Of a stretch of DNA of 64,000 nucleotides, positions 1 through 64,000 are shown in pieces; within the stretch, counting starts at the first letter, position 1, and each line of letters opens with the position of its first letter. The notes under the pieces were generated by a model. The model was not told the DNA's origin. It did no database searches and was given only the letters and a program-made list of their open reading frames with translations. Position numbers and translations under genes: made by a program. The stretch is from Planctomycetota bacterium (GTDB taxonomy: Bacteria; Planctomycetota; GCA-002687715; CAIWVZ01): positions 608,001 through 672,000 of the forward strand of contig JBGANV010000002.1 in NCBI GenBank assembly GCA_044222185.1, in the 5' to 3' direction.

Positions 1-2
1 TG

Positions 3-839
3 TTCTTCCACGGGGCGTATCGGCCCTCCGAGCTGCCGCGGATCCTGGCGAACCTGGACATCCTCGTCGTGCCGTCGCTCTGGTGGGAGTCGTTCTGCCT
101 GACGATTCGGGAGGGCATGCTCGCCGGGCTTCCCGTGATCGCGTCCGACCTGGGCGCCATGCGCGAGGCGCTGGATGGGGAACGCGATGGTCTGCTCTTC
201 CACGCCGGCGACGCACAGGATCTGGCTGAACGACTCACCGACGTCATCCAGGACGATCATCTGCGCGAGCGGTTGTCGAACCGCGGATCGAACGTGAAGA
301 CGATCGAACAGTATGCGGCGGAGATCCTGCCGTTGTATGAACGGGCCATGGCCGTGTCGGGAGAACGCGCGGGGACCTTGGTCGTCGCACCGCCGTCATT
401 CCCCAAGCCGGTCATGCCCGCGGCCGACGCCGCGACGACGTCACCGGCGCCTGCGGCGAGGCCCGCACCGACACCGGCTCCGAAGTCCGTCGATCCGCCG
501 GTCGCGAGTCCCCCGCCCACGCCGGAAAAGCCGGCGGCGCACCAACAGCCTCCGCCCCCCGCGCCGGCTCCACGCCTTCCGCGCGAGGGCGATCGACCCC
601 ACCCCGCGCCGCCCCAGCGTCCAGCGTCGGCGCCGCCGCCCCGAGGTTCGGCACCGCCCCGTCCTCACGCTCCGCCCCCGCCACCCATGCCGTTCATTCC
701 GCGGACGCCTCCGCCGGACACGGAAGACGCCCACGACGCGCCGCCCGCGGGTACGTCACCCACGTCCGCGCCGCGACGCAAGCAGCGCCGCAGTCGGCGT
801 TCGCGCCGTAGTGCCGATCGCCGAAGCCCGGGTCGGTGA
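3..839 (+). CDS. Glycosyltransferase family 4 (5'-truncated by window) with long Pro-rich C-terminal tail
   Basis: Frame is open from base 3 (FFHGAYRPSELPRILANLDILVVPSLWWESFCLTIREGMLAGLPVIASDLG), containing the GT-B E-x7-E motif. It is followed by a ~150-aa Pro-rich and then Arg-rich tail. Confidence 0.85.
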   Translation, partial: FFHGAYRPSELPRILANLDILVVPSLWWESFCLTIREGMLAGLPVIASDLGAMREALDGERDGLLFHAGDAQDLAERLTDVIQDDHLRERLSNRGSNVKTIEQYAAEILPLYERAMAVSGERAGTLVVAPPSFPKPVMPAADAATTSPAPAARPAPTPAPKSVDPPVASPPPTPEKPAAHQQPPPPAPAPRLPREGDRPHPAPPQRPASAPPPRGSAPPRPHAPPPPPMPFIPRTPPPDTEDAHDAPPAGTSPTSAPRRKQRRSRRSRRSADRRSPGR

Positions 840-1842
840 TACCCTCTCCGCCGTGTTCCTGAGTGCCGGTTCCGATCGAAAGCCCGACGTCACGGTCTTC
901 ATCCCGACCTGGAACGGCGGCGAACTGTTCGAAGAGGTCCTTCGCGAGATCACGGCGCAGGAGACGGACTTCGGCTTCGAGGTGCTGGCCATCGACAGCG
1001 GCTCCCGCGACCAGACCCTCGAGCGGCTCGCGCGCCATCGGGTTCGGGTGATCCAGATCCCGAACACCGAGTTCAACCACGGGCTCACGCGCAATCGCGC
1101 GGTGCAGGAGGCCCGAGGCGAGATCGTCGTGCTCACCGTGCAGGACGCGACCCCCGCCGATCGGACGTGGCTCGCGGCGATGGTGGAGCACTTTCGCGAC
1201 CCGCAGGTCGTCGGCGTCTACTGCCATCAGATCCCGCGGCCGGATTGCAGTCCATTCCTCCGCGAGCGGTTGAAGACCTGGGTCCCCGGCGGGGGAGCAC
1301 CGAGCGTGCGATCCGTGGAGTCGCCGGATGCGTTCTGGGCCCTTCACCCGACGGAGCGCTGGCTCCGCGCCGCGTTCGACAACGTCGCATCCGCCGTGCG
1401 GCGGTCGTTCGCGCTCGAACACCCGTTTCAGCGGCGCCAGTTCGGGGAGGACGTCACGTGGTGCAAGGGGGCGATCCTCGCGGGCGGCAAGGTCGTGATG
1501 GATCCACGGGTCGCCGTGATCCACTCGCACCAGAACTCGATCTGGTACGAGTTCAAACGCGCCTACCTGGATCACCAGAACATCAACGATCTGTTTGGAA
1601 CTCGCCTGGCACCCAAACTGCGCAACGTGTTCGAGTACACGGCGACGGCGACACGCCACCTTTGGAAGGTCGTGGCGGCCGATGACACGCTGACGCCGTC
1701 GGCGCGCCTGAAGTGGTGGTCGAAGGTGATCCCGTTCGCATTCACCCAGAACCTCGGGCAGTACCTCGGACCTCTGTCGAACGAGCATGGCCGGCGGGGG
1801 CCGTGGCGTCTGTGGGACCGCATCATGCGGCATCACGTCTGA
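811..1842 (+). CDS. Glycosyltransferase family 2 (rhamnosyltransferase-like)
   Basis: VTVFIPTWNGG, IDSGSRD, FNHGLTRN, TVQDA, FGEDVTW and VIHSH motifs. The start is uncertain (GTG at 811 or 853). Confidence 0.85.
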   Translation: MPIAEARVGDTLSAVFLSAGSDRKPDVTVFIPTWNGGELFEEVLREITAQETDFGFEVLAIDSGSRDQTLERLARHRVRVIQIPNTEFNHGLTRNRAVQEARGEIVVLTVQDATPADRTWLAAMVEHFRDPQVVGVYCHQIPRPDCSPFLRERLKTWVPGGGAPSVRSVESPDAFWALHPTERWLRAAFDNVASAVRRSFALEHPFQRRQFGEDVTWCKGAILAGGKVVMDPRVAVIHSHQNSIWYEFKRAYLDHQNINDLFGTRLAPKLRNVFEYTATATRHLWKVVAADDTLTPSARLKWWSKVIPFAFTQNLGQYLGPLSNEHGRRGPWRLWDRIMRHHV

Positions 1843-1853
1843 GGGTGGCTGCG

Positions 1854-2969
1854 ATGGACCGGAAACTGCGCATCGCGGTACTCAACCAGCGTGAGGGTGG
1901 CGGAGCGACGGCCGTCGCCCTCGATCTCGCCGCGCAGGCTCGCGAGGCGGGCCACGACGTCGCCTACCTGCCGGGGGCGGAGGCGCTCGACGACCAGGGT
2001 CTCGCGCGCGCCGTCGTCGCGTTTGCTCCGGATCTGGTGCACGCGCACTGCTTCTACAACGCCTGGTCGCCGGAGATCCTGCGATCGTTGTCGCGTTTCT
2101 ACCCCGTCGTGTTCACCGTCCACGACGTCTATCCGGCGAACCAGTACGGGACCGAATGCTGGGAATGCTCGCACAACCGCTTCTGCGTCTGGTGCCCGGC
2201 GTTGCCGGTCCCGAAGCGGCTCTACTCCGTCTACCGCGTGCGCAGCCGACTGAGACGCGATCGAGCCTGGAAGGGCCTGCGGGCGAACGTCGTCTTTCCG
2301 AGTCGATGGATCCGCGCGCGGCTGGCTCAGACCACGCTCGGGCGCCTGCCGGGTCAGGTCGTGCCCTATGGAGTCGACACGCAGCGCTTCGCTCCCGATC
2401 CGGGCGCCAAGGCCGCGCTGCGATGCGACACGCGTCCGGTGATCCTCACCGTCGGCAACATGTACAGCGCCGACGACGATCGGAAGGGATTCGCGGTCCT
2501 GTTTCGCGCCTTCGCCGAGGGCGTACGGTCCGTCGTTCCCGAGGCTCGGCTGGTGGTCCTCGGGAAGGTCCTCGGGTTCGATCCACCGGACGGGTGCGAG
2601 CTGCGCGGCGAGGCGTCGAGCGCTGACGTCGCGCTGTGGCACGCCGCGGCAGATGTTTTCGTGCTTCCATCGCTCGGCGACAACCTGCCGGTCGCGGTCC
2701 TCGAGGCCATGGCTTCCGGAGCCCCGGTGGTGGCGTCCGGCGTCGGGGGAATCCCCGAGGAGGTCGCCCACGAAACGACGGGATTGATCGTTCCGCCCCG
2801 TGATCCGGTCGCCCTGGCCGGCGCCATCGTTCGGCTCCTGCGTGAACCTGACTCCCGACGCAGGATGGGCGCCGCAGGTCGATCACGAGCCGAGGGTGAA
2901 TTCTCTCGCGCGCGGGCGTGGGACACTCACGCCAGGGTGTACGCTTCGGTCGCAGGAGCCCCACCGTGA
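1854..2969 (+). CDS. Glycosyltransferase family 4
   Basis: GGGA N-terminal motif, VFTVHD, RKG, and FVLPSLGDNLPVAVLEAMASGAPVVASGVGGIPE. Confidence 0.9.
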   Translation: MDRKLRIAVLNQREGGGATAVALDLAAQAREAGHDVAYLPGAEALDDQGLARAVVAFAPDLVHAHCFYNAWSPEILRSLSRFYPVVFTVHDVYPANQYGTECWECSHNRFCVWCPALPVPKRLYSVYRVRSRLRRDRAWKGLRANVVFPSRWIRARLAQTTLGRLPGQVVPYGVDTQRFAPDPGAKAALRCDTRPVILTVGNMYSADDDRKGFAVLFRAFAEGVRSVVPEARLVVLGKVLGFDPPDGCELRGEASSADVALWHAAADVFVLPSLGDNLPVAVLEAMASGAPVVASGVGGIPEEVAHETTGLIVPPRDPVALAGAIVRLLREPDSRRRMGAAGRSRAEGEFSRARAWDTHARVYASVAGAPP

Positions 2970-3994
2970 CCGTGCACCTCGGATATGTCATCGGCGCCGC
3001 AGACGAACTCACACTCGTTGGGATCGAAGTTCGGGCTCTGCAGGAGCTTGGCGGGCGCGTCACGCTGTTCGACGCAGCGCGGGCGCAGATCGCCAGCGAC
3101 CTCAAAGCCGCGGAGGTGAACTACCTCTTCGGCGATGCGGCGGCTGCCGAGGTGCTGATGGCGGTGTCCGCCGTCGTCGAGTTGCCGTTTTCCATCAGCT
3201 TGAACCCGCGCTCCGTGTCCGCGTTGATCACGGAGCCCGCGCGACTCGTGCGGATTGCCGAGGCCGCCCAGAGCGTCATCGTCGTCACGGAGCACGATCG
3301 CGAGCGGTTGTCCGCGGCACTTCCACCCGAGGCGTCGTCCCTCGAGACGAAGATCGTCCACGTGCCGTTCGGCGTCACCACGCCCACGGACGAGGAGATC
3401 GTCCCCATCGGCAGGCGCCAGGGGATCGCGGGCCTCGGTGGATTCGTGGGCCAGGAGGGCCGCGTCCTCGAACTGCAATGCCTCGCCGGTCTGCTGAAGG
3501 CCGGCGTGGACGCCACCATGGACGTGCTCGCGCCCGCCGACGAGTGGGGCTCGGTGCGAGAGCTCTGCGGGCGTCACGACATGACGCATCGCGTGACGCT
3601 CCACAGCCGGCCCGCCGAGATGGTGGCGCTCCTCGGACAGCGGCGGATCGGGCTCGTGCCCGGTTTCCCGGATGGGACGGCACCGTCGGTCGGGTTCCTG
3701 CGACCTGTGGGCCAGGCCCTTGCCGTGGGGACTCCGCTCGTGGCCGTGGGTTCGGCGTGGGTCTCCGATCTCGTGATGCACGGCGCCGAGGGCTACGTCG
3801 CGCCGCGCCATCACGCCGATGCCGAAGCCCTCGCGCCGGCCATGCGACGGCTGATGCGCGACGACGTGCTTTGGAATCGCTTCTCCGAAGCCGGCCGTCG
3901 CCGCGCGGCACAGCGCTTCGATCTGCACCGCCGGGCGGAGGTCCTCATGGGACTGTTCGGCGGCCGACCTCATTCCGACGCGGGCCTGCGCTGA
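2966..3994 (+). CDS. GT4-like glycosyltransferase, divergent
   Basis: GTGA overlap with the upstream stop. GT-B-like C-terminus (ALAVGTPLVA...SDLVMHGAEGYVAP...EAGRRRAAQRFDL), but the acidic E-x7-E residues are missing. Confidence 0.65.
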   Translation: MTVHLGYVIGAADELTLVGIEVRALQELGGRVTLFDAARAQIASDLKAAEVNYLFGDAAAAEVLMAVSAVVELPFSISLNPRSVSALITEPARLVRIAEAAQSVIVVTEHDRERLSAALPPEASSLETKIVHVPFGVTTPTDEEIVPIGRRQGIAGLGGFVGQEGRVLELQCLAGLLKAGVDATMDVLAPADEWGSVRELCGRHDMTHRVTLHSRPAEMVALLGQRRIGLVPGFPDGTAPSVGFLRPVGQALAVGTPLVAVGSAWVSDLVMHGAEGYVAPRHHADAEALAPAMRRLMRDDVLWNRFSEAGRRRAAQRFDLHRRAEVLMGLFGGRPHSDAGLR

Positions 3995-4000
3995 CCGGGC

Positions 4001-4030
4001 GACCCGCCGCGCGGCGATGCGCGGCGGGTC
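4001..4030. terminator. Hairpin between convergent genes (probable bidirectional terminator)
   Basis: Perfect 12-bp stem: GACCCGCCGCGC-ggcgat-GCGCGGCGGGTC. No U-tract. Confidence 0.55.
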
Positions 4031-4040
4031 CGCTGTCCGA

Positions 4041-7000
4041 TCAGAGCGTTTCGATTCGCGGCCAGCCGAGCTTGAACCCGCCTGGTGCCGTCGCGTCGAG
4101 GTAGGCCACCTGCATCGTGAACGTGACGTTCAACGGCGCCGAAGGCCTCACGAATCCGGGTAGCGTGAACTTCCCCGTCGGCGGATTCGTCAGCGGGTTG
4201 CTTCCCAGGATCGCCGCGGGGTTCGGCGGGCCGAACACCCCGATGCCGTCGAGGATCGGAAGCGTCGCTCCAGGAGTGCCGACGCCGAGCACGAGGTTCG
4301 CCGTGAGATCGGGCCAGTGGAAGACGGGCGCCGGAGCGGCGAAGTCGACGATCAGTGCGAACGGCGCTCCCACGGGCCCACCTTCGATCACCGCCGCGTA
4401 GGACTCGTTCGGCAGCGGGTCGAGGGGGTAGCGGATGACCGTTCCCACGTTGTTGCCGCCAGGGCCCACGGGCACGGCGAACGTGTTGGAGACGGCGAAG
4501 TGCCCGTTTTCGACGACCAACGCGACGGCGCCAGCGCCCCGAGTCTCGGGCACGCCAGGTCCGACCTGGCAGGTCAGGTGCGCCGAGTCGATGAACGTCG
4601 TGGGAAGCGTGGCGATGCCCGCATGGACCACGGACGACGGCAGGAACGCGAGTCCGGTGATCGACAGGGTGACGGGCGGCGAAGCGAGCGTCATCACGGG
4701 GAGCGTCGTCGGAGTCGCCGCCGTGATCCGCGGCGCCGTCACGTCGAACGACGACGCTGCCGACGTCCCGCCACCGGGGGCAGGCGCCGTCACCGTGATC
4801 GCGCCCGTTCCCGGAACGGCGAGCTGGCTGGCCGAGATCGTGACGACGAGGTGGAGCGAATTCACCATGAGCGTGGGGATCGGGGCTCCATTCCACCTGG
4901 CGACGGCGCCGGGGAAGACGGGAGTGGTTCCGTCCATGAAGATGTCCACGTTCGTCGCGGGGCCACCTGCGATCGTCCCCGACGGCGAGACCATCGCGAG
5001 GATCGGTACGGCCGCATTCACCGTGAACGTGGACGTGGACGAGATGCCGCCGCCCGGCGCGGGGTTCTGCACGCGGATCGAGTGGACGCCCGGAGATGCG
5101 AGGAGCGAGGCGGGAAGCGTCAACGTGATCGCCGTCGGCGTGACGGACGTCACGGCGAGGGACGTCGTGACGTCCCAACGCACGTCGCTGAACGCGTTGA
5201 ACCCCGAACCCGCGAGCGTGATGGTCGTCGCGCCCGCGTTCGCCAGGACGGACGTTGGCGTGACGCTCGTGAGCGACGGCGCCGGATTGGCGACGGGCGT
5301 GACGGAGACGGTCGCCGTCGTGCCGGACACCGTGAATCCCGTGCCGCGCCGAACGACGATGGCATGCCACCCGGCCTGGAGCGGAACGCTCGACTGCGTC
5401 CCGAAGCCCGCCGAGAGATCGGCCTGCGCCAGCGGTCGCCAGGCCGCGGACGCGCCCGGCCGGAAGAGGCTCCATGCGAAGCCGCTCGGCCCGGTGACGC
5501 CGAGGTCGTAGGGACCCGGAGTCGTGACGTTGAACTCGAACGTGTACACGGCGGGGAACGGCGAAAGGGTCGCGCTCGACGGCGTGCCCGGCGTCATCGT
5601 GATGACGTTCGACTCGTGCAGCGTGCCGCTCATGGACCCGAGGATGCCCGTGCCCTGGAGGATGCCGTTCGTGGGGGCGATCGTTCCGAGATGGCCGTTC
5701 GCGACGAGGACCGACGTCCCCGCGCCGACGAACGACTGCGCGGCGCCCATGGAGACGCCCCATCCGCCGGCGGTGATGCCGTTGCCCGAGTAGATGCCGA
5801 CGGCGTTCCAGCGCGACGCCGACGGAACCATGGAGAAGGTGTAGGCCGGGGAGTTCACGGCGACCGACGCGCCGGGACCGGCGAGCGTCAGGTGCGACGA
5901 CGACGCGAGCGCCGCCAGGCTGTACGGGAGATCGGTCGTCGACGGCGGCCCGTCATGGACGATGGCGATGGCGTAGGCGCCGGGCTGCAACGTGATCGTC
6001 GTCCCCGCGTCGCCGACGATGCCGCTCGCGATCGCCTGGTTGCGACCGATCCAACCCGCCGTCGTTCCCGGTGCGAAGATGAACCACTTCAGCGAGGGGT
6101 CGCCCGTGATGAGGAAGTCCTCGGTGAGAGGCACGAACGTGATCACTTCGTGCATCTTGATGACGTGACCCGCGGGCAGGGTCGTGACGACGAGGCCACC
6201 GTTTCCGAGCTGCACGGCCGGGGCGAACTCGATCGTTCCGGGGGCCGCGCCGCCCTGACGCACGGCGGTGCCGGTGGTCGGGAAGACGGCGCCGTTGTGG
6301 CCGTTGGCCACGCCAAACTCGGTGATCACCCCCTGGTTCACGCCGCCCGTCGAGCCCAGAAGCAGGCTCCAATCGTTCTGGCCAGCCAAGGCGACGCCAT
6401 TCCAGAACGATGCCGTGGGGGTGAGGACGAAATCCTGGAACTGACCCGCGATCGTCTGCGGTGTGTTGGCCGGCAGTGCGAGCGTCGTCCCCGTCGGAAC
6501 GACCGTCAGTGCGATGTTCGACGGCGTGACGGACGCCGCGTCACCGTCGCGATAGACGATGATGCAGTAGAACCCCGGACTGAGCGGGAACGTAGGCACG
6601 GTGCCGGTGTTGGCCGAACCGGCGGAGATCAGGCTCGTGGTGCGTTGCCACCACCCGGTGCCAGCGCCCGGGCTGTAGAGATGCCAGCTGAGCGACGGAT
6701 CGCCCGTCATCGTGATGTCGTAGTTGCCCGGGGTCGTCACCTGGAACTCGAAGGCGCGGAGGATGTCCCCGTTGGTCCAGGGTTGAACGGCCGTCTGACC
6801 GATCGTGATGGGCGTGGCGCTGCGGAACTGTGCGTGAGCCGTCGCCGAGCCGCTGAAGCGGTGCAGGCTTCCCGAGATCGGCGGCACCGTGCCCACGTGG
6901 CCGTTCGCGAGGAGGAAGTCACAGGTGTTGCCGCCGAACGCCGAGCCGACGTTCTCGCGGAAGATGTCCCAGTCGCTCTGCGACGAGACGCCCACGACGT

Positions 7001-8180
7001 TCCACTTCCCGGCGACGGGTGCGCAGCTGTAGATCGTGTCTGAGCACGTCACGAGCGGCGTGCCGCCATCCACGAGGAAGACGCCCGCGCAGCCACCGAC
7101 GGCGTTGATGGCAGACATGAGGGAGCCGTTGTTGAACGACGTCCCGCGGTTGCTCGTGAAGAAGGAGCAGGCGCCCGTGGTGTGGATGCCCGCGGTGAGG
7201 CTCGTCCCGTTGATGATCAGCGGGCCGCCCGAGGCTCCGTGGTCCGAATCGGCGTTGTGCAGGATGAGATGCGAGCCCACGGTCGGGAGACTCGCGCCGT
7301 CGGCCGACGTCTGCTGGACGTTGTTCCGCTCGGGCGTCGGTGACGTGTCGTTGCCGTACCCCGTCAGTCGCGCCGTGAAGAACTGGGGGATCGTCGGGAT
7401 GATGTCGAACCAGCCGTTGAACAACGCCATGTTCGTGCCCGCCGTGTTGGGATGAAGTCGTCCCACGGCCCAGTCGTCGCCATCGCCGCCCGCGTTGAAC
7501 TGCGTGACCGTATCGTCGCCGGGGAACTGGTCGAGGATGCCCGGGTGCAAGATCGATCCGCCAGGGGTCGACAGCGGCACGTTGATCTCGCCGACGACGC
7601 TCACGTTCGTGAGACCGTCGAAGCAGTGCCCTGCCGTGAGATAGGTGGCGTGATCGTTGATGAGCCACCCCGTGCAGATGAACGAGCCCTGGCTCGAGGC
7701 GATCATCAGCCGGCAGACGCGGTTGTCGAAACTCAACACGCGGTCATCCGAGCCGCAGACGTTCTCCGGGAGGAGCGGCGCCGCCTGCACCTGAGCCGAG
7801 TCGATCGAGACGGTTCCCTGCGAGTGCGCGCCCAATTCGAGGGCCACGTTCACTACGTTGCCGTTGAACCACCCTGTCGAGTTCCGCCATTCCTTGAGGC
7901 GGCGCTGATCGAGCCGGTGGACCTGCCCGTCGAGGGGGTTCATCACGACGATGGCGTCGTGCACGCCGGCCAGTTCGGCCGCATCGAAGTGGAGCCGGAG
8001 CGACGTCGCCCCGGGAACCTGGACGGTCTCGGTCCAAACGGTCGTCGGGGTTTCAGCCGCGTTCGAGCGGGCGCCGCTGGCGATCGAGATCGGCGCGACG
8101 AATGAGTTGACGACGGCCTGCCCGAGGAGCCCATGGCTCACGAGCAGCGCCGAAAGAACGAATCGAGTTCCGGTCTTCAT
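4041..8180 (-). CDS. Large secreted S1 (trypsin-like) serine protease with internal repeats and IPT/TIG-like domains
   Basis: GGAGG RBS before ATG 8180 and a signal peptide (MKTGTRFVLSALLV). Catalytic-triad motifs TAGHC, DWAVGRL and GASGGP. The segments PSLTSVTPTSVLA...ITLAGSGF are IPT/TIG-like. Confidence 0.85.
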   Translation of the reverse strand: MKTGTRFVLSALLVSHGLLGQAVVNSFVAPISIASGARSNAAETPTTVWTETVQVPGATSLRLHFDAAELAGVHDAIVVMNPLDGQVHRLDQRRLKEWRNSTGWFNGNVVNVALELGAHSQGTVSIDSAQVQAAPLLPENVCGSDDRVLSFDNRVCRLMIASSQGSFICTGWLINDHATYLTAGHCFDGLTNVSVVGEINVPLSTPGGSILHPGILDQFPGDDTVTQFNAGGDGDDWAVGRLHPNTAGTNMALFNGWFDIIPTIPQFFTARLTGYGNDTSPTPERNNVQQTSADGASLPTVGSHLILHNADSDHGASGGPLIINGTSLTAGIHTTGACSFFTSNRGTSFNNGSLMSAINAVGGCAGVFLVDGGTPLVTCSDTIYSCAPVAGKWNVVGVSSQSDWDIFRENVGSAFGGNTCDFLLANGHVGTVPPISGSLHRFSGSATAHAQFRSATPITIGQTAVQPWTNGDILRAFEFQVTTPGNYDITMTGDPSLSWHLYSPGAGTGWWQRTTSLISAGSANTGTVPTFPLSPGFYCIIVYRDGDAASVTPSNIALTVVPTGTTLALPANTPQTIAGQFQDFVLTPTASFWNGVALAGQNDWSLLLGSTGGVNQGVITEFGVANGHNGAVFPTTGTAVRQGGAAPGTIEFAPAVQLGNGGLVVTTLPAGHVIKMHEVITFVPLTEDFLITGDPSLKWFIFAPGTTAGWIGRNQAIASGIVGDAGTTITLQPGAYAIAIVHDGPPSTTDLPYSLAALASSSHLTLAGPGASVAVNSPAYTFSMVPSASRWNAVGIYSGNGITAGGWGVSMGAAQSFVGAGTSVLVANGHLGTIAPTNGILQGTGILGSMSGTLHESNVITMTPGTPSSATLSPFPAVYTFEFNVTTPGPYDLGVTGPSGFAWSLFRPGASAAWRPLAQADLSAGFGTQSSVPLQAGWHAIVVRRGTGFTVSGTTATVSVTPVANPAPSLTSVTPTSVLANAGATTITLAGSGFNAFSDVRWDVTTSLAVTSVTPTAITLTLPASLLASPGVHSIRVQNPAPGGGISSTSTFTVNAAVPILAMVSPSGTIAGGPATNVDIFMDGTTPVFPGAVARWNGAPIPTLMVNSLHLVVTISASQLAVPGTGAITVTAPAPGGGTSAASSFDVTAPRITAATPTTLPVMTLASPPVTLSITGLAFLPSSVVHAGIATLPTTFIDSAHLTCQVGPGVPETRGAGAVALVVENGHFAVSNTFAVPVGPGGNNVGTVIRYPLDPLPNESYAAVIEGGPVGAPFALIVDFAAPAPVFHWPDLTANLVLGVGTPGATLPILDGIGVFGPPNPAAILGSNPLTNPPTGKFTLPGFVRPSAPLNVTFTMQVAYLDATAPGGFKLGWPRIETL

Positions 8181-8440
8181 GAGTTCACCTCCGCACGGGG
8201 TTCCCGTGCTCGATGAAGCAGGAACTGCAACGGGTGCGACCCGAGGACAGGCCTGTCTCGCGGATTCGGGTAAAGACGGAATCGAAAAGAGGTTAGGGGC
8301 CTGCGTAAGAGGTCTGCGCTTCCGCCGACGGCCGGCCAACGAGTTGAGTTTTTGCGCCGTCGGGGACGCGTTCACGGGCGATGCCCCGTGGTCCTGCGGA
8401 CACTTGCCCGGCCGCCACGGGTCGACCTACGATCGCCGCC

Positions 8441-9082
8441 GTGACCCCCCCGCTGCCCGCAACCTCCTGGGACCCAGCCGCCACGTCGATCCACGTTCAA
8501 CGTGCGCATCGCGGCGAGATGGAGAGTCTTGCCTGGGTGATCTCGCGGTTCTCGCCGCTCCTGCGGCTGCAGGCGTCCTTCCGCGTGCGGGGACCGCTCG
8601 CACGGCTCTATGATCCGGAGGACGTCGTGGACGAGGTCTGGGTCCGATCGCTCCCGCACATCGCCACGCTCACTCCGCGCGATGGGCGTCTCACCCCCGT
8701 GCTGCTGCGCTTCCTCGGCACGACCCTGCTCCGGCTCGTCAACGAACTGATGCGCAAGCACGTTCGCGGAAAGCCGCGGCTGATGGAGCCGACGTCGGAC
8801 GTGTCCGAGCCGCTGAACCGTCTGCCAGCCGACGTGACCGAGGCCTCCGAGCGCGCGCGGCGCGGCGAAGTCGCGCTCGCGATCGATCGCGCCGTCACGT
8901 CGCTCTCGGAGAGCGCTCGCGAGGTGTTCGTGCTCCGCGGGATCGAGCAGTTCTCCAACCAGGAGGTTGCCCGGCGGCTCGGCGAGTCCGAGAAGGCCGT
9001 CAGCATGCGGTACTCGCGAGCGCTCGACGCACTCCGCGAGACGCTTCCCCAATCCCTCGTCGACGAGCTGGCCGAAGTCTGA
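8441..9082 (+). CDS. ECF-type RNA polymerase sigma-70 factor
   Basis: Region 2 (RAHRGEMESLAWVISRF...YDPEDVVDEVW) and region 4 HTH (LSESAREVFVLRGIEQFSNQEVARRLGESEKAVSMRYSRA). The start is approximate. Confidence 0.85.
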   Translation: MTPPLPATSWDPAATSIHVQRAHRGEMESLAWVISRFSPLLRLQASFRVRGPLARLYDPEDVVDEVWVRSLPHIATLTPRDGRLTPVLLRFLGTTLLRLVNELMRKHVRGKPRLMEPTSDVSEPLNRLPADVTEASERARRGEVALAIDRAVTSLSESAREVFVLRGIEQFSNQEVARRLGESEKAVSMRYSRALDALRETLPQSLVDELAEV

Positions 9083-9106
9083 CGCCCTTCGCGGGGCGCC
9101 CGCAGA

Positions 9107-11569
9107 TCACTCTTGATCCTTGATCATCCGCTCCGTCTCGCTCACCCAATCCGCCGACGGATAGGTCCAACCGGGGCGTTTCGAGCCGAGTTCGTGACCC
9201 CGTTTCAAGTGAACGAGTGCCTGGTCGAGCGCCCCCTCGGCCCTCAGCAGCAGGCCCAGGTTGCAGTGCGCTTCGGCGACTGACGGATCCCGAGCGAGAC
9301 AGGCCTCGTACGCGGCCTTCGCATCGGCGCGGCGACCGACGGTCTCCAGCGCGGTCGCGTGGGTGAATCGCAACGCCGCGGAGTCGGGAAGTGCGGCGAC
9401 GCCGCGCTCGCTTGCGGCGAGTGCATCGTCGTTCCGTCCCACCTGCGTGAGGATCGCGGCGTAGTCGGTCCAGAAGAGTGGCGACTTCGGGTCGAGTTCC
9501 GTCGCCTGTCGATAGGCATCGACGGCGTCGTCCGGTCGCTTCTGCAGGAGGAGGAGGTAGCCCAGCTCATGGCGCAGATCGCCCTTGTCAGGGCGCAGGG
9601 CGACCGCCTTGCGGAAGAGGGTCTCGGCCTCGTCGAGCCGCCCCTGGTTCGCCGTGATTCGACCCAGCAGGCTGAACGCCTGCGCGTCGTTGGGCCGCAA
9701 GGTCAGAAGCTTGCGGAAGGCTGCGGCGCCAGCCGGCGGGTCCACGTCCATGAGCGCGAGGCCGCTCCACCAATAGGTGTCTTCGTGATCTGGCCACAGT
9801 CGTTGGATCGCCTGCGCTGCCGCGCGTGCCGCAGCCTCATCGTGTGCGTGGCCGGCGACGTGGGCAGCCTCGAAGTGGTAGAGGGCGCGGGCGACCGGTG
9901 CGAGACGGACGGCCTGATCGAAGGCACGCTGAGCTTCGAGCCAGACCTTCGCGTCGTTCGTGCGGTGGCCGGTGAGCGCGAGGCGCGACCCCGCGAGGAA
10001 CCACCCGAGCGCATCGTCGGGCTGGGCCAGACCCGACACCAAGGCCGTGGCCTCGGCCTCGCGGCCGAGCGCGCGAAGCACGTCGGCCCGCAGGCGGAGG
10101 AGACCGGGCGTGCGAGCGGAGACCTCTCCGTGCAAGTCGAGAATGCGCAGGGCGTCGGCCGGATCGTTCAGGCGCAGTCTCGAGAGCGCTGCGCCTGCGA
10201 CGGCCTCGGCAGAGTCCTGGCGAAGCGCGAGGGCGCGCGAGAATGCGTCGACGGCCTTGCGTGGGTCACCTTCGGCGAGGTCGCCGAAACCCAGTTCGAG
10301 CTCGCGCTCGACGGCGCGCGCGAGCCTTGCAGCATCCTGGGCGCGAATGTCCGGCAGTCGGACGAGGACGTAGACGACGAGGCCCGTCACGGTCGGAACG
10401 CCGACCATCAGCAGGAGGGCGAGAGCCGCGACGGCAGGCCGGCGCCGGGCCCAGCGAGACAAGCGCGTGAGCGCCGTCGCCGGCCGGGCGCGGATCGGCT
10501 CGTGCATCCGCAGCCTTCGCAGGTCTTCCGCCAGGTCGGCGGCGGTCTGATAGCGGCGTGTCGGCTCCTTCGCCATCGCAGTCTCGACGACGACGGCGAG
10601 GTCCGATGGGATTCCGCGCGCGAGCCGCCGGGGCGGCGAAGGGTCCTCGTCGAGGATCGCGCGGTAGAGCCCCTCACGCGTGGGTGCCGTGAACGGGCGG
10701 CGGAGCGTCACGCACTCGTAGAGGATCACTCCGAGGGCGTAGACGTCCACGCGGCGGTCGATCCTCGCACGGTCACCCCGGATCTGCTCCGGTGCCATGA
10801 ATGCCGGTGTTCCCAGCACGTCGCCGCTCTGAGTCAGTCCACCGTGGCCCTGGTCTTCGACCGCGGCGAGGCCGAAGTCGAGCACGACCGGCGCTCCGGT
10901 CGCGTCGATCATGACGTTCCCGGGCTTCAGATCGCGGTGCACGATCCCGGCTGCGTGGGCCGTCTCCACCGCGCGCGCCACGGACTCGATGACCGCGATC
11001 ACGTGCGTGATCCACTCGCGCCGCACGTCGAGTGGTTCCGACGCCTCGGGAAGATCCGCGCCGAGACGCTCGCGCTCGGAGTCGATCGATTGGGCGAGCG
11101 TTTCGCCCTTCACGAGCCGCATGGCGATCCACGCAGCTCCGTTCTCGGAGCCCGCTCCGAACACCGTGCAGATTCCCGGATGATCCAGCCGCGACAGCAG
11201 ATCAGCCTCGCGGCGGAACCGCGCGATCGCGGCCGCATTCTCGAAGAGCTCTGCCGCGCGGAAGACCTTCAGCGCGACGTCGCGAGAAAGGCGTGTGTCC
11301 CGCGCCCGATACACGGTCGCCTGTCCGCCGCGGCCGATCATCTCGTCGAGCCGGTAGTGGCCCAGCGTCTGGGGAGACTCGGACGACGGTGCCGACTCCA
11401 ACGCCTCGGCGTATTCGCGGCGGAGCAACTCCTCGTGCCCGGGGAAGGCCTTCAGGTAGTCGTCGACGGGTCGAGGGCCGCCGGATTCCATGTCCGCTGA
11501 GAGCGCGAGGAGGAACTCGTGAATCGTCACGAGTTCCGCCGCGTCCGATTCGGGGTCAGAAGGCTGCAT
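9107..11569 (-). CDS. Ser/Thr protein kinase with TM segment and C-terminal TPR repeats
   Basis: GRGGQATVY, VALK, HRDLKPGN, DFG and GTPAFMAPE motifs. TM segment AVAALALLLMVGVPTVTGLVVYVLV, followed by TPR repeats. Confidence 0.92.
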   Translation of the reverse strand: MQPSDPESDAAELVTIHEFLLALSADMESGGPRPVDDYLKAFPGHEELLRREYAEALESAPSSESPQTLGHYRLDEMIGRGGQATVYRARDTRLSRDVALKVFRAAELFENAAAIARFRREADLLSRLDHPGICTVFGAGSENGAAWIAMRLVKGETLAQSIDSERERLGADLPEASEPLDVRREWITHVIAVIESVARAVETAHAAGIVHRDLKPGNVMIDATGAPVVLDFGLAAVEDQGHGGLTQSGDVLGTPAFMAPEQIRGDRARIDRRVDVYALGVILYECVTLRRPFTAPTREGLYRAILDEDPSPPRRLARGIPSDLAVVVETAMAKEPTRRYQTAADLAEDLRRLRMHEPIRARPATALTRLSRWARRRPAVAALALLLMVGVPTVTGLVVYVLVRLPDIRAQDAARLARAVERELELGFGDLAEGDPRKAVDAFSRALALRQDSAEAVAGAALSRLRLNDPADALRILDLHGEVSARTPGLLRLRADVLRALGREAEATALVSGLAQPDDALGWFLAGSRLALTGHRTNDAKVWLEAQRAFDQAVRLAPVARALYHFEAAHVAGHAHDEAAARAAAQAIQRLWPDHEDTYWWSGLALMDVDPPAGAAAFRKLLTLRPNDAQAFSLLGRITANQGRLDEAETLFRKAVALRPDKGDLRHELGYLLLLQKRPDDAVDAYRQATELDPKSPLFWTDYAAILTQVGRNDDALAASERGVAALPDSAALRFTHATALETVGRRADAKAAYEACLARDPSVAEAHCNLGLLLRAEGALDQALVHLKRGHELGSKRPGWTYPSADWVSETERMIKDQE

Positions 11570-11713
11570 CGACGGGAACTTCCAGAGCACACCGGCGCCG
11601 GAACGCAGACAACCTACTCGCAAACGGGGCGGTGAGCGATGCGTCGCGTCCGCTCGCTCAAAGGTATCCGGTCGGGATGGAATCCACGGCGAGACCGCTC
11701 CACCCGCGCGCCC

Positions 11714-14700
11714 TCACGGGGCCTCGACGAAGCGACGCACTTTGCCCCAGACCGCGGCCCACGCGGTCCGTTCCGCTTCGTCGAATGCCGCGAGTGCGCT
11801 TGCGTCGCGAACCGCCGCGAGCCGCGGATCGAGGAGGATGCGGCACCAGAAGCTCCGCACGTCCGCAGGAATCTGCGAGCCGTGGGCGAGGTCAGGCGCA
11901 TGCAGGTCGAGTGCTTTCGCGAGGAAGCCGCGCGCCGCGGTACGCATGGACGCGTCGCCACGCGTCGAAAGCCCGACGGCAGCACTCGCCGCAACGTACA
12001 GGGCACGGTCGCGAAGCTCGGTCGAGACCTGGGCGGTCGGCCTATCGAGCACCTGACGCGCCACCGCGAGCGCCGCCGGGAACCGACCGCATACGAGAGC
12101 CGTCCAGGCGACCTCGCACTGCGTGAGCGGTGCTGGGGGCAGGCTCCCGCCGGCATCGAGCGCGTCGGCGATTTCGAGGTAGTCGAGCATGCCGCGGTCT
12201 CGCGGCGCGGCGTCCGTGAATCGCGCCGTCGGTCGCGACGCCGACGCGGCGAGCTCGACAGCGCGCGTGTCCGCGTCCAGCGCTTCGTCGAGGCGGCCCA
12301 TGTGGCGGAACGCCTCGGCGACGGCGGCATGAGAGGACGGATCATCCGGGCGGAGCTCCACCGCGCGCCGTGCTGCGGCCAGAGCCTCCTCGGTGAGTCC
12401 GACCTGGAGGAGCGCCGACGCCAGCGCGGATGCGGCATCCGCGTCCTTGGGACGGGCCGACGCGTAGCTGCGGCAGATCTCCACGAGTTCGACCAGATCG
12501 CCTCGATGGGTGAGCAGGATGCGCAGGTTCCCGAATGCGGTCGCATCACCCGGCTGGAGGCGCAGGCATTGGCGAAGCGGCGCGCGGGCTTCATCGAGCC
12601 GATCTGCCCGGGAGTAGGCCGCCGCGAGGTTGGCGAACGCGAATCCGATGGTGGGATCCAGCCGCGTGGCGCGCGCGAGCATCTCGATCGCTTCGTCGAC
12701 GTGTCCTTGCTTCAGAAGGTCCGTTCCGATCGACGCATGCGCGAACGCGTGGTCCGGATCGATGGCGAGCGCCCGCCTCTGCGCCTCCAACGCGTTCGCC
12801 GCGTCGCCCGATCGACCGTAGGCGGTGCCCAGCCACGACCAGGCCTCCGCACTCGGGGGGGCCAGCTCGACCGCGTGCCCGTAGGCAGCGATCGCCGCCG
12901 GGACGTCTTCCGTGCGGAGACAGGCTCCGCCGTAGCTCATCCACGCTTTTCGATAGGTCGGCGCGAGCTCGGTCGCACGCCGGAACGTGGCCACGGCGCG
13001 CGCGGTCGCCCCGGCCTTCTCCAGCCCGGCCGCAAGGTTCAGGGCGTGCACGGCACTGGTGGGGCTCAACGTACAGGCCTCCTCGTACTCGCGGATCGCC
13101 TCGTCCATCGCACCCCGCTCGGCGAGGGCGTGAGCGAGATCGCTGTGCGTCGAGGCAGACCGCGACCCGAGCTCGAGCGCTTTTCGGAAGCTCGCTTCGG
13201 CCGTCGGTCGGTCGATGACCTGCGTCGCGAAGCCGCGCCAATGCCAGCTCGAGGGGGCCTTGGGCCAGAGCGTGATGAGTTTCTCTCCGACCTGCGCAGC
13301 GCGTTCGTGATCGTTGCAGTGGTAGGTCGCGTGCGCGAGGCCGGCGACGTAGATGTGTCGGGCGATGGGGGAGAGCCGATCCGCTCGCTCGATGAGTGCC
13401 AGCGCACGCGGAAACGCATCCTTCGCGCCGCCGTGACCCCGCTCGAGCTCGTGGATCCCCGCCAGGAAGCAGTCGATGGCATCCGCGGGCTGGGGCGTCT
13501 CCGTGACGATCCGCTCGGCATCGTCCCGTCGGCCGAGACGCTCGAGCGCGCCCGCGCGGAGGAAGCGCAGCGATGGGTGGTGCGCCTCGAATTGCGGGTG
13601 CGCATCGAGGACGCCGAGCGCATCGTGCTGCTTCCCCTCTGCCAGGTAGGACATCACGACGCCGGCGATCGCCTCGACGCAGTCGGCCTGTTCGTCCAGG
13701 GCGCGCTCGAAGCAGGCCCGGGCATCCGCGGCGCTCGCTTCGCCCAGCTCGAGGTAGCCGTCGGTGATCGCCGATTCGACGCGATCCCGACGCAAGGCCT
13801 GCTCGGCCTGCGTGATCTCGGGCATCTTCGTCGCGAGCAGTGCCCACAAGCCAGCGACGATGGGGACGAGCACGACGAGGGTCACCGCGAGCAGGGCCTT
13901 GGCGGGCTCCCGCTGGGACCAACGCACGATCCGGCCCACGGTCGAGAGGGGCTTCACGGACACGGGATGTCCTTCGATCACCGCGCGCAGGTCGGCGGCC
14001 AGGGCCGCGGCCGTCTGGTAGCGGCGCATCGGCTCCTTCTCGAGCGCCGTCTGGATCACGGCGGTGAGGTCGCGGTCGATGGCCGGGTTGAGCCGGTGCG
14101 GATCCGGCACCGGGTCCCGGAGGATCGAGTGGTAGAGCGCGTCGATCGTCGGCTCGTCGAACGGGCGGCGAAGGGTCAGGCACTCGAAGAGCGTCACGCC
14201 GAGCGCGTAGATGTCGGTTGCGGGGTCCGGCTCGCCGCGGTTGCCCGCCAGCGTCTCCGGCGCCAGGTAGGCAGGCGTGCCGCACACGTCACCCGTACGT
14301 GTGAGGGTCGGCAGCGCGCCGTCGACGTCGCGCGCCAGGCCGAAGTCGAGGATGACCGGCTCGCCCGTCGGGTCGATCATGATGTTCTGCGGCTTGACGT
14401 CGCGGTGGACGACGCCGCGCTCGTGTGCGTCGTGCAGCGCGGAGGCGACCGACCGCACGATCCGCAAACGCTCGACGATCTGGTCACGCCGCGAGGGAAC
14501 CTGCCCCGCCTCTCGTTCCCGACAGATCCGGCGGTGGAGCGTTTCGCCCTCGACGAAGCGCATGGCGATGAACGGGATCCCCCCGTCGATTCCCGCGCGC
14601 AGCACGGTGCAGATTCCCCGATGCTCGAGCCGCGACGCCACTTCGGCCTCGCGCTGAAACCTCGCGACGTCGGACGCGCCGGCCAGGTGCCGCGACAGGA

Positions 14701-15037
14701 GCAGCTTGAGGGCCACCCGGCGGTTCAGCGGTTCTTCGATCGCCTCGAACACCACGCCCATGCCGCCGCGCCCGATCTCGCGGACGATCCGGTATTCGGC
14801 GACGCGAGATGGGGCCGCGAGTGTCTGCACGAAAACCGGAACGGTCGGGGGCGTGGTCGCGTCGACGACGTGACGCTCGAGGAGCGCGACGGCCGGGAGG
14901 AGTGTGCGCAGCGCATCCGCATGTTCGGGATGACGCGAGACCCACGTCGCGACGTCAGGCCGCAACCCTCTGCGACAGGCGTCGGCGAACGCGTCGACGA
15001 TCGCCTCCACGTCGTTCGGTCGTTCCGGCGCGGTCAT
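11714..15037 (-). CDS. Ser/Thr protein kinase with TM segment and TPR repeats
   Basis: The start (MTAPERP) overlaps the ECF stop (ATGA). GRGGMGVVF, HRDVKPQN, DFG and GTPAYLAPE motifs, then a TM segment and many TPRs. It is a paralog of 9107-11569. Confidence 0.92.
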   Translation of the reverse strand: MTAPERPNDVEAIVDAFADACRRGLRPDVATWVSRHPEHADALRTLLPAVALLERHVVDATTPPTVPVFVQTLAAPSRVAEYRIVREIGRGGMGVVFEAIEEPLNRRVALKLLLSRHLAGASDVARFQREAEVASRLEHRGICTVLRAGIDGGIPFIAMRFVEGETLHRRICREREAGQVPSRRDQIVERLRIVRSVASALHDAHERGVVHRDVKPQNIMIDPTGEPVILDFGLARDVDGALPTLTRTGDVCGTPAYLAPETLAGNRGEPDPATDIYALGVTLFECLTLRRPFDEPTIDALYHSILRDPVPDPHRLNPAIDRDLTAVIQTALEKEPMRRYQTAAALAADLRAVIEGHPVSVKPLSTVGRIVRWSQREPAKALLAVTLVVLVPIVAGLWALLATKMPEITQAEQALRRDRVESAITDGYLELGEASAADARACFERALDEQADCVEAIAGVVMSYLAEGKQHDALGVLDAHPQFEAHHPSLRFLRAGALERLGRRDDAERIVTETPQPADAIDCFLAGIHELERGHGGAKDAFPRALALIERADRLSPIARHIYVAGLAHATYHCNDHERAAQVGEKLITLWPKAPSSWHWRGFATQVIDRPTAEASFRKALELGSRSASTHSDLAHALAERGAMDEAIREYEEACTLSPTSAVHALNLAAGLEKAGATARAVATFRRATELAPTYRKAWMSYGGACLRTEDVPAAIAAYGHAVELAPPSAEAWSWLGTAYGRSGDAANALEAQRRALAIDPDHAFAHASIGTDLLKQGHVDEAIEMLARATRLDPTIGFAFANLAAAYSRADRLDEARAPLRQCLRLQPGDATAFGNLRILLTHRGDLVELVEICRSYASARPKDADAASALASALLQVGLTEEALAAARRAVELRPDDPSSHAAVAEAFRHMGRLDEALDADTRAVELAASASRPTARFTDAAPRDRGMLDYLEIADALDAGGSLPPAPLTQCEVAWTALVCGRFPAALAVARQVLDRPTAQVSTELRDRALYVAASAAVGLSTRGDASMRTAARGFLAKALDLHAPDLAHGSQIPADVRSFWCRILLDPRLAAVRDASALAAFDEAERTAWAAVWGKVRRFVEAP

Positions 15038-15687
15038 CGTCGATCGGGTCCCGAGTCGCCGAGCGACGAGTCGATCATCCCTCGCAGGCGCGTCAGCGCT
15101 CGCAGGTAGCGCTTGCTCGCCGCCGAAGGCTCGAGTCCCAGTTCTCGCGCGACCTCCAGGTTCGACAGCTGCTCGAAGTGTCGCAGGCTGAGGACCTCCC
15201 GGTCCGCGGGTTCGAGCTGGGCGAGGGCGTGCTCGACGAGCATGCGACGCTCTGCCCGAACCGCTGCCTGCGTCGGGCTGGTCTGTTCGGCTGCGAACTG
15301 AGCCGCGAGGCAGTCGGCGGACGACGCGCCGTACAGCACTTCGCCATCCGTTTCTCGACGGACGTCGCGCAGATCGGCGCCGAGGTGGCGGCGGCACAGC
15401 TCCGCCATGTGCTGTGCCGTGAGGAATCGCAGCCACAGGAAGAAGGGCATTTCCCGTCGCTCCGTGTACCGGGGAAGACGGCGCGCCGCCTCGAGCGTCA
15501 CGTCCTGCAGGACGTCCGAGACGTCGACGCGAGTTCGCAACCTGCGATCGAGCCGCGCTTCGACCATTCGACGGAGGCGGTCCCGGTCGCGGTCGAGCAG
15601 AGCCGCAACCGCCTCCCCGTCGCCGTTCGCGGCGCGGTCGAGCAACGCCTTCGTGTGTGCTTGTTCTTCCGGCGGAGGTGATGTCAT
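15034..15687 (-). CDS. ECF sigma factor, Planctomycete kinase-associated type (TIGR02984-like)
   Basis: LDRRLRTRVDVSDVLQD, TSPTQAAVRAE linker, and REVLSLRHFEQLSNLEVARELG. Overlaps the downstream kinase start. Confidence 0.9.
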   Translation of the reverse strand: MTSPPPEEQAHTKALLDRAANGDGEAVAALLDRDRDRLRRMVEARLDRRLRTRVDVSDVLQDVTLEAARRLPRYTERREMPFFLWLRFLTAQHMAELCRRHLGADLRDVRRETDGEVLYGASSADCLAAQFAAEQTSPTQAAVRAERRMLVEHALAQLEPADREVLSLRHFEQLSNLEVARELGLEPSAASKRYLRALTRLRGMIDSSLGDSGPDRR

Positions 15688-15763
15688 CGGCAAGTGGCGC
15701 CCGCGGTTGCGCACCGTCGATCATCGGCGGCGTCCTGGAAAGGGTCAAGTCCGGCGGCCGGCT

Positions 15764-18700
15764 TCAGCGCCGCGTCGCGTGGTTTTCGCCGAACTTGGAT
15801 CGGGAGAGCACTCTGACGATTTCCGTGGCCGATTGGAGCGGCTGGCGCGCGAAGGACATGAGCGTTCCCCAGAAGCCGGCAGCGAAGTCCGCGGCAGGAA
15901 AGACGTTCCCCTGGGCGCGGCCGAGCAGGAACAGCTGTCCGCGCAACCACGCGGCGCGAATCGGCGCGTCGTCGCGGGACTCCCGGATGGCGAGCGCCTC
16001 GCGGAAGAGGGCCTCGGCTCGTTTTGAACGTCGCTCGCGCTGCAGCGCGAAGGCTTGCAGTTCCTTGCCCCACGCCACCAGGTCGTGATGCCGTCCGAGT
16101 GTCGCCTCGGCGATTCGCACGCGCTCCGCGAGTCCCTCGTCGTTCCCGGCGAGCTGGCCGGCGCCGAGCTCCGCGTCGGCGACCGCCAGGCGGCGTTCGA
16201 TGGCGCGCTCGTCGCCCTCGCCGAAACGCGCATCGATGGCGTCGCTCTCTTCGCGGAGGAGTGCGAGCAGGTCCGGGATGCGATCCTGTCGTGCATAGGC
16301 CAGTTCGAGAAGTCGCCGGAAGTTCGCCACGCGCGTCGCCGTCGGGGACTTTGCGCGCTCGGCATCGAAGCCCGCGCGGAGGACGCCGATCGCATCACCG
16401 GACCGATTCGACTGGAGAAGGCATGCGCCGTAGGCGAATGCGATTCCGATGGCCTCGGGGCTGCCCTGAGCTGCGGACGCTTCCCGCGCCGCCCAAAGCC
16501 GTGCGAGATGGGGCGCCGCCGCCTCTGGGCGACCGGCACCGACCTCCAGGCTTGCAAGCGAGTCGACCACGGCGATCGTTCGGAAGTCCGTGACGCCGAA
16601 CAGACGCTCGCGCATCGAGAGCGCCTCCGCGAACGACCGACGCGCCGACGCGGGATCACGTCGACGGACGTAGAGCGCGCCCAGCACGTTCAACGTCGTC
16701 GCGGTGTCGGGGTGGTCTGCGGGAAGCACCCTGCGTTCGAGCGCGAGCGCGGACTCGAGCATCTTCAGCGCGTCGTCCGATCGTCCCGAGCGTGCCAGGA
16801 GTCCTCCGAGGTTGTTCGCGATCGTGATCGACAGGGTGTGGTCTTTGCCGAGCTCCCGCTGCGCCTCGTCGAGGTTCCTGCGCAGGATCTGCTCGGCCTC
16901 CGCCAGCTTGCCACGGCGCTCGAGGATTCCGGCGAGTGTCGTCCACGCGGTCGCGCGGTTCACGAGAGGCACGTCGGGGCGGGCGTCACAGGTCTCGGCC
17001 GTTGCGCGCGACGCGCGCTCCGCAGCCTCGAAGTCGCCCTGGTCCTCGAGGACGAGGGCGAGGTTGTTGGAGAGGGCGAGAAGGCTCGCAGGCGTCGGGT
17101 CGGCCCGCCGTCGTTCCACCTCGAGCACGTGTTCGAGATGCTTCCGGGCAGCCGCGGAGTCCGTGGACATGATGGAGAGCGCGAGGAGGCACTCCGACTC
17201 GAGCGTGTCTGCGTGATCCGCGCCCAGCTCGGTCGTGCGGATCTCGAGGGCCTGTCTGGCCTGGGCGACGGAGTTCGCGTCGTCGTGCCAGCCCCAGAAG
17301 ACGTCCGCGAAGATGTGGCGCATCGTCGCCTCGAACAGCCGATCGTTGCCGAACGTCTGGGTCGGATCGGACGATGCCCGCACCATGAACTCCCGGATCG
17401 TCGGGTCCTTGCCCTTGGCGACGTCGGGCTGCGTCGAGGCGAACATGTCGACGATGAAGCGGACGATCATCGCCTGACGCCGTGACTCGGCCGCCGCCGC
17501 GGCTCGCGCGGCCGTCGCGGCGCGCTCGCGCTCCTCGGCGAGGGTGCGGGCCGCGATCGCTTCGATCGCCTGCCAGGAGGTGGCGGCGATTCCGAGCACG
17601 AGCGCGAGGAACACGGCCGCGACGCCGATCACGGCGCCGCGGTGACGTCGTGCGAACTTCGTGAGGAGATAGAGACGGCTTGGCGTTCGCGCGAGGATCG
17701 GCTCGTGGCGAAGGTGCCGGCGGATGTCGTGCGCGAGCGCGAAGGCGGATCCGTATCGGCGCTCCTTCTCCTTCGCGAGAGCCGTCGCGACGATGACGTC
17801 GACATCGCCGCCGAGTCGCCGATCGAAGGTCGAGACGCGGTCCGGCTCCTGGGACGAGATGAGGTGCGCCGCTTCCGGGAGGGGCTTGTCCGCGACGTCG
17901 ATCGGCAGGCGACCCGTGAGCATCTCGAACGCGATCGCTCCGAGCGCATACACGTCCGTGCGCGTGTCGACCTGCTCCGGCGCTCCGCTCACCTGTTCCG
18001 GGCTCATGTATGGCAGGGTGCCGACGAGCTGGCCGGTCCGAGTTTCGCAGCTCGTTGCCTCCTGATGGGCCGTGAGCCGGGCGACGCCGAAATCGAGGAT
18101 GCGAGGCTGACCTGAAGGATCGACGAGGATGTTCGCCGGCTTGAGGTCCCGGTGGATCACGCCGCGCTGGTGAGCGTGTTCGACGGCGTCGGCGATGGTT
18201 GCGATGAGCTCCAGGCGTCGTTCCGGCGAGGGCGCGTGCTCGCGCGCCCAGTCGAGCAGCGGCGCGCCCTCGACCAGTTCCATGGCGAGGAACGGCTGCG
18301 GCCCGACCGCGGTGGACAACGTACCTGTGGAGAAGATCCGGGCGATCCCTGGATGGCTCAGGCGTCCCAACGCTTCCGCTTCGTGATGGAAGCGACGGAG
18401 CGACTGGCGCGATCCGAGATGGGGCTTCAGCAGTTTCAGCGCGACGCGGCGTGGCGGGTGGTCGTGCTCGGCGAGATAGACGATGCCCATGCCTCCGGAG
18501 CCGAGCACGCCGACGATCCGGAACTCGCCCAGCGCCGACGGCACGACGGATTCGCTCGGCGACTCCTCGATCGTTGCCTCCAACGTCGCCCGGGGGACGA
18601 CGGGCGTTTCCAGGAAGCCGTCGGCTTCGCCGTCGGCAGCCAGGAGGTCGCGGACCTCGCCGGCGAGCGCGGCGTCGTCGCTCGCGACTCGGAGGAGGCG

Positions 18701-18778
18701 CATCTCGCGCTCGGACGCGGGGGCATCGATCAACTCGAGGAACAGTTTGCGCGCGAGAGCGTGCCTGAGCTGGCTCAT
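15764..18778 (-). CDS. Ser/Thr protein kinase with TM segment and TPR_12-like repeats
   Basis: The start (MSQLRH) overlaps the ECF stop (ATGA). GSGGMGIVY, HRDLKPAN, DFG and GTLPYMSPE motifs. Repeats LGKDHTLSITIANNLG and LPADHPDTATTLNVLG. Confidence 0.92.
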   Translation of the reverse strand: MSQLRHALARKLFLELIDAPASEREMRLLRVASDDAALAGEVRDLLAADGEADGFLETPVVPRATLEATIEESPSESVVPSALGEFRIVGVLGSGGMGIVYLAEHDHPPRRVALKLLKPHLGSRQSLRRFHHEAEALGRLSHPGIARIFSTGTLSTAVGPQPFLAMELVEGAPLLDWAREHAPSPERRLELIATIADAVEHAHQRGVIHRDLKPANILVDPSGQPRILDFGVARLTAHQEATSCETRTGQLVGTLPYMSPEQVSGAPEQVDTRTDVYALGAIAFEMLTGRLPIDVADKPLPEAAHLISSQEPDRVSTFDRRLGGDVDVIVATALAKEKERRYGSAFALAHDIRRHLRHEPILARTPSRLYLLTKFARRHRGAVIGVAAVFLALVLGIAATSWQAIEAIAARTLAEERERAATAARAAAAAESRRQAMIVRFIVDMFASTQPDVAKGKDPTIREFMVRASSDPTQTFGNDRLFEATMRHIFADVFWGWHDDANSVAQARQALEIRTTELGADHADTLESECLLALSIMSTDSAAARKHLEHVLEVERRRADPTPASLLALSNNLALVLEDQGDFEAAERASRATAETCDARPDVPLVNRATAWTTLAGILERRGKLAEAEQILRRNLDEAQRELGKDHTLSITIANNLGGLLARSGRSDDALKMLESALALERRVLPADHPDTATTLNVLGALYVRRRDPASARRSFAEALSMRERLFGVTDFRTIAVVDSLASLEVGAGRPEAAAPHLARLWAAREASAAQGSPEAIGIAFAYGACLLQSNRSGDAIGVLRAGFDAERAKSPTATRVANFRRLLELAYARQDRIPDLLALLREESDAIDARFGEGDERAIERRLAVADAELGAGQLAGNDEGLAERVRIAEATLGRHHDLVAWGKELQAFALQRERRSKRAEALFREALAIRESRDDAPIRAAWLRGQLFLLGRAQGNVFPAADFAAGFWGTLMSFARQPLQSATEIVRVLSRSKFGENHATRR

Positions 18779-19335
18779 GCGGTCGCTCCCAGCGTGAGGT
18801 TTCGGCGAAGCCAGGCGCGCGCCATCCGCCAGTCGCCCTTCACCGTGCGTTCGGAAACCCCGACGATGGCCGCCACTTCGGCGACCTCGAGGCCGCCGAA
18901 GAAACGCAATTCCACGATGCGGCATTGGCGCTCGTCGAGGACTCGCAGCCGGTCGAGAGCTTCGTTCAGCAGGAGTACGTCGACGGTGGCGGGCGCATCG
19001 GCGAGCGCCGCCGTGTGGAGAGTGACGGGCTTGCCGCCCGAGCCGCGCTTCTTGGCCTTCGCGTGGCGCGCGTGGTCGACCAGCAGCCGGCGGATGACGA
19101 TCGACGCGACGGCGAGGAAGTGCGTGCGGTCGTGATAGTTGGCGCGGCGCTGGTCGGAGAGCTTGAACCACGCTTCGTGTACGAGCGTCGTGGCGGAGAT
19201 GCCATCACTCCCGGCCGCCCTCCGGAGGACCGCGCGCGCGATCTCGCGCAGCTCGGCGTACAGCTCCGCGAGGAGGCGGTCTGTCGCAGGCGTGGTGGCT
19301 TCGACTCCAACGGTCGACGATCTCGCGACACGCAT
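18775..19335 (-). CDS. ECF sigma factor, ECF43/TIGR02999-like
   Basis: LYAELREIA, ATTLVHEAWFKL, RLLVDHARHAKAKKRG and IVELRFFGGL...VSERTVKGDWRMARAWL motifs. Confidence 0.92.
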   Translation of the reverse strand: MRVARSSTVGVEATTPATDRLLAELYAELREIARAVLRRAAGSDGISATTLVHEAWFKLSDQRRANYHDRTHFLAVASIVIRRLLVDHARHAKAKKRGSGGKPVTLHTAALADAPATVDVLLLNEALDRLRVLDERQCRIVELRFFGGLEVAEVAAIVGVSERTVKGDWRMARAWLRRNLTLGATA

Positions 19336-19559
19336 CGGGATAGGGCTACCTTCGCGAACGGCAACGGGCGGATCCTACTCCGTAGCCCGTGGGTGGTTGC
19401 AAGCCGAACGCGCGGCGTGCGCGTTCACGCGCCGGCTGAGGATTCGCGTGAAGGTTGCCCCCGGCGACGACGGCTGACGCGTCTCTCTTGGTCCGATGGC
19501 CTGTATCCCGCCACGGGTTCCGCAGATGGAACCCGCGCCCGGCGCGGAAAGGAGATGAG

Positions 19560-22500
19560 ATGAGCGCTGCAATCGTCCGCTGGATCCTCTTCCTGACGAC
19601 ACTCATGACGGTGCCGTTCCTGCCCGCGAAAGACCCGATGGCGCCACCGCCGGCGCCGCCACCCCTCCGGATTCCGGCGACGCCGCCGCGCGTGTTCTGC
19701 TTCCGCGTGACCGACATCGAGCGGGTCCCGGGGACGACGAGTTCGTTCGTCTTCGAGTTCGAGGTCCTGAACTGGACCGGTGTTCCCGTTCACGGGCTGA
19801 TGATGGCCGTCACGACGGCGACCACGAAGGTGGGTGCGACGGGGTTCCCGAACATCTCCTGGACGACGATTCCCGCGTTGGACATCCCGGGCGTCGCGTT
19901 CGGCGGAGCGAGCATCGACTCGGACGGCCGCGGCGGCGCCGTGGGGCAACCTCCGGGCGCCAACGAGATCGGGGTCGGTGTATTCGATTCGCCCGCGATC
20001 CACAGTGGCCGTGGACGTGGGGACCTCGGCCCCGGCGTCGCGAGCAACGATTGGATCGCGACGCTCTCCACGCCGACGCTCGCAACCTGGGGAACGGCTG
20101 CAGTCGGCACGCCGGTTCCGCCGCGCGACGTCATGACCGCCATGATCGGAGGCGATCTGCGAAACTGCTGGGAAGCCACGAACGCCGTCGCGCGCCTGGT
20201 ACCGGGTGCGCGTCTCACGGCGGTCACCGGGCCGGCCGTTCCCGTGAACCCGAGCGTCTTCGGCTGCGGCGGCCGACCTCCGTTCGTCGACGGCGTCGAC
20301 GCGCTGGGCGATCTCTCCGCCGACGGTGGACCTGGCGTCATGCCCAATCCGATCCCAGCCGGCACGGGGAACGCACTCGATGGGTTCACCCTCACCATCG
20401 ACGACTTCGACGAGGGCGAGACGCTCTCGTTCAACTGGTTCCTGCTCGACGCGTCGGGGACGCCGATCGGATCGCCACCGACGGGGATCAGCGTTGCTGG
20501 TTGCGTGGGTGCGAGCTGTGGCGGCCCACTCCCCGCTCCGCTGACGTGCTGCGGGCTCCAGGGCAACGGCAACCCGATGGGCTACGGAACGTTCACACTC
20601 GAGCGCCTTCCGCCGGCGATTCCGATCCCGCCCGGGGCGGATCCGGCACTGTTTGGGATGGCCGGCGTCACCCAAACCCCCTACGAGTTCTACGACGGTG
20701 TGTTCGCGTTGCCGAATCCGACGCAGTTCGCTGCGGAGTTCGGATCCGGTCTCACGGGGCCGTTCATGAACGCGAGTGACAACCTGTTCGGCGTGATCCC
20801 CAACACCGCGCCGTACTGCGCCGTGGTGCCGGCGAACGGCGGTGTCGCCGATCCGGGCTTCGATGGCCAGGTGGGCGGCCCGACGCTTGCACCGCCCTGG
20901 TCCGCCTTCACGGGCCCCAACATTCCGAACGCGGCGACGATCGAGACGCGAACGAGCAGCGACGGCGCCGGCTTCCCGAGAGCGGGCCGGAACTGGCTTC
21001 GGATGGTGTCGTCCGGGTTGACGTTCGCGGCGCAGCCCAGCGGGTTCTCCTGCGGCTTCCAACAAGGAACCGTGACCGAAGTCCGTCAGACGCTCGTGAT
21101 CCCCCAGCTTTCGAGCAACGCCGTCATGAGCTTCGCGTGGACGTGGCAATCGGGCGAGGCGCCGCAGAACGGCACGTTCGACGACTTCGCCACCATCGAC
21201 CTCGTCGACGTGACGTTCTCCTCCTGCCCGCAGCACGTGCAGAACCTCCTGTTCGTCGATTCGAACGCGAGCCTGTCGCTCACGAACATCCCCGGTTCGG
21301 CCGTGCCGCCCGCCGGTGTGATCGTGCCGTTCGTCAACACCGGCACGAAGTGGGAAGTGGCTCCCGTGGGCCCGAAGCGCGCACTCGTGCCGATTCCCGC
21401 GTCCCTCAGCGGACGCACGCTCGAGCTTCGCATCGTCTGCGGAAATGCGGGCGCGGCGATCAACAACGTCTCCGTGTTGAAGGTCGACGAGATCTACCTC
21501 CTCGACGCGGTTGCGTGCGCCCAGCCCAACACTCCGTTCGCCGGGTTCGCCTTCGCCGGCGGCTCGGGGTGCGCGCCCACGACGGTCCAGCCCGGCTTCC
21601 GCAGCTACGCACCGGGGGAGACCATGGTGGCCACGTGCTTCGGCAACGCCAACGCGCCGTTCATGTTGATCGCGGGGTCGGCCGTCTCTCACGGTTCCGT
21701 GATCGCTCCGTTCGGTGTGTTGAACTTGAGTCCGGCGCTTTCGCTGATGCCGATCGTCGACGGAATCGGCAGCGGCGCTCCTCCCGGTTCGCTCGGCAAC
21801 ACGGGAAGCCTCGGCGTGCAGTCCGTGAACTTCACGATGCCGGCGCTTCCGACGGGGCCCTTCGCGGGGTTCCAGGCGGTCGTGACCGACCCGGGCTCTT
21901 CATCGGGATTCACTCTGACCGCGGCCACGCACATCAACGTCGAGAACGGGATCCCTTCCAACTTCGTCGGCACGACGATCGTCTCCATTCCCGGGAACGG
22001 TTCCGTGTTCGTTCCGTTCGGCTCGGGCTTCACGTTCCCGTACTACGGCGTGGCGCGGACCGGCGTCTTCGTGAACGAGAACGGCACGCTCTCGTTCGGG
22101 GCGGCCTTGCCGACGGCTGTGGAGTCGGTCGCGGCGCTCACCAGCGCGCCGGCGAAGATCGCCGTGATGTGGGATGACTACGACACCTCGGTCGCCGGGC
22201 AGATCGCCTACGCGCAAACCCCCACGACGTTCACGGTGTCTTGGACGAACGTGCGGCAGACCGGAGCGGCATCGACGGACTCGAGCACGTTCGGCGTGAT
22301 CCTCGAAAGCAACGGATCGATTCGCATGGCTTGGGGGCGCGTGGACTCGTCCGACGGCATCATCGGAATCTCCAACGGCGCGCCGACGCCGCCGGCCAAG
22401 TCGTTCACGTGGTTCTCCCAACTCGGGACGATCACGGGAGCGGCAGGGCAGGCGCTCTACGAGCAGTGGCCGCAGCCCGGGTCGGGATTCTGCCCGCCAG

Positions 22501-22571
22501 CCGGCGGCACGATCGTGATCCGCCCGATCCGACCGGGCGCCGTCGCCGGCGCGAGCGGGTATCGACTGTGA
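19560..22571 (+). CDS. Large secreted protein with C-terminal NIDO-like domain
   Basis: AAAGGAGA RBS and a signal peptide. The C-terminal FTFPYYG...VFVNENGTLSFG...IAVMWDDYD resembles NIDO. The N-terminal ~650 aa are not recognised. Confidence 0.75.
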   Translation: MSAAIVRWILFLTTLMTVPFLPAKDPMAPPPAPPPLRIPATPPRVFCFRVTDIERVPGTTSSFVFEFEVLNWTGVPVHGLMMAVTTATTKVGATGFPNISWTTIPALDIPGVAFGGASIDSDGRGGAVGQPPGANEIGVGVFDSPAIHSGRGRGDLGPGVASNDWIATLSTPTLATWGTAAVGTPVPPRDVMTAMIGGDLRNCWEATNAVARLVPGARLTAVTGPAVPVNPSVFGCGGRPPFVDGVDALGDLSADGGPGVMPNPIPAGTGNALDGFTLTIDDFDEGETLSFNWFLLDASGTPIGSPPTGISVAGCVGASCGGPLPAPLTCCGLQGNGNPMGYGTFTLERLPPAIPIPPGADPALFGMAGVTQTPYEFYDGVFALPNPTQFAAEFGSGLTGPFMNASDNLFGVIPNTAPYCAVVPANGGVADPGFDGQVGGPTLAPPWSAFTGPNIPNAATIETRTSSDGAGFPRAGRNWLRMVSSGLTFAAQPSGFSCGFQQGTVTEVRQTLVIPQLSSNAVMSFAWTWQSGEAPQNGTFDDFATIDLVDVTFSSCPQHVQNLLFVDSNASLSLTNIPGSAVPPAGVIVPFVNTGTKWEVAPVGPKRALVPIPASLSGRTLELRIVCGNAGAAINNVSVLKVDEIYLLDAVACAQPNTPFAGFAFAGGSGCAPTTVQPGFRSYAPGETMVATCFGNANAPFMLIAGSAVSHGSVIAPFGVLNLSPALSLMPIVDGIGSGAPPGSLGNTGSLGVQSVNFTMPALPTGPFAGFQAVVTDPGSSSGFTLTAATHINVENGIPSNFVGTTIVSIPGNGSVFVPFGSGFTFPYYGVARTGVFVNENGTLSFGAALPTAVESVAALTSAPAKIAVMWDDYDTSVAGQIAYAQTPTTFTVSWTNVRQTGAASTDSSTFGVILESNGSIRMAWGRVDSSDGIIGISNGAPTPPAKSFTWFSQLGTITGAAGQALYEQWPQPGSGFCPPAGGTIVIRPIRPGAVAGASGYRL

Positions 22572-22824
22572 GATCGGACCGTGGGATCGACGATCCCGAC
22601 GACGGCGAGGGGCCCGGCAGAGGGCCCCTCGGCGGCAGCGTTGCTGGGACGGCCGTTTCCAGGCCCCCGGCGTCGCGTCGCCGATCCTGACCGACTCGGC
22701 ACCGCGATGGCTCGCCCTGCGGTGCTTCCCTCTCGACCGGACCCACGGTCCATTCTGAATGTCGCCCGATGACGAATGATGGGCGCCTCCATTGCGTTGT
22801 CATTGCTTCAGGAGGTTTCCATCC

Positions 22825-23850
22825 ATGCGACGTTTCATCGCTCTCACCGTGCTCGTGTCGTTCCTCTCCGGCGGCCTCGTGGCCCAAGACCAGAAGGCCG
22901 AGCTCACCAAGCTGCGCGCCGAGGCGCGGGAGCTCTTCGAGGCGAAGAAGTGGCCCGAGGCCGAGAAGGTCCTCGCCGAGATCCTGAAGATCGACGGCAA
23001 GAACGGAACGACGTGGAGCAACTACGGCTATGCGCTCCACAGCCAGAACAAACTCGATGAGGCTTTGAAGGCCCACGAGAAAGCGGCCGAGTTCGGCAAG
23101 CCGCGCGAGAAGGCGACGGCGACCTACAACATCGCCTGCGTCTACGCGCTGAAGAAGGACAGCAACAAGGCGTTCGAGTACCTGGAGAAGGCCGTCGCTG
23201 CCGGCTTCAACAACGTCGATCAGATCGAAGGCGATTCGGACCTGACGTCGCTCCACGAGGATCCCCGGTACAAGAAGCTCCTGGCGGCCGCGGCCGAGGC
23301 CGGGAAGAACGCGGGCGGTGGGGACGAAGTGATGCTCTTCAACCAGTCGAGTGACCGGAAGAGCACGCGTGCGGCCATGTTCTCGAACACGGGCGGCAAG
23401 GGCGAGATCCACGTGTCGTGGGGCCCGGTCGAGTGGAAGGACGAGTACGAGGCGCACATCAAGTCGGAGAAGGTGACGGGCAAGCGCTGGCGCCTGGGCG
23501 CGGACTTCTGGACGACGCTCGACACGAACCTTCCCATGACCTTCGGCAAGACGACCGTCGCGCCGGGCTATTACTACCTGACGGTCGAGAAGAGGGCCGA
23601 CGGCCAGTTCGTCCTGAACATCCTGGACCCGGTCGAGGTGCGGAAGTCCATGCTCGATGCGTTCCAATCCGGCGTGACGAAGGGCGGCATGGAAGTGACG
23701 CTCACGCACGACGCTGGCGAGGTCGCGAAGAGCCTGACGATGAGCATGGCGATCGACGAGTCGGACAAGACGAAGGGGACCTACACGGTTCGCTTCGGCG
23801 CCCACAAGCTCTCGGCGGCGTTCACCACGTCCGCGCCCGCCAAACAGTGA
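22825..23850 (+). CDS. Secreted TPR + DUF2911-like domain protein
   Basis: GGAGG RBS, signal peptide, and TPRs ending YNIACVYALK...AFEYLEKAVAAGF. The C-terminal IHVSWG...WRLGADFWTTLDT...VAPGYYYL is DUF2911-like. Confidence 0.8.
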   Translation: MRRFIALTVLVSFLSGGLVAQDQKAELTKLRAEARELFEAKKWPEAEKVLAEILKIDGKNGTTWSNYGYALHSQNKLDEALKAHEKAAEFGKPREKATATYNIACVYALKKDSNKAFEYLEKAVAAGFNNVDQIEGDSDLTSLHEDPRYKKLLAAAAEAGKNAGGGDEVMLFNQSSDRKSTRAAMFSNTGGKGEIHVSWGPVEWKDEYEAHIKSEKVTGKRWRLGADFWTTLDTNLPMTFGKTTVAPGYYYLTVEKRADGQFVLNILDPVEVRKSMLDAFQSGVTKGGMEVTLTHDAGEVAKSLTMSMAIDESDKTKGTYTVRFGAHKLSAAFTTSAPAKQ

Positions 23851-23942
23851 GTTTGGCCCGCGATTCATGGGGAAACCGGCCCGTGCGTGGACGCCGTGCG
23901 CGGTGACCGTCGCACCGGGCTTTTGTTCATCGCCTCGGGGCC

Positions 23943-23948
23943 TATAAT
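23943..23948 (+). promoter_or_regulatory. Putative -10 box of tRNA promoter
   Basis: Perfect TATAAT in a GC-rich context, ~35 nt upstream of the tRNA. No clear -35. Confidence 0.5.
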
Positions 23949-23982
23949 GCCGGCCCACTTCGTTCGCGGAGTGGGTTCGCAC

Positions 23983-24068
23983 GCCGAGGTGGCGGAATTG
24001 GCAGACGCACCAGCTTGAGGTGCTGGCCCCCGTAACTGGGGATGCAGGTTCAAGTCCTGTCCTCGGCA
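23983..24068 (+). tRNA. tRNA-Leu(GAG)
   Basis: Acceptor stem GCCGAGG/CCTCGGC, D-arm GGCGGAATTGGCAGACGC, anticodon arm CCAGC-TTGAGGT-GCTGG, long variable arm, and T-arm GCAGGTTCAAGTCCTGT. CCA does not directly follow the discriminator. Confidence 0.95.
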
Positions 24069-24077
24069 CTCCAAATC

Positions 24078-24118
24078 GAAACACGGCCCGGTCTCGCGAC
24101 CGGGCCGTGTTTCTTTTT
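24078..24118 (+). terminator. Rho-independent terminator after tRNA
   Basis: GAAACACGGCCCGGTC-tcgc-GACCGGGCCGTGTTTC followed by TTTTT. Confidence 0.85.
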
Positions 24119-24222
24119 GCCCCCACCGCCGCGGAGTCCGCATGCGCTCGGATCTCACGCGGGTCCGTGCACGCCGAATTCCGGGCTCGGTGGGCTCTGA
24201 GGACCTATGATCGCCGGCAGTC

Positions 24223-26066
24223 TTGGCGTCAGCGATCCACAGTTCACAGGCGGAGTCTCCTCGAGGTGGGAAGGGGACCGGCGGAGCTGCCGGTTCGGTT
24301 TCCGATGGGGACTCGATCCCTCCGATTCGGTGGAACGATCGCCGGCTGCGGTGGCTGCTGGCGGCGACGGTCGTGCTCGCGATCGTCCGTCATGTGCCCT
24401 TCTGGGATCGACCGTGGGACCGTGGGGTCGCCGATGGCAACTCGTCGTTCTACTACGGCGAGCCGGTCCGGGTTTGGAATCGCCTGGGGTTCCGGCACGT
24501 GCTCGGGATGCCATTCCTTGGAGTCCTTCCGACGCGTCCCGTCATCGGCGTTCTGTATGCCCACCATCCTCCGGGCTTCGCGTGGACGACGGGCGTGGGG
24601 ATCCGGCTGCTGGGTTTCAGCGAGCGGAGCTTCCGACAGATTCCCGCGGCGTTCTGTGCGGTGTCGGGCGCGGTGCTCGTCGTGCTGCTCGCGCGACGCG
24701 GCGGGCTGAGGGTGGCGACCGTCGCTGCGGTGCTCTGGCTCTCGGTGCCCATGACGTTCATCTATGGCGCCATGTGCAATCCTGAAGCGGCGACGTGTTG
24801 TTTCGTGCTGATCACCGTGCTGCTTCACGTCGAACTTCGACATCGGCGCGCGTTCGCGTACGTCCCCGTTCTGCTCGCACACGTCGTCGCGACGTGGATG
24901 GATTGGGAGGGACACTTCACGGTGCCGGCCCTGCTCGTGTACGAGTGTCTTCGCCCGCGCGGCGACAGGCGCATCGGCCGGGTCGTCGCTCTTGGCGTCA
25001 TGGGCCTGATCGCGGCCGCAGCGGTGTTCGCAGTTCACGGATTCTGGGCGGACGTGGCTTTCGACGCGAAGGAGGCGTTGGTCGCGGGCCGGAGCTTCAC
25101 GCCACGCTTCGACCTTGCGATGACCGGTTCCTACGTGCTCAGCGGGGTGAAGAACGCGCTTTGGACCGTGCGCGGATTGGGTGAGATTCGCAGCACTCTG
25201 GCCCCGGCTGCGTGGGCGCTGAACCAGGGCGCCACCGTGCTGGAGATGCACACGATCCCCGTGATCCTCGCTGCGGTCGCGGGCGTGCTGTGTCGCGTGG
25301 TGTCGCGTGGTGTCGCGTGGTGTCGCGTGGTGTCGCGTGGTGTCGCGTGGTGTCGCGTGGTGTCGCGTGGTGTCGCGTGGTGTCGCGTGGTGTCGCGTGG
25401 TGTCGCGTGGTGTCGCGTGGTGTCGCGTGGTGTCGCGTGGTGTCGCGTGGTGAGACCGCGAACGACGCGCTTTCCCTCGGGCTCGCACTGACGATTCCCG
25501 GTGTACTGAACGTCCTGCTGTTCCGCGATCACGCAGTCGGGCACGAGTTCTGGACCTACTACGCCACGCCGGGCATCGTCGTCCTTGCAGCCGTCGCCGC
25601 TTGCCGGCTTCCGAGGACGCCCCTGCTGCTGATCGGTTTCCTCGCGTTGACGATCGTCCTCGCCACGCTCCAGGTTCACCGTCGGTTCGAGGCCTGGCAG
25701 ACGACCGAGTATCGCGACGTCGCCGCGGAGATCGACGCACTCGTCGGCGAAGACGACTCCTTTCTCGTCTGCGACGGTCGATTCCGGCGCGTCACGTACT
25801 ACATGAAGCACCGGCTGATCGCGGGCGACTTCGCGGTCAAGGACCTGATGGACATCCGCGGACTGAAGCTCGCCGGACGGATCCCGAATCCTCTCGTCTT
25901 CGTCGTCACGCCGGCGACGCCTCCGCCCGAGATCCCGGCATTCGAAGCTCAGCTCGCCGCCTTCGGTACGGTCGAGCGCGTCGACCCTGACGTCGTCGCG
26001 GCCCGACTTCCGGTGACCGCCACGATCATCTGCCCAGGGCCGATCTGGCTCGTCCGCAGTCGATAG
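24223..26066 (+). pseudogene. ArnT/PMT-like (GT-C) polytopic membrane glycosyltransferase, frameshifted at a decamer repeat
   Basis: The 5' frame has YAHHPPG, LLGFSERSFR and several TM helices. The 3' frame continues ETANDALSLGLAL...HEFWTYY...YYMKH. The two frames meet at the repeat tract. The start is approximate. Confidence 0.7.
25291..25450 (+). repeat. Perfect tandem repeat (TGTCGCGTGG)x16
   Basis: Sixteen identical 10-bp units counted directly. Confidence 0.98.
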
Positions 26067-26082
26067 GCGGCACCGCGGCGCC

Positions 26083-26325
26083 TCACATCTTGCTGTGCGA
26101 GCCGTCGCAGAATGGCTTGTTGCCCGACTTGCGGCAGCCGCACCAGGCGACCGTCTTGGCCTCCTTCAGTTCGGTCCGCATGGGCGCGAACCCGGTTCCT
26201 TTGTGGGAGCCGTCGCAGAACGGTTGGGTCTTCGACGTCCCGCACGAGCACCAGGCGTAGGTCCCCGGCTGCTCGCCCTTCACGTAAGGCATCTTCTGCG
26301 TGCACTTCGGCAGTTCATTGGTCAT
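26083..26325 (-). CDS. CDGSH iron-sulfur domain protein (two motifs)
   Basis: [17 protein letters not shown] and [25 protein letters not shown]. Confidence 0.93.
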
Positions 26326-26440
26326 CGCATCACCTTCTTCATCTGAGATCGGGTCCGTGGCGCGCCCGTTTGGAGCGCCACAGGCCGCTTCTATACTCGA
26401 CCGCTTCGTCCGCGAGAAGGCGGGAAGCGCCGAGGTCATC

Positions 26441-27832
<1,392 letters not shown>

Positions 27833-28031
27833 CCCGGGCGACCCGCCCGACGCCGCAGCGGCGCCACGACGTGAGAACGCGCGGGCGGGGGGGCGAGAAC
27901 GTGAGAACGTAAGAATGCGTGGGGCGGCGGCACGCCGCGCCGCCGCACGTCGCGCCGCATCGCATCCCGCCACGCCGAAACGACGCCGCCACGGAGCGCC
28001 GCACGACCGCGAGCGAAGCGAGCGCGCGTGC

Positions 28032-28241
28032 GGCAGGATCGCCGGTCGTCTCGACCGGTCCGGCCGATGCGAGTTCGCGGGCGTGGCTTTCGAGGATCAT
28101 GCCGACGTTCGGGAACTCGCACCGGGCCGCGCGTTCGCGACGTGCGACGGAGTCGACGGTCGTCGGTGTCGGAATGATCATCGGATGTGCCGTGGCGGAT
28201 TGCCCTCGGCCGGCCCGGTCGAGACGACCGGCGATCCTGCC
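28032..28241. repeat. 36-bp inverted repeat pair (MITE/REP-like)
   Basis: 28032-28067 (GGCAGGATCGCCGGTCGTCTCGACCGGTCCGGCCGA) is the reverse complement of 28206-28241 with one mismatch. Confidence 0.85.
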
Positions 28242-28283
28242 AGAGGCCCGGCGCTGCGCGCCGGGTCCTCTGGCGCTCCTCGC
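28217..28283. repeat. REP-like palindromic repeat, copy 1
   Basis: ~67-bp unit containing the hairpin GCCAGAGGCCCGGCGC-tgc-GCGCCGGGTCCTCTGGC. A near-identical copy lies at 30189-30255. Confidence 0.85.
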
Positions 28284-28768
28284 TACACGTCGCCGGGGAC
28301 GAGCGTCCAGCCGCCGAGGGAGAAACCAATGACCTGGGCACTGGAAGTCGAGGCGCCGATTTCCAACACGGAACCCGGGGCTACCACGATTGGGGGAGAG
28401 AAGTCGACACTGCTCGATCCGGCCCCGCTGGCGGCCAGGTTGATGCGTCTGGTGACGATCTGATTGTCTACGCGGACGGTGATCCGATCTGAACCCGGGA
28501 AGCCCCACGCGGGCGTGATCTGTGAGATTGCAGCCCCGGACGTTGGCGGGAACTGGAGGCGCACTCCGTAAGTCGGGTTTTCACCCGGAATGGTGAACAG
28601 CTGCGTCGCGCCTTCCCCATACGCCTGAAACCCCCGATTCAACGGCAGCTCTGCCAGCGTGATCGGACCCGTGCGCAGCGCACGCGGTGAGCCGAGCGCG
28701 GTGACGGCGAACGACGTGAGGACGAGGAACAACGCTGCGGACACCAAACCAATCGCGGCACTCTTCAT
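28283..28768 (-). CDS. Hypothetical secreted protein
   Basis: AAGGAG RBS and a signal-like N-terminus (MKSAAIGLVSAALFLVL). 161 aa, beta-rich. Confidence 0.7.
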   Translation of the reverse strand: MKSAAIGLVSAALFLVLTSFAVTALGSPRALRTGPITLAELPLNRGFQAYGEGATQLFTIPGENPTYGVRLQFPPTSGAAISQITPAWGFPGSDRITVRVDNQIVTRRINLAASGAGSSSVDFSPPIVVAPGSVLEIGASTSSAQVIGFSLGGWTLVPGDV

Positions 28769-28793
28769 GGGAGCGACTCCTTAGTCTTGAGAT

Positions 28794-30053
28794 TCAGTAG
28801 CCCAGCACGACGTGAAGCCCGTTCGTCGACGCGAGCCCGGTCGACTGAAGCACGAACGCCTGGAAGTCGGCGACGAGACACGCGAGCGACGGGTCATTCG
28901 CAATCGGCGTGCTGAACGTCCACGTGCCCGTCGCATCCGTCGTGATGACGTTGAACAGCGTCAGCGGCGGATTCTGGAGCACGAGTGAACATCCACCGGG
29001 CAGCACCACGGGCGGCGCCGCGTTGCCGGTGAAGAGAAAGCCGATCGCTCCTGGCGTCGAATTGGCCAACGTCACCGTGCCCGTCGTCCCGAGCAGCGGC
29101 AGCGTGGATGAGAGCGTCGGCGCCGGCGTTCCGCAGCTGACACCGAACGCCTGAGTCGCCGCCTGAACGGCCGTGACCAGCGTGAACGTCCCGCCCGGGC
29201 TGCCGCTCGCCGCCGCGACGTTGATCCGGTACACCTGGCCGGCCGTGGCGCCAACCGTCAGGCGCGAGCGGGTCCCGCAGCCATTGTCGTCGCACGCCAC
29301 GAGCACGAGGTTCGAGCACGGCCCGCTGAACACGCGCAAGACCGAATCGAAGCTGGCCGCGCCACCATCCGACGGGCACAGCGATACGAGCACGGACGCC
29401 GTGCACGTCGCCGTGTAGGTGTACCAGACGTCCTTTGCGACACCGCCGCACGGTGCCAGCGCGCCGCCCGACAGCGTGGCGTAGAGATTGGTGCCCGGCG
29501 TGGATCCGCTCGTGATCGGCGTCGCATCCGCGCACAGGTCATTCGCCGGGCGGATGTTCACCGTGTAGTCCTTCACGCTTCCCGATAGCGATGACCCGCA
29601 CGGGTAGTTCGGCGTCACGTTCGCCCGCAGCCGCAACCGCGTCGTCAGCGCCGACCCCGGCGGCGCCGTGATCGTGCCCGAGTACGTGCGCGTCGTTCCC
29701 GTTCCCGGATCGAGTGCGAGTGCCACGCCCTCGCTTGCGTCGATGAAGTCCCCGTCGCCGTTCCAGTCGACGTAGACCGAGACGAGGATCGGCAGCAGGA
29801 TGTTCGAGAACCAGTTGGACACGGTCACGCTGACCGGCTGCGGCACTCCCGTCGTCAGCGTGGCGAACTGCGCCGTTCGGTCCTCGTATCCGCCGCACGG
29901 ATACGAGTCGTTGATCGCCTCGAACGTGAAGTGACTCGCGAACTCACCTCCGCCGCACGGAAACGTGATCGACGCCGCGCAGTACTGGCCCGCGGCCTGG
30001 AGCGCGAGCACGGTGGACAGGAGCACCGAGAGCCCGAAGCGATGGAACCCCAT
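28794..30053 (-). CDS. Secreted GEVED-domain protein
   Basis: AGGAGG RBS and signal peptide. VYVDWNGDGDFIDASE...TTRLRLR...SGSVKDYTVNI is GEVED-like. It is followed by a PANDLCADATPI Cys-containing module and the shared C-terminal module. Confidence 0.8.
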   Translation of the reverse strand: MGFHRFGLSVLLSTVLALQAAGQYCAASITFPCGGGEFASHFTFEAINDSYPCGGYEDRTAQFATLTTGVPQPVSVTVSNWFSNILLPILVSVYVDWNGDGDFIDASEGVALALDPGTGTTRTYSGTITAPPGSALTTRLRLRANVTPNYPCGSSLSGSVKDYTVNIRPANDLCADATPITSGSTPGTNLYATLSGGALAPCGGVAKDVWYTYTATCTASVLVSLCPSDGGAASFDSVLRVFSGPCSNLVLVACDDNGCGTRSRLTVGATAGQVYRINVAAASGSPGGTFTLVTAVQAATQAFGVSCGTPAPTLSSTLPLLGTTGTVTLANSTPGAIGFLFTGNAAPPVVLPGGCSLVLQNPPLTLFNVITTDATGTWTFSTPIANDPSLACLVADFQAFVLQSTGLASTNGLHVVLGY

Positions 30054-30188
30054 GACGACCTCCTTTGAGATCGCCGAGCATAAGGGCGACGGCCGCAGGG
30101 TCGTTTCGGAATCCGGTCGGCCGAGCTGCCGGCGTCGATGATGGCATGAACATCGCAGGTGCGGTGGCGAGCGGACGTCGGTCGGAGC

Positions 30189-30255
30189 GGTCGGGACGAC
30201 TGGCGGTCCTGCCAGAGGCCCGGCGCTGCGCGCCGGGTCCTCTGGCGCTCCTCGC
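30189..30255. repeat. REP-like palindromic repeat, copy 2
   Basis: Direct repeat of 28217-28283 with three substitutions in its 5' part. Confidence 0.85.
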
Positions 30256-30273
30256 GGCGAAGCTTCGCGAGGA

Positions 30274-31572
30274 CTACGCCTTCTTGATCGAGTTCAGGAA
30301 CGTCTTGTACTCGGCCTCGGCCTTGGGAACGCGTTCGGACGGACCGATCAGGCGCGCGCGGATCATGCTCTTCCCGAACGGGAGGACCGCGATCCGGATT
30401 GCCTGATCGCCGTTCGTGAGCTCGTATGACGATCCCTTGCCGGCAGTGAAGGATGCCTTCCCGCCCTTCGCTTTCGGGTCCGTCTGCTTGAGCGTCTCCA
30501 CGAGGCTCTTGATGAAGTCGTCGGCGGAGGGATCGGCCGCTTCATCGACGCGAACGATCTCGATGATCACGTCATCCTTCTCGAGCCGGGAGTCGAGGAA
30601 CTGCTTGGGTCCGTCGGTGGCACCCAGGTCGATCCAGCAGGACGGCAGCTTGAATGCGATGGTGCCGTGCTCGAGTTGGCACTCGCGGAAGACGGGCTTG
30701 CGGGCCTTCAGGGCCGGGATTCCCTGGGCGATCGCCGACGTCGCCTTCGCCTCGAACTTCACTTCGCCGGAGAGCATTCCCGCGGCATCTCCGATTCCCT
30801 TGACGGTCGACGTGCCTGCAACGGCCGCGCTGACCGTCCGGTGAGCGACGGGGTCGATCTGGAGCGCCAACGTGCCCTTGTAGACGGCTCGGAACGTCAT
30901 GCCGGACTTCGTCACGTCCTGGATCGCGGTGAACATTCCCGACAGTGCGGCGTAGCCGGTCTTCTCGTCGACCTTGTCGAGCGTCACCTCATAGGAGTCG
31001 TCCGTCAGCGCGTCGTCCAGGCTCAGCAACGTCGTGACGAGCGACCGCGCCTTGACGCGAACCGTCTGTCCGACCGCGAGGCTCTCCGGCAGCCCGATCC
31101 GCAAGCCCGTTGCGGCGGATTGGGGGAGCTGCTCGTGAAGCGTCTTCTTCAGGACACGTCGCGGCGGATCGGCGACCACGTGAACGTCGTCCTTGGACTC
31201 CGTGTAGGTGAACGTCACGCCGGCGAGTGCGGGGTCGCGAATCGCGCCGTTCTTCGTGACCTGGAACTCGACGTACGTGCGCTTGTCGACGATCGGAAAC
31301 TCATCCAAGCTCCCGAGCTCGTCGAGCCAACGGGCGGATGTGCGTTCGTCCACCGTTTGCGTCGCCTCCGTCGAACCCCGCTTCATCTGGAGCTTGCCCT
31401 TCACGGTGTTCACGAGGTCGACGACGAAGGCCGCGGGCTTGTCGCCGTACCGAAGGTCATATGTGGTGGGCTGAGACGCCGGCTTCGACTCCTGGGCGAC
31501 TGCAAAGCAGCAGGTCACCAACGCAACCGAACTCGTCACGAACGTCGACCAAGGGGATGGACGCCAACTCAC
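30274..31572 (-). CDS. Hypothetical exported protein
   Basis: 432-aa ORF with typical codon usage and a signal-like N-terminus (VALVTCCFAVAQ). No family recognised. Confidence 0.7.
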   Translation of the reverse strand: MSWRPSPWSTFVTSSVALVTCCFAVAQESKPASQPTTYDLRYGDKPAAFVVDLVNTVKGKLQMKRGSTEATQTVDERTSARWLDELGSLDEFPIVDKRTYVEFQVTKNGAIRDPALAGVTFTYTESKDDVHVVADPPRRVLKKTLHEQLPQSAATGLRIGLPESLAVGQTVRVKARSLVTTLLSLDDALTDDSYEVTLDKVDEKTGYAALSGMFTAIQDVTKSGMTFRAVYKGTLALQIDPVAHRTVSAAVAGTSTVKGIGDAAGMLSGEVKFEAKATSAIAQGIPALKARKPVFRECQLEHGTIAFKLPSCWIDLGATDGPKQFLDSRLEKDDVIIEIVRVDEAADPSADDFIKSLVETLKQTDPKAKGGKASFTAGKGSSYELTNGDQAIRIAVLPFGKSMIRARLIGPSERVPKAEAEYKTFLNSIKKA

Positions 31573-31662
31573 GATCGTCTCCAGAATGGGTTGCTCCGCG
31601 TGTCCGCTGGCGGCGAGTGTACCGAGCGCTTCGGTGAAACTGAGGGGCGCTGTCTCGGAATC

Positions 31663-32706
31663 TCAGGCACGCCGCGCGATGGCCGCGACGCGCTCCTCGA
31701 ACACGGCCAGCGTGGGCGCGCGCAGCAGTCCGACGCGGGACTCGTCGTCGATGGGAATGCCGACGGCCAGGCGTCGGTAGAGCTGCTTCATCTGCCCGAG
31801 CGTTCCCAGATCGGTTGCACCCTCGCGGAACATGCCATCGCGGTACGCCGCGTGGAAGCGAGCGAGATCGTCCGCGGTGACGACCGGCTCGGGCTCGCCG
31901 CGCGCCCGCGCCGCGAGCCGGGCGAAGATCCAGGGATCGCGGATGGCGCCCCGGCCGATCATCACGCCGTCGACGCCGCACTCCCTCAGCATGCGGTGCG
32001 CGTCGTCAGCCGTGAGGACGTCGCCGTTGCCGATCATCGGCAAGCGCGTCCAACGACGGACCTGTGTCAGGAACTCCCACCGCGCCGCGTGCGTGTAGGC
32101 GTCCGCCCGCGTGCGCGCGTGGACCGTCAGCGCCGCGGCGCCACCCTGCTCGACGGCATCGACGATGTCGCGCAGCCTCGACGTGTCCGTGGTGCCCAGC
32201 CGGATCTTCGCGGTCACAGGCACGGCGACCGCTTCGACGGCGGCGCGGATCAACGCGGTCATGCGCACAGGGTGATCGAGCAATGCAGAACCGGCGCACT
32301 TCTTGAACACGACCGGGGCGGGGCATCCGAAGTTCAGATCGATCATGGGCGCGCCGGCGGCGACTGCGTTGACGGCGGTCGCGGCGACGAGCGTGGGATC
32401 CGAGCCCATGAGCTGCACGCCCACGGGTGGGTCGAGGCGTGGCGGACCAAGCTCCTTGGCGATCACCAGAGCACGGAGCACGTTGTTCGAAACGCGGATG
32501 AACTCGGTCCAGGCCGCACCGACGCCGCCGAGCCCGATCACCAGATCGCGAAACGTCCGGTGCGTCACGCCTTCCATGGGCGCGAGCACGAAGCGCGATG
32601 CGTAGGCGACCTTCCGTCCGTGGAGCACGATCCCGCCCGCCGGCAGCGTCGAAGGCGGCGGCAGGTCGGTCGCGGGCCCGGCGGGAGTCTTGGTTTCGGA
32701 GGACAT
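31663..32706 (-). CDS. tRNA-dihydrouridine synthase family protein
   Basis: LAPMEGVT, IDLNFGCP, KIRLG, TVHARTR, NGDV and MIGRGA motifs. Confidence 0.93.
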   Translation of the reverse strand: MSSETKTPAGPATDLPPPSTLPAGGIVLHGRKVAYASRFVLAPMEGVTHRTFRDLVIGLGGVGAAWTEFIRVSNNVLRALVIAKELGPPRLDPPVGVQLMGSDPTLVAATAVNAVAAGAPMIDLNFGCPAPVVFKKCAGSALLDHPVRMTALIRAAVEAVAVPVTAKIRLGTTDTSRLRDIVDAVEQGGAAALTVHARTRADAYTHAARWEFLTQVRRWTRLPMIGNGDVLTADDAHRMLRECGVDGVMIGRGAIRDPWIFARLAARARGEPEPVVTADDLARFHAAYRDGMFREGATDLGTLGQMKQLYRRLAVGIPIDDESRVGLLRAPTLAVFEERVAAIARRA

Positions 32707-32750
32707 GGGGCGGACGATGCGAGGGCCGGAATCTAACCGCGGAGCCACAC

Positions 32751-33062
32751 GTGACCGATCTCTCGAGCCTCGCCCAAGCCGTCGCGCGCGCCATCCTGCC
32801 CAACACGGATCCGGAGGAGTTTCACCCGCACGAAGACTGGCACGACCTCGGCATGCTCGTCGAGGTGCTCGAAACCCAGGGTCTGTACCTCATGGTGAAC
32901 TCGGCGACGAAGGCGGGGGCCGTCCGCCGGATCGCCTCGTTCCACCGCGACACGGGCTGGGGTTACCCCTGCATCGGAAGCTCCGAGTGGGGGTACTTCG
33001 CCAAGCTGGGCGAGGCCGTGCTGCGCGCGGCCCACGAAGCCCTGCTCAAGCCCCGAGCCTGA
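32751..33062 (+). CDS. Small hypothetical protein upstream of purM
   Basis: GTG start after GGAG and host-like codon usage (VTDLSSLAQAVARAIL...RAAHEALLKPRA). Confidence 0.65.
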   Translation: MTDLSSLAQAVARAILPNTDPEEFHPHEDWHDLGMLVEVLETQGLYLMVNSATKAGAVRRIASFHRDTGWGYPCIGSSEWGYFAKLGEAVLRAAHEALLKPRA

Positions 33063-33096
33063 GCTACCATCGACGCTCATTCGAGGAGCCGCATCG

Positions 33097-34188
33097 ATGA
33101 CCGATCGCAACGAGGCCTACACCCAATCGGGAGTGGACGTGAACGCCGCCGGCGTGGCGCTGGCGCGGCTCGCGAAGCACGTCAACCCCACTTTGAAGCT
33201 CCGCGACGGTCGCGTCGGTCGCCCGATCCGCGGCCTGGGCTACTACGCCAACGTCCTCGACCTCGGAAACAACCTGGGGCTTGCGGTGTCCACCGACGGT
33301 GTGGGGACGAAGCTCCTCATCGCCGAGATGATGAACAAGTACGACACGGTCGGCATCGACTGCGTCGCGATGAACGTGAACGACGTCATCTGCGTGGGTG
33401 CCGAGCCGATCGCCATGTTGGATTACGTGGCCGTTGGCAAGTGCGACCCGGACGTGTTCGAGCAGGTCGGTCGCGGTCTGGCCGTCGCGTGCGAGCGCAG
33501 CCGCATCACGATTCCCGGTGGCGAAACCGCCATGGTGCGGGACATGCTCAAGGGGCACGGTGCCACGGAAGGGTTCGACCTCGTGGGGACCGCGGTCGGA
33601 GTGGTCCCGCTCGACCGGGCGCTCTTCGGGCAGGACATTCGCGGCGGCGACGTCGTCATCGGCGTCTCGTCGTCGGGCTTGCATTCGAACGGGTACAGCC
33701 TGGCCCGGCGCGTGCTGCTCTCGGAGGGGCGCACGCCGACGACCTTCGAATCGTCCTTCAAGCGCACGATCGGCGAGGAGATGCTCGAGCCGACGGCGTT
33801 GTACGTCACCCTGGCCGTCGAGTTGTTCGAGAGGAAGCTGCCGGTCCACGCCGTGTGCCACATCACGGGCGACGGGTACATGAACCTCGCGCGCGTCGAA
33901 GCGAAGGTCGGGTTCGTGCTCGACAACTTCCCCGAATGGCCCGCCGTGTTCCAGTTCATCGCCGACCGCGGTCGCATCTCGCCGGCGGAGATGTACACCG
34001 TCTTCAACATGGGCATCGGGCTGTGCGTCATCCTTCCCGAGGCGCACGCCGACGACGTCATCGCCACGTCGAAACGGCACGGGTTCGCCGCGCGACGACT
34101 CGGTTACGTCGATGCCGCACGTCCGGGCGAAGTGCGCATCCCCCAATGGAAGCTCGTCGGTCGCGGCAAGGAACTCTGGCAGGAGTAG
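33097..34188 (+). CDS. purM: Phosphoribosylformylglycinamidine cyclo-ligase (AIR synthase)
   Basis: YTQSGVD, STDGVGTK, GIDCVAMNVND, GGETA, SSGLHSNGYSL, HITG and VFNMGIG motifs. Confidence 0.97.
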   Translation: MTDRNEAYTQSGVDVNAAGVALARLAKHVNPTLKLRDGRVGRPIRGLGYYANVLDLGNNLGLAVSTDGVGTKLLIAEMMNKYDTVGIDCVAMNVNDVICVGAEPIAMLDYVAVGKCDPDVFEQVGRGLAVACERSRITIPGGETAMVRDMLKGHGATEGFDLVGTAVGVVPLDRALFGQDIRGGDVVIGVSSSGLHSNGYSLARRVLLSEGRTPTTFESSFKRTIGEEMLEPTALYVTLAVELFERKLPVHAVCHITGDGYMNLARVEAKVGFVLDNFPEWPAVFQFIADRGRISPAEMYTVFNMGIGLCVILPEAHADDVIATSKRHGFAARRLGYVDAARPGEVRIPQWKLVGRGKELWQE

Positions 34189-34191
34189 ACG

Positions 34192-34592
34192 CCGACCCCG
34201 TGCGCGAACCGGAGCGCCGGGGTTCCCCCGGCCGGACGGCGAGGCCTCCGGACTCGCCAGGAACGCGGACGTACCTCGATCCGCTTTCACGGAAGAAGCC
34301 GCGACGCCGCCAGGCAAGTCACGCCGGAATGCATGCCGCGGTTGAAGCCCGAACCAGCCCGCCGTCCGTGAATGCAGGCCGCCTTTCGTCCCGACCGCGT
34401 GCGCGAATCGGAGCGCCGGGGTTCCCCCGGCCGGACGGCGAGGCCTCCGGACTCGCCACGAACGCGGACGTACCTCGATCCGCTTTCACGGAAGAAGCCG
34501 CGACGCCGCCAGGCAAGTCACGCCGGAATGCATGCCGCGGATGAACCCCGAACCAGCCCGCCGTCCGTGAATGCAGAACGCCTGCCGTCCCG
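34192..34592. repeat. Tandem duplication, two ~199-bp copies
   Basis: Copies start at 34192 and 34391, with about 9 substitutions counted by eye. Located between the convergent purM and DJ-1 genes. Confidence 0.92.
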
Positions 34593-34605
34593 GAAGTGAG
34601 GCGAC

Positions 34606-35163
34606 TCAGCGCGCGGCGACGAGCATGTCGGCCGCGAGTTTGGTCGACGCCTTCTCGTCCTTCAGAAGCCTCACGAGCGTCAGCGCGAATTCGAGGGCCG
34701 TTCCGGGCCCGCGGCTCGTGACGACCTTGCCGTCGACGACCACGCGGTCCGTGGCGAGCCGGGCGCCCTTGAGCTCATCCTCGAAGCCCGGGTAGGAGGT
34801 CATGCTCTTGCCCGCGTGCACGCCGGCCTTCGCCAGTGCGATCGGCGCGGCGCAGATCGCCGCCGTGAATGCGCCGCGCTCCGCACACGACTTGATGAGT
34901 TTCTGTACGCGGGCGTCGTCGCGAAGATTCGTCGCGCCGGGGATGCCACCCGGAAGGACGATCATCTTCACCGACGCGGCGTCCACCTCATCGATCATGC
35001 AGTCGGTTGTGAGCGTGATCTCGTGAGCCCCCGTCACCGGCCCGGCCTTCAAGCCGACGGCCGCGACGTCCTGCCCCGCGCGCCGCAGCACGTCGATGAT
35101 CGTCACGGCCTCGATCTCCTCGAACCCATCGGCAAGCGGAACGACGACTGCGATCTTTCTCAT
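34606..35163 (-). CDS. DJ-1/PfpI (YajL/ThiJ-like) family protein
   Basis: GFEEIEAVTIIDVLRRAG, LPGG, AAICAAP and VTSRGPGTA motifs. Confidence 0.93.
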   Translation of the reverse strand: MRKIAVVVPLADGFEEIEAVTIIDVLRRAGQDVAAVGLKAGPVTGAHEITLTTDCMIDEVDAASVKMIVLPGGIPGATNLRDDARVQKLIKSCAERGAFTAAICAAPIALAKAGVHAGKSMTSYPGFEDELKGARLATDRVVVDGKVVTSRGPGTALEFALTLVRLLKDEKASTKLAADMLVAAR

Positions 35164-35208
35164 GGCACGCCTCGCTTCGGCGGCGTTCTCCGCCGGATGA
35201 CGGGCATG

Positions 35209-36120
35209 CTACGTGGCGGCGTTCGGGCGGCGAAACCAGACGAGGATGATCACGAGAGTCAAGGACAGGGCGAGCCAGCCCACGACGCCGTCGTAGTAGA
35301 CCTCGCCTCCGAAGAAGAGGCGATTCGGCCGCACGACCTCCCGGACGCTGTCCACGAAGATTCGATCGACCTGGCTGACCCAGTACCACCCCGCGTGGAC
35401 GCCCATGGCGAGCCAGACGTGGCCAAGTCGCAGGAAGAGCACCGTGAGGATCATTCCGACGAGAAAGAGCCCCAGCAGGTCCGGCCACTCCCGAAAGGCG
35501 TCCCCCAGGCCGGCGAAGAGTTCGCCCACGGCTTCGAGCCCCAAGGTCGCGGGCGATTGCGGAGGTGACCAGCGCTGCGGTGACCGAAGCAGGTGCGTCA
35601 GGGCGTAGATGCAGGTCCCGAGAATCGCTCCGCCTCTCACCGGCAGGACGCGGGTGAGGTCCCCGATCATGAGTCCGCGGAAGAGGACTTCCTCCATGAG
35701 CGCGAGTCCGAAACCGGCGGCGAAGTACTTCGCCATCGTCCAGGCGGCGGACCCGAGGGACGCATCGAAGATCACGGTGCGCGCGCCGCAGGCGAGAAGC
35801 CCGAGGTTGAGCGCGATGAGTGGCACCACGCCCACGACGAACCCGCGCAGGTACCAGACCGCTGGTCGGTCGACCGGGCGGAGTCCGCACGCGCGCCACA
35901 GCGGGTGTCGCCTCCGCGCCCCGAGCCAGGCGTAGGCGCCGAGGAACGTGATGATGAGGACGTTCTTGGCGACTCGAGCGATGCGCCGTCCCTCGGTGAA
36001 AGACGCCTGTTGCGAGGCCGCGGCGTCGGGCCTCACCCGGGTGATCAGGGGCGTCGCGATCGACGCAACTGCCGCGGCCAGAAGGGCCGAGAGAACGAAC
36101 GTCCGCAGCCAGATCAGCAC
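35209..36120 (-). CDS. CPBP (CAAX/Abi) family intramembrane metalloprotease
   Basis: EEVLFRG, YALTH and GVHAGW motifs with multiple TM helices. Confidence 0.88.
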   Translation of the reverse strand: MLIWLRTFVLSALLAAAVASIATPLITRVRPDAAASQQASFTEGRRIARVAKNVLIITFLGAYAWLGARRRHPLWRACGLRPVDRPAVWYLRGFVVGVVPLIALNLGLLACGARTVIFDASLGSAAWTMAKYFAAGFGLALMEEVLFRGLMIGDLTRVLPVRGGAILGTCIYALTHLLRSPQRWSPPQSPATLGLEAVGELFAGLGDAFREWPDLLGLFLVGMILTVLFLRLGHVWLAMGVHAGWYWVSQVDRIFVDSVREVVRPNRLFFGGEVYYDGVVGWLALSLTLVIILVWFRRPNAAT

Positions 36121-36297
36121 GTCGGTCCCGGGCGTAAGGTGCAGGCATTCATGGCTATAGGACGAGTAGGGTGAGCGGCGTCCGACCCCTGGAGACGACC
36201 GAGCGAGTCCAGGTCACGGGGTCAGACAGCGGGGTAGACTCCGCTGTGGTGTCCCAGCCGACAAGGCAAGAAACCTGAGCCCGACGCCCAAAACTCC

Positions 36298-36328
36298 CTT
36301 TGGCGTTCTCGCAGAAAGATGACAAACT
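36298..36328 (+). promoter_or_regulatory. Putative sigma70-type promoter of paralog 1
   Basis: TTGGCG-N17-CAAACT. A homologous block lies at the same distance upstream of paralog 2. Confidence 0.45.
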
Positions 36329-36454
36329 CGCGCCCTGACGTGACAGCCGTTGGGTGCGAACCGAGTCGGCGGTTCCGCATCAACCGTCAGGTTCGAAGTC
36401 GAAGCGTTTTCCCCACATCCAAAGCGTCGCTACAGCGACCTCAGGTGTCCAATC

Positions 36455-37648
36455 ATGAAGCATGTCCGTCTTGCGGTCGTGCTCGCTTGCACGACCATCT
36501 CCCTGTTCGCGCAGCAGCCGAATACTTTCTTCGCCAGCCTCACGATCAACGGGATCGACGGTCCTCCGTTCCCGATCACCCAGAACGTGCGGCGCAGCAC
36601 CACGGCCCAGTTCGTCTTCGCCGGTGCGCCGACGTTGACCGGAAACGGGCAGTACTTCGCGCTCTTCGCGTCGGGTACGGGCAACCTCGCGACGGGTACC
36701 GCCGTCTTCGCGGGTGATCACCTCGACATCCCGCTCACGCCGGCCCCGATCACGATCCTCGACGCCGCCCTGAACCCGGCGTTCCACACGGACCCGAACT
36801 CGGGCACGTTCCAGTTCCCCGTGTTCGTCCCCCAATCGATCGCTCTGAACTACCACGCGGCGTTCCAGGGCGTGATCACGGACCCGTCCTCGTCGGCGGG
36901 TTTCAGCCTCACGGCTGCGACGGGAATCACGATCGTCACCGGCCCGACCGTCACGCAGCACGTCCTGGGCGACTCCGGCAACGCGACGATCTCCCTCCCC
37001 ACGGGAATGACCATCCCCTTCTACGGCAACGCCTATTCGACGATCTACCTGGACGCCGACGGCTACCTGTCGTTCGGGACGAACCCGGGCAACGACTTCA
37101 CGCCGACAGAGGGTGAGTTCCACGCCGGCCCGCCGCGCATCGCCATGTTCTGGACGGACATGGAGCAGGGCACGGGGACGATCACGACGACGGTCGACAA
37201 CAACCCGGGCGTTGGGCTCATCCCGTTCGTTCGCGTCGACTTCGTGAACACGACGGACTGGACGATCCCGTCGGTGTTGCACTCCTTCGACTGCACCGTC
37301 GACACCAGCGGCGCCATCGTCCTGCACTATCCGCCGTCTCATCTCGCGAGCCAGTACGACCAGATCACGGGCATCACGCCCGGCAACAGCTTGCCAGTCG
37401 CCGGCACGAATCCGCCTACGCCGGACACGATGAAGAACCTCTCGAACCTCGTCTCGCCCAACTCCTACCTCGGAGCGGTGAACGAGGGCTACTACGAGTG
37501 GTTCGGCATCGCGGCGAACAACCAGTACTGGACGCCAAACCCGCCGGTCCCGGATCGCCCGTTCGACCTGTACACGAAGTACCTGAACTGGATCCCGCAG
37601 GGCATCGGCAACCTGCCTCAGTCGACGAACCGCTACGCCCTCTACTGA
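36455..37648 (+). CDS. Secreted protein, paralog 1 of 3 (shared module + NIDO-like domain)
   Basis: Signal peptide MKHVRLAVVLACTTISLFA, then FQGVITDPSSSAGFSLTAAT and IPFYG...DGYLSFG...IAMFWTD. Ends STNRYALY. Confidence 0.85.
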   Translation: MKHVRLAVVLACTTISLFAQQPNTFFASLTINGIDGPPFPITQNVRRSTTAQFVFAGAPTLTGNGQYFALFASGTGNLATGTAVFAGDHLDIPLTPAPITILDAALNPAFHTDPNSGTFQFPVFVPQSIALNYHAAFQGVITDPSSSAGFSLTAATGITIVTGPTVTQHVLGDSGNATISLPTGMTIPFYGNAYSTIYLDADGYLSFGTNPGNDFTPTEGEFHAGPPRIAMFWTDMEQGTGTITTTVDNNPGVGLIPFVRVDFVNTTDWTIPSVLHSFDCTVDTSGAIVLHYPPSHLASQYDQITGITPGNSLPVAGTNPPTPDTMKNLSNLVSPNSYLGAVNEGYYEWFGIAANNQYWTPNPPVPDRPFDLYTKYLNWIPQGIGNLPQSTNRYALY

Positions 37649-37820
37649 GCGCAGCGTCGCGCGCCGTCGGACGGCAGGGCTTTGCCCTGCCTGTCCGCGC
37701 GCTTCGCCTCTCCTTGAGGCCCGATCGCTCTCGCTTCGGCGCGTGAATTCTTGCGCCGCGCCGGCTCGCCTGCCGCCCACGAAGCCCTGCTGCAGACGGC
37801 GTCTCAATCGTCCAAAGTAC

Positions 37821-37851
37821 CTTTGGCATTCTCCGAAAAAGATGCGAGACT
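37821..37851 (+). promoter_or_regulatory. Putative sigma70-type promoter of paralog 2
   Basis: TTGGCA-N17-GAGACT, homologous to 36298-36328. Confidence 0.45.
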
Positions 37852-37978
37852 CCGCGGCGGTCCCGTCAACCGCAAGGTGTGCGTCGAGTCGGCGATTCGG
37901 CAGTCCGCGACGACCCCAACCTCGAAGCGTCTTCCACGGTCTCAACCCGGTCGCGCTCGCGACCATTGGTGTCCAGCC

Positions 37979-39175
37979 ATGAAGCATGTCCGATTTGCAG
38001 CCGTGCTGGCATGCACGACGATCTCCTTGATCGCGCAGCAGCCGAACTCGTTCTTCAGCGGGCTCACGATCAACAACATCGACGGGCCTCCATTCCCGAT
38101 CTCACAGAACGTCCGCCGCAGCACGACGGCGCAGTTCCTCATCAACGGCGCCACGAGCCTCACGGCGACCGGTCAGTACTTCTCGCTCTACGCGTCTGCC
38201 ACCGGCAACCTCTCCGTCGGTGCCGGGCTGTACGCGGGCGACCACGTGGACATTCCGCTCACGCCCGCCCCGGTCACCGTCATCAACTCGACGGTGAATC
38301 CCGCGTTCCACACGGACCCGCAGTCGGGCACGTTCCAGTTCAGCGTCTTCGTTCCGCAGTCGATCGCGCTGAATTTCCACGCTGCCTACCAGGCTGCGAT
38401 CACCGATCCGACCTCGCCAGCGGGCTACAGCCTGACGGCTGCCACCGGCGTGACGATCGTCGCGGGGCCGACCGTCACGCAGCAACCGCTTGGCGATTCC
38501 GGCAGCGCGGCGATCACGCTCCCGTCCGGCATGACGATCCCGTTCTATGGGAGCGCCTACTCGACGATCTACATCGATGCCGATGGATACCTGAGTTTCG
38601 GCAGCAACCCAGGGAACGACTACACGCCGACGGAAGGCGAGATGCACGCGGGCCCACCGCGCATCGCGATGTTCTGGACCGATCTCGATCAAGCCGCGAG
38701 CGGGACGATCACCACGACCGTCGACAACAACCCAGGCATCGGAATCGCACCGTTCGTGAAGGCGACCTACGTCAACGTCGGTGAGGCCTACGGCGTCCCA
38801 CTCATCCACAACTTCGAGTGCACGGTCGACAACACCGGGATCATCACCCTCTACTACCCGCCCGCGCAGCTCGCGAGCGCCTACGACCAGATCACGGGCA
38901 TCACGCCGGGCAACAGCCTGCCGGTCGCCGGTTCGAACCCGCCGACCCCGGACGCGATGAAGAACCTGTCCAACCTCCTGACCCCGAACTCCTACCTCGG
39001 AGCGGTGAACGAGGGCTACTACGAGTGGTTCGGCATCGCGGCCAACAACCAGTACTGGACTCCGTACCCTCCGATCCCGGACCGGCCGTTCGACCTGTTC
39101 ACGCGCTACCTCAACTGGATTCCGCAGGGCGTGGGCAACCTGCCTCAGTCGACGAACCGTTACGCGCTGTACTGA
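37979..39175 (+). CDS. Secreted protein, paralog 2 of 3
   Basis: Highly similar to 36455-37648 over its whole length. Ends STNRYALY. Confidence 0.85.
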   Translation: MKHVRFAAVLACTTISLIAQQPNSFFSGLTINNIDGPPFPISQNVRRSTTAQFLINGATSLTATGQYFSLYASATGNLSVGAGLYAGDHVDIPLTPAPVTVINSTVNPAFHTDPQSGTFQFSVFVPQSIALNFHAAYQAAITDPTSPAGYSLTAATGVTIVAGPTVTQQPLGDSGSAAITLPSGMTIPFYGSAYSTIYIDADGYLSFGSNPGNDYTPTEGEMHAGPPRIAMFWTDLDQAASGTITTTVDNNPGIGIAPFVKATYVNVGEAYGVPLIHNFECTVDNTGIITLYYPPAQLASAYDQITGITPGNSLPVAGSNPPTPDAMKNLSNLLTPNSYLGAVNEGYYEWFGIAANNQYWTPYPPIPDRPFDLFTRYLNWIPQGVGNLPQSTNRYALY

Positions 39176-39503
39176 TCCGGGAGCGTTTCGAGGGCCTGCC
39201 ACGGAGGGCCCGACATCCTGAGCACGGCGGACCGGGGAAACCTGGCCCGCCGTTTTCATTTCATCGGGCAGCTCCCGAAGGTCCGGCCCCGTGCGGTCTG
39301 GGGCTCATCCTCACTTGACCTGGATCTGTGAAAACGCTTAGATCTTGCCGTGCGCACCGTGGATGAATGCCTTCGCTGCGGTGCACGAAACGAAGCGTTC
39401 CGTCGACGAGCCATCCGGCTCGCGCAAGTGATCACGGTGGGTTGCTCTCACTTGACGAGTGGAGCACGAGCGGGCGCGCCGCGGTCAGGTGGAGAAACGT
39501 GTC

Positions 39504-40694
39504 ATGAGACCGATTCGTGAGCTTCTCGTTTTGACAGTGCTCGCGTCCCTCGCGCTGGCGCAGCAGCCCAATACGTCCTTTTCCTCGATGACGATCAACG
39601 GCATCGACGGCTCACCGTTCCCGATCCAGCAGAACGTGCGCCGGAACACGACCGCCGCGTTCACGATCCACGGGTATGGCGCGTCGGGGTCGTACCCGCT
39701 CGGCCAGCCATTCATGCTCGTGCAGTCTGCAAACGGCCAGCTCTCGCCTGGCTCTGCGACCTACTTCGGGGACCAGTTCGACCTGCCGCTCACACCGGCC
39801 CCGGTGATCATCGCCGACTCGCGGACGAACCCGGCCTTCCACACGGACCCGTCATCGGGCGCCTTCACGTTCAACGTGTTCGTCCCCGGCACGACTGCGC
39901 TCAACACGAGTGCCGCGTTCCAGGCCGCGATCGCGGATCCGACGTCTCCCCTCGGTTTCAGCCTTACGGCGGCGACCCGAGTGACGATCGTGGCCGGACC
40001 GACGATCGTCAACCTGCAGACTGGGATCGGGACCTACGGCGACAGCCAGATCACGAGCGTGAATCTCGCGTCGTCCTCCATGAGCCTGCCGTTCTACGGC
40101 ACCAACTACACGACCGTTCACATCTCGGGCGATGGCTACATGACCTTCGGTGGGGGCCCGTCGCCGGACTTCACGCCGACCGACATCGAGATGCGAGCGG
40201 GGCCGCCGCGCCTCGCGGCGTTTTGGGTCGACCTCGACCAGGGAGTCGGTGAGACCGTTCGCTACACCCTCGACAACAACCCGGGGCCGGGGCAGAACGG
40301 CTTCCTGCTCGTCGAGTTCATCGGTGTCTCCGATGCCGGTGGCGTGAACTACACGCACACGTTTTCGTGGTTCATGGACACGTCCGGGTTCATCGACATC
40401 TATTACTCGCCAGCGAACTCGGCGAGCACCTACGACACGCTTTGCGGGATCGGACCAGGCAACAGCTTGAGCTCGCACGGCATGAAGGATCTCTCGTCCC
40501 TCCTTCAGCCGAACTCGCTGCTCGGTGCGAACAACGAGAGCTTCTTCGAGTGGTTCGGCCTCACGACGATGCCGTACTACACGCCGACGCCGCTCGTGAA
40601 CCGGCCCTACGACCTGTTCACGCGGCATCTCAACTTCCTTCCGCAGGGAACCGGCACGACCACGCAGTCGACGAGCCGCTACGCGATCTACTGA
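39504..40694 (+). CDS. Secreted protein, paralog 3 of 3
   Basis: GGAG RBS and the same architecture as paralogs 1 and 2, but more diverged. Ends STSRYAIY. Confidence 0.85.
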   Translation: MRPIRELLVLTVLASLALAQQPNTSFSSMTINGIDGSPFPIQQNVRRNTTAAFTIHGYGASGSYPLGQPFMLVQSANGQLSPGSATYFGDQFDLPLTPAPVIIADSRTNPAFHTDPSSGAFTFNVFVPGTTALNTSAAFQAAIADPTSPLGFSLTAATRVTIVAGPTIVNLQTGIGTYGDSQITSVNLASSSMSLPFYGTNYTTVHISGDGYMTFGGGPSPDFTPTDIEMRAGPPRLAAFWVDLDQGVGETVRYTLDNNPGPGQNGFLLVEFIGVSDAGGVNYTHTFSWFMDTSGFIDIYYSPANSASTYDTLCGIGPGNSLSSHGMKDLSSLLQPNSLLGANNESFFEWFGLTTMPYYTPTPLVNRPYDLFTRHLNFLPQGTGTTTQSTSRYAIY

Positions 40695-40708
40695 AGCCCA
40701 CGCGTGAA

Positions 40709-40737
40709 CCCCATCGCGGGGTCGCACCGCGATGGGG
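40709..40737. terminator. Hairpin between convergent genes
   Basis: 11-bp stem: CCCCATCGCGG-ggtcgca-CCGCGATGGGG. Confidence 0.6.
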
Positions 40738-40749
40738 CCGATCTGCCCG

Positions 40750-41931
40750 TCACGACGACGCTGCGTGGATGGTCTGACGTCCGCGAGCGATCGCCGCGAG
40801 CCCGTCCGACAGATCCTCGACGAGGTCACGAACGTCCTCGATCCCGACCGAGAGGCGGATCAGAGCGTCGCTCAGCCCTCGTGACCGCCGCTCAGCCGCT
40901 GGAATGGACGCGTGAGTCATCGTGGCGGGATGACACACGAGCGACTTCACGCCACCGAGCGACTCACCGAGCTTGAAGAAGCGCCGCGTCGCGACGAACT
41001 CGCGGACCGCTTCTGGTGATGCGTCGAGCTCCACGGAGACGACACCACCGAAACCCGTCATCTGGCGTGCCGCGACGTGGTGGTTCGCGTGCGACTCGAG
41101 CCCGGGATAGTGAACGCGGCAGACGGCGGCCTCCGTCCCGAGATGCCGAGCCACGCGCAGCGCGTTGTCGTTGTGGCGGGCGACGCGCAACGAGAGCGTC
41201 TTCAGGCCTCGAAGCGTCAGCCAGCAGTCGAAGGGCGACGGCACGGCTCCCGTCGCGTTCTGAAGGAACCGGATCGGCGCGAAGTGCGACTCGTTCGCCG
41301 CCAGCACGGCGCCTTGGATCACGTCGGAGTGGCCTGCGAGGTACTTCGTCACCGAGTGGATCACGATGTCGGCGCCGAGGCGGAACGGGAGTTGGTTGAC
41401 GGGAGACGCGAACGTGTTGTCGACCACCAGGAGCGCACCGCGCGAGTGGGCGACGTCCGCCACGGCCCGGATGTCGTGCACGAGCAGCCGGGGATTCGTG
41501 GGACTCTCGAGCCACACGAGCTTCGTCTCCGGGCGGAACGCCGACTGAAACGCGGCGACGTCGTCGAAGTCGACTTGTGTGAACGCGATGCCCTTCCTGC
41601 CGTGGACGGCATTCAGCAGCCGGTACGTGCCGCCGTACACGTCCGCCGAGGTGATGACGTGGTCTCCGGGTCCGACGTGCGCTTGCAGGATGGCGTTCTC
41701 GGCCGCGAGTCCGCTGGCGAAGACGGCCGCGTGCTCGACTCCCTCGAGCGACGCGAGGACGCGCTCGAGGGTTTGGCGCGTCGGGTTGTTCGTGCGCGAG
41801 TAGTCGAATCCCTTGTGCCTGCCCGGCGATTCCTGGGCGAACGTGGATGTCTGGCAGATCGGAGTGGCGATGGAGCCGGTGGTTGGGTCGGGGTCCTGGG
41901 CGAAGTGGATGGCGAGTGTGTCGAAGTGCAT
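40750..41931 (-). CDS. Cystathionine gamma-synthase/gamma-lyase family PLP enzyme
   Basis: YSRTNNPTR, FASGLAA, ESPTNP, VDNTF, HSVTKYLAGHSD (PLP lysine), ESLGGV and IRLSVGIE motifs. Confidence 0.93.
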   Translation of the reverse strand: MHFDTLAIHFAQDPDPTTGSIATPICQTSTFAQESPGRHKGFDYSRTNNPTRQTLERVLASLEGVEHAAVFASGLAAENAILQAHVGPGDHVITSADVYGGTYRLLNAVHGRKGIAFTQVDFDDVAAFQSAFRPETKLVWLESPTNPRLLVHDIRAVADVAHSRGALLVVDNTFASPVNQLPFRLGADIVIHSVTKYLAGHSDVIQGAVLAANESHFAPIRFLQNATGAVPSPFDCWLTLRGLKTLSLRVARHNDNALRVARHLGTEAAVCRVHYPGLESHANHHVAARQMTGFGGVVSVELDASPEAVREFVATRRFFKLGESLGGVKSLVCHPATMTHASIPAAERRSRGLSDALIRLSVGIEDVRDLVEDLSDGLAAIARGRQTIHAASS

Positions 41932-41943
41932 GATTTCGCTCCT

Positions 41944-42978
41944 TCAGCGAGCTGCGAGTTGATCGATTCCCGATTCGAGGACGAGCCGGCGGTGGAGTGC
42001 GTGCATGACGCGGCACCCCGCGGGTTGGGCTACGGAGAACGTGATGCGATGGGGCGAGGACGACTCGACCCGCGCCGTTGGCTCCGCGTCCGTCGCGATC
42101 CGCGCTGCGTGATGCCGCCGTTCGGGATCACGCCAGCGGTCGTGGCCGACGAGTGAGATCAGGGCCAGCTCGCGCTCGCCCTCCACGGCCGTCCGCGAAG
42201 TGATCGCCGTGACGGCCGGCGAGTCATCTGGCGGGAGGCGGTGGAGTTCGGTCGCGCGCTCGTCGTCGAGGGCGCGCAAGCGCACGCGGCACGGCTGGGC
42301 GCGAACCCACTGGATGGCGCGATCCTGCAGGAATCGGCAGCCAGCTCGAGCGAGTTCCAGCGCCTCGTCGACCGTGACGTGCGGTCGATGAATGCAGTCC
42401 TCGACGATCGCGGGATCGGCCGAGAAATAGCCCGGGACATCCTTGAAGAACTCGCACGCGTCCGCGCCGAGCGACTCGGCAAGCGCCATCGCAGACAGGT
42501 CCGACCCACCGCGACCGAGAGTCGTGATGCGGTCATCCCAGCTCCGGCCGACGAATCCGGGAACCACCACGACGGGCCATCGGCCCAGACGCGCCTTCAG
42601 GAGGAGAGGATTCACACGGAGGTGTTCCGTGTCTCCCCGCCGTCCGTCCGTCTCGATGCCGATCTGAAGAGGATTCAGCGCGACGGCTCCGATGCCGAGT
42701 CGCCGGAGGTTGAGTGCGAGGAGCGCTGCGCTCGTGACTTCGCCGGTCGAAGCGAGGAGGTCGATGCTGTCTCGCGTCGCGTCGTCGTCGGAGTCAGCCG
42801 GTCCCGCCGAACGCGCGAGCGCGAGAAGCGAATCGGTGACGCCGCGCCGTGCCGAGACGACGGCGACGACCCTGCTTCCCGTCTCGACCGTCGAGCGGAT
42901 CCGCCGAGCTGCGGCAACGATTGCCTCGTCGGACGAGAGAACGGAGCCACCGTACTTCTGGACGAGGAGCGAGGTCAT
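41944..42978 (-). CDS. Aspartate kinase (short form)
   Basis: VQKYGGS, STGE, VVPGF, TTLGRGGSD and DVPGYFSADP motifs. Short C-terminal region with ISLVG. Confidence 0.88.
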   Translation of the reverse strand: MTSLLVQKYGGSVLSSDEAIVAAARRIRSTVETGSRVVAVVSARRGVTDSLLALARSAGPADSDDDATRDSIDLLASTGEVTSAALLALNLRRLGIGAVALNPLQIGIETDGRRGDTEHLRVNPLLLKARLGRWPVVVVPGFVGRSWDDRITTLGRGGSDLSAMALAESLGADACEFFKDVPGYFSADPAIVEDCIHRPHVTVDEALELARAGCRFLQDRAIQWVRAQPCRVRLRALDDERATELHRLPPDDSPAVTAITSRTAVEGERELALISLVGHDRWRDPERRHHAARIATDAEPTARVESSSPHRITFSVAQPAGCRVMHALHRRLVLESGIDQLAAR

Positions 42979-44333
42979 GAGTCACCTCCCGCCGCGGCGA
43001 TCCGGAAGAAGCGCGAGCGAGCGATTCCATCCACGGCGTCCAACGTCTGTCGAACGGAAGCGACCCGGCCAGTCGCTACCGGGCGGGTGATGCCCGCGAC
43101 CGTGTGGGCCCGGCCGTCGACCGTCCTTCTGAGTTCGTCGAAGCGCACGCCGGCCGCCGCGAGGTAATCCAGAAGGTCCGACGGCACGACACGGTCCGCG
43201 TCAGCCGAGACCGAGACGAACCATTGCGGATCCGGCGTCGGGCGCGCGTCTCCGGGTCGCGCCACGATTCGCGATGCGGGCCACGGCGCCGAGCCCCGCG
43301 TCACGCGAAGCACGTCGTCGAGGAGTGCCGCAGCCGTGGGTTCTGGACCCGCTCCGGGTCCCGACAGGAAGATCGGACCCGTGCCGTCGCACGAGAACAC
43401 GATGCCGTTCTCAGGACCTTCGACGGTCGCGAGCGGACCGCGGGCGGGAACGCATGCGGGTGCTACCCACGCGTCGAGATCGGAGCCGGCCCGTGCGGCG
43501 GCAAGCGGCTTGAGCGCGTACCCGAAGTCCGCGGCACTCAGGATGTCGATGCGATCCACGCCTCCGATTCCCTCGACGGCGATGGCCTCCGAGTCGAGCG
43601 CGCGGCCGAAGATCCGCTCGCAGAGCACGGAGACCTTCCGGGCCGAGTCACGCCCGTCGAGGTCGGCACTGGCGTCGGGTTCGGCGAGCCCGAGGCCGCG
43701 CGCCCGCTCGAGCGCGGCCGCGAGCGTGGCCCCCGTTCGTGCCATGGCGCTCAGCACGAAATTCGACGTGCCGTTCAGGATCGCCTCGAACGAACGGATT
43801 TCGCTCGTCTGCAGCGCTCCGTTCAGGACGTGGAACAGGGGAATGCCTGCGGCGACGCTTGCTTCACACTCGATTCGTGCCCCGGCACGTGCCGCAATCG
43901 CCCGCAGGTTCGCGCCGGCGCGTGCCAGCAGTTCCTTGTTGGCCGTGACGACGGGTGTTCCGCGTTGCAGCAGCCTGGAGATCAACGGGACCACGGGCTC
44001 GACGACGCCGGTCGCTTCCACGACGACGTCGAAGATCCGGGATTCGAACTCCGCGGCATCATCGACGATGCGCGACGATCCGCAGCCGGCTTCGCGCGAG
44101 CGGCGCGCGTCACGAACGAGCACGTCCGTGATGACGAACGCGCAGCCGTGGCGGGCAGTGACCTCATCCGCGCGGTCGCGAAGGCGCTGCGCGAACGCTG
44201 CGCCGATGCGGCCCAGGCCGATCAGACCGATGGTGAGCGTGCGCGGCCTCAGCGGGCGAACCCCGAGCGGGTCAGCGGGTGCTGCGGTACGCGCGTCAGG
44301 AAACGGTTGGGTTTGTGAAAGGGTCGACGTCAT
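42975..44333 (-). CDS. hom: Homoserine dehydrogenase
   Basis: GLIGLGRIG, VVTANK, EASVAAGIP, ILNGTSNF, AEPDASADLDGRD and GPGAGPEPTA motifs. Confidence 0.92.
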   Translation of the reverse strand: MTSTLSQTQPFPDARTAAPADPLGVRPLRPRTLTIGLIGLGRIGAAFAQRLRDRADEVTARHGCAFVITDVLVRDARRSREAGCGSSRIVDDAAEFESRIFDVVVEATGVVEPVVPLISRLLQRGTPVVTANKELLARAGANLRAIAARAGARIECEASVAAGIPLFHVLNGALQTSEIRSFEAILNGTSNFVLSAMARTGATLAAALERARGLGLAEPDASADLDGRDSARKVSVLCERIFGRALDSEAIAVEGIGGVDRIDILSAADFGYALKPLAAARAGSDLDAWVAPACVPARGPLATVEGPENGIVFSCDGTGPIFLSGPGAGPEPTAAALLDDVLRVTRGSAPWPASRIVARPGDARPTPDPQWFVSVSADADRVVPSDLLDYLAAAGVRFDELRRTVDGRAHTVAGITRPVATGRVASVRQTLDAVDGIARSRFFRIAAAGGDS

Positions 44334-44459
44334 GGCGCTTTCTCGAGTGAACTCGGAAAACGCCCGTCGGGGCCTCCGTCACGCGATCGACCGACCATGT
44401 GACGGAGAGAGGTCGGGATCGCGCCTGCCGTTGGGGGACGAGAGGCATCGTCCCGGTAC

Positions 44460-44562
44460 CTTCATCTCTCCCGAACGGGCAGGATTTAGCACCTTGTCAC
44501 GTGGTTGCGCGACAGGCTGCTGCAGCTTCAAAGGGCCAGTCCCTCGGCTGCTCTGGATGAAA
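44460..44562 (-). ncRNA. SAM-I (S-box) riboswitch
   Basis: The minus strand reads TTCATCCAGAGCAGCCGAGGGACTGGCCCTTTGAAGCTGCAGCAGCC...GGTGCTAAATCCTGCC...AGATGAAG, matching the S-box consensus. It lies upstream of a methionine-pathway operon. Confidence 0.93.
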
Positions 44563-44735
44563 GAACCGGTCTCGTTTCAAAAGAACGGCGAAGCCGCACG
44601 GGGCTTCGAACAGGGGCGCAGGTTATGGGCGACACCTCCTCGATTCAAGCCGGTCGGTGTGCAACGGCGTTCGGTCGGATGGCGTGGAGGCTGGAGGTCG
44701 TGCGGAGTTACGGCCGATAGAATGCCGGGCGCGAG

Positions 44736-45662
44736 ATGAAACAAGAACGGGAGCACAACGCGACATCCGCTCCCTTGCTGCGCTTGTTGGCGCGGGGGCG
44801 GCCGGAGCAGGTGTGCGCCGCAGCGATCGTGCTCGGCGCGCTGAAACCTGCGACGCCCCGTGTGTTGCGAGCGCTTCAGCGGGCCTTCGCGGTGGCTCCC
44901 GTGAGCGTTCGCCCGTACGTGCTCGAGGCCATCGGACATCAGGGCCTGAAGGCGGCGATCCACATCCTCGTTCCCATGCTCGTCACCACCGGGCCCACGC
45001 GCGACCAGGCGGCGCAACTCGTCGCCGAATGGGGCGCAGCGGCGGTACCGCATCTGCGACGTGCAGCGGAGAGGCTTTCACCGATCGAGCGCGCCATCCT
45101 CGTTCGTGTCGCGTTGCGCACGGCGTCGCCCGCCGCGATCGATTGGTTCGCGGCGGAACTGGCCCGGAGTTCCGATGGTGCGGCGCGTGCACTGTTCGTC
45201 GCCATGCGCCCGCTGATCCGGAAGCTTGCCGTGTCGCGCCGCCAGGCCCTCGGCCGCGCCCTGCTCTCCGGGATCGAGAGGGATTGGGCGACCATGGGCG
45301 GCGTTGCGCGCTCGGCGCACGTCCGCCTGCTCCGACAACTCACGGCCGCCTCGTTCGCCCCTCGGCTCATGCGAGCGCTCAAGCTGCGGCGCAACGCCGA
45401 TCGTCAGGCTCCCATCCTCGCGATCCTGCACTCGACGCGCATCCCACCGCGCCTGCGCCCGGCGTTGCGTGCGCTCCTCGATCCGCTGCTCTTCGCCCAG
45501 GACGTCCGACTCCTTGCGATGCCGGCGTTCGAGATTCTCGCGCGGCAGTCGCCGCCGCTGCTCGATGCCGAGCTCCTCAGCCGAATCGCCACGTCGGCAG
45601 CCGCGCCTGTGCAGGCTGCGGCGCTCGAGTATGCGGCGAGTGCGGCCACCGTCGCCCGGTGA
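44736..45662 (+). CDS. Hypothetical helical (HEAT-repeat-like) protein
   Basis: Ala/Leu/Arg-rich amphipathic helices (CAAAIVLGALK; VLEAIGHQG). No firm family assignment. Confidence 0.5.
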   Translation: MKQEREHNATSAPLLRLLARGRPEQVCAAAIVLGALKPATPRVLRALQRAFAVAPVSVRPYVLEAIGHQGLKAAIHILVPMLVTTGPTRDQAAQLVAEWGAAAVPHLRRAAERLSPIERAILVRVALRTASPAAIDWFAAELARSSDGAARALFVAMRPLIRKLAVSRRQALGRALLSGIERDWATMGGVARSAHVRLLRQLTAASFAPRLMRALKLRRNADRQAPILAILHSTRIPPRLRPALRALLDPLLFAQDVRLLAMPAFEILARQSPPLLDAELLSRIATSAAAPVQAAALEYAASAATVAR

Positions 45663-45689
45663 TCGCGGAGGGCTTGCGCGCCCGCCGGG

Positions 45690-47441
45690 TCAGAACTGAA
45701 TGATGGCCTGGAAGTAGATCGCGAACGCCGCTTCGCCACCTGCGTGGGGCGAACCGTCGGTGGGCACCGGGAAGAACAACGCGTTCGACATCGCCGTGGC
45801 AGTCTCGCCCGGGAAGAAGATCGACGCGTTGGCGCTGAACAGCACGTTCTCGTTGTAGAAGTACGTGGCGAAGACGTCGATCTCCTGCCCGAACACGCCG
45901 GTACCCCAGCCCTCGTTGTCGGCGGTGATCGCGTACAGGAACCCCGCGCCCAGCTCGATGTCCTCGGACACCAGCATGGACCCCGCGAACTTGGCGATGT
46001 GGATGTTCGCCATGGGGATCTGGTCCATGTTCCCGTAGCGGCCGCCGCCCGGGAAATAGGGGTGCTGGATGTCGTCGCGGTCGACGCGAGTGACGCGTTC
46101 GAAGTGACGGTTGACGTAGAGCGGCTGGAATCCGATGTCGCCCGATGCGAGGCCGTCACCGCCCTGGGCGTAGTAGTAGCCGAGCGCGAGGATCGGCTTC
46201 AGGCTCCCTGCTGGATCGATGCGGTAGTTGATCAACGCCTCGCCGACCCATCCGTGGATCGCGCGCGTATCACCCGTGAGGCTGCGCCGGCTGAACTCCT
46301 CGCCCATCTGATAGGCGGCCTCGAGGTTCAAGGAGAGGATCCCGTCGAAGACCGAGATGTCGGTCAGCAGGACCCGTCCTCCGAGCGTCCATGTCGTCCC
46401 CAGGATCGGTGGCGTGTACGTGCCGTTGAATGCGGACGCCGTCGAACCCGTGACGAAGATGTCGGATGCGTTGGGCCGCGCGTCGAAGTAGATGCCATAG
46501 CCCTCGACGGCCAGATTCTTCGCGAGCTGCGTCTCAACGTAGGCTGCCGCCAGTTCGTCCTCGTCGAAGTCGGAGAACGCGGTACCGAGCCGCCCGTCCG
46601 ACGCCGACTCCTTCGAGTAGAGCGTGGTCAGCGTCAGGTCCTTGCTGGGTGACCATTGGACGACGACCGCATCGTGGACGGTGCCGTCCGCGAACGAGTT
46701 GTTTCCGAGCATGAGCTCGTTCCCGAGGACGACCTCCTGCCGGCCGACCTTGACGTTCATGGTGTCGGCCATGATGTGCTGGAATGCCAGGTAGCCCTGG
46801 TAAAGACCGACCGCTTCGAAGGGTTCGGTGAGGATGTTGAATTGCACCGGCACTGGTACCTGCGTGCTGCTGGCGAAGCGCAGGTAGGAGTTGTTGGCGA
46901 AGGAACCGACCGATTGGAACTCGGTCAGCGCCGTGATCTGCGCGTCATTGGCGCCGCCGCTGGACCGCTCGAGGAGCACGGCGCCGAACCCCAGCCGGAA
47001 ACGGCCATTCAGCAGGATTCCGCTGTCGTCGATCGCCTTGTCGCTGTTGGAGAAATCCACGTTCGCGTGCCGGGCTTCGAAGCGGGTGCGGAAGAGACCG
47101 GTGAAGATCAACCCGCCCTGCAGGGCGCTGAAGATCGATTCGGACGGCGCCGTCTGCCCGACCTGGGGGCGGCGGTAGAAACGGTCGAGCCGCTCGACGC
47201 TCTTTTGGACCGTGTTGATCCGCTCGTTGATCGCGTTGTCCGCCTCGGGGCTGCGCTCGTCGATCTTCTGCTGCATTTCGGCGAGCTTCTGATCGAACTC
47301 GGCTTGCTGATCGGTGAGGCGCCGCTCCAGCTCGGCGACCTTGCGTTGAAGCTCCTGGACTTCCTGTTGACCGAAGAGGGGGCACGCAGCCGCCGGGAGG
47401 AAGAGCGCAACGAGAGCGACACGAGTAAGGGAGCGGTTCAT
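45690..47441 (-). CDS. Alginate-export-family-like outer-membrane beta-barrel with N-terminal coiled coil
   Basis: GAGGA RBS and signal peptide, then a coiled coil. Motifs FRTRFE, LYQGYL, VKVGRQEVVLGNELMLG, FGQEID and FFPGE. Ends IYFQAIIQF with a terminal Phe. Confidence 0.8.
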   Translation of the reverse strand: MNRSLTRVALVALFLPAAACPLFGQQEVQELQRKVAELERRLTDQQAEFDQKLAEMQQKIDERSPEADNAINERINTVQKSVERLDRFYRRPQVGQTAPSESIFSALQGGLIFTGLFRTRFEARHANVDFSNSDKAIDDSGILLNGRFRLGFGAVLLERSSGGANDAQITALTEFQSVGSFANNSYLRFASSTQVPVPVQFNILTEPFEAVGLYQGYLAFQHIMADTMNVKVGRQEVVLGNELMLGNNSFADGTVHDAVVVQWSPSKDLTLTTLYSKESASDGRLGTAFSDFDEDELAAAYVETQLAKNLAVEGYGIYFDARPNASDIFVTGSTASAFNGTYTPPILGTTWTLGGRVLLTDISVFDGILSLNLEAAYQMGEEFSRRSLTGDTRAIHGWVGEALINYRIDPAGSLKPILALGYYYAQGGDGLASGDIGFQPLYVNRHFERVTRVDRDDIQHPYFPGGGRYGNMDQIPMANIHIAKFAGSMLVSEDIELGAGFLYAITADNEGWGTGVFGQEIDVFATYFYNENVLFSANASIFFPGETATAMSNALFFPVPTDGSPHAGGEAAFAIYFQAIIQF

Positions 47442-47776
47442 CCAGTCCTCTCGGCTCCACGGGCCGATCGAGTACAGAAAAAGCTGCGCGTGGACGATCC
47501 TTCTTGTGGGGCGGACGTCGCGTCGTGCGATGGAACCGCACCTGTCTTTCGCCAAGGCACTGCCCCGGGGGCTGTCTCCGATGCTGCTCACCCGCTGGGA
47601 CGGGGCCGATCATGGATTGGACGACGGCTCCTGTCAAGACGCTCTGATCGCGCCAACCGCGCTTCAGCCTTTGCTTTGCCGCTGCCACGGTCCGCTGGTA
47701 GGATCCGCGGCTCGTCACCGCTCCGTGGCGTTTGTCGAGCTGCACGAACGGCCCCTCGGGGGGGGCCGCGCCGGCC

Positions 47777-50700
47777 ATGTCTGACTTTCCACCAGGATTC
47801 ATCCTTGGCGGTCGCTACCGGATCGAAGAGCGAATCGGCGTCGGTGGAATGGCCACCGTCTTCCGTGCCTTCGACCAGACCGGGGGAGGTCTGGTCGCGA
47901 TCAAGGTCCTCAGCAAGGACTTCCTGACACGCAATCCGAAGGAGGCCGAGCGCAACCTCCGGCGGTTCCGCCGCGAGGCCGACATCCTCAAGCTGCTCGT
48001 CGGCGACGCCCACGTCGTTCAATTCGTCGACCAGGGTACGACCGAGGACGGCGAGCACTACATCGCCATGGAGCTCCTGGTCGGCGAGCAGTTGCGATTC
48101 CACATCGGTCGCGGCCGCAATGCCATGGGCCTGCGGACCTTCGTCTATCACGCCCGGCTGATCACCGAGGGCCTGGCAGCGATCCACGCGAAGAAGCTCC
48201 TGCACCGCGACCTCGCGCCCGACAACATCTTCATCGTCAAGACGAAAGAGGGCCTTCCCTGGCCGAAATTCCTCGATTTCGGCATCGGCAAGTCACTGAC
48301 GGACAACCTGGACCAGGTCACCCAGATGCTCACCATCATGGGGAAACCGCAGTACTTCTCGCCCGAGCAGGCCCGCGGGCAGGAGCTGACGGCGCCGGCC
48401 GACGTCTACGCGTTGGGTGTCGTCCTCTACGAGATGGTGACCGGGTACGTGCCGCTGGAAATCCACGGCATCGCCGACCTTCGCAAGATCCAGAAGGAAC
48501 CACCGATCCCCATCTCGAACTATCGCGAGGGGCTCCGTCTTCCCGAGGACCTTCGCAACGTCATCATGCGCTGCCTCGCGAAGAAGCCGGAAGAGCGCCC
48601 GGCGCTCGCCGAGGTTCTCGCGACGCTCGACCGCTTTCAGGTGCGACTCGAGGCCGGGGAGGAGTTCCCACTTCCTGCCAGCGCCACTTCCGGCACGCCC
48701 ACGTCCACGGAGGCGATTGCGCCTTCGACTCAGTCGGAAGGCAGCGCCGTCTCCTCCGCCGCGTCTTCCGCCGCGTTCACCAAGGAATTCAGCGCGGGCG
48801 ACAACATCGGCCGCTTCCAGGTGAAGCAGAAGATCGGGCGAGGCGGGATGGGCGCCGTGTACCTCGCCTGGGACCCGATCCTCCACCGCGAAGTCGCGAT
48901 CAAGGTCGCGTCCCGCGTCGAGGAGGAGAAGGCGCGCCGAGCGGTGCTTCGTGAGGCACGGGCGTCGAGCCACTTGAGCTCGGAGAACGTCGTCACGATC
49001 TACGAGGCGGGAACGGAGGGCGGGGCACCCTACATCGCCATGGAGTACGTCCGCGGGCCCACGCTCGCGGACGTGATCGAGAAGGAAGGGTTCCTCGGAG
49101 GGGACCGCTTCTGGACGTTCGCGCAAGGCATCTGCGAAGGCCTCATCTACGCCCACGAGAACCCCAAGCCGATCATCCATCGCGACCTGAAGCCGGCGAA
49201 CATCCTCTGCGCGAACGAGACGGCGAAGATCACCGACTTCGGCATCGCCACCGTCGCCGCCGGGAAGTCCGGCCCCGCCGTCAGTGATCAGACCGGGTCG
49301 GTGGGCGGCGCCGAAGGCAGTGCGCTCACCATCAGCCCCGAGCAGGCCAACAACAAGCCTGTCGATCACCGCTCCGACATCTACTCGCTCGGTTGCGTCT
49401 TCTACATGATGGCGACGGGTCGCGCGCCGTTTCAGGGCAACCAGATCGCGATCCTCTACCAGCACTCGACGAAGACGCCGGATCCGCCGCAGAAGGTGAA
49501 CCCCAAGCTCGCGCCCGTCGCGCTGGGACCCATCATCCTCAAGTGCCTCGAGAAGGATCCCGCGCAGCGATACCAGTCGGTACGCGAGATCAAGGCGGAT
49601 CTGGAGGCGCTGTTCGTACCCCGAAGCACGGTGGAGAGACCGTGGCATCGGTCGCCGCTGGTTCTCGCGTCGCTTGCTGCCGTGCTGGCCGCGGCGGGGA
49701 TCCTGTTCTGGACCTTCTTCATCCGCAAGCCGCCGGAGGTCGTCACCCGCTTCGACGTCGTCCGCATCGGCGGTGAGCCCTTCCGCCCGGATGCGGGTCC
49801 GACCTTCTCCTACGTCGTCACGACCGACTCCGTTCCGCTGCGCATCTCGGCGACGACCGACGTGCAGCTGATCGCGACGGTGACGTCGAAGACCGACAAG
49901 ACGATCGGTCCGCCCCAGACGATCTCCGTGATGGCCGGCGATCCGCAGCCGCTGAACCTCGTGCTCGGCAAGGGGAGCGGCGAAACGGACGACTACGACG
50001 TGACGATCGAGCGGTCGGACAAGCAGGGCGAGCCGATCACGTTCCACGTCCTGCGCGACGTGAGCCGCCCTACCATCGCCGTGCAGACCTATGGCGCACC
50101 CTTCGTGCCCAACGGCCCCGTGCGAGTCATCCGGTCGCTCCGCCACCTGAACGTCGTCGTCACGGATCCGGCTGGGTTCGACGAGGCCGGCGCGGAGAAG
50201 ACGGTGAAACTCGCGGCGACGGCAAGCCGTCTCGGGCGAATCGAGTCCGAGCTGCTCCCTCCCGAGACCGACTCGAATCTCCGCAAGCTGCGCGTGAAGG
50301 CGTCGGATCGCGCGAACAACGCGTCCGAGATGCTCGCCGACGTGCAGTTCATCACCCCGGCGATCGAGTTCAAGAAACCGTCGACGACGACGCCGACACG
50401 CAACCGCAAGGTTCCCGTGGAGATCGTCGCGCGCGTCGCTGCAAAAGACGGCGTCGTCCCCGGCATCTCCGCCGCCGACATCGATCTGGGCGAACGGGGG
50501 ACGTTCGCCATCACCGTTCGCAGCGGCTCGGAGGTCGTGGAGAAGAAGATCGAACTGAAGCGGGCGCAGGTAGGGTACGCCGGCGAGTTCGAGCTGCCGG
50601 AGAAGCTGGGTACCGACTTCGACTTCTCGATCGAGGTGAGCGTCGACGACGAGGTCCTGGCTGAGTCGGGAACCAGGTTCACGTTCGATCGAACGCCGCC

Positions 50701-53700
50701 GAGCATCCGAGCCACCTGCGGGTCGACGACGGCGGTCTCGGATGCGGCCCCCAAACCGGACATGCCCGAGATGGCCCTCCTCGGCGGGCAGACTCTGGCC
50801 GACGCGATCCGATGCAAGCTGGACGATCACGGTCGAACCGTGCGCGGCGCGACGATCGACGTCACGACCGACCCCGGAACGACGACCCGGGTGACGGTCG
50901 ACGCCAACGGCGACTTCACGCTCCCGCCGACGGAGGCCGAGAAGTTCAAGGTCCATGCGGTCGCTCGGGACCTCGCTGGGAACGAAGCCACGCTGGATTT
51001 CCGCGTCGTGCGCAAGGGCACGCAGGTCTCCGGTCTGCGCCTCGGCACCGACGCGTTCGACATGGGCGCGCGCGTCTACGTGAAGGCCGACGGCATGCCG
51101 CTGTCGGTCACCGTGCTCGAGGTCTCTCCCGGCGATCGCGTGTTCGCCACGCTCCTGGATTCCACCGGCACCAAGCCCATCGGCGCCCCCGTGCCTTTGG
51201 AGCGCAGCGTGAAGGACGCGAAGGTGTGGGAGATCGGCCGTCTACCGCTCGGCCTCGAAGGCGCGACCGCCGCCGTTCGGAAGCTGCGCGTTTCGGTGGG
51301 CAAGGCCGCTGCGTCCGCCCAACCCAGCCCGAAGGATGCGACGATCCATTACGACAACGAGCCGCCGCGCATCGACATCTCCACGGGGACCGATGGGCAG
51401 GACGTCATCAAGTCGGGCACGACGCGAAACATCAGCCGATGGAAACCGATCACGATCCGCGTGACCGACAACGTCGGACTCAACGAGTTCAATCCGTCGA
51501 CCGCCGTGACGATCACCGGCGGCGACCCCTCGGCCGTTCCGACGATCATGCCGGCGCCTCAGCCAGCGTCACAGCCGGTGGATGGCCCGAAGGACGTCAC
51601 GATCGTGTTGGGTCCGCCCGAGAAGGCCGTCGACGGACGCTACGTCCTCGCCGTCGTCGCGCGTGACAACGCCGGCGCGGAGACCAGGGCCTCCATCACG
51701 CTCGACGTCGTCACCGTCGCCGTCGAGTTGCTGGAGGTGAACAATGACGCCGAGGCTGCCAAGTCGACGAGCGTCGACGCCCCCAAGGCCGTCAACTCGG
51801 ACGCCATCTCGCTGAAGGTGAAGGTGGCACCCAATCAATCCGTCCAGCGGCAGCTGGCGATCCGCGTGTTCCCGGAGGATTCCGAGAAGGGCATCGACCT
51901 CGCTCCTGCGACGCTTCCCCCGGACGGGTCGCCGGCGTTCGCGTACACGTTCAAGCTGCCGCGATCGCGGCCGGCGCCCGCCGAGCGCGGCCGCATCACC
52001 TTGAGCGTGAAGATGACGGGCACGAGCGGCTCCGAGAGCCTCGATCTTCCGCCGGTCTACTACATCATCGATTCGCTCCCGCCCGAGTACGAGGTCTGGC
52101 GTGACGGTGAGAAGCAGGACGTCTCGAAGCGCGACGACTGGATCAAGGTCGCCAAGATGAGCAGCCTGCGCCTGATCGTGACCGATGGTCAGGGGAGCGG
52201 GATCCCCGACGGTGCGTTCACTCGCGCCGAGATGAAGACTCCTGCCGAGTTCCGCGTCGAGCGCCGCGATCCGGCCACGATCGCCATCTCTTTCTCGGAC
52301 GCAGGCGAGCTCAAGGATCTCCAGGAGCTGAACTTCGAGGCTCGTGATCGCGCTGGGAACGTCACCCCGATCCGACTGCGCGTCGGGAAGGCGAAGGACG
52401 CGCCGTCGGCCGACATCGCTGCCGACGCGGGCCAGCGGCACCAATTACCGGACAACACCTACGTCCTTCGCGGAACGAAGGTGAAGCTCGTGTTCACGAA
52501 CGAGACCGTCGTCGTGCGGCGCGCCCGCTTCGAGGTGACGAAGGGCGGCAAGTCGGTGATGAGCGACGTCGTCGAACTGAACGAGAAGGTCACCTCGAAG
52601 ACGATCGATCTGGGCGAGAACGCCAACGGCGACCTCGAAGTGCGCTACTGGGCCTTGCGCGCGACGGGGGACGACCCGGAGCCGTTCCAGCGCCACCATC
52701 TCCGGTTCGACCAGACGCCGCCGACGCTCTCCGTCACCTCGGGCGGAGCTGCGGTCACGAGCGGGGCCAGCCTCACGGTCGCGTCCGCGGGCGACGTCCA
52801 GATCGAGACGAGCGACGACGTCACGAAGGGAGCGATCAAACCGGTCGTCTCCGTGGTCCCGAGCGACAGCGCCGCCGGCGCCGACGAGACGACGGCTGGC
52901 GCGTTCAGGCTGCGGATCCCGAGCCTTCGTCCGGGCGGCCGGGTCGACGTCACCGTCCGAGCTGAGGATGCCGTGGGGAACGCGACGAGCCTGACTTTCG
53001 GGCTCCAGATCCCGGCACCCACCGAGCGACCGACGCCCGTCGTGCCCACGCCGGCACCCGTCGTGCGAAGTCTCGACAACGAAACCGTGCGCCAGGAAGA
53101 CCAAGCCCGGACCGGCATTACGTTCGTTCCGGTCTACGATCGTGTAACGCCGGGCCGCGGCGGCACACCGGTCTTCTATATGTCCCAGACAGAGGTCACT
53201 AACGAGCAGTTCCTGCGGTTCGCAGCAGCTTATCGCGCCAAGACGATCCCCTCCGAACTCGTCAAGGGCGCGACGCGGGCGGGGCAGTCGGCTGTCGAGG
53301 AACTCGCCGCGTCGCTGTCTGGGCTGCGGCCGGAGGATTTGAAGCTGCCCGTGGTGAAACTCAACGGGCAGATGGCGCAGTCGGTCGCTGCCTGGGCAGG
53401 TGGTCGCATCCCGACGGCCATCGAGTGGCGGGGGGCTGCGGGTCGGTACCTCAAGGCCGACGCGGACTGGCCCGTGTACATCGAGGACGACGGATCGGTG
53501 AAGTCGGATACGTCATTCTTCTTGCGCGAGAACTTCGCGGTGTTCAGGCCGACACGCGGCGAGCCCAGCCTTTCGACGGTCGATCAGCTGCTTGCAGGTC
53601 AGAGACACTGCCCCTTCGGGATCGTTGGCCTTCCCGGCAACGCTTCCGAGTGGGTTGCGGACGAGAACGGTCTTGCCGTCGGCGTCCTCGGCGGGAGCTA

Positions 53701-53815
53701 CAACTACGCGCCATCGTCGAACATCCACGCGCGTCTCGACAAGCCGCACTACTCCCCGACGAATTCCAATCGCGATGCCGGCGTCCGCATCGTCTGGCCC
53801 AAGAAGGACAGGTGA
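47777..53815 (+). CDS. Membrane Ser/Thr kinase with two kinase domains, Ig-like repeats and C-terminal FGE-sulfatase-like domain
   Basis: Kinase 1: GVGGMATVF/VAIK/HRDLAPDN/DFG/SPE. Kinase 2: GRGGMGAVY/VAIK/HRDLKPAN/DFG/SPE. TM segment LVLASLAAVLAAAGILFWTFFI. Repeated DxxPP...AxDxAGN units. FGE-like TEVTNEQF...GNASEW...GGSY...GVRIV. Confidence 0.9.
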   Translation: MSDFPPGFILGGRYRIEERIGVGGMATVFRAFDQTGGGLVAIKVLSKDFLTRNPKEAERNLRRFRREADILKLLVGDAHVVQFVDQGTTEDGEHYIAMELLVGEQLRFHIGRGRNAMGLRTFVYHARLITEGLAAIHAKKLLHRDLAPDNIFIVKTKEGLPWPKFLDFGIGKSLTDNLDQVTQMLTIMGKPQYFSPEQARGQELTAPADVYALGVVLYEMVTGYVPLEIHGIADLRKIQKEPPIPISNYREGLRLPEDLRNVIMRCLAKKPEERPALAEVLATLDRFQVRLEAGEEFPLPASATSGTPTSTEAIAPSTQSEGSAVSSAASSAAFTKEFSAGDNIGRFQVKQKIGRGGMGAVYLAWDPILHREVAIKVASRVEEEKARRAVLREARASSHLSSENVVTIYEAGTEGGAPYIAMEYVRGPTLADVIEKEGFLGGDRFWTFAQGICEGLIYAHENPKPIIHRDLKPANILCANETAKITDFGIATVAAGKSGPAVSDQTGSVGGAEGSALTISPEQANNKPVDHRSDIYSLGCVFYMMATGRAPFQGNQIAILYQHSTKTPDPPQKVNPKLAPVALGPIILKCLEKDPAQRYQSVREIKADLEALFVPRSTVERPWHRSPLVLASLAAVLAAAGILFWTFFIRKPPEVVTRFDVVRIGGEPFRPDAGPTFSYVVTTDSVPLRISATTDVQLIATVTSKTDKTIGPPQTISVMAGDPQPLNLVLGKGSGETDDYDVTIERSDKQGEPITFHVLRDVSRPTIAVQTYGAPFVPNGPVRVIRSLRHLNVVVTDPAGFDEAGAEKTVKLAATASRLGRIESELLPPETDSNLRKLRVKASDRANNASEMLADVQFITPAIEFKKPSTTTPTRNRKVPVEIVARVAAKDGVVPGISAADIDLGERGTFAITVRSGSEVVEKKIELKRAQVGYAGEFELPEKLGTDFDFSIEVSVDDEVLAESGTRFTFDRTPPSIRATCGSTTAVSDAAPKPDMPEMALLGGQTLADAIRCKLDDHGRTVRGATIDVTTDPGTTTRVTVDANGDFTLPPTEAEKFKVHAVARDLAGNEATLDFRVVRKGTQVSGLRLGTDAFDMGARVYVKADGMPLSVTVLEVSPGDRVFATLLDSTGTKPIGAPVPLERSVKDAKVWEIGRLPLGLEGATAAVRKLRVSVGKAAASAQPSPKDATIHYDNEPPRIDISTGTDGQDVIKSGTTRNISRWKPITIRVTDNVGLNEFNPSTAVTITGGDPSAVPTIMPAPQPASQPVDGPKDVTIVLGPPEKAVDGRYVLAVVARDNAGAETRASITLDVVTVAVELLEVNNDAEAAKSTSVDAPKAVNSDAISLKVKVAPNQSVQRQLAIRVFPEDSEKGIDLAPATLPPDGSPAFAYTFKLPRSRPAPAERGRITLSVKMTGTSGSESLDLPPVYYIIDSLPPEYEVWRDGEKQDVSKRDDWIKVAKMSSLRLIVTDGQGSGIPDGAFTRAEMKTPAEFRVERRDPATIAISFSDAGELKDLQELNFEARDRAGNVTPIRLRVGKAKDAPSADIAADAGQRHQLPDNTYVLRGTKVKLVFTNETVVVRRARFEVTKGGKSVMSDVVELNEKVTSKTIDLGENANGDLEVRYWALRATGDDPEPFQRHHLRFDQTPPTLSVTSGGAAVTSGASLTVASAGDVQIETSDDVTKGAIKPVVSVVPSDSAAGADETTAGAFRLRIPSLRPGGRVDVTVRAEDAVGNATSLTFGLQIPAPTERPTPVVPTPAPVVRSLDNETVRQEDQARTGITFVPVYDRVTPGRGGTPVFYMSQTEVTNEQFLRFAAAYRAKTIPSELVKGATRAGQSAVEELAASLSGLRPEDLKLPVVKLNGQMAQSVAAWAGGRIPTAIEWRGAAGRYLKADADWPVYIEDDGSVKSDTSFFLRENFAVFRPTRGEPSLSTVDQLLAGQRHCPFGIVGLPGNASEWVADENGLAVGVLGGSYNYAPSSNIHARLDKPHYSPTNSNRDAGVRIVWPKKDR

Positions 53816-53823
53816 GGCCGGGC

Positions 53824-56769
53824 ATGGGGGTCGAACGACGCGTGAAGTTGCGACGGCGCTGGCTGAGGGTGGGGGCGGCTTCCGCTCTCGGTCTCGCCAT
53901 CCTGGTCGTCGGCGCCACGCTCGTCGAGCCGATCCGAATCGAGAGGCGCCTGCGCAACATCTGCCGCTCGCTCGAGACCAAGGACCCGCGGATCCTGATC
54001 GTCGAACTGCGCGACCGCGGGTTCTCGGCCATGACGCCCCGCCAAGCCGCGTGTAGGCGCAAGGCGTTCGAGCGCGCCGCCGCGCGCATCATCGCGGGCC
54101 ACCCGGGAGTGAAGAAGGCCGCGGACCAGCTCGTCGATCCCAGCGATCCGGACCGGGAGTACCTGACGGCCGACCAGACGCTCGTGGTGGAACTCGCCGT
54201 TCCGGTCGAGCTCCGCACGAAGGGCGCGAGCCTCCTCGTCGACGTCAACGGCGCGACGCAGAGCTCGATCCCGCTCGACAACGACGAATCGGAGCAACTC
54301 CTCCAACCTGTGCGCGTCGAGCCGGAAGGCCGGCGGACGGAGGTGGACTTCATCCTCGCTGTGACGTTCCACGACGGAACGGAGGCGCGCGTCCCATTGG
54401 TCCGTGGGCTGCGGCTGGGTCGGACGTCGCTGAAACCCGGCCTGTTCGTGAAGGCCGGTGAGAAGCTCATCGCTCTCGACGAGACATCCGAGCCGTCCCT
54501 CCGCGTCGACGTGAATGCCCCGTTGGAACTCGTCGTGCGGTGCGAGCACGGCATCTCTCACGCGGTGGCGCAATGCCCCGAGGTGAGCACCATCAGCCGT
54601 CCGTTCGACGGGTGTCCGAAAGAGGGGATGGTCAACCTCGACGAACTCACCCGGCATCCCCAGTCGATGAGCGTCGAGGTGCGTGCGCGGTCCATCCCTG
54701 GCGTTTCGCGCTCCGCGCGATTCGAACTGCGGGTTCGTGACCCCGCCGTCCCGGCCGTCGCCGGCGTTCGGGTCGCGGGTCAGACGCTCGACGAGGGCGG
54801 CATCGTCAGCACGCGCGAGTCGGCCATCGACGTCGAATTCACGATCCCATCGTTCGAATCGCCGACCGGTTACGCCGCCGAGCTTGCGGGGAAACCGTTG
54901 ACGCTTTCCGGCGGCGCGACGCTCCGTGCGCGCGCCGACCAACTGGACGAAGGCCTGCACGCGTTCGTCATCACCGCACCCGACGGCGTGGCCATGCGTG
55001 CGCAGGTTGCCGTCGATCACACGCCGCCGAAGGTCGTCGCGCGCGTCGATCCCTCCGGCCTCGATCGCCCGATCGAGCCGGGCGCGAATGCGACGCTGCT
55101 CGTGGTGCCCGCTTGCCTGGCGATCAGCGTTTCGGACGCGGGCGCCGTCGCCGCCGGCGATGTGTCGATCCGCGTGGAAGGCCGTGAGCCGCACGTCATC
55201 GACGATCCCGCCGCTCGCGGCGACCCGCACGAGACGACGCGCATCTTCCGATTCCAGGAGCCGGGGTCGACCGTCATCCGCGTGACGGCGCAGGACCGCG
55301 CCGGGAACCGCGCGGACGAGGTCGTGTATCGGCTTAAGACGGTGGATGCCGCGGAAGCGACGGTGGTGACGATCGGCGAGCGACCGTTCCCAGGGACGGC
55401 GACGACGGTCGTTCGGGCCGAGAACCTGCGGGCCGAGGTTCGCACGCTCCTGAGGCTCGACGACGTTCGCATCCTGCTGAGCGCCGCCGGCTCGCAGGCA
55501 TCGCCCGTGGTCGACACGCCGCTGGTTGCGAAGTCCGCCGATCGCCTGGCGGCCGACATCCAGGTCCCCGCACTCGGCGACCGGGGATGCGGGCTCTTCG
55601 ACGTCATCGTCGCTGCCGGCGCGCGCAACATCCTGGCCAGGGGACGGATTTTGATCGACGCGCAGCCGCCCCGCTGTGGCTTCGGGCCGAGCGAGCACGA
55701 CATCCACTGCGTGGGCGGGAGCCACGAGGTTCGGCTGACGGGGCAGGGCCCGCTTGCCGTATCCGTCGTCGACAACGTGGAGGTGGATCAGGCGAGCGTG
55801 TCCGTCGACGGCGCGACCGTGGCGCACGTCCTCGCGAACGACGGCCGAAACGTCTCCGTGATCCTCGGACTGACGCCGGGGACGGCGGGCGCAGTGACGG
55901 TCAGGATCCGTGACACGGCGGGGAATCCGGCCGCATTCGAGTTCCACGTCGTCGGATCGGCGCCCGTGGGCGTGCCGGCGGCCACGAGCCAGCCCACACC
56001 GCCGCTTCGCAACGTGCCTGCCGGAGGGAGCAGTCCGCCCCGCTCGCCCACACGTCAGGTCACGGGGCCGCAGCTCCTCGAAGTCCCGCGGCTCGGCGTT
56101 CACCGACTGGTCCGTCCCAAGCATGGAGTCTCGAAGTTCGACGGGTTCTACCTCGGCGAGCGCGAGGTCGGGGTTCGCGCGCTGCGCGAGTTCGTCCTCG
56201 ACCTTCGCCAGGGCGCGGACACGGTCGCCAAAGGGGGATTCACTCCCGCGGTCACCGCTCTCGCCGAGCGCGCGCTCCAGGCGAATCTCGACGCCGGTCG
56301 CAGCGGCGACATGGCCGCGGGCTGGATGTCCAGCGATCTCGCGCTGGCCTATGCATCGTGGGCCAACGTGGTTGCGCCCACGGAGGGTTACTGGCAGATC
56401 CCCTCGGTCGAGCAGTGGAAGCTGGCTGCCGGGCGCGCGCTCCATCAGGACTCGGTGTACCCGACCACCGCGCACGCCGAGGGCGGTTTGGACCTCTCGG
56501 AGGGCGAACCCGGTGGCGCGCTCTTTGGACGCCAGCCCGAGGCGATTGCGAAAGTTCGTATTAATTTCCAGCCCGGCAGCTTCGGGATCTTCGCCATGGC
56601 CGGCGGAGTCCACGAGTGGTGCGCTGAGCCGTCGGGGCGCCTTCGACTGATCGGTGGCTCGGTTTCGTCCGACAAGGCCGCTTGTCGCATCGATGCCGAT
56701 CCGCCCGCATACGAGTCCGTGCGCCCGGAGGTGGTCGGCCTGCGACTCGCGTTGGTGCCGGTCCGGTAG
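53824..56769 (+). CDS. Membrane-anchored Ig-like repeat protein with FGE-sulfatase-like C-terminal domain
   Basis: N-terminal TM segment. Ig-like units VDHTPP...QDRAGN and IDAQPP...RDTAGN. FGE-like FYLGEREV...IPSVEQWKLAA...MAGGVHEW...GGS...VGLRL. Confidence 0.82.
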   Translation: MGVERRVKLRRRWLRVGAASALGLAILVVGATLVEPIRIERRLRNICRSLETKDPRILIVELRDRGFSAMTPRQAACRRKAFERAAARIIAGHPGVKKAADQLVDPSDPDREYLTADQTLVVELAVPVELRTKGASLLVDVNGATQSSIPLDNDESEQLLQPVRVEPEGRRTEVDFILAVTFHDGTEARVPLVRGLRLGRTSLKPGLFVKAGEKLIALDETSEPSLRVDVNAPLELVVRCEHGISHAVAQCPEVSTISRPFDGCPKEGMVNLDELTRHPQSMSVEVRARSIPGVSRSARFELRVRDPAVPAVAGVRVAGQTLDEGGIVSTRESAIDVEFTIPSFESPTGYAAELAGKPLTLSGGATLRARADQLDEGLHAFVITAPDGVAMRAQVAVDHTPPKVVARVDPSGLDRPIEPGANATLLVVPACLAISVSDAGAVAAGDVSIRVEGREPHVIDDPAARGDPHETTRIFRFQEPGSTVIRVTAQDRAGNRADEVVYRLKTVDAAEATVVTIGERPFPGTATTVVRAENLRAEVRTLLRLDDVRILLSAAGSQASPVVDTPLVAKSADRLAADIQVPALGDRGCGLFDVIVAAGARNILARGRILIDAQPPRCGFGPSEHDIHCVGGSHEVRLTGQGPLAVSVVDNVEVDQASVSVDGATVAHVLANDGRNVSVILGLTPGTAGAVTVRIRDTAGNPAAFEFHVVGSAPVGVPAATSQPTPPLRNVPAGGSSPPRSPTRQVTGPQLLEVPRLGVHRLVRPKHGVSKFDGFYLGEREVGVRALREFVLDLRQGADTVAKGGFTPAVTALAERALQANLDAGRSGDMAAGWMSSDLALAYASWANVVAPTEGYWQIPSVEQWKLAAGRALHQDSVYPTTAHAEGGLDLSEGEPGGALFGRQPEAIAKVRINFQPGSFGIFAMAGGVHEWCAEPSGRLRLIGGSVSSDKAACRIDADPPAYESVRPEVVGLRLALVPVR

Positions 56770-56780
56770 GCGGTCGCGTG

Positions 56781-58004
56781 ATGATCAACCAGCTCCAGTT
56801 TGCGCTCCAGCACCTCACAGGGCCTCGGCGCGGACGCGAAGACGTGTTCGGGCTCGACCGGGTCGCCATCGGTCGGGGCCGCAACAATCAGCTCGCGTTC
56901 GACCCGGTCCTGGATCGGACTGTCAGCGCGCGTCATGCGGAGATCCGCATCGAAGAGGGAGCGGTCGTTCTCTACGACCTCGGCAGCCTGAACGGGACGT
57001 ACGTCAACGGGTCGAAGGTGCGGCGCGTGGTCCTCTCGGACGGCGACGAGATCGGGCTTGGGCGCGAGGGTCCGCGAATGCGAGTCCTCATGCGCTCGGG
57101 CAAGACGCCCAGCCCGATCCAGCCAGGCGACATCCCACCGAGCGTGGCGATCTCGTTCGATCCCGTGATGCCCGACTCCGCGCCTGCGCGCCGTCGCAAC
57201 TGGCTTCTCGTGGCGTGCGGAGTGGTCGCGCTCGCCGCTCTCGGCCTCGCGCTCTTCGTGCTGCTGCGACAGGAGCGGAGACTCGGTGAACTGGCGCCCG
57301 GTGGCACGCCTCCCACGCGCGACCCCGGCGTCGCGGCCGCAGTGCAGCCGACCGCTCCTTCGATGACGGCCGAGCCCACGGGCGCGCTGCTCTTGCGCGG
57401 AGTCCAACTGGACGCGAGCGGTCGCGCCATCGGCGGAGCCGACGTCGGCTATGCCGTGCTCGTGGCTCCAGAGGTCGCCGCCACGACGGGGACCGTGATC
57501 GAAACGGCGCAGGCCTACCTCGCGGCGCACCCTGGTTGCCGCATCGTCGCGTGGGCCGACGGAATCAACGCCCGCGAACGCCAGGTCACCGGGTTTTGGA
57601 GCGGGCCCGTGGTTGGATCGGGGTACGACGGCGCCATCTCCCTTCTTGCTCTCACGACCGGCTCGACCGCGTGGTCCACGCCACAGAGCACGGACGCGCT
57701 CACGAGCGAGAATCTCAAGTCGCTGGCCGTTCGCCGTCCGGGGATCGGTGAGCAGGCGATCTGGCTCGAGCAGCCGCTGCGTTTCTCCGGCGCGCGCCCC
57801 GACGGCGTCGATTCCGCCGACCTCCTGAGCCTGCGCGGCCTGCCCGCAACCTCCCCGGGCGCGCCCATCGTCGACACGACGACGAATCGCCTCGTGGGTC
57901 TTTCCCTCGGTCCCAACCATCCCGGGATCGCCATCGTCGCTCGCCACCTCAAATCCGCCCTCGACCTGATCCAAGGCACGCCCGCGGCGCCGCTGGAACA
58001 CTGA
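56781..58004 (+). CDS. FHA-domain membrane protein
   Basis: IGRG...VSARHAEI...DLGSLNGTYVNG (FHA phosphothreonine-binding residues). TM segment WLLVACGVVALAALGLALFVLL. Degenerate trypsin-like C-terminus. Confidence 0.88.
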   Translation: MINQLQFALQHLTGPRRGREDVFGLDRVAIGRGRNNQLAFDPVLDRTVSARHAEIRIEEGAVVLYDLGSLNGTYVNGSKVRRVVLSDGDEIGLGREGPRMRVLMRSGKTPSPIQPGDIPPSVAISFDPVMPDSAPARRRNWLLVACGVVALAALGLALFVLLRQERRLGELAPGGTPPTRDPGVAAAVQPTAPSMTAEPTGALLLRGVQLDASGRAIGGADVGYAVLVAPEVAATTGTVIETAQAYLAAHPGCRIVAWADGINARERQVTGFWSGPVVGSGYDGAISLLALTTGSTAWSTPQSTDALTSENLKSLAVRRPGIGEQAIWLEQPLRFSGARPDGVDSADLLSLRGLPATSPGAPIVDTTTNRLVGLSLGPNHPGIAIVARHLKSALDLIQGTPAAPLEH

Positions 58005-58515
58005 GCGAGGGACGGGGGGGACGTACGGCGTTGCGCCTCGCGCTTTCGGAAGCGGATCGCGAATCCTCCCAACATTCCGGAACCATGCGCGCGCCCGCGT
58101 GTGACGTTGATTGGATCCAGGCGATGTTCCGCTCGGCAAGCTGAACGCTGCGGAACGTGGGGCGCGTCGGGCTGCGCTCTATGCGGTCCGCGCTACCGCC
58201 GGCAAGGCCCGCGTTGTCGCTCCGGCCAGTCTTCTGCTTCGCACGTGGCACATTTCGCGAAGGCGCGCCTCTCTCGTCTCACGGATACGGCGGCAATCGC
58301 CTTTCGACTGGCGTCGACCGCTTTCGGGGTGCCGTGTTCCTGGGCGGCTGGTGCGGCACTCTCGTGTTTGCGTTCACACTTGAGGCGCTGAGTCGGGCGG
58401 ATCGGAAGGGCGGTCGGCGGCGGGCCGCGCTCGTCGCATCGACTCGGACCTGACTTCGCCACGCCCTCGCATCTGCATTGTTCGCGCATGCAGAGCGAGG
58501 GCGAGCAGGAGCACG

Positions 58516-60174
58516 TTAGAGCGTCGTCGTCTGGATCGTCGAGACGGCGGATAGGTAACCCGTTGTCGAGGAAAAGATGGTCGACACCATCCAGACGGGC
58601 ACCGGCACACCGAACGGAGTGTACTCAAGCGAGGCGGTTGCGGTGCCGTCGGGGCCGAGCACCCCATTGAACAACGGGTGGCCAAACCCGAGCTGGTCGA
58701 TCAGCAGCCCTAACGGCAGAGTCAGGCCAAACCATGTCCCCGGCGCCGGCGTCGTCGCCGGATTGACGGTTGTAAACACGTTGGCGTATCGCTGGTTCGC
58801 CCCACCGCAGGTGGCGAGACCGACGTTCAGGTAGTGGTGCCCGGGGGTGATCGACGTGCCGAGAGTTGCGACGACCCCACCGACGAAAGCCGTCCCTCCA
58901 TAGACATACGCAGTATTCGAGGCCGGGTTCCCGATGAGGATCTCGCTCCGCGCGTCGCCCGTCAGGTCACCGATGAGCGACGCAGGGCCTCCGACCGGAA
59001 TGACTTGGAGGAGGCAGTGTGTGTTGCCCTTGTAGATGCGCGTGGCGCCATTTCCACCAACGGTGTACTCGGAGATCCCATCGAGGTCGAGGTCACGACC
59101 ACCAGCGACGCGGTCGCCGAGGTTGATGTAGGACGGCCCGCTCGGCATACCGGCCGTTGAGACGTAGCCGACAGTGCTGCCGTAGTACATTTGGACATAG
59201 CCGCTTGTGGGCGTCGGTGCGCCCGACACGAGAAAATCGTCCATGCCGTCCAGATTCTGATCACCTGCCGGGGCGATGTCGACACCAAAATGATCCCCAG
59301 CGAACGTGTTCGAGCCGACGCCGGTCATGACCGTGAACAGTTGCGGCGTACGAGCCGGGGTGATCGTGTAGATCTCGACGAATCCCTGCGCCGCGGGCGA
59401 ACGATCCCAACCCGGTGCCCCGATGGCGATCGCCGCCCGACCGGTCCCAGTGACGTTCCCCACTCGGCCCACCGAGGACCCGAACGCCGCTCCGTTCAGC
59501 ACCTGAGGAGGGAACGCCGGTGGAGGAGGTGCGGGCGTGAACTGGATCAGCGATGCCGCGAACTGCGTCGTGGACAGTGCCGGATTTCCGAAGTAGAGAA
59601 ACGCGTAACCCGGCGTGTTCGGTCCGCCGTCGGCACCGACTACGAAGTCCTCCATTCCGTCACCATCGGCGTCGCCGACGCACGCAACCGAGATGCCGTA
59701 ACCAGTCAGGTTTGGGACCGGGCATGTGAGGGTCACGATCGGGTTCAACGCCTGGGTCGGCGACGAGAGGTTGGCGATTGCGGCGCCGCTGTAGATTTTG
59801 ATCTGCCCTCCGCCTGCCATCGGCTCGGCGACAAGCACATCGGCAAATGCGTCCGGGTCAAAGCGGCCGATCGCGACACATCGCGCATACGCCCATTTCG
59901 GCGAAGGTATGGCCATCGGGGCGAGAGCGGTTTGAAACACGAGCGCGCCAGTCGCGCCGTTGAACACCTGCAACACGCTCTGGGTGGGCGAGACGGCACT
60001 GGTGACGGCGTACTCCGCAACCGAATCAAGCGTCAAGTCGGCGCCTCCCGCGACGCTGCGACCGAAGTCGGCGGACCCCGGAGGTCCCACATGTGCCCGA
60101 AGGGGTGCCTGTCCCATCCCGAGACCCGTGATTGCGAGGACCGCACCGATCACTCTGATCATCTTGCTGTTCAT
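58516..60174 (-). CDS. Secreted FG-GAP repeat (integrin-alpha-like beta-propeller) protein
   Basis: Signal peptide. Repeats FGRSVAGG, YGISVACVGDADGDGMEDFVVGA, FGSSVGRVG...IAIGAP and FGVDIAPAGDQNLDGMDDF. Confidence 0.85.
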   Translation of the reverse strand: MNSKMIRVIGAVLAITGLGMGQAPLRAHVGPPGSADFGRSVAGGADLTLDSVAEYAVTSAVSPTQSVLQVFNGATGALVFQTALAPMAIPSPKWAYARCVAIGRFDPDAFADVLVAEPMAGGGQIKIYSGAAIANLSSPTQALNPIVTLTCPVPNLTGYGISVACVGDADGDGMEDFVVGADGGPNTPGYAFLYFGNPALSTTQFAASLIQFTPAPPPPAFPPQVLNGAAFGSSVGRVGNVTGTGRAAIAIGAPGWDRSPAAQGFVEIYTITPARTPQLFTVMTGVGSNTFAGDHFGVDIAPAGDQNLDGMDDFLVSGAPTPTSGYVQMYYGSTVGYVSTAGMPSGPSYINLGDRVAGGRDLDLDGISEYTVGGNGATRIYKGNTHCLLQVIPVGGPASLIGDLTGDARSEILIGNPASNTAYVYGGTAFVGGVVATLGTSITPGHHYLNVGLATCGGANQRYANVFTTVNPATTPAPGTWFGLTLPLGLLIDQLGFGHPLFNGVLGPDGTATASLEYTPFGVPVPVWMVSTIFSSTTGYLSAVSTIQTTTL

Positions 60175-60326
60175 GACTTGCTCCGCCCGTTGGGCGCTGG
60201 TTTCCCGATCGTACTGTCGTCGGCAGCTCGCCATTCGACCTGCCGCATCCCCTCCATGCAGCGAGGTCAAGAACCGTTACCGAACGTGACAGAATCCACG
60301 CTGGAGGGCGCTCCTCGACGCCAACA

Positions 60327-63017
60327 TCACAGCGTCGTCAAGACCGTTGGTGCCGTGACCCCGAGAAACCCGCCGTCGATTCCCAACCCGACGGTCACGG
60401 CGAAAATCGTCAGTCCCGTCGGCACCCAGGGCGGTGGGACGACGAGCTCTGCCTGGCCCTGGGCGTCGAGGTTGCCGACGAACGGTGGCATGCCCGAGAG
60501 GTACTCCGAGACGATCTCGAAAATGCTCGGATCAATGCCGAACCAGAAGCCACCGGGGAAGTTGCCAGCATGCGTCGTGAAGGCGGTGAAATAGGGTTGG
60601 CCGGGATGCCCGTGCCTGATGAGGCTCCGGATCGACCCGGGCCCGAGTGGCTGTTGGTCCACCGTAAGAGAAAAAAAGCCCGAATCGACGGCCACGGCGT
60701 TGTAGACGTAGAGAGCGAAGTCCTGGTCCTGCGCGTCAGCATTGCTGGGGACGCCGTCAGCAGATGCGTCAAATGCGTGCACCGTCACGGCAATCGACGC
60801 GGCAACACCGGGCGGGAGCACGACGAACTCCGAATTGTTGAGGTGATCGGGCGATCCGCCGGGGACGGAGCATGCCCCAAACCCAGGACACACCCCCGTG
60901 ACGTTCCCTCCGCGATAGACGTTGTTTCCGGCCGTCACAACCAGGTCCAGGTCGTTCAGGAGCGCCGGGGCGAAGGGTACGCCCGGCGCATCGGTCCAAA
61001 CGAGTGCGACGATGACTGGTCGCGAAGGGTCTGCAACTTGAGCTTGGATTGAATATGCAGCACCGGAACCGATGAAGCGCACCGTTTGATCCATCGCGAA
61101 AGATGACGTGCGATCGAATGCGCGCCCGAGATCCACACGGCCGGCACCTTGTGTCGAGCCAAACGCCGGTCCGGCACCGGTGCCCGTGAGTCGATGCGCC
61201 GTCGCCATGAGCACCGCCTTCGTCATCGCGGGGCTCGGGGCTGGGAGTCCGTGGTTGATGAAGTCCTGGCGTACGAGAGCGGCGGCGCCCGCGACGGCCG
61301 GAGTCGCGAAGCTCGTACCCGAACTCAGGGAATAGGGACTGATACCCGCGGAACGACGGCACGATGGCACGGCCTGGGTCGGAGTACACGGAGTGTCGCA
61401 GACCGTCGTCGGGCCCGAAGGGGCGGCCGCGACGGGGGGCCAGAACTTCTGATGGAGATTGCAGTCGGGGCTGTTGATTGTCGGTGGCGCGCTGAAATTC
61501 GGGTTCGTACTTGACGCCCCCTGCACTCGGGAGCCGGGGGCCATCAGGTCAGGCTTCCGCCTTCCATCGTTGCACGGGCCGGGGCTGGACAGGTTCCAGA
61601 CGTCTTCAGCATGGTCGGCGTCACTGTCGGCGACGCCGCCGCAATCTCGATCGGGTGCGCTCGCTGGGCAGGCGTTCACGCCGAGATTCCGTGGCGTCTC
61701 ACTGGCCCCCACGGTGATCACGTTCTTCGACGTGGCTGGCGACTTCAGGACGGCATCGCTGTTTCCCGCCGCGAAGACAATGCACATCTCTTGATTCCCA
61801 CTGGCCACTGGGTCCGCATCACGGACGGCCGCGTCGAATGCCATCGCAACGGTGTCGTACACGCCCAGTGCTCCGGTCGTCCACGAATTCGAACTGATCC
61901 GGGCCTGGTCGTTGTAGGCATCCCGTAGGTACGCCGTGGACAATGTACCTCCGAACGGCGGGGCGTTCGTCGCCCCCAGAATGCGCGATGAACCGATTCG
62001 TACGAACGGCGCGATCCCGAGCCCGTAGCGGAACCCGCTCGCGTCGCGGTCGATGCACGTCGGGGTCAGGCACGATGAGTCGTTGAACCCCGCGAGGATC
62101 GAGGCGCAGAGCGTCCCATGCCCCGCTTCATCTTCGGTCATTCCGGTGGGCGCAACATAAGTACGTGCGTACACCAGGCGGCTCGGACCGATGGTCGAGC
62201 CGAGTTCCCTGAACTCGGGGTTGACCTGCGTCGGAGCTCCGCCGGGAGGGAGCGGAGTGGAAAGTTGTCCGCGGTCGACGCCGGTGTCCGCGATGTCGAC
62301 GACGAATGCGAATTGCCCCTGGGAGAACCCACGGGCTCCAAGCCAGGCGAGGTAACCGGCTGCTGGGGGCGCAGCGGCTCCAGGCGGAAGGTTGCCGGCT
62401 ACGATCTGCGCTTGCGTCTCGTCGGCGGGGATCGGGCGATGCGCGCGCTCGATCCAGGCTGTGTCAGTCCTGCCGGCGAGAGCCCCGATCGCAGCACCGT
62501 TCGCGCGACCAGCAACGCGCCAGAAGGCGCCGCACCGTTCGATCGATCGATCGTCGAACTGAGCCTGCGGCGTCCTTAGACGAGTTGCCGTTTCTCGCCG
62601 GCAGCACAACACGATGATGTCATGAACCGACGATTGGTCCGTCAGCGCGGCGCGAAGGTCGGCTGAGATTTTCGAAGCTGGTTGCATGTCGTCGACGCCG
62701 ACGATGTGCGACTGGAGCACGAGGTCGCGTCGAGTGGCCGCGGCTTCGTCTCTTCCAACGACGACGAGGCTGTCTCGTGGAACGTACGTGATGACCTCGA
62801 GACCGACTGATTGAAGTGCGACGAGGTCGGGCGGTTGGACGCGGCGCGCAAATCGAAGGACCAGGAGGTGGTCACCAGCCGCAGCCCTTCCATGGTGCGG
62901 CTCGTGTCGACTCTGTCCGTGGACAGTTGTCACGTTGGCGTGCGCACCCACGATGGACTGCGCGTCGGTTATGCTTGGCGCCATCAGAGTGAGGGCGAGA
63001 AAAATGGCTGGTCGCAT
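60327..63017 (-). CDS. Secreted S8 (subtilisin-like) serine protease
   Basis: Signal peptide MRPAIFLALTL. Catalytic triad DIADTGVD, AGHGT and SGTSFATP. Also FAAGN, KNVITVGA and a LVWTD...NDLDL C-domain. Confidence 0.92.
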   Translation of the reverse strand: MRPAIFLALTLMAPSITDAQSIVGAHANVTTVHGQSRHEPHHGRAAAGDHLLVLRFARRVQPPDLVALQSVGLEVITYVPRDSLVVVGRDEAAATRRDLVLQSHIVGVDDMQPASKISADLRAALTDQSSVHDIIVLCCRRETATRLRTPQAQFDDRSIERCGAFWRVAGRANGAAIGALAGRTDTAWIERAHRPIPADETQAQIVAGNLPPGAAAPPAAGYLAWLGARGFSQGQFAFVVDIADTGVDRGQLSTPLPPGGAPTQVNPEFRELGSTIGPSRLVYARTYVAPTGMTEDEAGHGTLCASILAGFNDSSCLTPTCIDRDASGFRYGLGIAPFVRIGSSRILGATNAPPFGGTLSTAYLRDAYNDQARISSNSWTTGALGVYDTVAMAFDAAVRDADPVASGNQEMCIVFAAGNSDAVLKSPATSKNVITVGASETPRNLGVNACPASAPDRDCGGVADSDADHAEDVWNLSSPGPCNDGRRKPDLMAPGSRVQGASSTNPNFSAPPTINSPDCNLHQKFWPPVAAAPSGPTTVCDTPCTPTQAVPSCRRSAGISPYSLSSGTSFATPAVAGAAALVRQDFINHGLPAPSPAMTKAVLMATAHRLTGTGAGPAFGSTQGAGRVDLGRAFDRTSSFAMDQTVRFIGSGAAYSIQAQVADPSRPVIVALVWTDAPGVPFAPALLNDLDLVVTAGNNVYRGGNVTGVCPGFGACSVPGGSPDHLNNSEFVVLPPGVAASIAVTVHAFDASADGVPSNADAQDQDFALYVYNAVAVDSGFFSLTVDQQPLGPGSIRSLIRHGHPGQPYFTAFTTHAGNFPGGFWFGIDPSIFEIVSEYLSGMPPFVGNLDAQGQAELVVPPPWVPTGLTIFAVTVGLGIDGGFLGVTAPTVLTTL

Positions 63018-63138
63018 GGATCCGACTTTCAGAAGGCAATCTCTACGGTCACGCCGCCAACACCGGCGGCACTCCACCGCCTCAACGCGTGGCGTGACGC
63101 CGCCAACGCCGGAGGCCCGGAGTCGGGGATCGATTATC

Positions 63139-64000
63139 ATGTCCGGCTGCGCACCTGCAATGCTCATGTGCAGCCTCGTGCTCGGTGTCCTGCCGGCGCC
63201 TGGGCAATCACTGCAGGCAAGGTGGCAAGCGCCAACGAGCGATAACGAAATCGGGACGGCGCTTGCCGAGCTGGACGCATGGAGCGGCGTCAACTCATCA
63301 AGTCGCCCACTGGCACTAGGGGACCCCGCACACGACCGTGTGGTGATTGCGACGGCCGTGCCGTCGCCAGCAGGTCCTCCGTACGACCTTGTCGCCGCGG
63401 CGATCGTCGGGATGCCTGCGTGTGGAACCTGCCCGCCCGTTGCCACCACGTACCCGTCGCCCTACGGACCAATTTGCTCGGCAACGGGCGCGCCACCGTC
63501 GAATACGGCACGTTTCGGGTTTGCCGTCGCATCGATCCCGGACATCAATGCCGACGGACGTGCCGATCTTGTCGTTGGGGCACCGGGCGCGGCGAGTCTT
63601 GCCGGTGCGGTGTTCGTGCTCGACGGCTTCACGGGTTCGTTGTTGTTCGTTGATGTCGGGACCGCGCCGGGAGACCGGCTCGGGTTCAGCGTCGCGGGGC
63701 TACACGACCTGGACGGCGACGGCTTCCAGGATCTCATCGTCGGTGCTCCTTTCGCGTCAAGCCCCGGGATCGCGGGGCATGGGCGCGCGAACATCTACCG
63801 TGGACAGCCGCCACCGGTCTTCTTCGTGCATGACACTCAGCGCGACCCGTGCGGGACGGCTCCGGATGAGCTGCTCGGATGGTCCGTCGGCGGCGGCGCG
63901 AATATCGCGGGAACTTCGGCGCCGGATTTCATCGTCGGGGCGCCGGGCTCGATGAATGGCTCAACGCGCACGGGAGCTGTTTTTGTCTTCGACGGCAATC
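63139..64000 (+). CDS. FG-GAP repeat protein (3'-truncated by window; absent from the ORF track)
   Basis: Frame 1 is open to the window end: MSGCAPAMLMCSLVLG...FGFAVASIPDINADGRADLVVGAPG...LGFSVAGLHDLDGDGFQDLIVGAP. The start is approximate. Confidence 0.85.
   Translation, partial: MSGCAPAMLMCSLVLGVLPAPGQSLQARWQAPTSDNEIGTALAELDAWSGVNSSSRPLALGDPAHDRVVIATAVPSPAGPPYDLVAAAIVGMPACGTCPPVATTYPSPYGPICSATGAPPSNTARFGFAVASIPDINADGRADLVVGAPGAASLAGAVFVLDGFTGSLLFVDVGTAPGDRLGFSVAGLHDLDGDGFQDLIVGAPFASSPGIAGHGRANIYRGQPPPVFFVHDTQRDPCGTAPDELLGWSVGGGANIAGTSAPDFIVGAPGSMNGSTRTGAVFVFDGN

What the first reader, a model, noticed from the sequence alone, without database searches (positions are those of the whole stretch)
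47777..58004. Three-gene trans-envelope phospho-signalling module: double kinase-Ig-FGE receptor, kinase-less Ig-FGE partner, membrane FHA protein
Seen: three tightly spaced co-oriented genes (gaps of 8 and 11 bp). Gene 1 has two cytoplasmic kinase domains, a TM segment, about five Ig-like DxxPP...DxAGN units and an FGE-like tip. Gene 2 repeats the TM/Ig/FGE layout without any kinase. Gene 3 has an intact FHA domain and a TM segment. Known: in the Pseudomonas H1-T6SS, the FGE-domain protein TagR activates the kinase PpkA, which phosphorylates Fha1. Inference: this is an analogous, self-contained receptor/co-receptor/phospho-reader system. No T6SS genes lie in the window, so its output is unknown.
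Basis: partly seen in the sequence, partly recalled or inferred. Interest (0 to 1): 0.75.

Follow-up and report, generated by a model that had tools for sequence, protein, structure and literature searches.

The report
Planctomycete double-kinase envelope signalling hub
Three neighbouring genes, kept in the same order in 14 of 23 genomes of one uncultured planctomycete class, encode a double kinase with a long predicted periplasmic stalk, a second stalk protein and a membrane phosphate-reader that likely relay a signal from the cell envelope to a phosphatase and FtsZ-fold operon rather than to a type VI secretion system.

Summary
The three genes and the 8 and 11 bp gaps are as described. Both kinase domains and the FHA site look intact; both FGE tips lack the enzyme's cysteines.

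The gene order holds in 14 of 23 genomes of one uncultured Planctomycetota class; the kinase was not found in 378 other phylum genomes. It is not a detached T6SS part: TssC and Hcp were not found here, and TssC occurs in only 2 of 23.

It is not self-contained either. An outer-membrane barrel is head-to-head with the kinase in 8 of 8 genomes. A PP2C / kinase-FHA operon, which also carries an FtsZ-fold FHA gene here, lies within 25 kb in 12 of 14 (220 kb away here).

The TagR-like part is not the core: gene 2 keeps its FGE tip in only 3 of 16 genomes. One family has a soluble kinase-pseudokinase instead.

Verdict: a new variant of kinase/PP2C/FHA signalling, likely sensing the envelope. Signal and output are inferred, not shown.

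The parts
47777..53815 (+). Gene 1: tandem Ser/Thr kinase - TM - Ig-repeat stalk - non-catalytic FGE tip (2012 aa)
47816..48622 (+). Kinase 1: Lys43, Glu67, HRDLAPDN, DFG. Activation-loop Thr182 and Thr186 are kept in 14 of 14 orthologues. The catalytic-loop Lys is replaced and a Lys sits in the P+1 loop (GKPQY).
48815..49576 (+). Kinase 2: canonical VAIK, HRDLKPAN, DFG; degenerate in the soluble family-f2 orthologues
49658..49714 (+). Predicted TM helix of gene 1 (residues 628-646)
49724..53020 (+). Predicted periplasmic stalk: five homologous Ig-like units alternating with five beta-rich segments (about 220-aa period)
53168..53794 (+). FGE-sulfatase (C-type-lectin-fold) tip of gene 1, without the catalytic Cys pair
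53824..56769 (+). Gene 2: N-terminal hydrophobic anchor (16-34), helical segment, three Ig-like units of the same repeat family, FGE tip (981 aa)
56116..56631 (+). FGE tip of gene 2 (kept in only 3 of 16 orthologues)
56781..58004 (+). Gene 3: FHA (29-94) - TM (142-160) - trypsin/HtrA-fold pseudo-protease (198-403), 407 aa
57372..57989 (+). Pseudo-protease domain: Thr at the His site, Pro at the Ser site
45690..47441 (-). Divergent gene: signal peptide, coiled-coil-like N-terminus, Alginate_exp-family predicted outer-membrane barrel ending in Phe; head-to-head with gene 1 in 8 of 8 genomes
44736..45662 (+). HEAT-repeat-like gene convergent on the barrel; a shortened relative of the 468-522 aa neighbours in G006 and G019. 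Membership in the system is uncertain.

Best explanation
The three genes are the conserved membrane arm of a larger, class-specific kinase / phosphatase / FHA gene set that likely reports the state of the periplasm or outer membrane to the cytoplasm. Shown: the domain layout, intact catalytic and phospho-threonine-binding residues, dead FGE and protease sites, and the gene linkages. Inferred steps: (1) Gene 1's stalk (about ten beta-sandwich units, roughly 40 nm if extended; unit size recalled) lifts a non-enzymatic FGE binding domain towards the outer membrane, where the head-to-head barrel with its N-terminal coiled coil is the likeliest partner or landmark. (2) Binding clusters the tandem kinase, which phosphorylates the conserved Thr182/Thr186 loop of kinase 1. 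(3) Genes 2 and 3 act as a two-piece adaptor: gene 2 supplies a periplasmic stalk and gene 3 the cytoplasmic FHA that docks on the phosphorylated kinase. Gene 3's dead protease domain and gene 2's FGE tip are optional extra binding modules. (4) The second operon resets the signal (PP2C) and passes it on (kinase-2TM-FHA) to an FHA - coiled coil - FtsZ-fold protein that has mostly lost its GTP motif, probably a scaffold for local envelope remodelling.
For: Order kinase-gene 2-gene 3 intact in 14 of 23 class genomes, split in 1, unresolved in 2. Genes 2 and 3 adjacent in 16 of 16 genomes that have gene 2. Barrel head-to-head with the stalked kinase in 8 of 8. In family f2 the barrel lies tail-to-tail, 0-2 genes from a second membrane double kinase with a weak FGE-like tip, in 6 of 7 loci inspected, so the pairing survives a change of orientation. 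The PP2C / kinase-FHA operon lies within about 25 kb of the trio in 12 of 14 trio genomes and beside a short gene 3 in two more genomes. FHA Arg, Ser, His and Asn invariant in 21 of 21. In f2 the kinase has no TM, kinase 2 is degenerate, and 5 of 8 end in a basic-aromatic tail, while the stalk of gene 2 and the FHA-TM of gene 3 remain. The FtsZ-fold protein matches FtsZ structures (best E 3e-4), and PF00091 finds no FtsZ in this genome.
Against: No physical interaction, phosphorylation or expression is shown. Gene order is fairly stable in this class anyway: 8 of 19 unrelated neighbour pairs, 2 of 4 divergent ones, are also kept (small, non-independent sample). In this genome the second operon is 220 kb beyond the window, and it is unlinked in G019 too. 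The barrel persists without the stalked kinase in two small genomes. The FtsZ-fold domain is degenerate in this genome and eroded further in f2. That the f2 barrel-linked kinase is a true paralogue has only 85/84 support. The genome has 162 kinase matches and 55 FGE matches, so cross-talk with other partners is possible. Gene 2's N-terminus could be a cleaved signal peptide rather than an anchor.
Confidence: 0.5

Rival explanations
1. One reading: a self-contained TagR/PpkA/Fha1 analogue. The FGE tip of gene 2 dimerises gene 1 through its FGE tip, and gene 3 is the terminal substrate.
For: The two FGE tips are homologous (hhalign 99.4). G007 has an FGE-only, lipobox-like gene 2. In P. aeruginosa the TagR FGE domain is modelled to bind and dimerise PpkA, whose only target is Fha1 (PMC13713981, passages).
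Against: The FGE tip of gene 2 is missing in 13 of 16 genomes, with a decayed remnant in one. Four genomes (G009, G013, G015, G021) keep the kinase's FGE tip but have none on gene 2. The phosphatase and further FHA genes are linked in 12 of 14 trio genomes.
Confidence: 0.2
2. A glycan or ligand sensor. The lectin-fold FGE tips and the dead HtrA-type domain bind a polysaccharide or peptide that enters through the barrel, and the pathway adjusts uptake or surface attachment, not cell shape.
For: FGE is a C-type-lectin-fold ligand-binding domain. The top protease-fold structural match of gene 3's domain is the RsgI9 S1C domain (Z 17.6, tied with DegS at 17.4), described as polysaccharide-binding in an anti-sigma sensor (PMC12203970, passages). 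The barrel belongs to the alginate-export family.
Against: Identity to RsgI9 is only 12%, and a shared fold shows no function. Both putative binding modules are lost in whole lineages while the kinase / stalk / FHA core stays. No transcription factor or sigma gene recurred beside the trio in the loci I read (by BLAST and eye, not by family search).
Confidence: 0.15
3. Regulator of an undescribed export or surface-fibre machine. The barrel is a secretion pore and the trio times its use, as PpkA does for T6SS.
For: Large secreted TIG-repeat or Gly/Ala/Thr-rich proteins recur beside the barrel in f2, beside the trio in G007, and head-to-head with the FHA-FtsZ-fold gene. The best solved match of gene 2's tip profile is the PorK/GldK ring lipoprotein (E 2e-12).
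Against: No ATPase, secretin or motor gene recurs in the loci read. PorK scores are far below the cut-off (17-40 against 350). The GldM search was blank, but its control did not ring.
Confidence: 0.1
4. A detached regulatory part of a standard T6SS locus.
For: Kinase + FGE protein + FHA + PP2C is the T6SS threonine-phosphorylation parts list.
Against: TssC and Hcp not found in this 93.8%-complete genome. TssC in 2 of 23 class genomes, on other contigs than the trio. Gene 3 scores 33 against a cut-off of 120 on the T6SS FHA model, over the FHA part only.
Confidence: 0.03

Closest known systems
Pseudomonas aeruginosa H1-T6SS threonine phosphorylation pathway (TagQ/TagR - PpkA - PppA - Fha1; PMC13713981)
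   Same: [quoted passage not shown]
   Different: No T6SS core found. The kinase is tandem and carries its own FGE on a 1100-aa Ig stalk. The FHA protein is membrane-anchored and carries a pseudo-protease. The FGE partner is dispensable. Neighbours are a barrel and an FtsZ-fold protein; no TagS/T or TagQ was seen.
Planctomycete single-pass kinase-TM-FGE proteins (PMC11032199; FGE-sulfatase is also a Proteo1-family architecture in 10.1101/2025.01.12.632604)
   Same: Cytoplasmic kinase, one TM, periplasmic sulfatase-modifying-factor domain; reported as the third most abundant accessory domain in Planctomycetota kinases.
   Different: Two kinase domains, a long Ig stalk, a divergent FGE subfamily (7 of 401 genomes at E<=1e-21) and conserved partner genes, where the many other copies are lineage-variable.
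RsgI9 S1C domain of Clostridium thermocellum (PDB 7sjy) and the DegS/HtrA protease domain
   Same: Chymotrypsin fold on the outer side of a single-pass membrane protein (Z 17.6 and 17.4).
   Different: Coupled to an FHA domain, not to an anti-sigma domain; no PDZ; catalytic triad absent.
FtsZl1 family (PMC2875224), compared with the FtsZ-fold gene of the linked operon
   Same: Divergent FtsZ-like domain and coiled coil; kinase genes nearby; present in planctomycetes.
   Different: FtsZl1 has the FtsZ-like domain N-terminal and vWA neighbours. Here the order is FHA - coiled coil - C-terminal FtsZ fold, with PP2C and ADP-ribosylglycohydrolase.
JAK-type receptor systems (analogy recalled, not tested)
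   Same: In family f2: a kinase-less stalk protein plus a separate cytoplasmic kinase-pseudokinase.
   Different: No homology claimed. The docking link would be an FHA-TM protein.

Membership tests
H1-T6SS threonine phosphorylation pathway | T6SS core genes (TssC, Hcp) in the genome | tested here: not met
   none in G000 (93.8% complete; the E. coli control rang). TssC in 2 of 23, on other contigs.
H1-T6SS threonine phosphorylation pathway | Required periplasmic FGE-domain partner (TagR) | tested here: inconclusive
   Present in 3 of 16 gene-2 orthologues, including this genome; absent in 13. No TagR sequence was available for a direct comparison.
H1-T6SS threonine phosphorylation pathway | Fha1/TagH-type FHA protein | tested here: not met
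   TIGR03354 score 32.9 against cut-off 120, FHA part only; gene 3 has a TM and a pseudo-protease.
H1-T6SS threonine phosphorylation pathway | Cognate PP2C phosphatase | tested here: met
   A PP2C operon lies within about 25 kb in 12 of 14 trio genomes; it is 220 kb beyond the window here. Cognate status is inferred from linkage.
H1-T6SS threonine phosphorylation pathway | TagQ lipoprotein and TagS/T ABC complex | not tested
   None noticed beside the trio in the loci read; no family search was run.
Active Hanks-type Ser/Thr kinase | VAIK-Lys, helix-C Glu, HRD-Asp, DFG-Asp in each domain | tested here: met
   Both domains of gene 1. Kinase 2 fails in the soluble f2 orthologues (6, 1 more).
Formylglycine-generating enzyme (catalytic) | Active-site cysteine pair after the GGS motif (motif recalled) | tested here: not met
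   Gene 1's tip has no Cys there and gene 2's has one; no pair is conserved across the 10 tips.
S1 (trypsin/HtrA) serine protease | Chymotrypsin fold | tested here: met
   Model pLDDT 83.5; Z 17.6 over 179 residues, rmsd 3.4; Atlas score 0.97.
S1 (trypsin/HtrA) serine protease | His-Asp-Ser triad | tested here: not met
   His at the His site in 0 of 21 rows (5 have a His one place earlier). Ser before the conserved Gly in 3 of 21. This protein has Thr and Pro. Sites were assigned from recalled motifs.
FHA phosphothreonine reader | Conserved Arg, Ser, His, Asn of the binding loops | tested here: met
   21 of 21 rows.
T9SS PorK/GldK-PorM/GldM | PorK/GldK family score | tested here: not met
   17-40 bits against cut-off 350.
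T9SS PorK/GldK-PorM/GldM | GldM/PorM in the genome | tested here: inconclusive
   No match, but the control did not ring either.
FtsZ (linked operon) | GGGTG(T/S)G signature and family score | tested here: not met
   Near-intact in 3 of 10 aligned (one genus), lost in this genome. TIGR00065 21 against 295.
FtsZl1 | N-terminal FtsZ-like domain followed by coiled coil; vWA neighbours | tested here: not met
   Domain order is FHA - coiled coil - FtsZ fold. vWA neighbours were not seen (not searched by family).
MoxR-vWA ternary / DGR conflict systems with FGS domains | MoxR ATPase, vWA partner or reverse transcriptase in the locus | tested here: inconclusive
   None among the neighbours scanned, but only some neighbours were scanned.

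The most novel reading that the evidence does not exclude
A class-wide trans-envelope phospho-relay, not found in the papers searched. It physically links an outer-membrane barrel, through a tandem kinase on a periplasm-spanning Ig stalk and a split stalk/FHA adaptor, to an FtsZ-fold scaffold in bacteria that lack FtsZ. It thereby controls where the envelope is remodelled or divides. One family has rebuilt it as a JAK-like pair: a kinase-less stalk receptor plus a cytoplasmic kinase-pseudokinase.
Probability: 0.3. Interest if true: 0.85.

Novelty: new variant of a known kind. Interest (0 to 1): 0.62.

Why it matters
Planctomycete kinases number in the hundreds per genome and are mostly lineage-variable. 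A single-copy tandem kinase kept with the same partners across a whole class points to a core function. If the linkage reflects a pathway, it shows that the outer-membrane-to-kinase-to-FHA logic known from the T6SS sensor also works without a T6SS. It also names candidate regulators and a candidate FtsZ-fold output for envelope remodelling in FtsZ-less bacteria, an open question. The natural deletion series (FGE-only, stalk-only, soluble kinase, short FHA) shows which domains to test first.

Tried and rejected
Homologue searches that gave little:
- The pattern scan of genome contigs with gene 3 alone found no relative.
- The metagenome scan with gene 2's FGE profile gave 12 loci at 24-37% identity. 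I took them for generic FGE proteins and did not follow them up.
- The word-based protein search with gene 1's ectodomain found only itself and two short FGE hits. The search with gene 3's C-domain found nothing.

Structure and fold tests:
- The first fold of gene 3's C-domain, from 3 sequences, failed (pLDDT 36).
- Sequence-level tests of the trypsin idea were blank (PDB profile search; hhalign against a trypsin paralogue). Only the language-model and fold searches showed it.
- Gene 2's stalk has no solved relative by sequence, nor has the barrel.
- The viral fold search gave only generic serine-protease matches.
- The complex predictor was not available, so there is no verdict on FGE-FGE binding.

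Ideas dropped:
- The apparent 8-of-8 co-occurrence of the FtsZ-fold gene with the stalked kinase was dropped as evidence, because f2 has more eroded orthologues.
- A kinase-gene 2 fusion in G018 was checked and rejected.
- PDB 5nxl is labelled 'kinase' but matches like the FGE enzyme next to it, so it was not used as a kinase-FGE precedent.

Blanks: no RNA holder was listed. The promoter and terminator scan was at chance level.

Literature searches listed no paper that, from title, abstract or the passages read, describes this gene set.
Full report
OBSERVATION. The three ORFs, their coordinates and the 8 and 11 bp gaps are correct. Pfam finds two kinase domains, Ig-like hits and an FGE-sulfatase domain in gene 1, FGE in gene 2, and FHA in gene 3. 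One strong hydrophobic segment lies in genes 1 and 3. Gene 2 has an N-terminal one and a weaker one inside its stalk. Profile comparison of stalk segments shows five mutually homologous Ig-like units in gene 1 and three in gene 2, from the same repeat family. They alternate with beta-rich segments that match nothing strongly. The two FGE tips are homologous and lack a conserved cysteine pair, so they are binding domains, not enzymes (inference).

KINASES AND FHA. Both kinase domains keep VAIK-Lys, helix-C Glu, HRD and DFG. Kinase 1 has HRDLAPDN with a lysine in the P+1 loop, and two activation-loop threonines (182, 186) kept in 14 of 14 orthologues aligned. The FHA binding residues are invariant in 21 of 21 rows.

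The last 200 residues of gene 3 had no Pfam hit. The Atlas pointed to S1 peptidases (0.97). After a profile search supplied 20 proteins, of which I aligned 16 with 5 from my loci and the window, AlphaFold2 gave pLDDT 83.5. Residues 198-403 align with RsgI9 S1C (Z 17.6, 179 residues, rmsd 3.4) and DegS (Z 17.4) (Foldseek agrees). None of 21 rows has His at the His site, and this protein has Pro at the Ser site (sites assigned from recalled motifs). It is a pseudo-protease. An FHA-TM-trypsin gene with apparently intact motifs exists elsewhere in the genome.

RANGE. The genome is 7.08 Mb and 93.8% complete. A kinase-1 orthologue (E<=1e-50) occurs in 16 of 23 class genomes and 0 of 378 other genomes of the phylum (only 5 candidates were scored per genome). 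A 5'-truncated seventeenth turned up. The barrel occurs in 19 of 23 and 0 of 378. A pattern scan of 185,579 genomes with the barrel alignment gave 18 loci: 17 titles name planctomycete taxa, one an uncultured bacterium, and all are metagenome-assembled or uncultured. The protein-cluster search shows more gene-3 relatives than these genomes hold, without context.

SYNTENY. The order double kinase - gene 2 - gene 3 is intact in 14 of 23 genomes: G000, G007, G009, G015, G019, G021 and eight of family f2. In G007 and G015 the kinase gene is cut by a contig end. It is split in G013, where genes 2 and 3 lie together on another contig. It is unresolved in G002 and G008. In six small genomes (2.4-3.2 Mb) genes 1 and 2 were not found; four of them keep a gene 3. 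Genes 2 and 3 are adjacent in 16 of 16 genomes that have gene 2.

WHAT VARIES. Gene 2 is stalk + FGE in G000 and G019. It is a 302-aa FGE-only protein with a lipobox-like leader (LAASC, Ala at -3) in G007, and stalk-only in the other 13; G021 shows a decayed FGE remnant (E 1e-5). The f2 stalks are homologous to the others (hhalign 99.6). In f2 the kinase is about 600 aa with no TM, kinase 2 has lost its motifs, 5 of 8 end in a basic-aromatic tail, and gene 3 is a short FHA-TM. These soluble kinases group with gene 1 (100/99).

EXTRA MEMBERS. (a) The divergent gene at 45690-47441 encodes a signal peptide, a coiled-coil-like segment and an Alginate_exp-family barrel. It is head-to-head with the stalked kinase in 8 of 8 genomes, while its other flank changes. 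In f2 it lies tail-to-tail, 0-2 genes from a second membrane double kinase of about 1750 aa, in 6 of 7 loci fetched; 2 further f2 barrel loci were not inspected. The five full-length copies have a weak FGE-like tip (best E 2e-5 to 0.02 against gene 1's tip profile). Its paralogy to gene 1 has only 85/84 support. (b) An operon FHA - coiled coil - FtsZ fold / ADP-ribosylglycohydrolase / PP2C / kinase-2TM-FHA lies 220 kb beyond the window. Its kinase has orthologues in 18 of 23 genomes. This kinase and the PP2C are convergent on the trio, directly or across one gene, in 10 genomes, about 10 kb away in G007 and about 20 kb away in G020: 12 of 14. They also sit beside the short gene 3 in G001 and G004. 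The FtsZ-like domain matches FtsZ structures (best E 3e-4). Its signature motif is near-intact in 3 of 10 aligned, lost here, and further eroded in the two f2 copies aligned; in other f2 loci read, the gene was not seen beside the PP2C. No canonical tubulin/FtsZ match was found in this genome. Earlier scan notes had described that operon by itself; the link to the trio comes from my calls. Caution: 8 of 19 unrelated neighbour pairs from the same loci are also adjacent in G000, so linkage in this class is weaker evidence than usual.

NOT T6SS. TssC and Hcp were not found in this genome. TssC occurs in 2 of 23 class genomes, on other contigs. Gene 3 is far below the T6SS-FHA cut-off.

MECHANISM. 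Shown: architecture, motif states, linkage. Inferred: the stalk carries a non-enzymatic FGE tip towards the outer membrane and the barrel; engagement clusters the tandem kinase; pThr in the kinase-1 loop recruits gene 3's FHA, with gene 2 as its periplasmic half; the PP2C resets; the kinase-FHA and the FHA-FtsZ-fold protein carry the output. I give this whole chain 0.5. That the trio is one phospho-signalling unit I put near 0.85. The complex predictor was not available, so no contact was modelled. No expression data were listed.

COMPARISON WITH PRINT. PMC13713981 (abstract, outline, passages): TagQ/TagR likely dimerise PpkA through the TagR FGE domain, and Fha1 is the only target. This system may work like that but fails membership. 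PMC11032199 (passages and section 19): kinase-TM-FGE is common in Planctomycetota, and FtsZ is absent from the phylum. Its supplementary architecture tables were not read and might list a tandem-kinase-FGE form. 10.1101/2025.01.12.632604 (passages): FGE-sulfatase is one Proteo1 architecture; the word 'tandem' does not occur. PMC2875224 (passages): FtsZl1 has a different domain order. PMC7159879 and 10.1101/2023.09.22.558884 (passages): FGS/FGE as a lectin-fold sensor in conflict systems built on MoxR/vWA or STAND, none seen here. PMC12203970 (passages): the RsgI9 protease-like domain binds polysaccharide. Searches listed nothing describing this gene set; the library lacks most subscription journals.

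VERDICT. The parts are familiar; the combination and its natural deletion series were not found in print. New variant of a known kind; interest 0.62.

Noticed in passing
G000:C6:82404-85971 (L093:4405-8995): A second cluster: FHA-TM-trypsin with apparently intact His/Asp/Ser motifs, followed by an FGE protein and another FHA-TM gene, divergent from a TPR protein. It may be an active counterpart of gene 3.
   Followed up: partly
G000:C6:883788-891993 (L092): Two large secreted TIG-repeat proteins lie head-to-head with the FHA-FtsZ-fold gene. The same pairing is seen by BLAST in G007 and G019 and by similar N-termini in G009 and G015.
   Followed up: partly
L010:3-5333; L086:3642-7499; L087:10843-14373; L088:5376-8693: Long Gly/Ala/Thr-rich proteins without a firm Pfam match sit near the trio in G007 and head-to-head with the barrel in f2. 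The G007 and G005 copies share a similar C-terminal domain by eye; possibly surface fibres.
   Followed up: no
L077, L078, L080, L082, L108 (f2 soluble kinases): C-terminal basic-aromatic tails that look like membrane-targeting amphipathic helices replace the lost TM.
   Followed up: partly
window 36455-40694: Three tandem paralogous secreted proteins of about 390 aa with near-identical N-termini; the one scanned has no Pfam match.
   Followed up: no
window 8519-19335: Three kinase genes, each beside what looks like an ECF-sigma-type gene (by eye), the common planctomycete arrangement.
   Followed up: no
window 40750-44333 (-): Homoserine dehydrogenase, amino-acid kinase and Cys/Met PLP-enzyme operon; an unrelated flank of the barrel.
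   Followed up: yes
window 58516-63999: FG-GAP repeat proteins and a subtilase downstream of the trio; not conserved next to it in relatives.
   Followed up: yes
window 47637-47609 (-): One sigma-70-like site in the shared intergenic region, pointing at the barrel gene; 1 found against 0.6 expected, so chance level.
   Followed up: yes
G005:C160 and G013:C8: Two genomes of the class carry tandem TssC-like genes, so a T6SS exists sporadically in this class.
   Followed up: no
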